Assembly: GCA_964016885.1 (NCBI GenBank) | Contig: OZ024741.1 | Coordinates: 328,414,001-328,478,000, forward strand | Length of the DNA stretch: 64,000 nt | From: Eledone cirrhosa | Lineage: Eukaryota | Direction of reading: 5' to 3' | Shown: piece after piece, positions 1 to 64,000 of the stretch | Layout of the letters: every line of letters starts with the position of its first letter | Numbering within the stretch: position 1 is the stretch's first letter | Position numbers and translations under genes: made by a program | Notes under the pieces: model-generated | The model's input: only the letters and a program-made list of their open reading frames with translations | Databases searched by the model: none | Told to the model about the DNA's origin: nothing

Positions 1-501
1 TTGTTGCAATAAGGGGATTTAAATTTTGTCAAATATTACCGATTTCGATTGGTGTATCAATCTTATCAAATATTAAATATTTAAAATGTTTGTTCATATA
101 TTATGTGAGCAATTTCAATATATGTTGATTTGCTGTCCAAATTTTTTCATATATATATATATATATATATAAATTTTCGCTCTACATGGCTGAATACAAT
201 ATAGCAGACTGGCTGATCAGTCAGAACAGCATATTAGGAGATCCACTGATCAGCCAGTTTTGCATATCAGCAGAATGGCCAGTCAGTTTCCTGTATACGA
301 GCGATAAATGGCCGCTTTGCCATTAGAAAAAAAAAAATGTTTCGCTCTACATGGCTGAATACAATAAATGTAATCTGAGTTTTTCGAATATTAATAATAA
401 CATTCGATTCGTTTGCAATTATTCAAACAAGCCTTATTTTTAAAGCCATGTCAGTAGAATGAACTCTTTATTCTTGCTCTTGTGTTGGCATGTGAAGAGA
501 T

Positions 502-545
502 CTGCAGACACTAATGCTTCTGGGTATCACCCTTCATCAGTACAG
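502..545 (-). ncRNA. Type I hammerhead ribozyme, near-canonical (GAAG for GAAA)
   Basis: Minus strand: ctgta-CTGATGA-a-gggt gat accc-a-GAAG-cattagtg-TC-tgcag. Stem I is 5 bp, stem II 4 bp, GUC site. Confidence 0.7.
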
Positions 546-951
546 CTCACTCTTTCCCTGCCAACTGTCAGAGCTAGTGAAATTAAATGCTATTTTCTAA
601 AATATACAGTGACTGATCGGCCTGATTTGCATATTAGCAGACTGGCTGATCAATCAGATCTGCATATTAGTAGATCCACTATACAGGCAGATTTGCATAT
701 CAGCAGACTGGCCAGTCAGTTTCCTGTATACGAACGATAAATGGCCGGCTTTGCCACATTCAAATAAAAAAAAACATTTTCGCTCTACATGGCTGAATAC
801 AATAAATGTAATCTGAGTTTTTCGAATATAACATGCCAACATGCCAACACAAGAACAAGAATTAAGGGTTCATTTTACTGACATGGCGTTAAAAATGTGG
901 CTTGTTTGCATAATTGCAAACGAATCGAATGTTATTATTAATATTCGAAAA

Positions 952-1132
952 TAGGCGGTGGATTGGCAGATCGGTAGAGGATCTGACGCCATGCTTTGCA
1001 GCAAAGAGCCCTTTATAGTCTGAGTTCAAATCCCGCCGAGGTTAACTTTGCCTTTCATCCCTACGGGGTCGTTGAAATAAAGTACAGTAATACACTGGGA
1101 TAATTACTGGCCTTGTGCCAAAAGTAGAAACA
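952..1132 (+). mobile_element. tRNA-derived SINE with 18-bp target-site duplication
   Basis: A-box-like tggcagatcgg, B-box gagttcaaatcc, central tttgcctttcatcc...ggggtcg block and tail ggccttgtgccaaaagtagaaac. TSD attattaatattcgaaaa at 934-951 and 1133-1150. Confidence 0.9.
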
Positions 1133-1409
1133 ATTATTAATATTCGAAAAACTCAGATTAGATTTATTATATATATATACAAATATTGAATCAAAACATA
1201 TCAAATATGTTTAGAATTCTGTGTTTCATAAGCAGGTATGAAATAGCGCTATACGGTTTCTCTTATGAGTGTACATATTCTTCTATAGAATATGTATGTG
1301 GTAAATATACAATATACTCTGTTTTTTATTCGATATATGACTCTTTCTCTATATATATACACATATATCTTTTTCATTAGGTTATATATATATATATATA
1401 TACATACAT

Positions 1410-1697
<288 letters not shown>

Positions 1698-2122
1698 ATA
1701 TTTATCTCCAAATTATTTATTTGTTGACCAACCTTGCTAAATCCACTGCTAATTCATTGTAGTGGTAGTAGGTTATTGTCATAATACCACCCCACTCCTA
1801 CTGACTAGCCTCAGTGTCACGTGATTGATTCTTTAGAATCTGCCACTTGACCAGAGACAGTGAACTTTTTCAGTGCTATGGAATTTAGTCCCCGCTAGCT
1901 GTTCCATCCACTGAATTATTATTTTTATATGAGTTCCTAGTGTCCGCGCATCGCCTGGGAACTTAGCTGAGAATAGACACCCTGATGACGTAATGAATTC
2001 TCGATAGTTACATTGCGTAACTATATTTATCCCATTACAGAAACTAATTAGTTGGAGTGAAAATTTTAGTAAGTAAGTTAATTTTTAATTTTTAATGTTT
2101 AAAAATGTTCTTATTTTACGTC

Positions 2123-2164
<42 letters not shown>

Positions 2165-2674
2165 GTGTGTGTGCGTGTGTGTGTTTGTGTGCATGTGTAC
2201 ATGTATGTGTGTGTGTATGTGTGTGTGCGTGTGTGTGCGTGTCTGTCTTGGAGATTATATCTGCTAATATAGATATCAAGAAAATAAGTACCAAACCCGA
2301 TGAAGATAGGCATTGGGTTCGATATGTTCGACTAACATCTTCTTAGGGTAGTGCTCCCTCACAACCACAATCTAATGACTGAAGCTCTTAAAAGAAATAT
2401 AGGAATTTCCCTCTCTCACATGTCAGCTTTCTCTCGAATATGGAGTTATTCACTTATATGTTAGCCACCTATGATCTCTTCAGCATTAAGAAAGATTTCG
2501 TCTATAAAGCCGCCGGCATATTTTCTACAGTCTAATCTAATAAGTTAGATAGACAACTGTAAACGCTTAATTTATTTATATATATCAAACCTATTATCAT
2601 ATTATACATATGAATAACCCCACGAGGTAATGCAATTTATATTTAATTATACCTAGGGCTGAGAAATGACAATG

Positions 2675-2815
2675 TCGTGAAGATGTTAGATAGAATTCTT
2701 CGCAATATTTCTTCTGTATCTCTGCGCTCACAGTTTAAATCCCACCGACGTTGTCTTTGACTTTCATGTTTCGATATCCATAACAGAAGTACCAGTACAA
2801 CACGGGTGTCGATTC
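2675..2815 (+). mobile_element. Degenerate copy of the tRNA-derived SINE
   Basis: gtttaaatcccaccgacgttgtctttgactttcat...aagtaccagtacaacacgggtgtcgatt aligns loosely to the other copies. Confidence 0.6.
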
Positions 2816-3620
2816 TTTCTGTATATCACTTTTTTACTTTCTCCCTCTCTCTCAGTTTATTTCTCCTCCTCTGGAAAAATATGTCAACATTCACACTTTG
2901 AGAGGGTTGTGCTCGACCATGTTTAAAATCCCAAGATTTCCACTACCTTCTCTCATTTAACACAGTGTGTAGCTTGCTTTTAACCACCAGTTAATCGCAA
3001 TTTAAACTCCAGTTATTTTCCACAAGTACACAATATTGCCTTACATGGGAAATTCTAACAACTATATCCTCTAACGTTTGTGTTTATAGTTACATATTTT
3101 ACCCTTCGTTTCTTCGTCTACACTTCAGCCTAATCTTTTTTTCATCATTCGCATTTATCTCCTACAAACCTACAAACTCGTTTAAATATTGAATTTTTAT
3201 GGACTTTCGTATTGTATAGGTATACTATCGCATTCCCTTACAAACATATCATATAATACTTCTCTCCTCCCCGTCATTATTGACGATAGTGACTCTCAAT
3301 ATGAGGTCGTATTCGGCGCCTTTCCGCCCGCTTGGCAAGTTGCAATTCTGAAATTTCTCAACCATTCCTTTATTATTATATATTGTGGATTTTTTTCACA
3401 ACTATTTATGAATTTACATATTTAACCCACTTATAAATTTAATGCATTATTTTGTTTTATCATAAAATATCTTTAATTATTATTATCTCCAGCATCTGGC
3501 TATTTTTAGAATTTCTTGAAACAATACTCAATCATTCATTTCATGGTTAATTCCGTTATGTTCATTTCACAAACTAAGCTCTTTTTATTTCCTAAAGAGA
3601 ATCTGACGTTATAAAATAAT

Positions 3621-3801
3621 TGTTTCTACTTTTGGCACAGGGCCAGCAATTATCCAGTACATTACTGGTACTTTATTTTATCGACCCCGTAATGATGAAA
3701 GGCAACGTCAACCTCGGCGGGATTTGAACTCAGATCGTAAAGAGACGTAACTATGCTGGAGAGCATGACGTCCGACCCTCTACCGATACTGCCAATCAAC
3801 C
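3621..3801 (-). mobile_element. tRNA-derived SINE with 16-bp TSD
   Basis: Reverse complement of the 952 SINE; TSD gacgttataaaataat at 3605-3620 and 3802-3817. Confidence 0.9.
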
Positions 3802-5026
3802 GACGTTATAAAATAATACAGCTTTTTTGCTTACAGTATATTCCCTTCAGGAAGAACTTATAATAATCATTTTAACTGTTATCTGGTCTTAAACCTAATT
3901 TAACATGTTTTAAATTAACCATTGATCTTTATTCTTAGACATTCATCTGAAACGTTTATAACTTATTTACGAACATTCAAAATATGATTAGTTGTCTCCA
4001 GGGACATTGTATTGTTATAACACCGTTTCCGCTTTACCATTAATTAATTAGTTCACTAATTACATTATATATTCATATCACCTCCGTTATATCTCGAATA
4101 TCTCATACAAAGCTAAATCTCTTATCGCGACCGAATTTACTTTTAGTGCTTTCGATACCATATGCCCCAAATGCTCATGTTTCTATGGAAAACATACACC
4201 CATATTAAAGAGTTCCTATCTAAATTTAAAATGTACAGCTTTATTTGGTATAAGAATCATTTTTTTTAAGGTAATGTTACTAATACCATCTTAGTGATTT
4301 CGGCGGCGGAGATATAATTGATACTGACGGGATTTTCCCATACTCAGCAAAGCATTTAATTATAAGTTTGAAACCAGAGGCAACGGACAGGAGTACCAGC
4401 TAGATCACCATACGGTTTAAATAGACGACTCTCCGATATCCGAACGGCTAAACGTCATCAACTGGATGCGACGTGACCCCTAGTGTGTAAGAAGTTAACA
4501 GCCGAAACACTTACTGGGGTGTGGAGGGGGGGGGGGTTCTCTGGGGACTTCTGCTGTCAGATTTTCTTGAAAGTTTCTTACAAGAAATAATAGATTAATA
4601 AATTCTTTTAGGGAATCCTTTCAAACTGTTCATTAATTAATTGAGATTAATGATGAATTTCATTACAAATTTGATGACGAAATGTTTTAATATCGTTCCA
4701 TTACCAATTAACTTTCTTCAGCGGAGTTAACAATTTACACCGCATTACCAAGTGACTTAAGTATATTTCTATTTATGACTTTAAATCAAATTAGTTAATC
4801 GGTTCTTTATATAAGAATCTACAAGAATGGATATTTTTTTTCAAACATAATTGACTAATTTGATTTAATGATGTGACTGACGAGCAGACTGATGCTGGTG
4901 TCGGCTTTATGACTTCCGTAGGAGACCATGATCCAATCAACTGTGCATAGTACGTAACCGGTCGAGAGTCAATAAAAACATATAAACGAAACTTCATCGA
5001 TATCTATATATATATATGTATATATG

Positions 5027-5118
5027 CCGACGGCAGAGCTCAAGCCGTTTCCACGGCTATTTCTGGACTAAATTAGAATTTTTAGCGTGGTAATAAATAG
5101 CCGAACTTTTCAAGGGGT
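5027..5118 (-). ncRNA. Type I hammerhead with U3-A8 core and long stem II (stem I 3' strand truncated)
   Basis: acccc-TTGAAAA-gtt-cggctattt...aaatagccg-tg-GAAA-cggc ttgagctct gccg-TC-gg then (TA)n; stem II is a perfect 9 bp. Confidence 0.6.
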
Positions 5119-6068
5119 AATTCCTTATATGGGAAGATTGCAATTGTCAAAAGGATTGTCAAGATTTCTTTAAACACATTTAAATCTTTCATGGCGGTGG
5201 GTGGGAGGTGGGAGTGGCTAAACTTGCCTGTAGAACAATGAGGGAGTGTGTTGAGTCGGTCAAGCGTTGAAAATGAATGCTATACAGCAAATTCTAAGGA
5301 GTATATTTGAAATTAGGCTAGGTAGAAAGCAGGCGAAAAATCTGAGAGTGGGACGTTATAAAGTTAAATGGTTAATAAATTGAGAAAATGTGTAACTGCA
5401 TGTAAACACCGATTGCGTAGGGCTTACCTCGCCCTCAAACCCCCTCATTACCCGGGTGAGTAGACAATGGCTGCAACATCCTTCTTTTCCCCACTTGCCG
5501 AACAAGATAGGGGACACCCCAGCATACATAGGTAAATTTACTTCTTTTCTTTTTCCCTTTATCTCTTCTTATCACTTTCTTCACATCCCTCTCCTCTTCC
5601 TTTTTCTTTTTCGTCTTTCGCCTTCCCTGGGGAAGCCCATCGGGCTTCTGTAGCCTCAATACCCCCACCCCACTAAATTCTATATAGCATTGGCCGAAAA
5701 CGCAATACCAGTTAAAAATATATCAGCTGCTTTAAACTCTAGAGATTTTTTATTATTTTTTAATATTTCATTTTTTTTATTATTTTTATTTATTATTTTT
5801 TATTCTCAATGTATTAACCATTTAATTTTATTGCGTCCCACTCTCAGATTTTTCGCCTGCTTTCTACCTAGTCTAATTTCTTACACACTCCTTAGAATTT
5901 GCTGTATAGAATTCATTTTTAACGCTTGACCGATTCAACCGACTCCCTCATTGTTCTACGGGCAAGTTCAGCCACTACCACCATGAAAGACTTAAATGTG
6001 TTTACAAGAAATCTTGACAATCCTTTTGACAATTGCAATCTTCCCATATAAGGAATTACTCCTTGAAA
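5027..6068 (-). mobile_element. PLE 3'-end (pseudo-LTR) remnant with inverted duplication
   Basis: 5027-5270 resembles 56960-57220. ~5390-5450 is the reverse complement of ~58235-58290, just past the PLE ORF end. ~5109-5387 is inverted at ~5803-6068. Confidence 0.7.
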
Positions 6069-6074
6069 TTAAAG

Positions 6075-6578
6075 GCATTTTGAAGACCTTACGCTTATGT
6101 TTTAGAGTAGTGACAATGCTGAAAATAGAAGTACGTGATATTGTCACTACTCTAAAACAATAGCGTAAGGTCTTCAAAATGCTTTTAATTAAGCATACAG
6201 TATTGCAAATTTACAGTATATATACATTTATATATATACCGCTATTTCAGGGCATCAATTCTAATTTTCAATTTTTGCTGGACCGGCAACGGCTCTGTAT
6301 AATCAGTTCCTGATTATTACTGGAATTCTATAAGAATACAACATTCATAATTTCAGCATATAGGAGGAGTGCTGAGCTTTGATAAGTAACAACAAGTACG
6401 AAACAGAACTCTGTCAGCTTATCTCCCCTTGTTTGCTGAAATCGGAAGTAAGTGACATTGTCTCTACTCTAAAACAATAGCGTAAGGTCTTCAAAATGGT
6501 TTTACTTAAACATACAGTGTATTGCAAAATACACTATATATACATTCATATATATATATCGCTATTTCAGAGCACCAA

Positions 6579-6585
<7 letters not shown>
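6075..6585 (+). mobile_element. Retrozyme-like ~317-bp tandem unit (family B) with short inverted arm
   Basis: ttgtc(a/t)ctactctaaaacaatagcgtaaggtcttc at 6141 and 6458; 6075-6116 is inverted relative to 6141-6182; ends in (TA)n; same family as 17932-18632. Confidence 0.8.
6375..6419 (+). ncRNA. Minimal type I hammerhead, U3-A8 core
   Basis: agct-TTGATAA-gtaa caacaa gtac-GAAA-cagaactctg-TC-agct (one mismatch in stem II). Confidence 0.7.
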
Positions 6586-6623
<38 letters not shown>

Positions 6624-6724
6624 AATTTGTATTCCAATGTTACTAAGTAGTTGCATTGGATGGAGTCAACCGACGTCAGAGATTGCTCAACGTATAATAA
6701 AGTGTGTTTTAAAATCCGGAGAAA

Positions 6725-6974
6725 ATATGGAGAAGAAGTTTACGAAATGGAAATGCGGGTATATAGAATTTATTAGGTAACAATTGTTTCTATAGTGTAT
6801 GGGTTACCTATACCTCGCTATTTGAATAATATACAAATATTATCATAAACCGAAGGTACACTGTAAGCAAACACACCATGTCTTCAGACCTTTGTATTAG
6901 AATGATATATAACAATTGTTACCTAATAAATTCTATATACCCGCATTTCCATTTCGTAAACTTCTTCTCCATAT
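6725..6974 (-). mobile_element. Fold-back element (64-bp arms) enclosing a hammerhead
   Basis: 6725-6788 is the reverse complement of 6911-6974; the arms end at aacaattgtt; (TA)n lies on the right. Confidence 0.8.
6775..6891 (-). ncRNA. Type I hammerhead, canonical core, long stem II
   Basis: aggt-CTGAAGA-c-atggtgtgt...atacactat-a-GAAA-caattg-TT-acct; palindromic stem III, GUU site. Confidence 0.7.
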
Positions 6975-6990
6975 ATATATATATATATAT

Positions 6991-7191
6991 ATAAAGAAAA
7001 AGAGCTGAAATCGAAAATGCAACTGGAGTCTTATTTGAATAACTGCGAAACCGGTAAAGGAACCAAATAAATATATATATATATATTTTAAATAAGACTC
7101 CAGTTGCATTTTCGATTTCATCTCTTTTTCTTTATACTTTCACTCGTCTAGGACACCTCGGTTATTTTTCAATGTGTAAAAAAAACCTCAC

Positions 7192-7199
<8 letters not shown>
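6991..7199 (+). mobile_element. Fold-back copy of ~230-bp HHR element (family D), HHR 5' half missing
   Basis: ctgcGAAAccggTAaagg; ~6991-7046 is inverted relative to ~7090-7135; ends ctcactttctaata(TA)n like the 28327 and 51137 copies. Confidence 0.75.
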
Positions 7200-7248
<49 letters not shown>

Positions 7249-7419
7249 GATATATATCTATATATATATATATATGCATATATATATTTGCATACAACCA
7301 CCCACACATATATATATGCACAAACACGCACATTTACACACATGCATGCACACAGACACGCATACATATGGATACATACACACATATATACTTATATAAA
7401 TAAATAAATTATACAATTA

Positions 7420-10400
7420 TCAAAGTTGTGTTCAAATCATTTAATAGCTGACAATCGTTTCTTCCAAATTCTCGTTTGGAATCATCGGAGCATTATCAAT
7501 GTTTGCACATATAATTAACCTCCTATTCAACTGAACAATAATATAGATACATATAAATTGATGTTGTGAGCAACAGTTTCGTATTTACAGGGTGGAATGG
7601 ATGTGGTATATATTTTACGAGAATTGTACAATAATTGTACAAACATTCAAGTTCAAATTCAAATTCAAATTCAAATTAAATTAAAATCAAAAGCACGGAG
7701 TGGAATACATGCAACAGATAAAACAAGGGAATAGTCCAATTATTAAACAGACATTGAGGAAGTAGTTTTGAGAAAGGAAGAGTGCATTAGAATCTATGGT
7801 GGATGTTGAATGTTGATAGTGTTCGAATTAATGTGTGTTGAGAAACATACAGTTTTTGCAGACTTTTCCATGACATATGTTGAATTAAATTTTAGTTAAT
7901 GTTTATATTGAATGTTTTAAGTTAGTTAGAGCAATGGATTGTAAATTAGTCTTAATGAATTCATATTCATAGACTATATTTGATCAACCGTTAAATTTTC
8001 AATCGTTAATTTCCGGAAGTGAATAAGGGGAGCTAATGCGTAAGGGGAGGTAACTAGTTAATTAAGTTCTATTCATTTATTAAAATTATTTGTTCTAATA
8101 CACACTATAATGTGATACCATTGGATCTCAGTTACATAACGCTGTATATTTATACCTGATTTTAAATACAGTGTATTTTACATTAAAGGTCTCTTTAGAT
8201 TTTTATCTATTCATTACTGGAAAAGGTATATGTTATGAAGGATTATATAGCTGTTAATATGTCATAATAGATATGCTATATGTGTAATAATATAATCCCT
8301 AATATGTAATGCTATTACATTTTATATTTAATTATAAATGTATATATACTTTATTATTATTATGTTGTGTAATTTAAGCATTTAATTATACAATTATAAA
8401 TCCATTACTGTATATGATATAATTAATCTATTGTAGTTATATCACAAGGTGGTAACTCTATGTCTAATTCTAACTGTTATTTCAGAGCATAAGGTTATAG
8501 ATGAATAGGAGTTGTGTAGAGGGAAGAGTTGGACGAAAGGTTTGTGGTTGTGGGTGCTGCTAAGTCCTAGATGTGTAGTGTTAATGGTGGTCGGGAATTC
8601 AAATCTCACATTGTTGTATACTAACAGCTAGGTTTAAAGTTATGGAACGAGTGCCGGTACCGGTGTTGGCACGAGGAAAATGTCTCTGACTTTCTATTAA
8701 GGAGGTCTAGTTTCGAAAACATTATAGTATGGGTCTCCAGAAGGCAGAGATTACACAATTCATTCGGTGGTTTATACGATGAGGCCCTACCTACTACTTC
8801 CCATTGCAGTGTAAATGGTCTATTCCTAGTTTTCAGAGAGGGTACGTAGCTAGATAAAGAGGTGGAGCTGGCAAGATTGTGTTTTTGAAAGAGTGGAGGT
8901 GCGTGTTGTATCTCGTCATGAATTTGTTCGAAGAAGAACCTATATATGTTTTAGAAGAGATGTTTGCGTTAACGGTGCATGAGTAGATGATGTCTTTGGT
9001 TAAGCAATTATTACCTAAGGGACAAGTTCTATTAGTTCTACAGTCACATTTATTCTAGGTGTTAGCTTGCCGGTTCCTATGTTGTGAAGAATTATGGTTG
9101 CTAGCGATAGCACTAGGGTAATGATGTCTATCATTCGTATTGTTATTGATTTCATTAGGGCCATTATCATTATTACTATTATTGCTACTATTGTTTACAG
9201 GTACTAAGTTTACCTCCTGTTGTGTTTTAATTAATTGGAAATAGTTATTAATCTTCCTTTTATTACTACTAGCTATATGGTATGCTATGTTAGGTGTGGT
9301 GGAGTACGATAATTTAATTGTATTTTTTATTGATAAGGCTATGGTACTTGTGGCCGGTCGGGGAGTGTTTTTCTAAGATTGAGAAGAAAGCCTTGGGCAA
9401 GTTGGTAGAGACGTTTAGATTGAAAGGGGGATTGAAGAATGTATTAGTTCTCCTACTTTTGTTTATAGTATTGTTTTTTGACGTATTTATATCCCTGTTT
9501 ATATTATTATCGTGGTGTTTACTTGGGTGCGAGTTAAGTTTGGTATTAATCTTCGTCTTAGAGTTATAGTGGCTAGTGTTTTTACTATTTTTCCTCATGG
9601 CCATATTATGAGAAATAATGTTGTAACTATGGGATTTTATAGATAGGAATTCAATCTCATTCTTATGTCCTGATTTAGCTAAGACCTCATTGTAGTATTG
9701 TGAATTATTGTTAAATATAGTTTCATTATATGATAGATTAGAGATTCTATTAGATATTCCTTTGGTAATAGAATTTACTATGGATTTAGGGTGGTTAGAG
9801 TTGGTGTTCACATGAATTAGTTTTTCGTTAGGTTTATGATAGGGTGTGTATATTCTAGAGTCTAGGCTAAGGGTAGCATCAAGGAAGTTGACGTTTTTAG
9901 TGTTTTTCTATAAGGTGATACTTAAGTTGAAGTTTTTGAAAACTTTATGCAACTGTTTCCTAGTTTTTTCTATATTATTTTTTTCATAGTCTATAAGAAG
10001 AAGCGCATCATCGCGGTATAAACCACCGTTGGGGTAGGGTAGGTTCTTATGGATTTCATTAAGTAGGTATAGGCCCACCAAATCGGTGACCTGCGCCGAG
10101 TCACTAGATCCCATGGTTATGTCGAAGTTGTTATGCGTATCCTTGCGGGTCCATAATTGTTCTTCAAATATAATTATGGTTTTTCGGACCGCAAGTATGA
10201 CATCAATTTGGCATCTAGTCAGGTCACTATTGTTCATGGCCATAATTAGAACCTTATTTAATAGGATAGGGGAAATAGAGGTGTAGTATGAATTGATATC
10301 AAATTGTATAATTTTTTTTATTTTTACACTCTTTAATACCCTTGAACCATTCAATAACCTCACCCGTATTTGCCCATTGGTTAAGGTATAATTTGTGCTT

Positions 10401-10888
10401 AAATTGTGGGATGATTTTATCTAATATTTTCTTGCTGATAATACCAATGTCAGACTTGGAATGGCAAATATGTTTAATTGAAGGATTACTAATGAAGTCT
10501 TTTTTATGGTCCTTCAGAGAGAATATTGGGGGATTAGGGGTGTATGGCTGTGTATATCTCTGAAGTCCCAATTTACTCTCTATATTACGGCCTTCAATAT
10601 TTATATCTTCTAGGTTTTTAGTAGTAGTTTTCTTGTAGCTCTATGCAGTTCCTTATATATACATTTTCTATAAGTATCGTAATCTAAGCTATATATATTA
10701 TTAGTTTTATCTGCATGTACTAGGATTTTTTCATTTTTATTAAATCCTTTAATAGTGGAGTTAAGATTGTTTAAGAAGGTGTTGTTTCTATTACGATGTT
10801 TTTTTGTATTTTATGTTCTTAACTAGTTTAATTAGATCATTTTCAAAGGAGTTTAATAATGTGTTGCCAGGAGGGCTTTTAAATGTTT
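7420..10888 (-). mobile_element. Penelope-like element, 5'-truncated and decayed (RT + C-terminal GIY-YIG, long 3' region)
   Basis: ORF fragments QFDINSYYTSI, FDITMGSSDSAQVTDLVGLYLL, GLYRDDALL, FFNPPFN; CDCRTNRTCPLGNNC...IIYSC...YIGS at ~8900-9050; same family as 60350-64000. Confidence 0.9.
7447..7491 (-). ncRNA. Minimal type I hammerhead at PLE 3' end (U4C substitution)
   Basis: gct-CCGATGA-ttccaaa cgagaa tttggaa-GAAA-cgattg-TC-agc. Confidence 0.65.
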
Positions 10889-11170
10889 TAATATACATAT
10901 ATAGATATATAGGCGCACACATACGAATACATACATACATGCATGCATATACACACACGCACACACACATGCATATGAATACATATACCCACACACACAC
11001 ATAAACACATACACAACATACACCCCACACATGAATAAATCGTCGATACAGTCCAGTGGCTGAATAAGCAGACACGAAAAATATTAAAAACAAGATCAAA
11101 AATAAAATAATATAAAGACATAAATGAACGGGATGACACAAACAAGACAATAATAAATATATTCATATAT

Positions 11171-11262
<92 letters not shown>

Positions 11263-11299
11263 CGTTTCTGAATTTGTTTAGCAAGATTCTTTATCTGAA

Positions 11300-11659
11300 A
11301 TCGTGTGTTGAAACCGATATTGTTATACTTTGGGAGGGTCATGTTGCCAATAAAAAACACACGCACCAGTTGCTTTCACTTCAATTTATTATATATTTAT
11401 AAATTTACAAATCTACAAACTTATAAATTTCTGGTTGGTTGGTTGGTTCCACAACCAGATAGTTGTTTATATATAGTCATAGTCCTTTCGTCACACACTC
11501 TGTGACCTCTTCAGTGACTGGGGATTCCTTTCTTTGTTTCTGTGCCTTTCCTTTCTTCTATCCTACGCCATTTTGTTTCTGTGTGTGTGTTGTGTGCTCA
11601 GTTTGCGCATGCGCCACATTCGGGTGTCTGTGTGTGTTTGTGTTCATTTATCTATTTGT

Positions 11660-11690
<31 letters not shown>

Positions 11691-12068
11691 TTGTTGGTTG
11701 GTTGTTTGTTCTATGTGTGTGTGTGTTTTCATTTTGTCCTCAATTGTAAGTTGTGATGTTGCTGTTCCACTCATATTTTCTATTTAATTTTGGTTGTAAT
11801 TCTTTTATGCTTACTGCCTCTGTAATTTGCCTAAACATTGCATCTTTTCTGTGTGTGGATTCCATTTTTATTTTTATGTTCTCTAATCTACCCCTGTGTT
11901 CTATCTTAGCACGTTGGTAGAGCACAGATGATTCTTTATTATCTTGAAGGTCTCGCCAGTGTTCATTTATTCATTCCCCTATACTGCGAGCTGTCTCACC
12001 TATGTACACTATATTTTTGTTTCTACATTGTCCTTCAGTACATCTTATGCTATACACTACATTTCTAC
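11300..12068 (-). mobile_element. 3' part of a different PLE: GIY-YIG endonuclease remnant plus pseudo-LTR
   Basis: Minus frame reads VYSIRC...VYIGETARSIGE*INEH...H...RQITEAVSIKELQPKLNRKYEW (~11765-12060) with an HHR downstream. Element boundaries are approximate. Confidence 0.75.
11475..11519 (-). ncRNA. Minimal type I hammerhead, canonical core
   Basis: agtca-CTGAAGA-g-gtcaca gagtg tgtgac-GAAA-ggac-TA-tgact. Confidence 0.75.
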
Positions 12069-12092
12069 ACAGACACACACACACGATAGCAA

Positions 12093-12543
12093 TTAACAGC
12101 GGTTCGATCGTATGTGGGTTTTCAGCCCAGCTAATGATCTAAAATGTCTTGCACAGAGTTGGCAGCCAAAACATTCACTGGGAATAGCCGGCTGTGGCTG
12201 GAGTTCATGTACTTTTGCATGTCGTTTGAACCTTCCTGCTGATTTACATTCTCTACCACATGCTTGGCAAGCATGATGAGTAGCATCTCCAACAGCAGCC
12301 TGGTAGTCAACCACTGTTCTTACTTTATGACTGCGAAGATGAATTTTGAATGCAACTTTGCTTAGGCAGAGTCTCGTACAGACGCTGCATGTCAGCGCCA
12401 TAGGAGGACCTTCGCCGTCTGCAAATGCAACAGCAATGCCCTTCCTCACATCCCGCTTTACTTTCTCGTATGCGATTCGAGATGCCTCAAAGGCAACTTT
12501 CCCCTCATACACAGTCTTTCTCCATTTATTACGATCAGCGGCA
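12093..12543 (-). pseudogene. RTE(BovB-like) LINE 3' end with three C2H2-like zinc fingers
   Basis: AADRNKWRKTV (RTE C-terminal DRxxWR motif), then CSVC..H..SH, CQAC..H..VH and CQLC..SLAGLKTH; flanked by microsatellites. Confidence 0.7.
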
Positions 12544-12959
12544 TGTATGTATATATATACATATATACATACATATATCCACATGCATATCCACGAACAT
12601 ACACATATATATATACATATACATATGTATATATACACACATATACACATGTATACACACATACACGCAATATCCGTACATACACGCACATACACACATA
12701 TATATTTATACACACGCATATATACAGATTCAAACATAGACACATATATACGCAAGTATAAGGGTAAGAATACACACACGCATCCACACGCATATACAAT
12801 GTAAGAACAAAAATATACACATATATATATACATATATACATATATGCGTCCACATACATGTTTATACATAGGCATGTAGAGATATACACACATACCTAA
12901 GACAAACATTATTATTGCGCAAATAAATGAGAATACGTAATTAAAAATAAATACAATTA

Positions 12960-15436
12960 AAAACGTATACATACTTAAACATATATTCATACGTAACTAT
13001 GAATATATCAGAAAAGTAGAAATAGGGTTCCCGTGAAAAACAAGGGAATGTAAGGGTGTGTGTAGAAAGCGTATAACTAATAAGTAGAAAGAAGAAGGGA
13101 TAATGAAAGTGACTATGTGCGTGTAAATTGTTGTACATTATGGTAAGGTGAAAGAAGAGGCAAGAAGTATTCAGGATCTCTAAAAAAAGAGCGGGGGGTG
13201 TTAAGAAAGTTGGACAGAAAGAAGGTAGTGGGTGTGTATCTGTTAAAAGTTTGACAGAAAATGGGGAGATAAACAGGTGGGAAATAATTTTGTATAATGG
13301 TTGTGGTAAAAGGTATGTGTTTATAAATCGATCTGGGTAAAATATATGTTCATAAAGTGATCTGGGTAGTGAGATAAGAAAGGGTTAAGAGAGGTGGACA
13401 GAATGAAGGTTGTGGGTGTGTATGTGTTAAAAATATGATAGAAAATGGGGGAGGGTATAAATAAAATAAATAAAATAAACAAGTGGGAGATGATTGTATA
13501 TAATGGTTGCGGTAAAAAGTATGCGTTTATAAGTCGAACTGGGAAAAATGAATGTGTTCATAAAGCGATGATCTGGGTAGTGAGTGGAAGAGTTAATTTG
13601 TAAATAGGAACCTCAAAGTGTTTGAGCCTTCGTAGATGTGTTATACCAGCTGGAAAGGAGATGTGGTTTCAGGTGTAGACAACTTCTGAAGATCTTTTGG
13701 AATTGAGGCAAGTGGTAGGAGTTTACAGATTTTGAAGTATTCTGTACTTTTCAGTTATACACAAAGAACATTTCTTTGTGCCTTTGTGATATTCTTTTGA
13801 GTGGTCTAAAATAGACCAATCAATCAGTATGGAATATTTCTTTCTTTAAACTCTCACACTTTATTAGCCAGTGCCATAGATGTTCTTTTCTCAGGGTGTT
13901 TGAAGGAAGCGACATGTGCATAGTACCTGATTTTATTGTTGTCTTGAGCCATGCTCACATATCGCTCACTCTTGGCTGGTTGATTATTTATAATGGGTGT
14001 CAGTTTGGCCTCATATACGATAGATTTCGTATTGCATTTGCCCTGTAAGGGGCATTCTTCTGGTTTCCTGCAACTACATCCTGGGTTTCCTTTAGTTATA
14101 TTTGAGTTGGTAATTTTGGATTTCATTGATGGGCAGCAAGAGTAGCTAATTTTAACTAAATTTCTATTAATTATCTTGTTATATCAATGTTGCTGAGGGA
14201 AATGTTTGTCTAGGAGTTTGAGAATTTTCTTCCTACGTTAGTTTTAACTTTGAAAGAGAAAGGTGGGGTAATCCTTATAAGTTTTCTTTTCCTGTTATTG
14301 TGTTATCCTGTTATTGTTCGTTGAAACCGCTGTTTTTAAGGGCTTTATTATAATAAGGGGCTGCTTTTTTGAAAATATCTATAGACGATGATAAGGTAGA
14401 GATCCTACGACTAATATTAGGAATAAGATTTTTAAATAGCCTCTTTGTGTAAATATCACAAATTTAAGGTCTGAAAGAAGCAGTAAGTAGGCCAAGATTG
14501 ATATCGAGGAAGGTGGTATTAGTTAGGTTCGTATCTATAGTAATTTTTAGGTTTAGGTTAGAGAAGGTATTAATTAAATCTTTACGGAATTTATGAGAAA
14601 CAGCTAAACCATCGTGTCGGTATAAGCCGATATTATGGCTGGGAAATTTCTCTTTAAGTGTGTGGAGTAAGAATAATCCAACTAAATCGCACACATCGGC
14701 GCTATCGAAAGAGCCCATCGAGACATCAAAAGAGTTTTCTGGGCTTGATCTTTTAACCTAAGTATCTTCTTTAGCGAAAAGTAGTGTTTTCCTAGCGTGT
14801 AAGATAACATCCTCCTCTAAATTAGATATATTAATGAAAAATCTAGCAAAATCTAAAGTTTTAATTAATAAGGATTCAGTGATAGAGGGGTTGAAATCTA
14901 CAATATTAAATTGGGTAAATCTACACTTATTTTTCTCTTGTATATTATTAAACCATGATATCACAGAGGAAGTATTTAACCATTGGAATAATTCAGTCTT
15001 ATTTGAAATATTATGTTTCTTAGGATCTTTTTACTAGCAAGACCGATTTCAGATTTAGCAGGGTTGATTAGTCAACAACTAGGTCGATTAATAAAGTCTG
15101 ATTTATGGTCTTTAAGTGTAATATATTCTTTACGTTTGGCTAGGCTTTCAGTTCGGTTATCAACTTTTAATGTACTAGCTAAACCTTAAGCTTCATTATT
15201 TATGATATTATAAGTATTAATATTAGCTTTTTGATATTTAGCAGTGATGCTATCTCTTAAAAGTTGGTTGTATACATGTTTATTAACTTCGTAAAGGTTT
15301 TTAGTTTTATCAGAGAAAACAAATGTATTATTAGAGAATTTGATATTAGAAATGGCATTAGAAAGTTTAGTTAAAAATTGTTATTGTACTTACAGAATTT
15401 TAAGTCGTTAATCATGTTAACTAGGTCTACTTAAGC
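12960..15436 (-). mobile_element. Penelope-like element, decayed
   Basis: QFNIVDFNPSI, MGSFDSADVCDLVGLFLL, GLYRHDGL, CSCRKPEECPLQGKC..IVYEA..YV; ~184-bp tandem duplication at 13200/13384 in the 3' region. Confidence 0.9.
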
Positions 15437-15463
15437 TTATGTATGTGTGTGTGTGTGTATGTG

Positions 15464-15564
<101 letters not shown>

Positions 15565-15827
15565 GTATATATATATGTATGTGTGTGTATGTATATATGC
15601 ATATATTTATGGGTATGTGTCTGTGCATGTGTGCGTGTGTGTCCGCAAGTGTGGTTGTAGGAGCGAATATATATGTGTGTGCTTGTATATCTATGTTTGT
15701 ATATATACATATACATTTATTATTTTTCCCATTACATTATGTTCGTTATTTTATTTCAGCCTCGCTTTCAATTGTCCCAGAATTTGATTTGAATTCCGTA
15801 TCTCACTTCCATTTTAAATAAAATTTT

Positions 15828-15910
15828 ATTCTTACGACCGAAGTCAGATGTCTGTGCCAGGCTCGTCTGTCTTCGTGAAACCTTTGGTAAATGAAATAAT
15901 TATCTTATGT
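15828..15910 (+). repeat. Degenerate copy of the 47141/56561 hammerhead element
   Basis: att-CTTACGA-ccgaag...cttcg-t-GAAA-cctttgg-TA-aatgaaataattatcttatgttgtttat; the tail matches the reverse complement of 56538-56565. Confidence 0.55.
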
Positions 15911-16397
15911 TGTTTATCTCATTCGGTGCTAGGAGGTTGACCCTCTGTTTTAATTAGCTGTTTATTTTCCTAATGTAAGGTGAATAACACATGGCAATAT
16001 TATTGTTAATCAGCTATTAATTAAACTGTATTCCCAACACAGGAGCAACACCCTTACTAATATGGTGCATAATTATGTGTATTAGAGTCAAGTACTGATT
16101 ATGTGTGTATCTGTAGGCCTTTATACGTATCCTGGTGTGAATTAATCTTAGGTGTTTGTCGGTTACTGTGAAATTGGTTATTAATCGTAAGGACATATGT
16201 CAATGTTTGTATGGGATGCATAGTATACATGTTCGTCTATATGTAACTATACGTACACTCGTTTTGCATCTAAGACGGCTGTAGGTTTGTGAAATTGTTG
16301 GCCTAATTGGATATGCGTTCATATGTAGGCAATTTCAAAACACATCGGTTGTACTGTTCAGATATTTCATCGCTGACTTTAAGTAATATATATATAT

Positions 16398-16538
<141 letters not shown>

Positions 16539-16739
16539 TAAAGTCGAGGAATTAAACTTATTTACATGGATTGTTATAATCCAGGGAATATCATGTCCTT
16601 TTGTTGCTTTCCTTTTCTCTTGCTTTTCTTCTTTTTCTTTCCTTCAGTTGTTCTCGTTTTTTTCCTTCCTTTTTTTCTTTGTATATCTTTTGCTCTAGCT
16701 CTCTCGTACTACTTTTTTGCTCTTTTATTATTGCGATCC

Positions 16740-16945
16740 CTATAAGTAGGACATCAGACACCATGGTTTGCAGCGTAGAGGTGTCCTCCCTTTACGTTCT
16801 GAGCTCATATCCCGTCAAGGTTAGCTTTGCCTTTCATTCTTACGGAGTTGATAAAATAAACTACCCATAACGCACTGTAATCGATTTAACTGAATTTTCC
16901 CTCTCACTAAATTGTTGGCTTTGTGCCTAAATCAGAAACCATTAT
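16740..16945 (+). mobile_element. tRNA-derived SINE, diverged
   Basis: ctgagctcatatccc (B-box), ctttgcctttcattcttacggagttgataaa and tail ggctttgtgcctaaatcagaaacc. Confidence 0.8.
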
Positions 16946-17799
16946 GACCCTTTATTCTTCTCTTTCTTCTTCTTCTCTTGCTCTTTAATTTCTTCCTTTG
17001 TTTCCCCGTCATCGTTAGCTTCTCTCGTTTTCCTCTTGCTCTCCTTTCCTCTTGCCCTATATTTACCTGGCTCTACATCTGTTCGATAACTCTCAACACC
17101 TCCGAATATGAAGAGATTAGAATTCAGTGCTCGTGTTAAACGGAGAAATGTAAATAAACAAATAAAGAATTGTGATTATTATCTCTTTCTTCTCAGGTAA
17201 CGCCGGGTAGCTATCAAATAAACATTAAATACTTGATGTCTACAAACAAAAATTGTATATTATTATAATTATTGAATTCAGTATACATGCGATTAAATTG
17301 AAAATAAAATATATTAATAATATATATTTGTACAAAAGCGATCAATATAAAATATACTTATGCATTGATATTTTTTCATGGGAAAGTGTCCACAGACAAA
17401 TGCGCGAGTGCGTGTGCGTGTGTGTAAACGGGTAGCATGTATATTAAAATGATTCAATTATATATATTGAATTAAATCGTCCTGTGATTGCATTCTAGAC
17501 AGAATGTATGAAAATTAGCAAATGTATACGAGTGCAAAGAATGTTTATACATATGTATGATACAATTATTTGGATACACACCCACAAACACACACACATA
17601 CACACACATGTATGTACATATATATATATATATATATGATGTAAGTAAGAAGCAAATATGAGGTATCAAATATGTACCGGCACTCAGGTATTTGTAAGTT
17701 TGCACATAAATACAATATATATATATATATATATGAGAGTATTGAAGTTTGCTTGAAGCATTGTGGAATAATAATATATATATATTGTGGAATAATAAT

Positions 17800-17860
<61 letters not shown>

Positions 17861-17931
17861 ATGATATTAAATAAATGGAAACTATATTTATAAAACCATA
17901 TTTATTCTACTATATGTACCAAGGGTACCAA

Positions 17932-18632
17932 AACTGATTATACAGAGCAGTTGCTGGTCAAGCAGAAATTGAAAATTAGAATTGGTGCTCTGAAATAGCG
18001 ATATATATATGAATGTATATATAGTGTATTTTGCAATACACTGTATGCTTAATTAAAAGCATTTCGAAGACCTTACGCTATTGTTTTAGAGTAGTGACAG
18101 TCTCACTTATTTTAAATTTTTAGCAAACAAGGGAGATAAAGCTGACAGAGCTCTGTTTTGTACTGTTTGGTACTTTCTGGTACTTTTTGGTACTAGTGAG
18201 ACTGTCACTACTCTAAAACAATAGCGTAAGGTCTTCGAAATGCTTTTATTTAAGCATACAGTGTATTGCAAAAGACCTTATATATACATTCATATATATA
18301 TCGCTATTTCAAAGCACCAATTCTAATTTTCAATTTCTGCCTGACCGGCAACCGCTCTGTATAATCAGTTCCTGATTATTACTACAATTCTATAAGAATC
18401 AAACATTCATGATTTTCAGCAAACAGGTGGAGTACTTAGCTTTGATAAGTACCAAAAAGTCCGAAACAGAGCTCTGTCAGCTTTATCTCCCCTGTTTGCT
18501 GAAAATTTAAAGTAAGTGAGACTGTCACTACTCTAAAACAATAGCGTAAGGTCTTCGAGATGCTTTTAATTAAGCATAGAGTTTATTGCAAAATACACTA
18601 TATATATACATTCATATATATATATCTCTATT
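17932..18632 (+). mobile_element. Retrozyme-like 320-bp tandem unit (family B) with ~240-bp inverted arm
   Basis: agtgagactgtcactactctaaaac at 18195 and 18515; 17932-18173 is an inverted copy that starts inside HHR stem II. Confidence 0.85.
18438..18482 (+). ncRNA. Minimal type I hammerhead, U3-A8 core
   Basis: agct-TTGATAA-gtac caaaaa gtcc-GAAA-cagagctctg-TC-agct; palindromic stem III. Confidence 0.75.
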
Positions 18633-19405
18633 TCTCCTCGTCAATTTGATATGTCGGGCTTATGCCCACGTGATTCATTGACTTGTCTCTATTTTTCTTC
18701 TCTTTTGGTTGCATACCACCATGTGTTTGTTTTCTTCCCTCCGTTTTCCCACTGTCCCGATAACTTAATTGAGTTATCGCTCTCACTGATTTTAGGTATA
18801 GAGTCTTTAATGCGTCGGAATAGCACCGATAAACAGAAGACTACTGAAGAGGACATTTTAACCCTTGTCTATTTGTATTCATATATTCATGTTCGCAACA
18901 ACGCAGCACGCAATTTTTCATTCACATAATTTTTCCCTTCTCTGTGGTTCGTATATTTTCTGTTACCTTATTGCTATCACCCCTTCTCTCTTCTTCACCT
19001 CTTGCCTTCCTCAACTCCTGCTGCTGGTCACTCACCGGCTGGTCCTTCCTCCCACTTTCACTCACTCCCTCTCTGCTTCTCCCCCTCTCACTTCCTCCCG
19101 TCTGACCTGCTTGAATTTCTTTCCTCTCTCAATCTTCTCGCAGCTCGGACGTGTCTATTTCTCCTCGTCAATTTGATATGTCGGGCTTATGCCCACGTGA
19201 TTCATTGACTTGTCTCTATTATTGCTCTCTTTTCGTTGCATACCACCATGTGTTTGTTTTCTTCCCTCCGTTTTCCCACTGTCCCGATAACTTAATTGAG
19301 TTATCGCTCGCACTGATTTTAGGTATATAGTCTTTAATGCGTCGAAATAGCAACGATAACTGAGAAGACTATTGAAGAGGACATTTTAACCCTTGTCTAT
19401 TTTTA

Positions 19406-19410
<5 letters not shown>
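18627..19410 (+). repeat. 527-bp tandem unit (~1.5 copies) with conserved hairpins
   Basis: tctatttctcctcgtcaatttgatatg at 18627 and 19154; ends in (TA)n; related to 27390-28035. Confidence 0.85.
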
Positions 19411-19462
<52 letters not shown>

Positions 19463-19464
<2 letters not shown>

Positions 19465-19635
19465 AGGGCGGGTAAAATTCCCGAGATCCATGGACGAGTT
19501 CTCTCCAGCGGTCTCTGTCTCTCATTATCGCTGCCATCTCCTGCGTCTCCAACAGACTAGTGTCTGTCCTCAGGGCATCAACATACGTTAACCTTGGTCT
19601 TCCTCTTCCAGTGTGTCCATGTAGGGGCTCCCACA
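19463..19635 (-). pseudogene. RTE-clade LINE 3'-end fragment
   Basis: WEPLHGHTGRGRPRLTYVDAL...MRDRDRWRELV, with the RTE-typical RGRP and DRxxWR motifs. Confidence 0.75.
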
Positions 19636-19683
19636 TGCGTAACATTTACACGTCATTTATTGCATAACATTTACACGTCAAGT

Positions 19684-19733
<50 letters not shown>

Positions 19734-19895
19734 GAAAGTTATATTTAAATTGTTGGGTTACAACCAGTAAATATTTATAACTGATATAAAAGCACTCAAC
19801 AAGAAGGCATAACATATTGTTAATATGATATCCCTGAAATATATATAATGAAATAAATATGGTTTTATAGATATAATTTCCTTTTATTTAATATC

Positions 19896-19987
<92 letters not shown>

Positions 19988-20269
19988 ATAGTATTATTCA
20001 ATTTCCGTTGGTGTAATCAATTAATTTGATTGTTCAACAAGAGACAAAGACCACTTACAGTAAAGTTTTACTCAGCGTACGAATTATTCCAATGGGTAGA
20101 TCCTGTAGTAGTTTTACTATGCATTCCAAGTGTAACAATTTGCGTGCGGAGTGTATATATAGAAATTTACAAAACTATTATTTAAAAACAACATATTCCA
20201 GATAAGTGGGAATAACATATATTGCGTAACATTTACACGTCAAGTCATACAATTGTCAACTATATACTG

Positions 20270-20335
<66 letters not shown>

Positions 20336-20490
20336 TATATATATATATATATATCGATTGTCGATTGACTTTCGTCAAATCGGATCGAGGGAACAATGTT
20401 TCCATTGGTCTTTCCAATTGCAAATCCTTTCTATCGGTTGCAACTCCATGTAGAAGGAGCAACGTGAAATAAAGCGTCTTGCCCAAGTGC

Positions 20491-20584
<94 letters not shown>

Positions 20585-20850
20585 GTTATTAAAATAACAG
20601 ATTAAATATTTGCTCTACGGTTCTTATATATTTGATATATATTTTCCTTATCGAGCCCTCTTTGGATTTTAGTCTTCAATTTTATTATTATTACTATTAT
20701 TACTATATATAGTTATTATATAGTAAGGTGTATTATTGGTTGTGCAAAAGGTCCAATAAATTTTTGTTAGCAATATTAAGTTCTCCACGCTTTAGTATAT
20801 CTCCAATTCCATTCAAGGGAACGGCTAGATGATGTAAAACTGAGTATTAG

Positions 20851-20996
20851 TATCAAAATGAAAATCTGAAGGCGTGGTAAAATTTCCAATCATTTTAATC
20901 ACGACACATGTTTCACGATCGATCTATCTCTTATTGAAACATGTGTCGTGATTAAAATGATTGGAAATATTACCACGCCTTCGGATTTTCATTTTG

Positions 20997-20999
<3 letters not shown>
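20851..20999. repeat. Fold-back, 65-bp arms and 19-nt spacer, arms starting at an HHR-like GAAA-stemIII-GUC
   Basis: 20851-20915 pairs with 20935-20999 (2 mismatches); the arm reads tGAAAcatgtgTCgtg; (TA)n follows. Confidence 0.8.
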
Positions 21000-21069
<70 letters not shown>

Positions 21070-21458
21070 TAGGTAACTATTGCATGGCTTGATGTAATTG
21101 TCAGTTGTCAGGATATCCATTATATTTAATAGCTATTACACTATTTTTTTAAGAATATAAATTTCAATTCCGAAAATAAACTATTAAATGAACATGAACG
21201 GAACAATTTTAGAACTATTCCATCCTTCAAGCATGTATCTATACTACTGAATCTATGAAATGTAGAAGAGTTAACTTTTTTTTTATGTTTATCTTTCAAC
21301 AGATCACATATCACACTTCATAATTTTCACAGCGGTTGTTATATCAAAATTAAATTCACAGCGGAAGTTATATCTTCATTAGCGTAATGGAAGCCATATT
21401 TACATTAAATTTACGGTAGTTCTATTTAAGTTTTACATTAAAATCTTCCAATATACGC

Positions 21459-21528
21459 CGTGTACTATATATTATAATATATAGTACACGACGTTGTCAA
21501 TTAAATAATTATTTAATTGACAACGTCG
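21459..21528. repeat. Two abutting perfect palindromes (32 bp and 40 bp)
   Basis: 21459-21490 and 21489-21528 each equal their own reverse complement. Confidence 0.95.
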
Positions 21529-21669
21529 CTAAACATATCTAGAAAGAAAAAGACTACATGTGTCTGGGTAGCATAAATAGATGTAGTGATCGACAATTAG
21601 ATAGATAGGAGAGAAATGGAGAGAGAAAGAGATAGAATGTGACACACACACTATATGTATATATGTGTA

Positions 21670-21700
<31 letters not shown>

Positions 21701-21892
21701 ATATAATATATATATACACACACATATATATTCATTTATTAATTTTTTAAATTATTAATAGGGTAACACCATTATTGTAGGTAGTCACTAAGCACTTAAT
21801 GATGCGCAGAATGAATTAATTCCTCCATCAGAGTGAATACATTAAGTTACATGAATAATATATAGAACAGGAATCAAAAGGGAAACAAAGTC

Positions 21893-21938
<46 letters not shown>

Positions 21939-22020
21939 GAAAGAGAGAGTGCGAGAGAGAGAGAGATAGAGGGAGAGGGAGAGAGATAGTTAGAGAGAGA
22001 GCGAGATGATATATATATAC

Positions 22021-22065
<45 letters not shown>

Positions 22066-22097
22066 TAGAAAGATGGCTAGATAGATAAAAAGAGAGA

Positions 22098-22156
<59 letters not shown>

Positions 22157-22429
22157 GTAGATAGACAGGTATAAATAAATAAATATAAATGTGTGTGACT
22201 AAGTGTATTGTAGTATTAATAACCACGAAAGTCATTTCTTTAAGTGTCACTTAATCTTTGCCTCTGGACTTCTCACTCTTCGAAATATTTCTCATCGCTC
22301 TATCTCTATATAGTTTATATGGCTTTTCTTCTTTCGGTTGTTTCTATTTCCTCGCCTAAGATGTGTGGGTTATCATCAGAACCAGCAGCACCACCAGCAT
22401 CTTCAGCATAACTGACTTCTTCACATTCT

Positions 22430-22649
22430 GGTAGATTGGCAGATTCGGCAGTAGAGCGTCGGACAATATACTTAGCGTTAGAGACTCATGTTCTTTTACT
22501 TTCTGAGATCAAATCACACCGATGTTAGTTTTGCCTTTCATTCTTACGGGGTCGATAAAGTCAAGTACCAGTAACGCACGGGGTCGATTTAATCGATTTT
22601 TTACTTCACCGAAGTTGTTGGCCTCATGCCTGAATCAGAAACAATTATT
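22430..22649 (+). mobile_element. tRNA-derived SINE, diverged
   Basis: ttggcagattcgg, gagatcaaatc, tttgcctttcattcttacggggtcgataaa and the family tail. Confidence 0.8.
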
Positions 22650-22847
22650 CTTGTTGTTTTTGTTGTTTCTGTTGTTCCTGCTGTGTCTGAAAAAGGACAT
22701 TAGACTGACATTGCTTTCATGAATACATATGCAGTCAGAGCAGACTTTTATAGGGAAGCAAATTGTGATATCGTTCCCAAATCTACGATAAAAACTGGAA
22801 ATATCTTCATGGTGTTAGGTGATATTTATTATATTCGTGAAATTTAG

Positions 22848-23069
22848 GGTGGTGCATTGGCAGTATCGGTAGGGAGTCGGACGCCATGCTTTGGAGCATA
22901 GAGTTACGCCTCTTTACGGTATGAGTTCAAATCCCACTGAGGTTAGCTTTGCCTTTCATCCTTACGGGATCGATAAAATAAAGCACCAGTAAAGAATAGG
23001 GGTCGATTTAATCTACTTTCCCCTCCCCTTAAAAATATTGCTGGCCTTGTGCCTATAGTACAAACAATA
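22848..23069 (+). mobile_element. tRNA-derived SINE with 17-bp TSD
   Basis: A and B boxes present; TSD atattcgtgaaatttag at 22831-22847 and 23070-23086. Confidence 0.9.
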
Positions 23070-24164
23070 ATATTCGTGAAATTTAGATCGCCTCCCCTTT
23101 TTCAGGCTGACAACTGTGCCAAATCCCGTGCCACTGTCTTGGCTGTACCAACCGACTGTCTGTTCTAGCGACTCCATTGATGTTTCAAACCTCGCCAACG
23201 GTTACAAATCACATATAAACAAGATGTAGATTAAGGATAGGTTAGAAGCAACTTTCTACAACTTATTCCCCATGTTCACTGTCCTGAGCATTAATGATAT
23301 TGGGGGTAAGTGTGTTGGACTTACGATCATAATGCCTTGTGTTCGATTTCTAGACTGGGATGTGTGTTGTGTTCTTGAACAAAACAATTCAATTTCCGTT
23401 GCTCCGGTATACACAGCCGAAAATGAATACCAGCAGTAGCTAGGAGATTAACTCTACGATGGACTGGCGTCAGTTGCTTAACACTACGGAAAACAAAATA
23501 ATCACCAACCTGATGAGCGTCCATCTCTAAACAGACTTTAGACTCAACTGTTTATACGTATGAATAATAACAAAGCGATAAGGAACACGGGTGGTCCTGA
23601 AGACTACATCTATTTATGTTTTCATTCACTAGAAACCTAATATATGAGTACAAATTAGAACTCCAACGCTACCCGCAAGATTTTTACTAATCTGTTTACA
23701 TTAGTCTCACCTTAAACATCTTCATACTTTCAAGAATCCACGAATGGGGGATCATATCGGAAACCTCTATAAAATGTATCCGTACCATGTTCAATTTTAT
23801 TCTCTGAGGTGTCTACAATGCGACAATCATTTCATCCCATGGATTTTTTTTCCTGCAGCCTCTATAAAGATTAACGTTTCGACAAAACAATTGATCGATA
23901 CCATCATTCCTAGGCACAAATCAGAAACATTGCCCCAGCATGGTCGCCTTCTAATTAGTGAAGCCAGTAAAACATTAAGTAAATAAAATATTAGGTAACA
24001 CGTGGCAACTGTTTAGACGAAAAGGTAGGATCCGTGTACTAAACTATCCTCTTACATTATTTAAATTCATCCTTTTGAATCCTTAGCTCAAATGCCGCCT
24101 GACACACAATTACCAATTTAATCACCGTATAGATAACATAACAAATAACGGCATTGGCGCCATC

Positions 24165-24516
24165 ACTATCGTCATCCACCTCCTCCTCCTCCTCATCATC
24201 ATCATCATCATCGATATCATCAACATCATCATAATAATAGTCGTCGTCGTCGTTATTATCATCATCACCATCATCACTACTATCGTCATCATTATAATCA
24301 TCGTCGCAATCATCATCATCGTCCTCCTCATCAACATCATCATCAACATCATCATCATCATCATCATCATCATTATTATCATCATCATCATCATGAACAA
24401 CATCATCATCATCATCATCATCATCAACAACAACATCATTATCATCTTTATGGTCATCACCTTCATTTATTCGACTTCATCATGCTCACTATCACCAACA
24501 ACAATAATTCATCACC

Positions 24517-24569
<53 letters not shown>

Positions 24570-24790
24570 AACATCACTATTATCAAGATCATTGTCTACT
24601 CTAACATAATCATTAACATCATCACCACTATCACCAGTACCATCTCCACAACGACTATCAGCAACATGCCAGTCAGTACCGCCCACACTACCATAGCGAA
24701 TATTACCACCAAGAACAACACCACAAACACCACAATAACCATGACCAAAACCAACACCAACAACACCATTATATCATCATCATCACCATA
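24165..24790. repeat. Imperfect (CAT)n/(CAC)n trinucleotide tract
   Basis: Long catcatcat runs; source of the poly-M, poly-H and poly-I ORFs. Confidence 0.95.
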
Positions 24791-24858
24791 GATATTCCTG
24801 TCGTCATTGGTATCTCAAACAGTCTCATTTGTCATTGTTATCTATTAAGTTTCTCGTG

Positions 24859-25004
24859 TTTATAATCTTAATAAATTAAGTAAAACGTCGCGTAAACAAA
24901 AATAAAACATAAAAGAAAATGGCCGACACACAGGCAGTGACCACCATAGTTGCATACATACGTTAAGAAACATTTATACAGATACACAGAGAGGGGGCAT
25001 AGAC

Positions 25005-25067
<63 letters not shown>

Positions 25068-25330
25068 CTTACATACATACATGCATATATATATATATAT
25101 TTATATATATATTTACTACATATATGTGTATGTATATAAGTATATATGTATATATATATATGTATATACATGTATATATATGCATATATATGTATATACA
25201 TATACATGTATATATATACATATACATATACATTTATATATATATACATATATATATACATATATATACATATATATATATATATATACATATATACATA
25301 TATATATATACATATATATACGCACATATA

Positions 25331-25368
<38 letters not shown>

Positions 25369-25386
25369 AACACCCACACACATATG

Positions 25387-25436
<50 letters not shown>

Positions 25437-25582
25437 CATGTCTAAGGATCTCTGTGTATCTGTATAAATGTTTCTTAACGTATGTATGCAACTTTGGTGG
25501 TCACTGCCTGTGTGTCGGCCATTTTCTTTTATGTTTTATTTTTGTTTACGCGACGTTTTCCTAAATTTATTAAGATTATAAA
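24859..25582. repeat. Inverted repeat (~150-bp arms) around a ~430-bp (TA)-rich microsatellite
   Basis: 24859-25010 is the near-identical reverse complement of ~25434-25582. Confidence 0.9.
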
Positions 25583-25586
25583 TATA

Positions 25587-25775
<189 letters not shown>

Positions 25776-26260
25776 GCACATATATATATATATATGCACA
25801 TAATATATATATGTATATCACCATGATTCATACACGCCGATAGATAGACACAGAGATTGAGAGATACGTAAACTAGACAGGTACAGAAACGGACACGGAG
25901 ATAGGTAGACAGACCAAACAGACCAGCCAGAACAAGATTAGACCGAGGTGGACCAGGCTGGACAAGACAGGACTGGAGATTACACGGAAGACCAAACAAT
26001 AGATAGGAGATATGAGACCGAAAAATGAGAAAAATATATGTAGAGAGAGAGATTGTATCAATGATTTCAGTGATTGGTTGCGAGCGAATTTGTTTGTGTG
26101 TATGTACCTGTGCACGTGTGTGTGTTTGTGACTGTGTTTCACAGTGAGTCTATGTGTGTGGATAGAAAACAGAGTGATTGAAACAGGCATTCTGTGATTG
26201 GTTGAAGGACATTGAAATAGAGTGTGTGTGTGTTGGTAAGTGCAGGTGTGCAAATGTGTG

Positions 26261-26381
<121 letters not shown>

Positions 26382-26958
26382 TTGTGTTTGTGATTGTGTT
26401 TGTGTTTGTGTATGAATGTGTAAGAAATTGAGTTTGCACACATTCTGTGATTGGTTGTGAGATAGTGAATGTGTGTATGGATGTGTGTATGTATATATAT
26501 GTGTATGTGCACAAATGTGAGAGATTTGAACAGATTCTCAGATTTGATTGAAACAGAGAGAAAGACATAGAGTGTTAGTGAGATAATAATAGAAAGACGA
26601 GGCCAGAGGGTAAGACAGAGCGTATGAGTGAGTGAAGGAGTGAGTGAGTGAGTGGGAGACTGAGTGAGAGAGCCATCTTACGAAACTTTAGAAGAAACGA
26701 CGGAAAATAAGGAAGTACGTAAGTAGCAAAAATACGTAAAGTATTACATTTCTAGTCAAGTCACGGAAAACTTCCTAACTTTTATCTAAACTCTCATTCA
26801 TTATCTTATTGTTGGCTTTATCAGAGAAGTGTTTGTGAAACTAGGAGAAAGGTGTGAGGCTGTGATGTTGGGGGTAGAGAAACACTGCAGACAATATAGC
26901 ATTAGTATTAAATTATATACACACGCATGTACGCACACACGCACACACTCGTACGCAT

Positions 26959-27008
<50 letters not shown>

Positions 27009-27016
<8 letters not shown>

Positions 27017-27206
27017 CTTTCACCGTATTTTTAACTAAAGGAATTTTAGCTTGATAACGGGGTTTAGAACCCTCAGATAAATGGAAAAAGATGAGCATCG
27101 ACGTACATGTACGTCGATGCTCATATTTTTCCATATATTTGAGGGTTCTAAACCCCGTTATCAAGCTAAAATTCCTTTAGTTAAAAATACGGTGAAAGCT
27201 ATATAT
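27009..27206. repeat. Loopless fold-back palindrome (~99-bp arms, 3 mismatches)
   Basis: Centred on acgtaca|tgtacgt at 27107/27108; abuts (TA)n. Confidence 0.95.
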
Positions 27207-27249
27207 TTTCTAATTTCAAACTCGCTCACTGTTTCAAAACATACATACT

Positions 27250-27284
<35 letters not shown>

Positions 27285-27389
27285 TATCCTATATGAAACC
27301 AGATGAGAAGTGAGTGGTGTTGGCGGACAGATAACCAATATATACAACATGTGCAATATATAAAATAGATACTATACAGACAATATATC

Positions 27390-28035
27390 TATGATTTTTA
27401 ATGCAATGAAATATCTATGATCGTCGGCAAATCACTGATGAGGGACTTATTTTATTATATTTTATTACATGTTATCCATGTGCTACCAGCAGTATTTTTC
27501 TCCCCATTTTATTACATATATTTACCCAAACTGCGATTCTGTTTTTCTCTCTCTCTCTCTTACTGCTCCCCCATTCTCTCTGTTTCTCCTACTTTCTTTC
27601 GCCCCCTCTGTCATGTCAGTTAACTCTTCCTCACACTTCCACTCACTCACTCACTGTTTCTCCTCTCCTCACTTCACCCCGTTCGCGAAGAAAGCAATTT
27701 CTCTCTTTTCTCACATTGCATTCGTTCGTGAAAGGTCTTTTTTCTAAGCGCTCATATATTCACCTAGCTTATGCTAACAGAATAACTATGAAGCTTGTCT
27801 CCTTCCTTCTACGGTTAGCTCTACTCTTTGTTGTTTTCTTGTCTCACTCGCTTTACGCGTTTTAATTGTCCTAATAATTTAATTTAGTTATTATTGCACC
27901 GACGTGAGGTATATGATTTTTAATGCAATGAAATATCTATGATCGTCGGCAAATCACTGATGAGGGACTTATTTTATTATATTTTATTACATGTTATCCA
28001 TGTGCTACCAGCAGTATTTTTCTCCCATTTTATTA
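27390..28035 (+). repeat. 522-bp tandem unit (~1.25 copies), diverged relative of 18627-19410
   Basis: atgatttttaatgcaatgaaatatc at 27391 and 27913; CTGATGAG at 27435 and 27957; ends in (TA)n. Confidence 0.85.
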
Positions 28036-28293
28036 TATATATATATATATACTAACAGATTAAATGTTAAGCAAACAATCGCGGCCTTCACCCTTAACAG
28101 GATCTTCTGAAATATTTGCTCTACGGTTCTTATATATTTGATATATATTTATCCTTATCGAGCCCTCTTTGGATTTTAGTCTTCAAAAATATTATTATTA
28201 CTATATATTATATATTAATATTACTGTATATAAAGTACCAGTAATGCACTGGGTAATTGCTGGCCTTGTGCCTAAAGTAGAAACAATTATTAT

Positions 28294-28707
<414 letters not shown>

Positions 28708-29089
28708 TATATATATATATTTATATATATATATTTATATAAAATATATATATATATATATATATACAATGTACACAATAAACAGTTGTATTAAGTTCAT
28801 TAATTTTTTTGTTTTAGTTTGATCAACCAACAAACTAAATGTGGCGCTGTTCATCGGATCTCTTCTGTACATTTCGCTTTGTTTTTCACTAATTTTTTTC
28901 ATTATGTATGTATGTTCATACATAATAAAGTACCAGTAATGCACTGGTTATTTGCTGGCCTTGTGCCAAAATTAGAAACCATTATGTATGTATTTAGAAG
29001 GAAAACTCTGATATAACACCTGCAACCCTAATGGTATCCAATGATGTTGATTCGTTCTTCTTTTTGGTAAATATCATCTTGGTTAAGAG

Positions 29090-29365
29090 AGTGGGACTGG
29101 CTTTGTGCAGTGCCTTTGCTCACTATAAAAGCTTCACGGCACAGGCATTGCTTTATATCTGGTGATCTCTCTGCACTTGTCGTCACATGGTACCATGGGC
29201 CCAGCACTGTGTCAATAATTATTACAAGTGCAGTGTTTGTACCAGAGTTTTCAAGTCGCTGGCTGGACTAAAAAGTCACTCGTTCAGCGCATCAGTAAGG
29301 GTTCTCCTACATAGATATAAAGTAGTGGCCGTATTCGAAAACGAATTGGCAGCCACCATAAACGT
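29090..29365 (+). pseudogene. RTE-like LINE 3' end (C2H2 finger remnant)
   Basis: KCSVCTRVFKSLAGLKSH resembles the last finger at 12093-12170; followed by a (TATG)n tract. Confidence 0.55.
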
Positions 29366-29615
29366 ATGTATGTAGATATGTAAGTATGTATGTATATACG
29401 TATGTATGTAGATATGTATGTAAGTATGTATATCTCTGTAGATATGTAAATATGTATGTGTGTATATATATGTGTATGTTTGTATGATATATATAAAGAT
29501 TTATGAATATAAATATGTATATATTTATTTGATATATATACCTAGCTATATGTGTATATATATATATATAGAGAGAGAGAAATAGAAAGAGAGAGAGGGA
29601 GAGGGGGGGGGGGAG

Positions 29616-29665
<50 letters not shown>

Positions 29666-29723
29666 ATAGATATATAGATAGATAACTTTCTTTTTAAAGA
29701 AATGTCCATCAGAAGTGGGATGC

Positions 29724-29774
<51 letters not shown>

Positions 29775-29775
<1 letters not shown>

Positions 29776-30673
29776 TATTTCTTTATTTACCATAAAGGCA
29801 TAAAAAGAAGGGACAAATACAAAGGGGGAGTTTACATAAAACCGAGTAAAAAGGGTATAAAATGAAAATAATCGAAAACAACCTCAAAAGGGAGGGGACG
29901 TGATGGGGGTTGCACACACCCCCGAAAAAGTGTGCAATCCTTTGCCCGGGGAGCACATGGAGAAGGTGCTCCCTCTTCTTCACTTCTTTACCTACAGGTT
30001 GGTATACAGAGAAGGCCCAATTACATGAGCCATTCTCGCCACTATCACCCACCTTTCATAAAACTGCCTGTGGCCAAGCACCTCTCTCTCCATTCTTATC
30101 CTTCATCCGAAGTGATATCGGAAGAAGTAGACCAGACTATGGCCAGAGAGGAAGTTGCCTGACCTCAGACCTTTCAATCGTGTCCACCAAACAACCTCTT
30201 TCAACATGGCTATTACGCACAGAAAAACCGCCTTTGCTTCCTTTGTGAAGAGGGGAGGCGGTTTGATTGTCACCACGGACTCGGCGGTGAATCGAATCGG
30301 CGCCACCCGCGACAGCAGTCGTGACGCACGCATCTAGGGCAAATCTTTTTCGAGGGATCCCTGCCCGGGCGCCCGTGTCTGTAGAGCCTCTATCGAACGG
30401 GTAGAGCCCCACGGTAGCACTGCCAGGCTAGTGACTTCTGGAAGTTGTCCATTGGTCCCGGGCCGAAAGTCCTACCGAACAGGCTGGCCAGCTCGTCCTC
30501 TTCCATGTCCAGCGACTCTCCAAGGGTGTCATCGCCCCTGCTAGCCACCAGCACTCTATAGCATGATGAGGTGGATTCTCCACCGATAGCCGGGCTCGCT
30601 TGCCAGAGAACCCTGAGCACCTGGGCACACTCAGTGTGCCAGTCTCCCAGTTTTCCGGATCTTTGCTTGGCAA
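29775..30673 (-). mobile_element. Tx1/L1-type LINE, 5'-truncated diverged copy with internal deletion
   Basis: Homologous to 30695-31705 (GPMDNFQKSLAWQCYR, KEVVWWTRLKG); flanked on both sides by (GATA)n. Confidence 0.85.
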
Positions 30674-30958
30674 TAGATAGATAGATAGATAGATATGTTT
30701 CTTTTATTTGCCACCAGGGCATCAAAAGTGGGACAAGTACAATGTGGGGAGTTTACAAAACAAGGCGTCCTCAATAAGGAGGAGGCAATAACAATATATA
30801 AAATAAAATAAAATATAACAAAAAATAAAATTTATAACAAAGTCCTCAATAGAGAGGAGGCGCCTTGGGGGGTCGCACACACCCCCGAAAAAAGTGTGCA
30901 ACCCTTCTCCTCAGGAGCACAGAGAAGGGGTGGTCCCTTGGTCTTTCATCTTCCTCAC

Positions 30959-33900
30959 CTATAGTATGATGTAGAGTGAAGGCCCATTCACACGGGCCAT
31001 TCTCGCCACTTTCACCCATCTTTCATATAAACGGCTGGGGTGCAGCACCTCTCTCTCCATCCTGATCCTTCTTCCGAAATGATATCGGAAGAAACAGACC
31101 AGTTGTTGGTCAGAGAGAAAGGTGTCTGACCTCAGTCCTTTCAGACGCGTCCACCATACAACCTCTTTCGCCATGGCTATTACGCACAGAAACACCGCCT
31201 CTCCTTCGTTTTTGAAGAGGGGAGGCGGCTTGATCGTTACAATAGACTCGGTGGTCAACCGGATTGGTCCCACCCTTGACAGCAGTTGTTCGACATAGCC
31301 CCACAGATCGGCAATGCCCGAGCAGTGTACCAATGCGTGTGCAACGGTTTCCTCGTCGCACACGCATCTGGGACAGATCTTTCTCGATGGGTCCCTACCC
31401 GGGCGCCCGTGTCTATAGAGCCTTTCTCGAAAGGGCAGAGCCCTTCTGTAGCATTGCCAGGCCAGGGACCTCTGGAAGTTATCCATGGGTCCCGGGCTGA
31501 ATGTCCTACCGAACAGGTTGGCCAGTTCGTCTTCCTCCATGCCTAGGGCTTCCCCGAGGGCGTCGTCGCACCTGCTAACCACCAGCCCTCTATAGAATGA
31601 CGATGTGGATTCTCCACTGACAGCCGGGTCCGCCTGCCAGAGAGCCGTGAGCGCCTGGGCACACTCGGTGTACCAGGCGCCCAGTTTTCTCGGTCTTTGC
31701 TTGACCCAGGATTGCAGCTCGGTGAGTGAGACGAGTCTGGGAAAGGCTCGCCTCACAAACGGGGTCCACACCGGTTGACCGGAGAGGAATATCTGAAGGT
31801 GCCGTAGCCTTAATGCGTGTTTACGTATCATTAGCCACGGCATCCCCAGCCCTCCTTTCGAAGGGTGTTGACAGCAGATGGATCTCATCACCATAGGAGC
31901 CCGCTTCTTCCAAAGGAATTGGAAGAGTGCGCGCTCCATTTTGGCGAGCGTTTCCCTTGGACAAGGCACAACGGTCAGGCGGTAGTAGATGACGGAAACT
32001 ATATAAGTGTTCGCCACCTCCGCCCGACCTTTTAGGGACAGTTTGCACTCGGCCCACTTCTGGGTCAGTGCAAACACCCTGTTCGTCACCTCACCCCAGT
32101 TCTTCTCCACCTGGAGGTCTGGTCCGAACCAGACCCCGAGCAACTTCACCGGGCCCTCCGTCCAGCGCCCGACGACGCCATCGGAGGGCATCGATCTGCC
32201 CCTCCACGTGCCGAGTTGCAGACCGATCGACTTGTCCCGGTTCAGCTTAGCCCCTGTAAACCTTTCGTACTCCTCCAGTAAGGGGCCGATCACCCCGATT
32301 TCCGAGGCCGTCGACACCATTACTGTTACATCATCGGCGTAGGCTGACACCGCTTTCCGCAATCCCGGTTCCAACGGGATGCCCTGCAACAACTCCAACT
32401 TCCGCAGCAGTGGCTCTAGAGTCATTACATACAGAAGGGAGGAGAGAGGGCACCCCTGTCGGATGGACCGCGCGATTTCGAACGGCTCCGAGAGGTAGCC
32501 GTTCACCTTGACCCTAGAGCAGATGCGGCTGCTGTGCGTGGCATTGATCCAACCCCTGAAAACGGGTCCCAAGCCTGCCGCCGCTAGCACCGCATCCAGG
32601 TAACCATGGTCGACCCTATCGAATGCCTTAGATTGATCCAAGTTGATCAGGGCCCCACCAAAGCCGGGTTCGTTCCCAACCCTCTCTATGATGTATCGCA
32701 TGAGGTGGAGGTTATCGTGGATGGACCTGGACGGGATAGCACATGTCTGCGCATCTCCCACCAGGTTGCCCACGACAAGCGCCAACCTCTTTGCTAGCAC
32801 CTTGGCCAAAATCTGTAATTCTGTATTTAGCAGCTTATGGGCCTGAAATTATTTATATCGTCCCCCTTGTTCTCGTCCTTCCTCACTAGCGTGACTACGC
32901 CCTTGGTCACAGCACAGGGAATTCTCCCGTTCTGTTGCCAGTTGCAGTAGACCGCCTCGAGGGGATCGGGGAACAAGTCCGGCATAGCTAGATATAGTTC
33001 GTATGGAAGACCATCGAGACCCGGGGATTTGCGTTTGCCGCATTGGCTCAGCACGTCCTCTATCTCAGCGGCTGAAATCGGCTCCTCGCAGGACTTGGCC
33101 TCCCTGTCCGAGAGACGCGGCAGGCCGTCGAGGTATGGACCGAAGTCCACGTCCCCAACCGGCCCCCCGCCCCTTCCGAACAATCCGGCAAAGTGCTTTT
33201 GAAAAGCCTCGCACATCTGCTTAGGTTCAAGGATCACCCGTCCATCCTGGTCTCGCAAAGACCGGATAGTGGATCTGCTCCTTCTTTTGGCTTCTGTCAC
33301 GCGGGCCCAGCTAACAGCTTTGGTCCCCTCGTTTCCCAGAGCACGTATTTTGCTTCGGACGATGCAGCCTTCGTGTTTCGCGTCGAAGAACTGGCCCAGG
33401 GCCGTTCTCGACGCTTCTAATTGCCTCTTCTACACTATCTACCAACTCCCTTTCCTTCCTATTTCTATTGGAGGCTAACTCCTTACTAAATTCTATAGAG
33501 AGTACTCTAATCTCTCTTTTGAGGGATCCCCACCACCTGCTGTTGACGATGGCGCCCGTCAACCGCTCCTTAACTAAACTGCTAATCCGGTCCCTGTAAG
33601 CCTTACTTGCCGGTAAGGACAAGTTGAGCTTCCAGTAACCGGGTCCCTGTCTATGAGTTCTGTCAAGGTTGATCATGCAGGTCACTAACTTGTGGTCTGA
33701 ATAGCCAGCCATGCGCATTTTTGGACAACTTAAAAAGTCCTTATCCTTAATTCTAACTAAGAACCTATCTAGGTACGACCTAGATGATCCGCTACGATTT
33801 GCCCAAGTCCAGGTTGGCGCAGTCGGAAAATCTAGTCGATATCTATCGGCCAGGTCAAATGACCGATTAACCCTTTGAGGCTATTACACCCCTCTCTATC

Positions 33901-34396
33901 GGGACAGGCCCCTACGTAGTCCCAGCGTGCATCTAGGATACCATTCCAGTCCCCCACTAATAGCAAGGAGCGGGACGTCCCTAGAAAAGTCTCCAGACGA
34001 TGGAAGAAGTCCGGCCGCATTGACCTGAAAGGGCCGTAGGCGGCTATCAACCTAAACGCTCCGCCTTTACCACTGCCAAGGTCCAGAACCACTAGTCGAC
34101 CCTCCGGGTCCAAATGTACCATCTGTGTTGCGAGACCCAGATGTTTTTGCAGCAGAACGACAACTCCACCCCCACCTCCGGGCTGACAGAGAGATGCGTG
34201 CATCTCAAAGTCATCAAAGGTGGGGGGCCAGCTGTCGCACGTTGCTGATCCGGGCCTCGCAAATAACCATCACATCTATACGTTGTGACCTGAGGTCATT
34301 TAGAAGCATTGCTTTCTTCCAAGTTGAGCCCAGGCCACGCGTATTTAAACAGCCTACTCTTAGCATAGCCATGTTGGTGGTGAAGAGAAAAGGCAC
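30959..34396 (-). pseudogene. LINE ORF2: AP-endonuclease, reverse transcriptase, C-terminal Cys/His motif; several frameshifts
   Basis: CLNTRGL, VICE, VGDWN, SDHKLV, KSPGLDG, NFRPIS, LDQSKAFDRVDH, RQGCPLS, YADD and CPRC..E..H...C are spread over ORFs 34214-34396, 33832-34203, 33311-33718, 32827-33300 and 30959-32809. Confidence 0.92.
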
Positions 34397-35029
34397 TTAC
34401 CTCTCTGCGTCCCGGGTATCGGGCTGCACAATTTCCATTAGGGTGGGGGATGGGTTTTTGGGTGGGGTGGTGGTTTGTGGAAGTGTAGGGGCATCAGGGT
34501 GTTGTGTGGTTGGGGAGCTTGGAGTTGTGTGGGTGTTTTGGGAGGGGGTGGGGTAGTTTTTTTAGGAGGACGCGGTTAATGGGCCCGACGCAGGGGGGAC
34601 CCACGTCCTCTTTAAAATTGTTTTTTAAAGTTTTATAGGTGTCCTGTGGGGCCTTAATCATTTTGAGGTGGGGAAATCCCCTGCCTGGGTGAAGTTAGGC
34701 CCTTGTGTTTTTATTAGATTGTTGTTGTACACAATGTTTAACAGTTTTTTGTTTCTTGTGTTTATGTATGTGTATGCATGTTTTTGTTTTTGTGTGGTGT
34801 TTTTTGTTTGCTGTTGTTGTGAGCTCTTTTGTGTTGGTGTCAGTGTTATGTTTTGGGGAGGGGTTGTTTTCATTTGTGTGTCTGAGGTGTGTTTTCTTTT
34901 TTTTCTTTTGATTGTGTGGAAGTGCTCCTCCTCGTCTGACGACGAACTAGGGTCATCTTCCGCGTTGGAGGGGAGGGGTATATTTTCGGGTTGTGTTTGC
35001 GGTGCGGGTGTTTTGGAAATTGTTTTTGT

Positions 35030-36036
35030 TTATTGAGTGGAGGGGATGAGTTGGACATTGTTTTGTTTTAGTTTGAGCTGTGGTGGTTGTTTTTGTAGTG
35101 GTAGTTGTGGTGATTGTGTTGGTTGTGCAGTTGCTGGTGGTGTAGGCAGGATTGGGGTTTTCTTATTAAGTTGGGGACAGACAGCCCTCAGGTGACCTCT
35201 GGTTCCGCAGAGGTAACACGAGGGCCATCTACCCTCAACGGTAATGTTGATGAAGGTTAGATCATCCAGTATGACGCGTTCAGGGATCTGGGCGATCCTT
35301 TCGGGCCTCATTTGAACTACAAGTTCGAGGCTCGTTCCACTGAACGCGTCACCCGATGCCTTTCCCATGGACACCAGCATGTCATCCTCCAGGTCCAGGA
35401 AACATGTCAAAACCCACCATATGTCCATAATCGGCAGGATGGTGTGGATTTTTATTTTTTGTGTTCTTCTACCCATGTACGTAGGGTAAAAGGTGTATGC
35501 GGTGGATGTGATTGGTTTGATGGACAGTTTCACTGCTGTGTCCCTATCCTTCATGAGAATGGATAGACTCCCGTAGAGTCTATCCTTCTGAATGAAGGTG
35601 ATGTCCTTCATGACGTCTTTTAAAACCAGCTCTATCTCACTCTGTGATGGTTGAGCTGGTTTTTTACTTTTATTCGAGATTGTCCTAAACATGACCGTGT
35701 TTAGGAGTCTCTGGCTTTTTAGTTCCGGGGGGAATGGATTGTGAATGAACCATTTTCCCCGTACACTATATATTTTTTCGCATCTGCCAGTAGCTCCTTC
35801 GCTTTGGTTATATCTACTGGCAGATAGTCGAGGGTTTTCCTTGTCGTCTCGGCGAAGGAGAAATTTTGTTTGTCTGTGTTGTTGTTGTCGTTGGTGGTGT
35901 TGTTGTTATCATTGTTGTTGTTGTCACAGTTATTGGTCTTTTTGTTGTTGTTATTGTTATTGGTGTTGTTTTCGTCCGTCGCATTGTTGTTGTTGTTGTT
36001 GTTGCTGGTGCCGCTGGTTCTTTGGGTTGTTGCCAT
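35030..36036 (-). pseudogene. LINE ORF1 (gag-like, zinc knuckle), frameshifted
   Basis: CYLCGTRGHLRAVC (CX2CX4HX4C) in 35030-35692; Asn-rich N-terminus with SFAE in 35719-36036; lies upstream of ORF2. Confidence 0.75.
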
Positions 36037-36419
36037 GGCAACGTCAAGTTGTCGGTTAACAGGTGGAGAGAATTCTTCCTCTGGCTGACCTTTCTTCTTG
36101 ACCTCTGCTACTGTGACAGTGGCAGGGGGAAGCTGTAAGTTTATCTTCCCCTTTCCTCCTTCGAATTTTGGTGAAGAAGCTTCAGTCTTTTTAAAAAATA
36201 TTAACTTTTCAACAAGAAAAAACTTTTTTTTTGTTTAACTATTTCGCCTAAAGGCGTAGAATATTTTGAGAGACTGACCAGATCAAAGTTTGACCTGGCA
36301 GTCCCTCTACAAAATGGTACAAAAATTAAAGTTATCAGACAAGAATTTCTATAGAAATTTAAACAGAACTTACTCAGCAAGTTATAAGCGTGTGTCCATC
36401 CCAGAGTTATAAAGATAGT

Positions 36420-36482
<63 letters not shown>

Positions 36483-36483
36483 G

Positions 36484-36537
<54 letters not shown>

Positions 36538-36540
36538 GAT

Positions 36541-38322
36541 ATGTTTCTTTTATTTGCCACCAGGGCATCAAAAGTGGGACAAGTACAATGGGGGGAGTTT
36601 ACAAAACAAGGCGTCCTCAATAAGGAGGAGGCAATAACAATATATAAAAATAAATAAAATATAACAAAAAATAAAATTTATAACAAAGTCCTCAATAGAG
36701 AGGAGGCGCCTTGGGGGGTCGCACACACCCCCGAAAAAAGTGTGCAACCCTTCTCCTCAGGAGCACAGAGAAGGGGTGCTCCCTTGGTCTTTCATCTTCC
36801 TCACCTATAGTCTGATGTAGAGTGAAGGCCCATTCACACGGGCCATTCTCGCCACTTTCACCCATCTTTCATAGAAACGGCTGGGGTGCAGCACCTCCCT
36901 CTCCATCCTGATCCTTCTTCCGAAATGATATCGGAAGAAACGGACCAGTTGTTGGCCAGAGAGAAAGGTGTCTGACCTCAGTCCTTTCAGACGCGTCCAC
37001 CATACAACCTCTTTCGCCATGGCTATTACGCACAGAAACACTGCCTCTCCTTCGTTTTTGAAGAGGGGAGGCGGCTTGATCGTTACAATAGACTCGGTGG
37101 TCAACCGGATTGGTCCCACCCTTGACAGCAGTTGTTCGACATAACCCCACAGATCGGCAATGCCCGAGCAGTGTACCAATGCGTGTGCAACGGTTTCCTC
37201 GTCGCACACGCATCTGGGACAGATCTTTTTCGATGGGTCCCTACCCGGGCGCCCGTGTCTGTAGAGCCTTTCTTGAACGGGCAGAGCCCTTCTGTAGCAT
37301 TGCCAGGCCAGGGACCTCTGGAAGTTATCCATGGGTCCCGGGCTGTATGTCCTACCGAACAGGTTGGCCAGTTCGTCTTCCTCCATGCCTAGGGCTTCTC
37401 CGACGGCGTCATCGCACCTGCTAACCACCAGCCCTCTATAGAATGACGAGGTGGATTCTCCACTGACAGCCGGGTCCGCCTGCCAGAGAGCCGTGAGTGC
37501 CTGGGCACACTCGGTGTGCCAGGCGCCCAGTTTTCTCGGTCTTTGCTTGACCCAGGATTGCAGCTCGGTGAGTGAGACGAGTCTGGGAAAGGCTCGCCTC
37601 ACAAACGGGGCCCACACAGGTTGACCGGAGAGGAATACCTGAAGGTGCCGTAGCCTTAATGCGTGTTTACGTATCATTAGCCACGGCAACCCCAGCCCTC
37701 CTTTCGAAGGGTGTTGACAGCAGATGGATCTCCTCACCATAGGAGCCCGCTTCTTCCAAAGGAATTGGAAGAGTGCGCGCTCCATTTTGGCGAGCGTTTC
37801 CCTTGGGCAAGGCACAACGGTCAGGCGGTAGTAGATGACGGACGCTATATAAGTGTTCGCCACCTCCGCCCGTCCTTTCAGGGACAGTTTGCACTCGGCC
37901 CACTTCTGGGTCAGTGCAAACACCCTGTTCGTCACCTCACCCCAGTTCTTCTCCACCTGGAGGTCTGGTCCGAACCAGACCCCGAGCAACTTCACCGGGC
38001 CCTCCGTCCAGCGCCCGACGACGCCATCGGAGGGCATCGATCTGCCCCTCCACGTGCCGAGTTGCAGACCGATCGACTTGTCCCGGTTCAGCTTAGCCCC
38101 GGTAAACCTTTCGTACTCCTCCAGTAAGGTGCCGATCGCCCTGATTTCCGAGGCCGTCGACACCATTACTGTTACGTCATCGGCGTAGGCTGACACCGCT
38201 TTCCGCAATCCCGGTTCCAACAGGATGCCCTGCAACAACTCCAACTTCCGCAGCAGTGGCTCTAGAGTCATTACATACAGAAGGGAGGAGAGAGGGCACC
38301 CCTGTCGGATGGATCACGCGAT
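36541..38322 (-). mobile_element. Tx1/L1-type LINE, 5'-truncated young copy (open 488-aa RT C-terminal frame 36805-38271)
   Basis: Near-identical to 30695-32475; (GATA)n on both sides. Confidence 0.92.
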
Positions 38323-38492
38323 AGATACATAGATAGATAGATACACACACAAACACCCACATATATTTATATAAAAAATCGAAGCATAAAAGAAAATAAA
38401 ACAGTACAGCGAAAAAACGTATTAGTTTAACTCTTGATATATACATATATATATATATATACATATATATATACATATACATATATATATAC

Positions 38493-38525
<33 letters not shown>

Positions 38526-38526
38526 G

Positions 38527-38565
<39 letters not shown>

Positions 38566-38566
38566 C

Positions 38567-38628
<62 letters not shown>

Positions 38629-38633
38629 GTATG

Positions 38634-38712
<79 letters not shown>

Positions 38713-38713
38713 C

Positions 38714-38778
<65 letters not shown>

Positions 38779-39242
38779 TCTCTGTGCATACATGTATGCA
38801 TATGTGTGTATTTTGTTTAATATCCCTCCTGAATCCTTTACCTAAAGTGTATTTGAGTGTGCAGACATGCAGTCGGAAGGATGCTTCACAATCTTAACTT
38901 ATTCCTCATTTTCACAGGTAGAATTCTTCTCTATCTTGCTCACCCTCTCTCACCCTTTCAGCTTCTCTCTTACATACTTTCTCACCCTCGCTGCTTTTCC
39001 TTCTTGATATATATTTATATGGGTGTGTGTGTAAGTGTATCTGTGAGTGCGAGTGTGCTTGCGTATATATGGACTTGCATAGATACAAGTATAAATACAT
39101 AGATACATAAATATACAAATAAACACACACAGAAATTTATATATATATATATATATATACGTTATAATTATGTACATACCACACATTACCGCACATAGAC
39201 ACACACATGTATATATATATATACATATATTTACATACATAC

Positions 39243-39280
<38 letters not shown>

Positions 39281-39381
39281 ATACATACCCACTCATTACC
39301 ACCATATAGACACACACATGCATATATTTATATACATATATATATAAATGTACATATATATATATATATATATATATTTAC

Positions 39382-39434
<53 letters not shown>

Positions 39435-40052
39435 TTATATATATATACATACATAGCTATAAACGCTGACATATTTAAAGCTATTCATCTCCTTGAAATA
39501 TATTGAAGGAGATTGGTGCCCTGGATGCTACCTTTAATAGCACTTGGCAGGCAGTTACAATGTCTCTTTTCTTTTTTCCTGCTACACACTTATTGCTCTA
39601 CCGTCTTGATATATTCTTCTTTATTTTCTATCCGAGGTCTCTCACTCTCTGTCGCTCTCTCTCTCTCTCTCCACCCCTCTCTCTCTCATTCTCTTCTTCT
39701 CTTTTCTCTCTTCTCGCTCTGTTTATTTTAAGACTATTTCTGCTTACATTCATTTATTAGATGTGTCTGATTTTGGTTTTGAAGCCGTCATTGGTATCCT
39801 TGTTTTTTCCTATGATTTTTGTTGATGTTTTTATTGTTGGTGGTGTTATTGTGCCGTATTTTAGTTTATAGTTTTTCCTTCTGTCTTATTGTTTTTCCTT
39901 TCCCACCAGTTAATTCATTGTCTATTTCATCTAGCTCTGGAACCTTAAATCTTCCCTCATTCTTTAAACCCTTCATTTTGTACCACCAGCAACATAAATA
40001 AAAGTCATCTTAAGTGGAAAGAAATGCACTCATACAAATAACGTGTATATTC

Positions 40053-40094
<42 letters not shown>

Positions 40095-40111
40095 GAATAT
40101 GTGTATGAGTG

Positions 40112-40206
<95 letters not shown>

Positions 40207-40238
40207 ATATACATATATATGTATATATATATATATAT

Positions 40239-40249
40239 CTCAAACGAAG

Positions 40250-40321
<72 letters not shown>

Positions 40322-40332
40322 CTTCGTTTGAG
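40239..40332. repeat. Short inverted repeat enclosing (TA)n
   Basis: ctcaaacgaagtaat-(TA)n-attacttcgtttgag. Confidence 0.85.
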
Positions 40333-40390
40333 GCTTCGAACTGAACAAGAAAGGAGAAATGTTTTGTTTATTTATGCATAGGTTTCTCTA

Positions 40391-40421
<31 letters not shown>

Positions 40422-40731
40422 CTCGCTCTCTCTCTCTGTTTGTTTTCCTTTCTTTTTCTAAATTATATATAGTATTTTTATATTTCTATTTCTGCAGCTT
40501 ATATTTGGCAGCCTATGTCTAAAGAGTATAAGTAATTGCGGTGGCGTCAATCTATTAATTGCAAAGTGTATGGTGTTTATGGTGAGGCTCCCATACCAGG
40601 CACAAGACGAATTCTCCGTACACACTCTTCACTCTTAATGATATTCACCACACAACGAACATGGCGGCGCCAATGATTTCTACTACCAGGTAGTGTGTGT
40701 GTTTGTAGGTATGAGTGTGAAAGAGAAATGC

Positions 40732-40795
<64 letters not shown>

Positions 40796-41049
40796 GATAG
40801 ATAGATAGATAGATCGAGAGTGAGGGGGAGATAGAGAAATATTAACATAGATAGATAGAAAGAGAGATAGATAGATAGAGAGAGAGAGATGGGGGCGTGG
40901 GGGGGGGGGGTTAACATAGATAGAGAAATGGAAAGAGATTAACATGTAGATAGAGTGATAGCTTAAACGAATAATTGAGAAAGACTAACATTGGTAGATA
41001 TATAGGGAAAGGGGGGTTAACATAGAGAGATATACAGAAATAGAGAGGT

Positions 41050-41225
41050 GGGGGTACAAGCAACACCAGCACTGGAGTGGCATTTTATTTATAGAGTTCA
41101 AAATGATGAAAGACAAAGTTTCACTCGTCGTGATTTGAATTCATAGAGCAGAGATTTGGAATGAATACTGTAAGATAGTCTCTCTGACGTTCTCGCCATT
41201 CTGCCAACCACGTCAATCTGGTAAC
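41050..41225 (-). mobile_element. Degenerate tRNA-derived SINE
   Basis: gatgaaagacaaagtt..gatttgaattc..ccattctgccaac matches the reverse complement of the SINE head and core. Confidence 0.55.
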
Positions 41226-43158
41226 TTAACACTAATATAGAACAACATAAAAAGAATCGATCTTCGTTGAGTGGGAGCAAATGCACATTTTTATCCGGAA
41301 ATCCTAGGCCATATCACAGGTCACCCCGGTTCACCAATTACAAATCCACCACTCAGTTCTGCTCGTTTCCTTGCAACCGCGAAATCATTTTCGCCTTTTT
41401 TATCCACATTTCATAAGATATACCTGAGAGCAGCGCTTCCTTATTCACCCTCACCCAAGTCAATTTGAAGACGTTTATAAGAACTTGGCGAGAGGGGAGT
41501 TGCTTTGCTAACATAGTTTTTAACAGATCCCTTTCACAACATCCACCAGGCAAAGGACGATAATTCATTCTTCCTCGACAAAGAGCTGCAATGATTTAAT
41601 GATTACGATAGAATCACGCGTGACAACATAATTGAGCAATACACGCATACTGAACGATTGATATCTGGGAAATTCCACTAAACTCCTTCTGCGGATGTCT
41701 AAGATGTTAGTTTACTGGCGGCTCCAACACAACCGTGTTTTAGAGCAAAACATTTTAATTTATGTGAATTTTCCCACGGATTTTCCCACATATTCCTACA
41801 CCAGCTACACACCCCCCACTACAATTAATCTTCTCTCATTTTACTAGACTGCAAGAATAACAATCACAATTACGAACTCGGTGGAACATTACCGAATAGG
41901 TCTCTCCACAATTCACGATTTTCCATTACTCCTGGGCACTGCTAGTTACTGTGGTTTGTAGTATCTGAGAGTTGATCGATAATTGCTTCCCACAATAGTA
42001 TCTTGTGGATATATGCCTACTTACTTCTCCAGCAATCGAGATATAGGAAGGTTTATTCTATTAAAAAAATGAAAACTAAGTTGCATGTATATTTTAACAA
42101 ATTACTTGTAATCATGAACTTAGGTCTCGATCTCCTAGTTCTATCCTTTCGAAACTACAAAAATATTTTTGCAGACCCCAGTCTTTCTTTAGTGGATGTT
42201 CAGGTATACGTAAACCCCACGTTAGGAACCACAACATTATATGTTATTGCATTGAATTTTGTCCATAATCCTCTACAAGAAAGACTTCTAAAATAATAGC
42301 TGTAAAAAGAAAACAGTATTGAATAGCATGCATGTATAAAAAAAAAAAAGCAGTCAATAGAATCGAAAATAGAGTAAACTGATTTCACTGAAATGGATTT
42401 AGTTGTGTATTCAGAGGCACCGATCTCTTAGAAATATGACCAGATAGCAAAATAATCTTCCTTTTATTTTTTTAGGACATTGGTTAAATGCAAATCTTTA
42501 AAGAAAATAAGAATGATGGGAAAAGTCTTACAATTATTAGCAACTTCCGAATTGGTAGAAGTTTCTTTTTATTAAGTTGCATAGGTACCTCCGACACAGA
42601 CTATTGACAAAGAAGTAATCATGATGAAAATAAATATGAACATTTCTCCTCTTCAAGCGTATTATATAGGCTAACGAGTCGATATATAGATAAATGATTC
42701 AGCACTCAGTCGGTCGACTATTCAAAAGAAATGTAGGTTCCGTGCCAAAGAGAACTATTTTTGATCATACAAAACGCCAATTATATAGCGATCCATTAAC
42801 CCAATGGATTTATTTATTTTATGAACTATAAGGAATTGCTTCAGCAAAAGATGGCGACTTCTTATGGGAAGCAGACGACCGACTGACTGAATGTAGTTTT
42901 CTGAATAAAGAATAAAGAAACGTCTGAAAGCTACCGGAAGGAGAAGTAGGTGGAAAAGAAGGAGGAGAAATACGAGGAGGGAAATCATTGATGAGATTAT
43001 ATGACTGCAATCGAAATCAATATATATATATATATATACATCTGTGTGTGTGTGTGTAAGTGTGTATATGTGCATATAAATATATATATACATATATATA
43101 TATATATACATATACACGCGCACACACACACATACACACATACATATATATATATATG

Positions 43159-43235
<77 letters not shown>

Positions 43236-43749
43236 GTGTATGCACGTGTGTGTGTGTAAAATAATATGTTTAATCTGTATTGATAAATTCTTTCGCTAAG
43301 CTTAGACAAACGCTCAATCTATGTTTATAGAGAGATAGTAGTGTTCGTCAGGCTATAGTCGTTTGATACGGGTGTATAGTTGATTGATACGTGGTCATAG
43401 CCGTTTAAATACGAATCTCTATATTACTGATGCTCATATATTTAACAAAGTAACGAACGAAAATCTCGGAAACGCAGTGGGATTTGGATTTGATCCAAGA
43501 ACAACGCCAAATTCGACCCCAAACGTAACTGAACACTGAGCATTACATCATTCGACACTCTATCAATGTTGGCACGGATCGACTACGAGAAACAAAGAAC
43601 AACAAATAAATGAAATCTAAACTTTACATATTCAATATGGTCCCGGTTATATATATAGTAATGTTAGTGAGACGGAGATAGTAGATACGTAGAAAAAATA
43701 AAAGGATATGACTCTACAAAAATATAAAATAAAGTAAAAATAAAATAGT

Positions 43750-45402
43750 GGAGGATAAGGTGCAGTCGGTTCCAGGGTCAGTACCGGTTCTGCCAACTCC
43801 CCTCAACAGATCTCTCGTCTGCTGCCGGCGATACTCGAAATTCCGCATTTTCATGGAATAGGTGCTAGTAATATAATCACCTAAGCTGCGGGCTGTTGAA
43901 AATGAGACTTTCACAGTGTGCCAGTTGAACAGTTTATGGTATTTATGGGTAGTTGAGAAACACTCATCCAGTGCCTTGAATAATATCGCGGGGATGTTGG
44001 TCCGTATGTGCTTAGAGTAAGGCACATTGAACTACGTTACTTTCCTCAATCTAATCTAAGCGTGTCCTCCATGCCTTGGTGGTATAGGGATGTTGTCATG
44101 TTGTGTGTTGCTCCGGTATTCGTCGTGGTTGTTTACAATGATATGTTGAATATTGCTAGGTCTACCAGTCCGGTAAGAGTTATCGTGGATATTGCCTATA
44201 CTAGAGTGAGGAGTATTTAAGGCATGATGTTTGTTCCTATCCCTATTTACTGTACTACTATAGTTGTTAATGCGCCGTTCCAGTACTCCTACGTTGTCTG
44301 CTAAGCTTACTGTCTCCCTTCCTTGTTTGTCCTTATGTGTTGACCGTGTTGTGGTCACCTATTTCTAATATTCCTATCTTCCGGTATGTTATTGATGTGT
44401 TCCTGGTTTCGAGTGTTATGCGGCCTCTTATTCCCCCGGGCCGTATTATATTCATCTGTCTTGTTGTTATTCCTATCACTAGTGCTGTCCCCTGGCCTGC
44501 CATTGCGTATTCGTCCGTGGTTAATATGTTGGTCGTTGCCTGTACTGCTATTGCTCGGGTATTCAGGTTCCCTGTGGCTAGTTGTGTCTGTATCAGAGAT
44601 GTATTTAATACCTTCTATATAACCAACCCTAACCAGTGCCTCATTATAATATTCGGCATGCTGCCTGAATATTTCGGCGTTGGCCGACAAGGTAGACACT
44701 CGGTTCGAAACTCCGTTAACTATAGAATTAATTATAGTCGTGGAGTGGTTCGAGTATCTACTTAGGTACTGTGAATTATCATTTTGTTTGTGGTACGGTC
44801 GGTAAATGTCTGTATCCAGCTCCATGGTTACATCTAGACAGTTCATCGTCTGTGTCTTGTGGTCTATCTCTACCGTTAATCCGTACTCTTTAAAAAAATA
44901 CCTAATACGTTTCCGCATTCTCTCTACTTTGTTATGATTGAGTGAGCGGAACGTGAAAAAAGCATCGTCTCTATACAATCCACCCCCATCCCGAGAATTT
45001 CCTCCGACAATTATTGCAGGAGAAATATCCCCACTACGTCCGTTACCTGTTCCGGGTCGCTAGATCCCATAGTTATGTTGAAACTGTCGGTTCTAACCTT
45101 ACTCTACCAGAATCTACTGTGGTACTGACAGCTATAATTATGTCCACCACCCTTCTCATGAGGGTATATTTACTCATAGCATTCATGAAGGCCCTATTTA
45201 CGATTACTGGGGAGATAGACGCCTAATAATTTGTTAATTGTCTAGTTGTATAAACCTTAATTCCTGCTTACTATCAAGTTGCGATAACCAATTCATCACT
45301 TCCTTAATGGAGACGAATAAGCTAAGTTTACTTTTAGCCCTTAATTCAGGTAAGAATCTATCTATGATATTCTTACTGACTCTACCTATGTCCGACTTAT
45401 TT
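43750..45402 (-). mobile_element. Penelope-like element RT fragment with long low-complexity insertion in the thumb; endonuclease not seen
   Basis: KSDIGRVSK, RFIQLD, GLYRDDAF, LDVTMELDTDIYRPYHK, YYNEALVRVGY ... HKYHKLFNWHTVKVSFST. Confidence 0.85.
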
Positions 45403-45478
45403 GTGTATGTATGTGGCATATGAATGTGTATGTGTATATGTGTGTATGTGTGTATATACACACACACACATATATATA

Positions 45479-45535
<57 letters not shown>

Positions 45536-45766
45536 TTAGAAACACACAGATACATGCGGACACACACATATACATGAATGCATCCACACCCAACCGTGAG
45601 TTAAGGGTGCCAACCTCACCGATGTTGCTCAATGAATGACTGGGACAGACCAATCCGGTTGAACCAGACTGAACCAGTATCAGAGTTAAAAATACATTAT
45701 GAAGAGAGAAGAAACATTTAGATATAATTAGTAATAAAATGTATCATACCTAAACTGCTCCTAGAT

Positions 45767-45856
45767 TCCTCGACTACGTAGTTTCGTGGCATAAACAAAA
45801 ACAATACATCATAAAGATATAGAGTCCTTGCGAGGTCTGCCGACTTATCAAGAGGA
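45767..45856 (-). ncRNA. Type I hammerhead, U3-A8 core (family C)
   Basis: Reverse complement of the 46634-46723 motif, with core and stems identical. Confidence 0.8.
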
Positions 45857-46633
45857 TACCTCATTTTACTAGCCTCAAGAACGCGTCTACACGACGTGAG
45901 AAAGAATCCCAAAAGGCGGAGGGGGAGATAGTCACGCGATAAAATGGTCGAGAAACAGAGCTAAGCCTCTTATAACCCCGAAGAAAATACCACGGAGGCG
46001 GAGGGGGTATTCATATCGAAGCCGTAGAAGAGGTGGTGAAGGAGGCGAGAAGTATGAGCAATGGCTGCTTTCCAGCAGTCGCCACACTTCAAAGATTGCT
46101 CGACCAGAGGGAGTTATAAACAATATATTTAGAAACACACAGATACATGCGGACACACACATATACATGAATGCATCCACACCCAACCGTGTCTTCATAA
46201 TGTATTTTTAACTCTGATACTGGTTCAGTCTGATTCAACCGGATTGGTCTGTCCCAGTCATTCATTGAGCAACATCGGTGAGGTTGGCACCCTTAACTCA
46301 CGGTTGGGTGTGGATGCATTCATGTATATGTGTGTGTCCGCATGTATCTGTGTGTTTCTAAATATATTGTTAATAACTCCCTCTGGTCGAGCAATCTTTG
46401 AAGTGTGGTGACTGCTGGAAAGCAGCCATTGCTCATACTTCTCTCCCCCTTCACCACCTCTTCTACGGCTTCGATATAAATACCCCCTCCGCCTCCGTGG
46501 TATTTTCTTCGGGGCTATAAGAGGCTTAGCTCTGTTTCTCGACCATTTTATCGCGTGACTATCTCCCCCTCCGCCTTTTGGGATTCTTTCTCACGTCGTG
46601 TAGACGCGTTCTTGAGGCTAGTAAAATGAGGTA

Positions 46634-46723
46634 TCCTCTTGATAAGTCGGCAGACCTCGCAAGGACTTTATATTTTTATGATGTATTGTTTTTGTTTATG
46701 CCACGAAACTACGTAGTCGAGGA
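46634..46723 (+). ncRNA. Type I hammerhead, U3-A8 core (family C)
   Basis: tcctc-TTGATAA-gt c ggca...tgcc ac-GAAA-ctacgtag-TC-gagga; predicted cleavage after 46718. Confidence 0.8.
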
Positions 46724-46791
46724 ATCTAGGAGCATGTAGGTATGATACATTTTATTACTAATTATATCTAAATGTTTCTTCTCTCTTCATA

Positions 46792-46917
<126 letters not shown>

Positions 46918-47140
46918 CTATGTATATATATATGTGCGTATATTATTCCAATTCCACCCCGTCCGTACATTCAATCTATTTTATTTCTCATTCTTTCTTC
47001 CGATGAACGACTTACGTCCGAAATCTTAATACATTCTTCCTGCTATTTTAATCGTTAACCTAATATATTCCTTCCATATACTGCACCGATTGTGCTGATA
47101 TTTCTGTTGACCTTGTAATAAACAACATAAGGCAATTATT

Positions 47141-47196
47141 TCATTTACCAGTGGTTTCTTGAAAGGAAACAAATTAATTTTCTATCATCAGAATGA
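47141..47196 (-). ncRNA. Type I hammerhead, canonical core, eroded stem II (within repeat ~47114-47265)
   Basis: tcatt-CTGATGA-...-GAAA-ccactgg-TA-aatga; homologous to 56534-56690. Confidence 0.6.
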
Positions 47197-47456
47197 AAAA
47201 ATCCTGGTGTATTTATTGACATTGGATTTTAAAAACAAAAATATAATCTATATGAAAGTGAGGGTGGAAAAGGAAGAAGGAAAGGAAAAATAAACACGCA
47301 TGCACACACACACACACACAATTACATACACACACATATATACATACACATATATATACATACATATACACACATATATATATATATATATATGCATACA
47401 TACAAATATATATATGCATACACTCATATATATATACACATATATATATGCATACA

Positions 47457-47504
<48 letters not shown>

Positions 47505-48489
47505 GTGCAGGTGTACATTTTGTGTATATATATGTATATTATATATACTGAAGGTAAATAATGATGCAATTCAATTCAAGCACTCAACGTACTTATGCCA
47601 CATAGGAGTGACGGAGTATATATGGAATAAGAAAAAGCGAAGTAGTTTCAGATGTTAAAGTCCTTTAATGATAATGCTATGATACATATTTCAATGGCGA
47701 CAGTGGCCACACGGTTCCCTGCGCCAGTGCCGCGACATGGTCAGACAGCTTGTTACATAATAAGGTTATGTTTCCGAGGCAATCCAAATTGAATTGGCAT
47801 GGGACCGGACAAAGCGTGTGCTCTTGGATTCTTCGCCCGTTCCCTTGTGAGTACCAATTGACGCCCACCGGTCTGCGCAGGCGCAGGTCCGAAGGAATTT
47901 GACCATCAACTACCGCAGAGTTCTACGAAATTCGCCTAGGCAGTTCCCCCTCTCAACCAAACAATGACCCTATTCAGGCCTGTAATATATAGCTTACCGC
48001 TAGCCACCCCGCCAGTGGCAGTCAGCTGAAAGCTAGTGGGGTTGGGAGAGTATGAGTAACAATCGGTCTCAATACTACCCTAAATTAAGCATGGACAGTA
48101 TAATTTACCATCAACCTCTAAGAGAAAATATACTTAATTCTACGTATTATGGTTTCGCAGTGGAAATTATGAATGAGAGTTGGAAATTAAAACTAAAAAT
48201 TAAAAATAAAACATTAGTAATCAAAAATTTTAAAAAAATTACAAGTGATATATTTATATGTATATATATATGTGTGTGTGTGTGTGTGTATTTGTATAGA
48301 TTTTGTTGTTACTACTTATCTTCTAACTGCACTGTTATTACTTTATATTTTGTTTTGTTTTTTTTATATATGGATATTGTTTTTGTTATTTATTACTGTA
48401 TATTATGTCTACTTTTATTATATATCTTTCTAGGGTCGTATCCTTGTATTTTTCTCTACGAACCCACTAACTCTATCTCACTAACATTA

Positions 48490-48678
48490 TGGATTGGCAA
48501 TATCGGTAGAGGGTCGGACGCCATGCTTTGACGCATAGAGTTACGGCCCTTGCTATTCTGAGTTCAAATGCCGCCGAGGTTAACTTTGCCTTTCATCCTT
48601 ACGTGGTCGATAAAATAAAGTACCAGTAATACACTGAAATAATTGCTGGCCTTGTGCCAAAAGTAGAAACAATTATTA
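48490..48678 (+). mobile_element. tRNA-derived SINE
   Basis: ttggcaatatcgg, gagttcaaatgcc, tttgcctttcatcc and tail ggccttgtgccaaaagtagaaac. Confidence 0.9.
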
Positions 48679-49041
48679 TATGTCTGATTTTTTTATTTTA
48701 TTTTATTATCATCTCTGTATGGTATTCATAATTGGTTTTTATTTTGTATCTCTATTCCTTTACCCCTTTACATTCATGTATTGCCTTATCTCCTTAATAC
48801 TTACTTCAAACAATGTGCCAGCGGACGTAAGGCAGACAGGTTGACGCGCATGGGTACGTACGACAATTTGACCGAGATGGCGATAATAGCCGCTAAATTA
48901 TAAGAAGCCCCCAGCTGTGATCTGACCGAAAACAGACGAAGTGAATACTGTGAAACATCACTATGACAACATTTGTGGTAGCATATAAGAAGGAATCGGG
49001 ATAATATTCAACCACTCTCAGATGAGAGTCTACATGTTAAA

Positions 49042-49133
49042 ACATATCTGAAGAGCTTCCGATTACTGAGTGAGGTTCGATCATTAATAGGTCTTTCCTC
49101 GAGCTGATCGACAGTGAAACATATGTAATATGT
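49042..49133 (+). ncRNA. Type I hammerhead, canonical core, long stem II
   Basis: acatat-CTGAAGA-gct...agt-GAAA-catatg-TA-atatgt; 6-bp stem I, palindromic stem III. Confidence 0.75.
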
Positions 49134-49268
49134 CATAAATACGTATATGATGCAACACTGATTCTTTGTTCCCTTATATATTAATACTATTGATACTCTG
49201 CTCCCCAAGAGCATCGAATGCTCATTTGGCATACCGCATGTGGCGTAATTAATTTGCACCTTAATACG

Positions 49269-49344
<76 letters not shown>

Positions 49345-50092
49345 CGTGTGTTTGTGTTCGTGCGCGCGCGCTTGTGTGTGTATGTGTGTGTTTTGCTCTT
49401 TCCCCTTTTTTTCCAGTGCCTCCATCACCCTAAAAAATATTGATAGGAGTTCTTTTTTCTCTACCAAAGACATAAATATGTAGTGAATTTAGTAGTTGGG
49501 AATAATTATGAAGTTACCGAAAATAAATGTTCAGAACGCTGAAACCGTAAAAAAAACTAACAAACAGAATGTATCTCACAGAATGTGGGTCTCTGAAACC
49601 ACCAACCAATATAATTGTCTAATTGTGGAACACGTACGAGAAATTCCGTCTTTCTTCATCTCTCCAAATATAGTTAGAAACACGTCTTTAGTCTTTACCA
49701 TTGATACACATCTGACGAATGATTAATTCCAATTATTCTCTATTCCCACCAAATATTATTAGACAAACAGGTCTCGGCTTTATTGCGTCGTCATTACTAA
49801 ACCCAGTTGGATAAAACGTAAAGTCAATATTTTCTTATCAGCATCGAGAGTGAGAGTTTCACAAAAACAGTGAAACAGCTGCTAACATCTACAACAAGAT
49901 TGCTGTAAAATGTGTTTAAGTCTCTTATGAGATAACAAACAAGACAAATTGAAAATTGAATATAAGAAAACTCCAGATGGTGTCATGTAGTAAGATGACA
50001 CATGGAAATAGTAGAATTTGCATTCAACACGAAAAACATCGATGGTAGGCTGGAAAATTCATGGACTGAATGTGAAATATGAGTTTAGTACT

Positions 50093-50420
50093 GCGAAATC
50101 CTGCATATATTAATTTTAACTCTTCTTATTAATAACTGCATTGTTTCGTTTTCGTTCCTATGTTGAAATATAAACCTCATTTTATCATTCCATGAGAATA
50201 TCTTTGTCAATCTATTAACGTTTCAGCCTATGAACCTTTCAGTCTTCCTTCTTATACCAGGGCTCATATGCTACAACTGTGAAATCTTGCATGCGTTTAT
50301 TTCAACTCTTCTTATTACTAACTGCATTATTTCTTTCCCGGTTCTATGTTGAAATATAAACCTCATTTGGTCATTCTTTGAGAGTATCTTGGTTAGCTTA
50401 TGAACTTTTCAGCCTACTCT
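50093..50420. repeat. Diverged ~186-bp tandem duplication
   Basis: aactcttcttatta..taactgcatt..ctatgttgaaatataaacctcattt occurs twice, from ~50093 and ~50279. Confidence 0.75.
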
Positions 50421-51088
50421 CGCATGCCAGACCTGAAAGCCTTAGTGAACATTAAATCTTCAATTGTAGTTTAGAAATGTAAGTTGCCTATGAAAAAACA
50501 AATTAGAATTTTAGATGATTCGATGTACATCAAAACCATGAGTTGGCAGAATAGATAACGTATCCAATTAATAACTTTCCACATCCGTTCTATTTCTGTG
50601 CGTTTTAGGTTAAAGTATCGCTAACATTAACTTTGTCTTTTATCCTTTCGAGGGCCGATAACAGTTTATAAATGAAGTAACACCCGAGGATGGGAGGTAG
50701 ATAGGGGAAGTTTCCACAGCATCGTATCCTGATTTTCACAGTGGAGGTATATAAATATATATATACATATATACAGACACACACACACATATATGTATAT
50801 ATATATATGTGTGTCTGTGTGTGTATCCATACATACACATATATATAAAATATATATATGTGTGTGTGTATGTATATATACACTGCTCGGGGTCTGTCTA
50901 CTGAGTTTTTACTGTCAAGGAACAATTGTACTTCAGTCAATACGATAGAACACACGCTTAAGATGCCACGACATCCCTAACAACACAGTCATGCCTGATA
51001 TATAAATAAATATATATATATATCAGGGAATAATTATAAATAAATATGTATGTATATATATATATATATGTGTGTGTATATATACACA

Positions 51089-51126
<38 letters not shown>

Positions 51127-51136
51127 AATATATATA

Positions 51137-51452
51137 TTTATAGAAAAAAAGATGAAATCGAAAATGCAACTGGAGTCTTATTTTTTTTTTAAATATATAT
51201 ATTTATTTGGTTCCTATACCGGTTTCGCAGTTCTTCTGCTTTTCAAAAGTAGAGTTGAGATGGAGGGTCTGTGGTTTTTCTCACATTTTGAAAAGCAGAA
51301 GAACTGCGAAACCGGTAATGGAACCAAATAAATATATATATATTTTTTTAAAATAAGACTCCAGTTGCATTTTCGATTTCATCTTTTTTTCTTTATAATT
51401 TCACTCGTGTAGGACACCTCGGTTATTTTTCATTTTGTAAAAAAACACTCAC

Positions 51453-51460
<8 letters not shown>
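51137..51460. mobile_element. Fold-back copy of family D with two U3-A8 hammerhead motifs (51214-51249 minus, 51285-51320 plus)
   Basis: TTGAAAA-gcagaagaactgc-GAAA-ccgg-TA on both strands; stem I is imperfect in both; ends ctcactttctaata(TA)n. Confidence 0.8.
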
Positions 51461-51500
<40 letters not shown>

Positions 51501-51581
51501 ATATATATATATATATATATATATATGTAAGTATGCATGTATACGTACATACATATATGTATACAAACATACAGTAGCATG

Positions 51582-51621
<40 letters not shown>

Positions 51622-52090
51622 TATACATATGCATACAGGTACACATACATATATGCACGTATCAGTTTAGCGGCGCTAACGTCGCTTTGTTCGTTTGTAA
51701 ACAAACTGAACAGCCTGAATTTATGCCATACGGTGTTAAGGCAACCACGTCACCTTTTTGTTCAACACTGACACAGGAACGATGTACTAGTTTCAAGCTT
51801 GTTAGCTATCATCAGCACCGTTTACCCATCTGCCAGATAGTTGAACGTTCGAAAGTATATACTTTCCTTATGAAAATTAACGGCTGAGCAGCCTAATTTG
51901 CATATTGAGTGAGTTAAATCGGTCAGGCATACCGAAAACGATAAATTGAAACAAAATGAAAACGAAATTTCATTTCTCACTCTTAGTATTAGATTTAACT
52001 CACTCAATATGCAAATTAGGCTGCTCAGCCGTTAATTTTCATAAGGAAAGTATATACTTTCGAACGTTCAACTATCTGGCAGATGGGTAA

Positions 52091-52133
52091 ACGGTGCTGA
52101 TGATAGCTAACAAGCTTGAAACTAGTACATCGT
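52091..52133 (+). ncRNA. Minimal type I hammerhead, canonical (family E)
   Basis: acggtg-CTGATGA-t agc taacaa gct t-GAAA-ctag-TA-catcgt. Confidence 0.8.
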
Positions 52134-52290
52134 TCCTGTGTCAGTGTTGAACAAAAAGGTGACGTGATTGCCTTAACACCGTATGGCATAAATTCAGGCT
52201 TTTCAGTTTGTTTACAAACGAACAAAGCGACGTTAGCGCCGCTAAACTGATACGTGCATATATGTATGTGTACCTGTATGCATATGTATA

Positions 52291-52348
<58 letters not shown>

Positions 52349-52459
52349 TGCTACTGTATGTTTGTATACATATATGTATGTACGTATACATGCATACTTA
52401 CATTTAAGTAAGTGCCATACTAAGAGTGAGAAATGAAATTTCGTTTTCATTTTGTTTCA

Positions 52460-52494
<35 letters not shown>

Positions 52495-52497
52495 TAT

Positions 52498-52616
52498 TCG
52501 AGTATTCTGAGGATTTGATCAGAGGAAATCACTGTATTTAAGGTCGAGTGACGCAACTTCGAGTGATTAACGGCATTTAGACTCACCTGATCAATGAAAC
52601 AATCGTTAATACTTGA
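52498..52616 (+). ncRNA. Type I hammerhead, canonical core, long structured stem II (separate element ~52491-52670)
   Basis: tcgagtatt-CTGAGGA-t-ttgatcag...ctgatcaa-t-GAAA-caatcg-TT-aatacttga; internal aatcact/agtgatt helix. Confidence 0.8.
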
Positions 52617-52681
52617 AATAAAGCCCCTTATTGTACAGCCGACCATGTTATTCTTAATTCTTTTACTATATATATATACAT

Positions 52682-52755
<74 letters not shown>

Positions 52756-52899
52756 GTGTATGTATATATATACATATATACAGTAAGTTGTAATAAAATG
52801 AAAACGAAATTTCATTTCTCACTCTTAGTACGGCACTTACTTAAATGTAAGTATGTATGTATACGTACATACATATATGTATACAGACGTACAGTAGCA

Positions 52900-52960
<61 letters not shown>

Positions 52961-53804
52961 GTACACATACATATATGCACGTATCAGTTTGGCGGACGCT
53001 TATTATAACGCCCGCTTCGTTCGTTTGTAAACAAACTGAACATCCTGAATTTATGCCGTACGGTGTTAAGGCAACCACGTCACCTTTTTGTTCAACACTG
53101 ACACAGGAAAGATGTACTAGTTTCAAGCTTGTTAGCTATCATCAGCACCGTATACCCTTCTGCCAGATAGTTGAACGTTCGAAAGTATATAATTTCCTCA
53201 TGAAAATTAACGGCTGTGCAGCCTAATTTGCATATCGAGTGAGTTAAGTCGGTCAGTCATACCGAAAACGATAAGTTGTAATAAAATGAAAACGAAATTT
53301 CATTTCTCACTCTTAGTACGGCACTTACTTAAATGTAAGTATGTATGTATACGTACATACATATATGTATACAGACGTACAGTAGCATGCATATATATAT
53401 ATATACATGTACGTATACATACATACTTACATTTAAGTAAGTGCCGTACTAAGAGTGAGAAATGAAATTTCGTTTTCATTTTATTACAACTTATCGTTTT
53501 CGGTATGCCTGACCGACTTAACTCACTCGATATGCAAATTAGGCTGCTTAGCCGTTAATTTTCATAAGGAAAGTATATACTTTCGAACGTTCAACTATCT
53601 GGCAGAAGGGTATACGGTGCTGATGATAGCTAACAAGCTTGAAACTAGCACATCGTTCCTGTGTCAGTGTTGAACAAAAAGGTGACGTGGTTGCCTTAAC
53701 ACCGTACGGCATAAATTCAGGATGTTCAGTTTGTTTACAAACGAACAAAGCGGGCGTTATAATAAGCGTCCGCTAAACTGATACATGCATATATGTATGT
53801 GTAC

Positions 53805-53841
<37 letters not shown>

Positions 53842-54077
53842 TGCTACTGTACGTCTGTATACATATATGTATGTACGTATACATACATACTTACATTTAA
53901 GTAAATGCCGTACTAAGAGTGAGAAATGAAATTTCGTTTTCATTTTATTACAACTTATCGTTTTCGGTATGCCTGACCGACTTAACTCACTCGATATGCA
54001 AATTAGGCTGCTCAGCCGTTAATTTTCATAAGGAAAGTATATACTTTCGAACGTTCAACTATCTGGCAGAAGGGTAT

Positions 54078-54120
54078 ACGGTGCTGATGATAGCTAACAA
54101 GCTTGAAACTAGTACATCGT
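54078..54120 (+). ncRNA. Minimal type I hammerhead, canonical (family E)
   Basis: Identical to 52091-52133. Confidence 0.8.
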
Positions 54121-54412
54121 TCCTGTGTCAGTGTTGAACAAAAAGGTGACGTGGTTGCCTTAACACCGTACGGCATAAATTCAGGATGTTCAGTTTGTTT
54201 ACAAACGAACAAAGCGGGCGTTATAATAAGCGTCCGCTAAACTGATACGTGCATATATGTATGTGTACCTGTATATATATATATATATATATATATGCAT
54301 GCTACTGTACGTCTGTATACATATATGTATGTACGTATACATACATACTTACATACATATATACATATATACATATATACATATATACATATATATGTAT
54401 GTATGCATTTAC

Positions 54413-54446
<34 letters not shown>

Positions 54447-54459
54447 ATGTATATATGTT

Positions 54460-54496
<37 letters not shown>

Positions 54497-54559
54497 GAAA
54501 AGAGTCCGGCCCCCGACAGCTGAGCTCCGGCCGTTTAGACAGCTAGATCCAAAATCAAA

Positions 54560-56440
54560 CTCAATCCTAAAGTGTTCTTTTCATTTACAAAAAAAAAATC
54601 AATTCACTGGCTCTCCACTCTTGGCCCTCTAATTGATGAAAATGGCACTCTCCAAGATATGTTAAATGGGTGAGATACTGCAGAAACAACACTGCTTTGT
54701 TTTCAGCAATCCTGATATAGCCGGTCTGGGCTGTATCAGTGATGTTAATCCCCAACACAAAATATCGGACATAACGTTTCGCTCCCCTGATATCTTACCG
54801 GCAATGAAAGAAACTAAACATAATTCAGCAGTAGGACTCGATAAGTTCCCTGCTTGTGTTCTGAAGGGGTGTGTCGACACCAACTTGCATCTCATCTTGC
54901 TAATCTGTGGAAGAACTCACTAGATGCTGGATATATACCAGAACACTTACTATCCCAGTCTGTTGTCCCAACTTTCAAAAAGGGAAACAAATCCCTTGCA
55001 GTTAATTACCGTTCGATCTCACTCACCTCTCATATCATTAAGGTATTTGAGGGGGGGGGGTAAGATAACGAATAACTCACTTTCTTGAAAGCAACAATCT
55101 TCTGGACTCCAACCAACATGGGTTTCGTAACGGAAGGGATTGCCTAACGCAGCTAATGCTTCAATTGGATGACATCTTGAGAGCTTTAGGAGCGGGCTCC
55201 AACACTGATGTCATCTACCTTGATTTCAGCAAGGCCTTCGACAGGGTTGATCACAACATTCTACTAAGACAATTGGTGTCACCGGGATGTTGCTGCAGTG
55301 GATCAAGTGTTTCCTGTCAAACAGAGCCCAACATGTTGTAGTCGAAGGTGTAAAATCAAGCCCAGCCAAAGTCAGTAGTGGAGTCCCACAAAGCACTGTG
55401 TTGAGCCCACTTCTTTTCATTATCTATATTAATAATATTACTGACACTATCAAACACACCAGCATAAGAATATTCGCAGATGACTCCAACATCTAGAAGG
55501 TCATCAATGGTGTAGGTGACAGGATATGCTTCCAATCAGATTTACTGGCTGTTATTCAATCAGCGGAAAAGAACAATATGCTGCTGAATGAGGATAAATT
55601 GTAGTTAAGCCACTTTCGAAAAGACGATGCCCTGAAACTCCCAAACTCTCTTTCTTCAGGTAAAACTCTCTTGGCATCCAACAACATCAGAGACTTCGGA
55701 GTAATTGTGGACAACAACATAAGCTGGGCCACTCATATGAACGGCAAAGTTGATATGGCCAGCAGAATGTGTTCCTGGATTCTCAGAACCTTCCAGTCGA
55801 GATATATCCACATTATTATCCTTCTCTTCTCCACCTTTGCCCGACTCCACCTTGAATAATGTTGTCCACTGTAGTCCCCCCCACACGAAATAAAGTAACA
55901 TGAAAATTGAAGCTCCTCGAAGGTCAATCACGAAAAAGATAGATGTCATGTCAGGCCTTGACTATAGGGTCAACTAGAAAAAGTTAAACTTTACTCACTC
56001 CAGCCCCGCCGTGAGCGCTATATTATCTGTATGATGCGGAAACTATTCCATCAGCATTTCCCAAATAATGTTGGCATCACCTTTAAATTACAACCAAGGC
56101 TTGAGCCCCGTGCTGTCCGCCCACAACAAAAACCACACTCGCATCTCATAATAATACGGCACAGATATTTCACCTCAATTGGCCCCTCTCTCTTTAACAT
56201 TACATGAAAACACATTAAAACAGAAACACACCTCATATAGTTCGAGAAGTCTTTGGACAAATTCCTTCAAAAAATCCCGCACAAACTTCCTACACCTGGA
56301 TATGTATCCGCAAAAACTAACTCCCTTCTTGAATGGGCCATGGTTTCCAAATCCTGATTTGAAAGACATCGCCAGAGGGTTCTATTAAGTTAGACATGGC
56401 CTCTGCCAATACTGGCCAAAACCTATCAAATTTATCAAAG
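54560..56440 (+). pseudogene. CR1-type LINE reverse transcriptase, 5'-truncated, many stops/frameshifts
   Basis: NYRSISLTSHIIKVFE, QHGF, DVIYLDFSKAFDRVDH, SGVPQSTVLSPLLFIIYIN, IRIFADD and RDFGVIVD. Confidence 0.88.
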
Positions 56441-56476
56441 TTATATATGTATATGTGTGTGTATATAATATATGTA

Positions 56477-56533
<57 letters not shown>

Positions 56534-56560
56534 TGTAATAAACAACATAAGATAATTATT

Positions 56561-56616
56561 TCATTTACCGGTGGTTTCTTGAGAGCAAATGAAATTTGCT
56601 TCATTCATCAGAATGA
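56561..56616 (-). ncRNA. Type I hammerhead, canonical (within repeat ~56534-56690)
   Basis: tcatt-CTGATGA-atga agcaaat ttc atttgct ctcaa-GAAA-ccaccgg-TA-aatga. Confidence 0.75.
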
Positions 56617-56822
56617 AAAAATCCTGGTGTATTTATTGACCGGATTTTAAAAACAAAAATATAATCTATATGAAAGTGAGGCTGGAAAAGGAAGAAGGAG
56701 GGGAAAAGAAGAGAGAAAAAAGAAGAGGAAAAAGAATAAATATAAAAGTAGATAAACAGACATGCACACACAACCTACATAGAGCACTCTTTTTTCCTGG
56801 ATGCTTCCGACGGAATTACTTC

Positions 56823-56867
<45 letters not shown>

Positions 56868-56954
56868 ACGAAGGAAATGTGGTAAGGAACCAGGTGGACC
56901 ATAACGCACAAAAGTACTCAATACTTAGGGTAGTAGAGTGGGTAATAGGAACGA

Positions 56955-59490
56955 GTAGGACCCCGACGGCTGAGCTCAAGCCGTTTCGACGTCTAATTCT
57001 GGACTAAATGGAAATGTTTATCCTGGTATATGAATAGCCGAGCTTCTCAGGGGGTAATTCCATATATGGTAAAAGTGATTGTCACAAGGATTGGTCAAAA
57101 GTTTGTTGTTGAGACATAATAATTCTATCATGGCAATTTGTGGAGAGAAGGAGCAGCTCAACCTGCCAGTAGAAGAAAGAGGGAGAGGGGTGGAGGAAAC
57201 CCAGTCGTGCGTTGATAGTGCCAACTACAGCTGGGCAGGAGGTCAAAGAAGATACTAGGGAGGGGGGGGGGAAGTCGAAACAATAAGTAAAACAATATGG
57301 GGTAAATATATAGAAAAATAACGAGAGTGTTAAAAAACAATTAAATCTAAAAAAAAAAAAACAATTTCTGGTTACTATAACCTAAGGACAGCTATCAAGT
57401 CTCTCACTGGTACTGTTAGACTAAAGAAAGGTTTACTAGGTGGGACAGAATTATAATGAGACCCTTTTAAGAGGTATAAGTAAACAACCGAGTATATCTT
57501 ACGGTGACGGGTCAACAAGTGGGGGGCCAAAATACTAAAGAAACTACCACGAAATAATAATTCAGAGTCCCGAGACCAGTACGAAATAAAGGTTTCTACC
57601 CCGCGCACAAGGCCAGCAACCACCCAGTGCAAAAAAAAAAAACTAATACGAAATAATAATCCAGAATCCCGAAAAAGAATACTAATACTATCTCTAAGGG
57701 TGCCGCCACGATACAAAAATTCTGGTGCAAACTACATAAATGCCCGTACGAAGTATATGTTAAATTTGATACGGAAAATTAATTCAGAATTCCCCCCCCC
57801 CCTCCCTCCCCCGAAAAAAATAAATAAATACTGATATACGAGAAATTAAAGCAAAGATACCACTAAGAAATATAGAAAGCACGGAAAAGGGGCAGCCATC
57901 GGATAAGAAGGCAAGTATCCGGGGTCTAACACATCTGCTATAAAAAGCGGAGTCGGCCATATCTATCATAGGATGGGGGAAGGGGGTGGGTCACTGAGGC
58001 AACAAAGGACCGAGGGGCTGCATCGGGTGGGCGAGAAAGTAAAAGGACGACGACAAGGAAAGAGGACTGGGGTGGAAGGACTAAGGAGGGATGGGGGAAG
58101 AAGGAAATATAGAGGAAGCGATAAAAGATATAAAAGAAGATCTTACGTCTACCTTTGCAAGCAGGGGTTACCCATTACAAAATCGGCAAGTGGGGTCTTA
58201 TAGCCCTAGTCTACCCCCTCCACCCCCGCTCATTATGGGGTTTGAGGGCGAGGTAAGTCCTACGCAATCTGTGTTTACATGCAGTTACCAGTTCATCTTT
58301 CTTGTTTAGGAGTTGGTCCGTCTAAAACAACATTTGTAAAGTTTCCTCCGAGCATAAATTGCACGGACGGTGTCCTCCCGTGTAAGAGTTGGCTCTGGAC
58401 AGAAAGCTCCAAGTGAGATCATAGGTAATATTGTGATCCTTGAGGTCCCATATGTGGCCCGAAAGTGTAGTGGCGTGACGCTGGGCCGGATTTCGGAAAG
58501 TATGTCTGTGTTGGTATAGCCGGGTCTTGAAGTCACATGCGGTTAATCCTATATAAGCTTTGTCCGTCCTCACGTTGCACTGGTAGATCACACTACGATC
58601 TCTGCATCTGTTGTCGAAGGGGCAAATGGATCCATCTGGACAGTTGCACCTCCTGGTCGGCTCTCCAGTGCTATTTAGGTTATTTCTTCCATAGGGGTTG
58701 AGATTTTATTGTTAGAGGAGACGATGTTTTGTGCAAAGTTTGGTGTGGTGCTGTAGGAGAGTTTGGTGGTATTTTTGTTAATTATGTTGTGGTAGCGGTG
58801 TTGTAGTGGGAAGTGTTTTTCAATGAGCCTAAAGAAGATTTTCCCGATAGGAGTTGTCACCTCGGCGTTGTGGAGAGGATTGAACCATGTTACATTGCGT
58901 GAGCGGCGGTGTCGCCTGCTGCTTCCGCTAATGGAAGCTGGACAGTAGGATATTTCCCCCCGGAAACCACTCCGCTTGATGGCCTGGTTGTAATAAGGCG
59001 CATGTTCCTAGAATATCTGCTCATTAGCTGACAAACGAGATATGCGGAGGGAGATGTTTTCAACCAGATTATTGGTGATGTTCCTAGGATGGTTTGACCG
59101 GCGGTGGATGTAGTGCAGGTTGTCGTTAGGTTTCCTGTATGGGTAGTACAGATCATTATCGAGGTCAAGGGTAACGTCCAGGAAGTTTACTCGGGTCAGG
59201 GACGTTTGAAGGGTTATTTTAAATCCCCAGTCGCGGAAGAAGCTGATTAATTGTTTACGGACCCGATCTGTACTACTGGGGTTGTACCCTTTAAGGGTAA
59301 GGAGCCCATCATCACGGTACAATTCACCGCTGAATGCAGGAAACATATCGGTGAGTTTGGCTATTAGGAATAATCCTATAAGATCTGTGACCTCAGCCGA
59401 ATCCGTCGCGCCCATGCTGACGTCGAAGGGTGAGTCGGGAGCTCTATTTATCCATTTGGAGTTGTCGAAGAGTAAGACTCTCTTCCTGGC
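56955..59490 (-). mobile_element. Penelope-like element, 5'-truncated (RT, CxC-GIY-YIG, ~1.3-kb 3' region with terminal HHR)
   Basis: FDVSMGATDSAEVTDLIGLFL, LYRDDGLL, NFLDVTL, CNCPDGSICPF...IYQC..YIGLT..FKTR..H and CNLCSEE. Confidence 0.9.
56960..57055 (-). ncRNA. Type I hammerhead at PLE 3' end, mismatched core (C3/A8)
   Basis: acccc-CTGAGAA-gctcggcta...ttagacgtc-GAAA-cggct tgagctc agccg-TC-ggggt. Confidence 0.6.
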
Positions 59491-59559
59491 GTGTGTGTGT
59501 GTGTGTGTGTGTGTGTACACACACACATACATACAAACATATATATATATATACATACA

Positions 59560-59619
<60 letters not shown>

Positions 59620-60349
59620 CATAGATATATGTATTTAAGTGTAAATTTGACCTGTCCAACCACTTTTCTTTCCTTTCTTTTCTCTTTGAGAGGCTGCGTA
59701 ATTTCATAGCACGGTCACAACAGAAAACAAAATCTTGGGATCGTCTTACTAATCTATTTATATTCCACTAATAAACTTAATCAAAGGGAAAGAACGTTTT
59801 ATCCCAATATGTTTACCAGTCTAGAAGTAAATATATATAGATAGAACAAAGATTTATGTTATCTATTTTCTTCTTTGTTTCAAACAAAAACTGACCGAAA
59901 AGGCTGTAATTATAATCATTTATATTTCCCTGTTCTTAAAATTAATCTCTCACGCCTTATGGTTCGAAAACAAACTGAAGAGGGCCAGAGAAGTGCGAAC
60001 GCCTCTGGCGTATATTATGGTTTTTGTGAGTTTCCTTTTAATAACGTCATTACTAAAAACATAAAATAGATTAGAAGACATTCCTATATTTTTCTGTTAT
60101 TAGATTATGATTGCAACGGAATAACTAGATCTGAAAGAAGTTCTCTCAATATAAGTATGTTTTCTTCGCCTTAAAAGGTATAAACAAACGAAATTATGGC
60201 TGTTAACTAAAACTAGGAGAAAATGGCTTGGACGAAAGAATCATAAACACACACACATACATATGTGTATGTGTGTGTGTGTATATGCGTGTGCATTATT
60301 TATATACATATATGTATGTATATATACATGTATACATATATGTATGAAA

Positions 60350-63300
60350 TATAAGAATCAAAGAACTGTTCAAAACATGTTTGTGCTTACAACTGTTTCC
60401 TCCAAACCGAGGTTTGGATTCTTGGGAGCAATTTATTAATGAATGAACACTTATATGACCTCCTTTTCACCCAAGGGACATACAGATACATATGCAAATA
60501 TTGTGGGTCAACATTCATTATAGCATTTAGAGTGGCAGTACACACTTAGAGATTACATTCATATTAAAAGATACAATAAAAAAAACATGAAAATAAGCGG
60601 TTATATAGTGCAAATGTTATATGTGTGGCAAGCACGTGCGTCTTGTTTATATAGTGTGGCAGAGAGTTACGTGTAGTAGAAGCACTTAGGTAGGTAAACA
60701 AGAGTGTTAGGTTGGTTGATCTGGTGGCAAATTCTTTATATGATTGTTATAGTCTGTGTGTGGAGAAATGATATAAGCATTAAAAATAGTGCAAGCATTA
60801 AAAATATTTAAAATATTGGAAATGCACAGCGAAGGGATGTTATGGACTTCATGTACTTTGACATTTTCATAGTCAGGGAAGTGTATTTTTCAGATTATAT
60901 GCCCCTCACATAATCCACGACAATTCGATTTTGAGCGTTTGACAATCCAGTTAGAGAATCGTAGTCTGATGTTCTTTAGTTCAATACAGGAGGATGTTAC
61001 GTTTCGAGAATTGACATTGAATACTACCCGGAAGTGTGTGTGTGGCTAAGGGGAGTTAATGCATGAGGGGAGGTAACTCCGAGGTTTCTATTACTAACTA
61101 TTGAAATATGTCTCAAAATAGACCCTAATTTCTATGGTTATGCGTAACTTCTAAAACATTTCTAAAGCATAAAGTGTTTTAACTATAGAGTAGTCTATTA
61201 AGTTGTGCTGAAGGTGTTCGTATTATTATGGTGAATTAACCCCCATCGTAGAGTGCCACAAATGAATATTATAGACGACGAGCGAGGATTCTAAATTAAT
61301 GATCTCTGTGGTTGTAGTCTACTCATAGGACCAGGCGCGGTGATTGCAGAATCACTTCAACACACAATGATCTCTGGTAAGTTCTGGGTCATCGCTTGCT
61401 ACATTGGATGTCGAAAGATAATCATCACCAGGGCCGACCAGAGGTCAATCCGCAGTCCTCATGACCCCACTCTGACCATCAAATCATCCATATATGTACA
61501 ACCCGCACGCCAGTTGCAATACATTCATTCTCTGCACTCAGCGTACCGGTCATACTGCTCAACAGCGTTACTAGATTAAATCGTTGTTCATCTGTCCAAG
61601 GAAGGCACTTCCTCCGCACAACACTAACAAGCCAATCAATTCATGCTTAAATTATCTATAGAGTGGTGTAGTGCAGTTCAAGTGGGTGGATGTTGTCACA
61701 CCTAACGTAGAGGTATAAATGGGTATTCGCCTTGCGAAGGGTTCTAGAGGGATGTCGCTGTTTGTGTTATATTAGATCAGTTAGTGTTGGGTATGTGGTA
61801 TAAGGTGTGCCCCTGGTGTTTGATGCTAGGGGTGGTGTTTGGTTCAAGTCCGACATTGCTATATATTGGGCTTAAAGTTTTGGAAGGAATGTCTGAAGCG
61901 GTGCTGGCAAGTTGCAAACACTTCAGATTTTTTGTTAAGTAGGTTACGGTTAGAGAAGATAATATTGTAGGTCTCTAGTATACAGAGGTTACAAAATTTA
62001 TTAGGTGGTTTGTACAAAGTCGCGCTACCTATCACTTCCCATTTGAGTGTGTAAGGTTTATTTTTAGTTTTTAGATAGTGTATGTAGCTAGATAGTGAGG
62101 TGGAGTTGGCTAGACTGTGCTTTTTGAACGAGTGGAGGTGCGAATTATATCTGATTTTGAAGCAGTTAGAAGTGGAGCCTACATACGTTTCTGAAGAGTT
62201 TCTAGTTGTGACGGTGCATGAGTATATGATATCCTTGGTTAGGCATTTTTTATCTAAAGGGCAGGTTCTATTAGCTCTACAGTTACGATTATCCTGTGTG
62301 TTAGTCTGCTGGTTATAATGCAGTGCAGAAGTCTGGGTGGTAGCTATAGGATTTTGGACATTCGGGTTGTCAACCCCGGTGTTATTTCTTATACTAGTGT
62401 TATTTCTATTGTTACTGCCGTTACTATGGTTGCTTGCTACAGAGGTATTTAGAAGGTTTACATCCTGTTGTGATTTCGTTTGTTGGAAGTAAGAATTAAT
62501 TTTACTTTTATTGCTGCTAGCTATGTGGTATGCTAAGTTAGGCGTCGTAGAGTATGAGATTTTAATAGTGTTTTTGTTTAAAAGGTTGTGGTACTTGTGT
62601 CCTAGAGGGAAGTTTTTATCTAGTAGTGAGAAGAAAGCCCTAGGTATGTTGGTGGAGACATTTAGGTTGAAAGGAGGGTTGACAAATGTATTATTTCTTC
62701 TTCTATTTTTGTTTTTAGTGTTTGGTGTGTTGTTTCTTCCTAAGGCACTACGGTAGTTTCCGTGGTAATGGTTACTTCCGGTGGCACCCTCCGCTTTGGT
62801 GTACTTGTGGTTGCTATTCCTATTATTAGGTTTCTTCATGGACATGTTGTGCGAGATGATGTTGTAGCTATGTGTTTTCTTAGGTAGGAATTCGATTTCT
62901 ATATTATGGCCGGATCTAGCTAATGCTTGATTGTAATATTGTGAGTTTTTGCTAAATATGTTTGCGTCATAGGATAGATTAGAGATTCTATTGGATACCC
63001 CCTTAGAGATAGAGTTTAATATTGATCTAGGGTGATTAGACTTGGTATCTACGTAAATGAGTTTTTCGTTAGGCTGATGGAAAGGTGTATATATTTTTGA
63101 GTCTGGGTATAGTGTGGCGTCTAGGAAGTTAACATTTTTAGTGTTTTTGTCTATGGTGATACTAAGGTTAAAGTTTATGAATGTCTTGTGCAATAGTTTT
63201 CTAGTTCTTTCTATATTAAATTTTTTTATATTCTATAAGTAGAAGTGCATCATCGCGGTACAAACCACCGTTGAGGTAAGGGAGGTCCTTATGGATTTCA

Positions 63301-64000
63301 TTAAGAAGGTATAGGCCGACCAAATCAGTGACCTGCGCCGAGTAACTAGATCCATGGTTATGTCGAAGTTGTTGTGCGTATCCTTGCGTGTCCATAGTTA
63401 GTCCTCGAAGGTGATTATGGTTTTACAGGCCGCAAGGATGACATCAATCTAGGCTCTAGTCAGGTCGCTATTGTTCATGGCCATGATTAGTGCCTTGTTT
63501 AATAGGATAGGGGAAATAGAGGTGTAGTATGATTTGATATCAAATTGAATAAATTGTTTGTCCTTATTATTCTTGATATCTTTGAACCATTCAATCACTT
63601 CACCCGTATTTCCCCATTGTTTAAGGTGTATCTTGTGTTTAATCTGTGGAATGATTTTATCTAAAATTTTCTTGCTGATAATACCAATGTCGGACTTGGA
63701 AGGGCAGATAAGTCTTATCGAGGGGTTGCTGATGAAGTCCTCCTTATGCTCCTTCAGAGAGAATCTAGGGGGGGTTTGGGGTGAATGGTTGTGTATGCCT
63801 CTGAAGTCCTAGTTTAGACACTATATTATATCCCTCTATATTAATGTCTTCTAAGTTTTTCAAGGTGGTCTCCTTGTAGCTTTTATGTAGTTCATTATAT
63901 ATAAACTTTCTATAAGTATTATAATCTAGGCTGTATATGTTATTAATTTTATCTGCTTGTACAATAATTTTATTACTAGTTTTGAATCCATTAATAGAGG
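60350..64000 (-). mobile_element. Penelope-like element continuing past the window end; same family as 7420-10888
   Basis: RT motifs in 63200-64000 are interrupted by stops/frameshift; the thumb-endonuclease frame is open; 3' motif ggggagttaatgc..aggggaggtaact is shared (61048 vs 8027); decayed HHR at 60384-60430. Confidence 0.92.
61859..63193 (-). pseudogene. Open 444-aa C-terminal part of the PLE ORF (RT thumb + GIY-YIG endonuclease)
   Basis: NFLDATL, FVNPPFN, NCRANRTCPLDKKC, IIYSC...YVGST..FKIRY..H, CNLCILE and LN..SE...CQH. Confidence 0.88.

What the first reader, a model, noticed from the sequence alone, without database searches (positions are those of the whole stretch)
51526..54355. 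2.8-kb array of a 464-bp retrozyme-like unit: five hammerheads in two fold-back blocks
Seen: five near-identical minimal HHRs (acggtg-CTGATGA-tagctaacaagctt-GAAA-ctag-TA-catcgt) in -,+,-,+,+ order. Units start and stop at different phases and carry an internal (TA)n of variable length. The last two HHRs are exactly 464 bp apart, and the 53614 copy has GUA changed to GCA (likely inactive). Two sub-variants (tttacccatc vs tatacccttc) mark two separate insertions at the same locus. Inference: a young, active non-coding retrozyme family. The tiny palindromic stem III (actagt) suggests dimer-dependent cleavage.
Basis: partly seen in the sequence, partly recalled or inferred. Interest (0 to 1): 0.75.

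Follow-up and report, generated by a model that had tools for sequence, protein, structure and literature searches.

The report
Non-coding Penelope-type repeat with hammerheads
The stretch is two separate mirror-image insertions of a small, abundant, protein-free jumping element that carries a self-cutting RNA motif and shows the insertion marks of Penelope-like retrotransposons, so it is a real and tidy new example of a known kind of genomic parasite.

Summary
In detail: five type I hammerheads (-,+,-,+,+), the last two 464 bp apart, one with GUA changed to GCA. It is not one array but two independent head-to-head insertions (51525-52464; 52784-54354) of a closed non-coding unit of about 460-495 nt into TA-rich tracts. 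That one-sided 'tail', the head-to-head junction and the (TA)n target are published marks of Penelope-like element (PLE) insertion. The hammerhead has the U/U-flanked 4-bp stem II seen in 14 of 26 listed Hydra-clade PLE hammerheads, and five broken PLE ORFs with Hydra-type motifs lie in the window. Public reads show thousands of variant pieces, structure-preserving variation (P about 0.0002) and opposite-strand joints, so the fold-backs are a family trait. The driver element, expression, cleavage and a circular RNA are not shown. This locus cannot release a monomer: its only tandem pair has one dead site. Verdict: new member of a known kind (non-LTR retrozyme / non-autonomous PLE derivative).

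The parts
51525..51989 (-). Block 1, left arm: 0.97 unit, unit position 260 through the cleavage site to 246 (short 3' end, no tail), runs out into (TA)n
51990..51991 (.). Block 1 head-to-head junction: two bases (TA) that match neither arm's run-through sequence
   Evidence: read from sequence
51992..52464 (+). Block 1, right arm: 0.95 unit, position 329 through the cleavage site to 307 (long 3' end with tail), runs out into (TA)n
52404..52464 (+). 61-nt terminal tail of block 1
52784..53407 (-). Block 2, left arm: about 1.3 units, starts at the internal TA tract (position ~157), ends at 307 (long 3' end with tail)
52784..52844 (-). 61-nt terminal tail of block 2
53407..54354 (+). Block 2, right arm: 2.05 tandem units, position ~221 to 246 (short 3' end). 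Junction with the left arm at 53407: 1 base shared exactly, 5 of 6 with one mismatch
51779..51821 (-). Hammerhead 1, core intact
52091..52133 (+). Hammerhead 2, core intact
53109..53151 (-). Hammerhead 3, core intact, private mismatch in stem I (53110)
53614..53656 (+). Hammerhead 4, U16.1 changed to C (53649): cleavage site predicted dead
54078..54120 (+). Hammerhead 5, core intact
53651..54114 (+). One cleavage-to-cleavage monomer (464 nt), no ATG ORF over 56 codons on either strand, ends joined by an extended stem I
51460..51524 (.). (TA)n target tract left of block 1
52465..52783 (.). Spacer: (TA)n, a 178-bp stretch unique in the window, second TA-rich tract
54355..54500 (.). TA/CA-rich target tract right of block 2

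Best explanation
A non-autonomous derivative of a Penelope-like element (a non-LTR retrozyme), probably moved in trans by a Hydra-clade PLE. Steps: (1) source loci make more-than-unit RNA of a folded, non-coding 460-495-nt unit (inferred); the hammerhead can cut only when two copies pair their palindromic stem III, giving monomers and perhaps circles (inferred from literature). (2) A PLE RT/GIY-YIG complex nicks both strands of a (TA)n tract and starts reverse transcription at two fixed internal sites of the RNA, positions ~246 and ~307 (fixed ends shown; priming inferred from the PAc experiments). (3) The two cDNAs grow towards each other, run through an intact cleavage site, so the template was an uncut multimer or a ligated circle (shown for all 4 arms), stop at variable points and are joined by 0-5 nt microhomology or 2 added bases (junctions shown, order inferred). 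The result is a head-to-head insertion with the 61-nt tail on one side only. This happened twice, about 320 bp apart, from two sub-families. The locus is a dead end for monomer production and, if read through, would give long hairpin RNA (inferred).
For: Two fixed 3' ends, one of each per block, in 2 of 2 blocks. Same rule in 3 of 3 fold-back copies of an unrelated family in the window, tail 63 nt; 5 of 5 discordant pairs has chance 1/32 if each arm chose either end at even odds. Published PLE footprint: inverted 5'-truncated copy, tail at one end, (TA)n bias (PMC8557442 passages; PMC3846280 passages); in vitro the PAc protein cuts and extends both strands and starts at two internal sites that bound the tail (PMC11167929). 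Hammerhead layout ctgatgat/4-bp stem/4-nt loop/tgaa/act..agt matches 14 of 26 Hydra-clade rows and 0 of 8 Chlamys/PLE-X rows in File S2; 26 of 27 Hydra families list (TA)n (counted by eye). Five broken PLE ORF copies in the window, three with the CxCX5C linker and four with CxxC before the conserved E, the Hydra marks. Family-wide: 5525 contig pieces of run X1 and 76,827 raw reads of run X21 lie on 427 bp; 13 of the 15 joints shown are opposite-strand, and 4 of these have a side length equal to the distance to the upper end of the stretch, which fixes them as 5'-5' joints at different places. Of 40 variant rows shown, 6 break a predicted pair against 15.0 +/- 2.6 expected (P about 0.0002); N7 of the core varies, and stem I shows G-U to A-U and to U-G. 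Non-repeat part folds at z -6.0 on the hammerhead strand, -3.2 on the other.
Against: No PLE in the window shares sequence with the unit, so the driver is not identified; no genome is held. The tail is 61 nt against the 30-40 bp described. No target-site duplication can be read in the microsatellite flanks. Absence of variants in the 12 fixed core positions is not significant (P 0.24), and 43 of 83 variant rows and 87 of 102 joint rows were not shown. Alignment of 4 window arms has 0 of 104 pairs with a two-sided change. The hammerhead fold is not the minimum-energy fold of the monomer motif (z -0.2 to -0.8), and the double-hammerhead form of the tandem lies 5.9 kcal/mol above the free fold. 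In the 2026 preprint 8 of 9 predicted dimers did not cleave; PAc inserts without a working hammerhead. The left arm of block 2 has more private changes (6-8) than its partners (2), which a single simultaneous event does not predict well. End 246 could not be tested in reads: the tool skipped 53836-53904.
Confidence: 0.78

Rival explanations
1. The arms are only 5'-truncated ends (pLTRs) of an abundant autonomous PLE, not a self-propagating non-coding family.
For: Same footprint; most PLE copies are truncated; earlier scan notes reached this verdict in other genomes (unchecked).
Against: Three of 4 arms run past one whole pLTR length or across the tail back into another unit with no ORF between, in both sub-families; contig pieces 5-13% divergent also span the tail-to-unit junction (table 8); no loose end shown for organism A reads like entry into a coding region, though 507 rows were not shown.
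Confidence: 0.1
2. Same identity, but the inverted arm is made by self-priming or template switching on one nascent strand (the antisense self-priming idea of Arkhipova et al. 2013), not by a second target-primed cDNA.
For: The block 2 junction joins positions ~157 and ~221, which lie on opposite sides of one predicted long hairpin; both arms of a block are of the same sub-family; the idea is in print for head-to-head PLE copies.
Against: The block 1 junction has no palindrome or microhomology; a fold-back copy would not by itself end at a second fixed site 61 nt from the first.
Confidence: 0.2
3. A satellite-like repeat rearranged at DNA level, or an assembly artefact at (TA)n tracts.
For: Long inverted repeats beside TA tracts are hard to assemble; no read or contig shown spans these particular junctions; RAD libraries make chimeras (the joints at 53929 lie at AATT cut sites).
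Against: The arms carry private changes, so they are not mirrored copies of one read set; two blocks and three copies of another family obey the same two-end rule; raw reads of another study show 5'-5' joints away from AATT sites.
Confidence: 0.05

Closest known systems
Animal non-LTR retrozymes (Cervera and de la Pena 2020, PMC7229834, passages read; Li, Clavereau and Pollet 2026 preprint 10.64898/2026.07.22.740005, parts 1-3 of 5 read)
   Same: Non-coding tandem unit of a few hundred nt, low GC, one type I hammerhead per unit, high copy number, co-occurrence with PLEs.
   Different: Here mostly sub-unit to 2-unit arms in head-to-head pairs with fixed ends and a tail; the words 'inverted' (PMC7229834: 0) and 'tail' (preprint: 0) do not occur in those main texts. 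Unit holds a variable (TA)n. Circular RNA not shown.
Insertion architecture of endonuclease-bearing PLEs (PMC8557442 Fig. 2 legend; PMC3846280; PMC11167929)
   Same: Head-to-head inverted 5'-truncated copy, partial tandem, tail at one end only, microsatellite target, microhomology at the 5' junction.
   Different: No ORF; tail 61 nt rather than 30-40; 3' ends lie 246 and 307 nt behind the cleavage site.
Hydra-clade PLEs (Craig et al. 2021, section 11 and supplementary Files S1, S2, part 2 read)
   Same: (TA)n targeting; hammerhead with extra U on both sides of a 4-bp stem II and stem III beginning act..agt; ORF fragments with Hydra motifs in the same window.
   Different: Stem III has no loop (pure 6-nt palindrome; listed Hydra motifs have 1-3 nt); no sequence link to any PLE ORF found.
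Minimal and small-palindromic-helix-III hammerheads of metazoan PLEs (Cervera and de la Pena 2014, PMC4209133, parts 1-2 of 4 read)
   Same: Palindromic 15.2-16.2 region, extra nucleotide after A9, dimer requirement; that paper already notes pairs 100-700 bp apart on opposite strands.
   Different: G10.1-C11.1 is absent; stem I extends far beyond 6 bp.

Membership tests
Type I hammerhead ribozyme | Conserved core CUGANGA...GAAA...UH with stems I and II | tested here: met
   4 of 5 copies have the full core; the fifth has U16.1 to C. Stem I 6-7 bp in four copies.
Type I hammerhead ribozyme | G10.1-C11.1 closing pair of canonical motifs | tested here: not met
   U and U flank stem II; this is the form of 14 of 26 Hydra-clade rows, so it does not exclude a PLE-type hammerhead.
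Type I hammerhead ribozyme | Rfam hammerhead model match | tested here: not met
   0 hits at gathering score; none among the 150 of 179 E-value rows listed.
Type I hammerhead ribozyme | Self-cleavage | not testable with these tools
   Needs in vitro transcription.
Non-LTR retrozyme | Head-to-tail repeat of 150-450 (up to ~970) bp with one type I hammerhead per unit | tested here: met
   2.05 tandem units at 53407-54354; 1.3 units at 52784-53407.
Non-LTR retrozyme | No coding capacity | tested here: met
   Longest ATG ORF 39 and 56 codons in the circularised monomer.
Non-LTR retrozyme | Two consecutive units with complete hammerheads (the preprint's criterion for 'active') | tested here: not met
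   The only tandem pair has one GCA site; says nothing about other loci of the family.
Non-LTR retrozyme | Unit-length linear and circular RNA | not testable with these tools
   No RNA run could be laid.
PLE-mobilised element | Inverted 5'-truncated copy joined head-to-head | tested here: met
   2 of 2 blocks; 4 joints in raw reads fixed as 5'-5'.
PLE-mobilised element | Tail at one end only | tested here: met
   61 nt, 2 of 2 blocks; longer than the 30-40 bp described.
PLE-mobilised element | Insertion into AT-rich or (TA)n DNA | tested here: met
   All 4 outer ends run into TA or TA/CA tracts.
PLE-mobilised element | Sequence shared with the pLTR of an autonomous PLE | tested here: inconclusive
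   None among the 5 PLE fragments of this window; the genome could not be searched.
PLE-mobilised element | Target-site duplication | tested here: inconclusive
   Flanks are microsatellite; none can be told apart.
Autonomous PLE | RT and GIY-YIG ORF between pLTRs | tested here: not met
   No ORF in the unit or between its copies.

The most novel reading that the evidence does not exclude
The locus is a direct genomic record of a dimeric Hydra-clade PLE complex priming two cDNAs, 61 nt apart, on one circular retrozyme RNA and rolling round it more than once. Both arms of block 2 are of a sub-family that is rare in the read pool (at 54186 the block 2 letter is under 2% of minus-mate depth in X21), which fits one template molecule. 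If so, this short ORF-free RNA, with its two start sites around a TA hairpin and a tail hairpin, is a ready minimal substrate for testing how PLE head-to-head insertions form and whether the hammerhead and a circle are needed; and at least five hammerhead families in 64 kb suggest a whole SINE-like layer riding on PLEs in this genome.
Probability: 0.3. Interest if true: 0.55.

Novelty: new member of a known kind. Interest (0 to 1): 0.3.

Why it matters
That animal retrozymes ride on Penelope-like elements has been argued from co-occurrence and pLTR similarity. Here the link is in the insertion anatomy: a closed non-coding unit with the two-start-site tail signature and a Hydra-type hammerhead. 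I did not find that combination described for a retrozyme in four searches (open-licence library only, bioRxiv supplements not seen). It offers a small template for two open questions named in the papers: how PLE tandem/inverted structures arise, and what the hammerhead does. It would not surprise a PLE specialist.

Tried and rejected
Whole-genome copy count and search for the parent PLE: no genome held. Rfam: no hammerhead hit; the miRNA-model hits are produced by the fold-back and TA tracts and lie below gathering scores, rejected. Homology between the unit and the window's PLE fragments: none beyond chance-level short matches. Core-invariance test on read variants: not significant. A first run of the pair-preservation test used a circular fold that mispaired stem I (8 breaks, P 0.005); it was redone on the linear monomer (6 breaks); both are reported. 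Covariation among window arms: none. Joints at 53929 were set aside as probable library chimeras at AATT sites. A shared TTTATTAC near the 3' ends of three families is post hoc and occurs 16 times in the window: lead only. Pfam gave only sub-threshold GIY-YIG hits for two PLE fragments; the ESM Atlas gave unnamed clusters with HTH_animal and, in one, GIY-YIG. The host taxon was not determined; a literature search on octopus gave nothing on this family. Look-ups of earlier findings by place, by sequence and by a long word list were blank.

Full report
Observation. The five hammerhead cores are at 51815(-), 52097(+), 53145(-), 53620(+) and 54084(+) (9 loose matches in the window, 0.77 expected). 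Each reads stem I ACGGTG, core CTGATGA, T-AGCT-AACA-AGCT-T, GAA, ACTAGT, A, then CATCGT. A scan that also asks for stems I-III finds three of the five plus two other motifs, against 1 hit in 30 shuffled windows; the two it misses are the damaged ones (53649 C; 53110 in stem I). Rfam has no hit at gathering score. The window is AT-rich, microsatellite-laden DNA with LINE and PLE fragments, which I read as an animal genome; the taxon was not determined.

Anatomy. Numbering the unit from the base after the cleavage site (53651 = 1, 464 nt), the region is two blocks, each of two arms whose 5' ends meet in the middle. Block 1: left arm 260 to 246 (51989 down to 51525), two extra bases, right arm 329 to 307 (51992-52464). 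Block 2: left arm from about 157 round to 307 (53407 down to 52784, 1.3 units), right arm from about 221 round twice to 246 (53407-54354, 2.05 units). So the 5' starts differ, but each block has one end at ~246 and one at ~307; the 61 nt between form a tail present on one side only (ends are uncertain by 1-2 nt where AT is shared with the target). All four ends run into TA or TA/CA tracts. The blocks differ at about 13 diagnostic places, including a remodelled hairpin, and are separated by 320 bp of other DNA, so they are two insertions. Arms differ at 2 of 258 positions in block 1 and at 2, 6 and 8 of 266 in block 2. Every arm passes through an intact cleavage site, so the template was an uncut multimer or a ligated circle.

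The family. One stretch (53836-54262) was laid on 4 of the 23 runs listed. Run X1 (possibly the source sample) gave 5525 contig pieces: 1507 at 99% or more, 1945 at 95-99, 1663 at 90-95, 410 below 90. X21, RAD raw reads of another study with the same species label, gave 76,827 reads of 12,467,656 read. X5, another organism label, gave 52 contigs. These are not copy numbers but show a large, varied family. Block 1's diagnostic letters are common family variants; block 2 is the rarer type. Of the 15 joints shown (87 more not shown) 13 change strand. One lies at AATT cut sites and is probably a library chimera. In four others the shorter side equals the distance to the upper end of the stretch (46, 42, 36, 32 nt), so both segments run upward from the joint: 5'-5' junctions at different places. 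Fold-backs are therefore a trait of the family, though the two junctions of this locus were not themselves spanned. Among the 40 variant rows shown (43 not shown), 25 fall in unpaired positions, 7 keep a pair, 2 are mutually compensating in stem I, and 6 break a pair, against 15.0 +/- 2.6 for the same changes placed at random (P about 0.0002; 8 breaks and P 0.005 on a circular fold). The variable core position N7 varies; the fixed core does not, but that alone is not significant (P 0.24). The monomer folds at z -7.9, its non-repeat part at -6.0 on the hammerhead strand and -3.2 on the other.

The neighbourhood. Five broken PLE ORF copies lie in the window, all on the minus strand (about 8630-10810, 13700-15380, 43800-45120, 58240-59490, 61860-63980). 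They show YxDD, a GIY-YIG-like stretch, the CxCX5C linker (3 copies) and CxxC before the conserved E (4 copies), the marks given for the Hydra clade. None shares DNA with the unit. An unrelated short family has three fold-back copies (6991-7198, 28329-28596, 51140-51459, the last touching block 1's TA tract); in 3 of 3, one arm stops short and the other carries a 63-nt tail into (TA)n. With the two blocks that is 5 of 5.

Comparison with what is known. Craig et al. 2021 (passages, section 11, supplement part 2) describe partial tandems, an inverted 5'-truncated copy and a 30-40-bp tail often at one end only as general PLE features, and Hydra-clade elements as (TA)n-targeting (26 of 27 families listed) with canonical hammerheads. 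In their File S2, 14 of 26 Hydra rows have an extra U on each side of a short stem II, as here; 0 of 8 Chlamys/PLE-X rows do (counted by eye). Frangieh et al. 2024 (parts 1-2 of 4) show that a PLE protein cuts and extends both target strands, starts at two internal RNA sites that bound the tail, and does not need hammerhead cleavage in vitro. Arkhipova et al. 2013 (passages) note that head-to-head is the usual arrangement and propose antisense self-priming. Cervera and de la Pena 2014 (parts 1-2 of 4) report the dimer logic of palindromic stem III, low activity, and hammerhead pairs 100-700 bp apart on opposite strands. Cervera and de la Pena 2020 (passages) define non-LTR retrozymes; a 2026 preprint (parts 1-3 of 5) argues that they are non-autonomous PLE derivatives and found cleavage in 1 of 9 dimers; its supplements could not be seen and may hold end data.

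How it most likely works. Shown: closed non-coding unit, two fixed ends, head-to-head joints, TA targets, conserved fold. Inferred: a PLE complex, probably Hydra-type, nicks both strands of a TA tract, primes two cDNAs at 246 and 307, and the two are joined where they stop. Stem III can form only between copies (ACUAGU duplex -4.8 kcal/mol). In the one tandem here the downstream site could be cut but the upstream GCA site not, so no monomer is released; the double-hammerhead form is 5.9 kcal/mol above the free fold. Source loci must lie elsewhere. Not shown: driver, expression, cleavage, circle, present-day activity.

Verdict. Real, correctly spotted, and explained by a known class. What is added is a clean case in which a retrozyme-type unit carries the PLE two-site tail signature, with a longer tail than described and a candidate driver clade. 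New member of a known kind; interest 0.3.

Noticed in passing
window 6991-7198, 28329-28596, 51140-51459: Three fold-back copies of a short unrelated family with a hammerhead-like motif (TTGAAAA core variant, GCAG/CTGC stem II, palindromic ACCGGT; stem I weak) and a 63-nt one-sided tail running into (TA)n.
   Followed up: yes
window 45529-46797: Fold-back of a 593-nt non-coding unit between TA tracts, arms pointing outward, with a candidate U3-A8 hammerhead (TTGATAA core near 46640, 10-nt palindromic stem III near 46710); its two ends differ by about 165 nt. One copy only.
   Followed up: partly
window 6067-6590 and 17932-18630: Two tandem/fold-back copies of a ~320-nt unit with a candidate U3-A8 hammerhead (TTGATAA core, long palindromic stem III).
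   Followed up: partly
window 56530-56650 (-), 47114-47230 (-), 15820-15920 (+): A further hammerhead family; the 56611 copy has 7-bp stem I and ends about 36 nt after the cleavage site in (TA)n.
   Followed up: partly
window 56955-57050 (-) and 5027-5130 (-): pLTR-type hammerhead with a stable 6-bp stem III downstream of the PLE fragment at 58240-59490; the core at 57050 appears to lack one base.
   Followed up: partly
window 11460-11525 (-): Isolated candidate hammerhead (CTGAAGA core, 6-bp stem II) upstream of the PLE fragment at 8630-10810.
   Followed up: no
window 8630-10810, 13700-15380, 43800-45120, 58240-59490, 61860-63980 (all -): Five broken PLE RT/GIY-YIG copies with Hydra-clade motifs, from at least four diverged families; two have a long N/T-rich insert between thumb and endonuclease, recalling the asparagine-rich inserts of PMC3846280.
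   Followed up: partly
window 29880-38320 (-): LINE-type RT with zf-RVT in a partial tandem (30696-32476 is 98% like 36542-38322); a gag-like zinc-knuckle ORF at 35030-35905.
   Followed up: no
window 54500-56400: Decayed LINE RT fragment right of block 2 (recognised by eye from the sequence).
   Followed up: no
window 20851-20999; 27390-28045; 170-1180: A 150-bp perfect-looking fold-back next to (TA)n, a 522-bp-period direct repeat ending in TA, and a nested tandem/inverted cluster; not examined for ribozymes beyond the scans.
   Followed up: no
run X5, places 54073-54108: In the second organism label some contigs share only the hammerhead core and carry other flanks up to 247 nt: related hammerheads in other elements, possibly pLTRs.
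   Followed up: no
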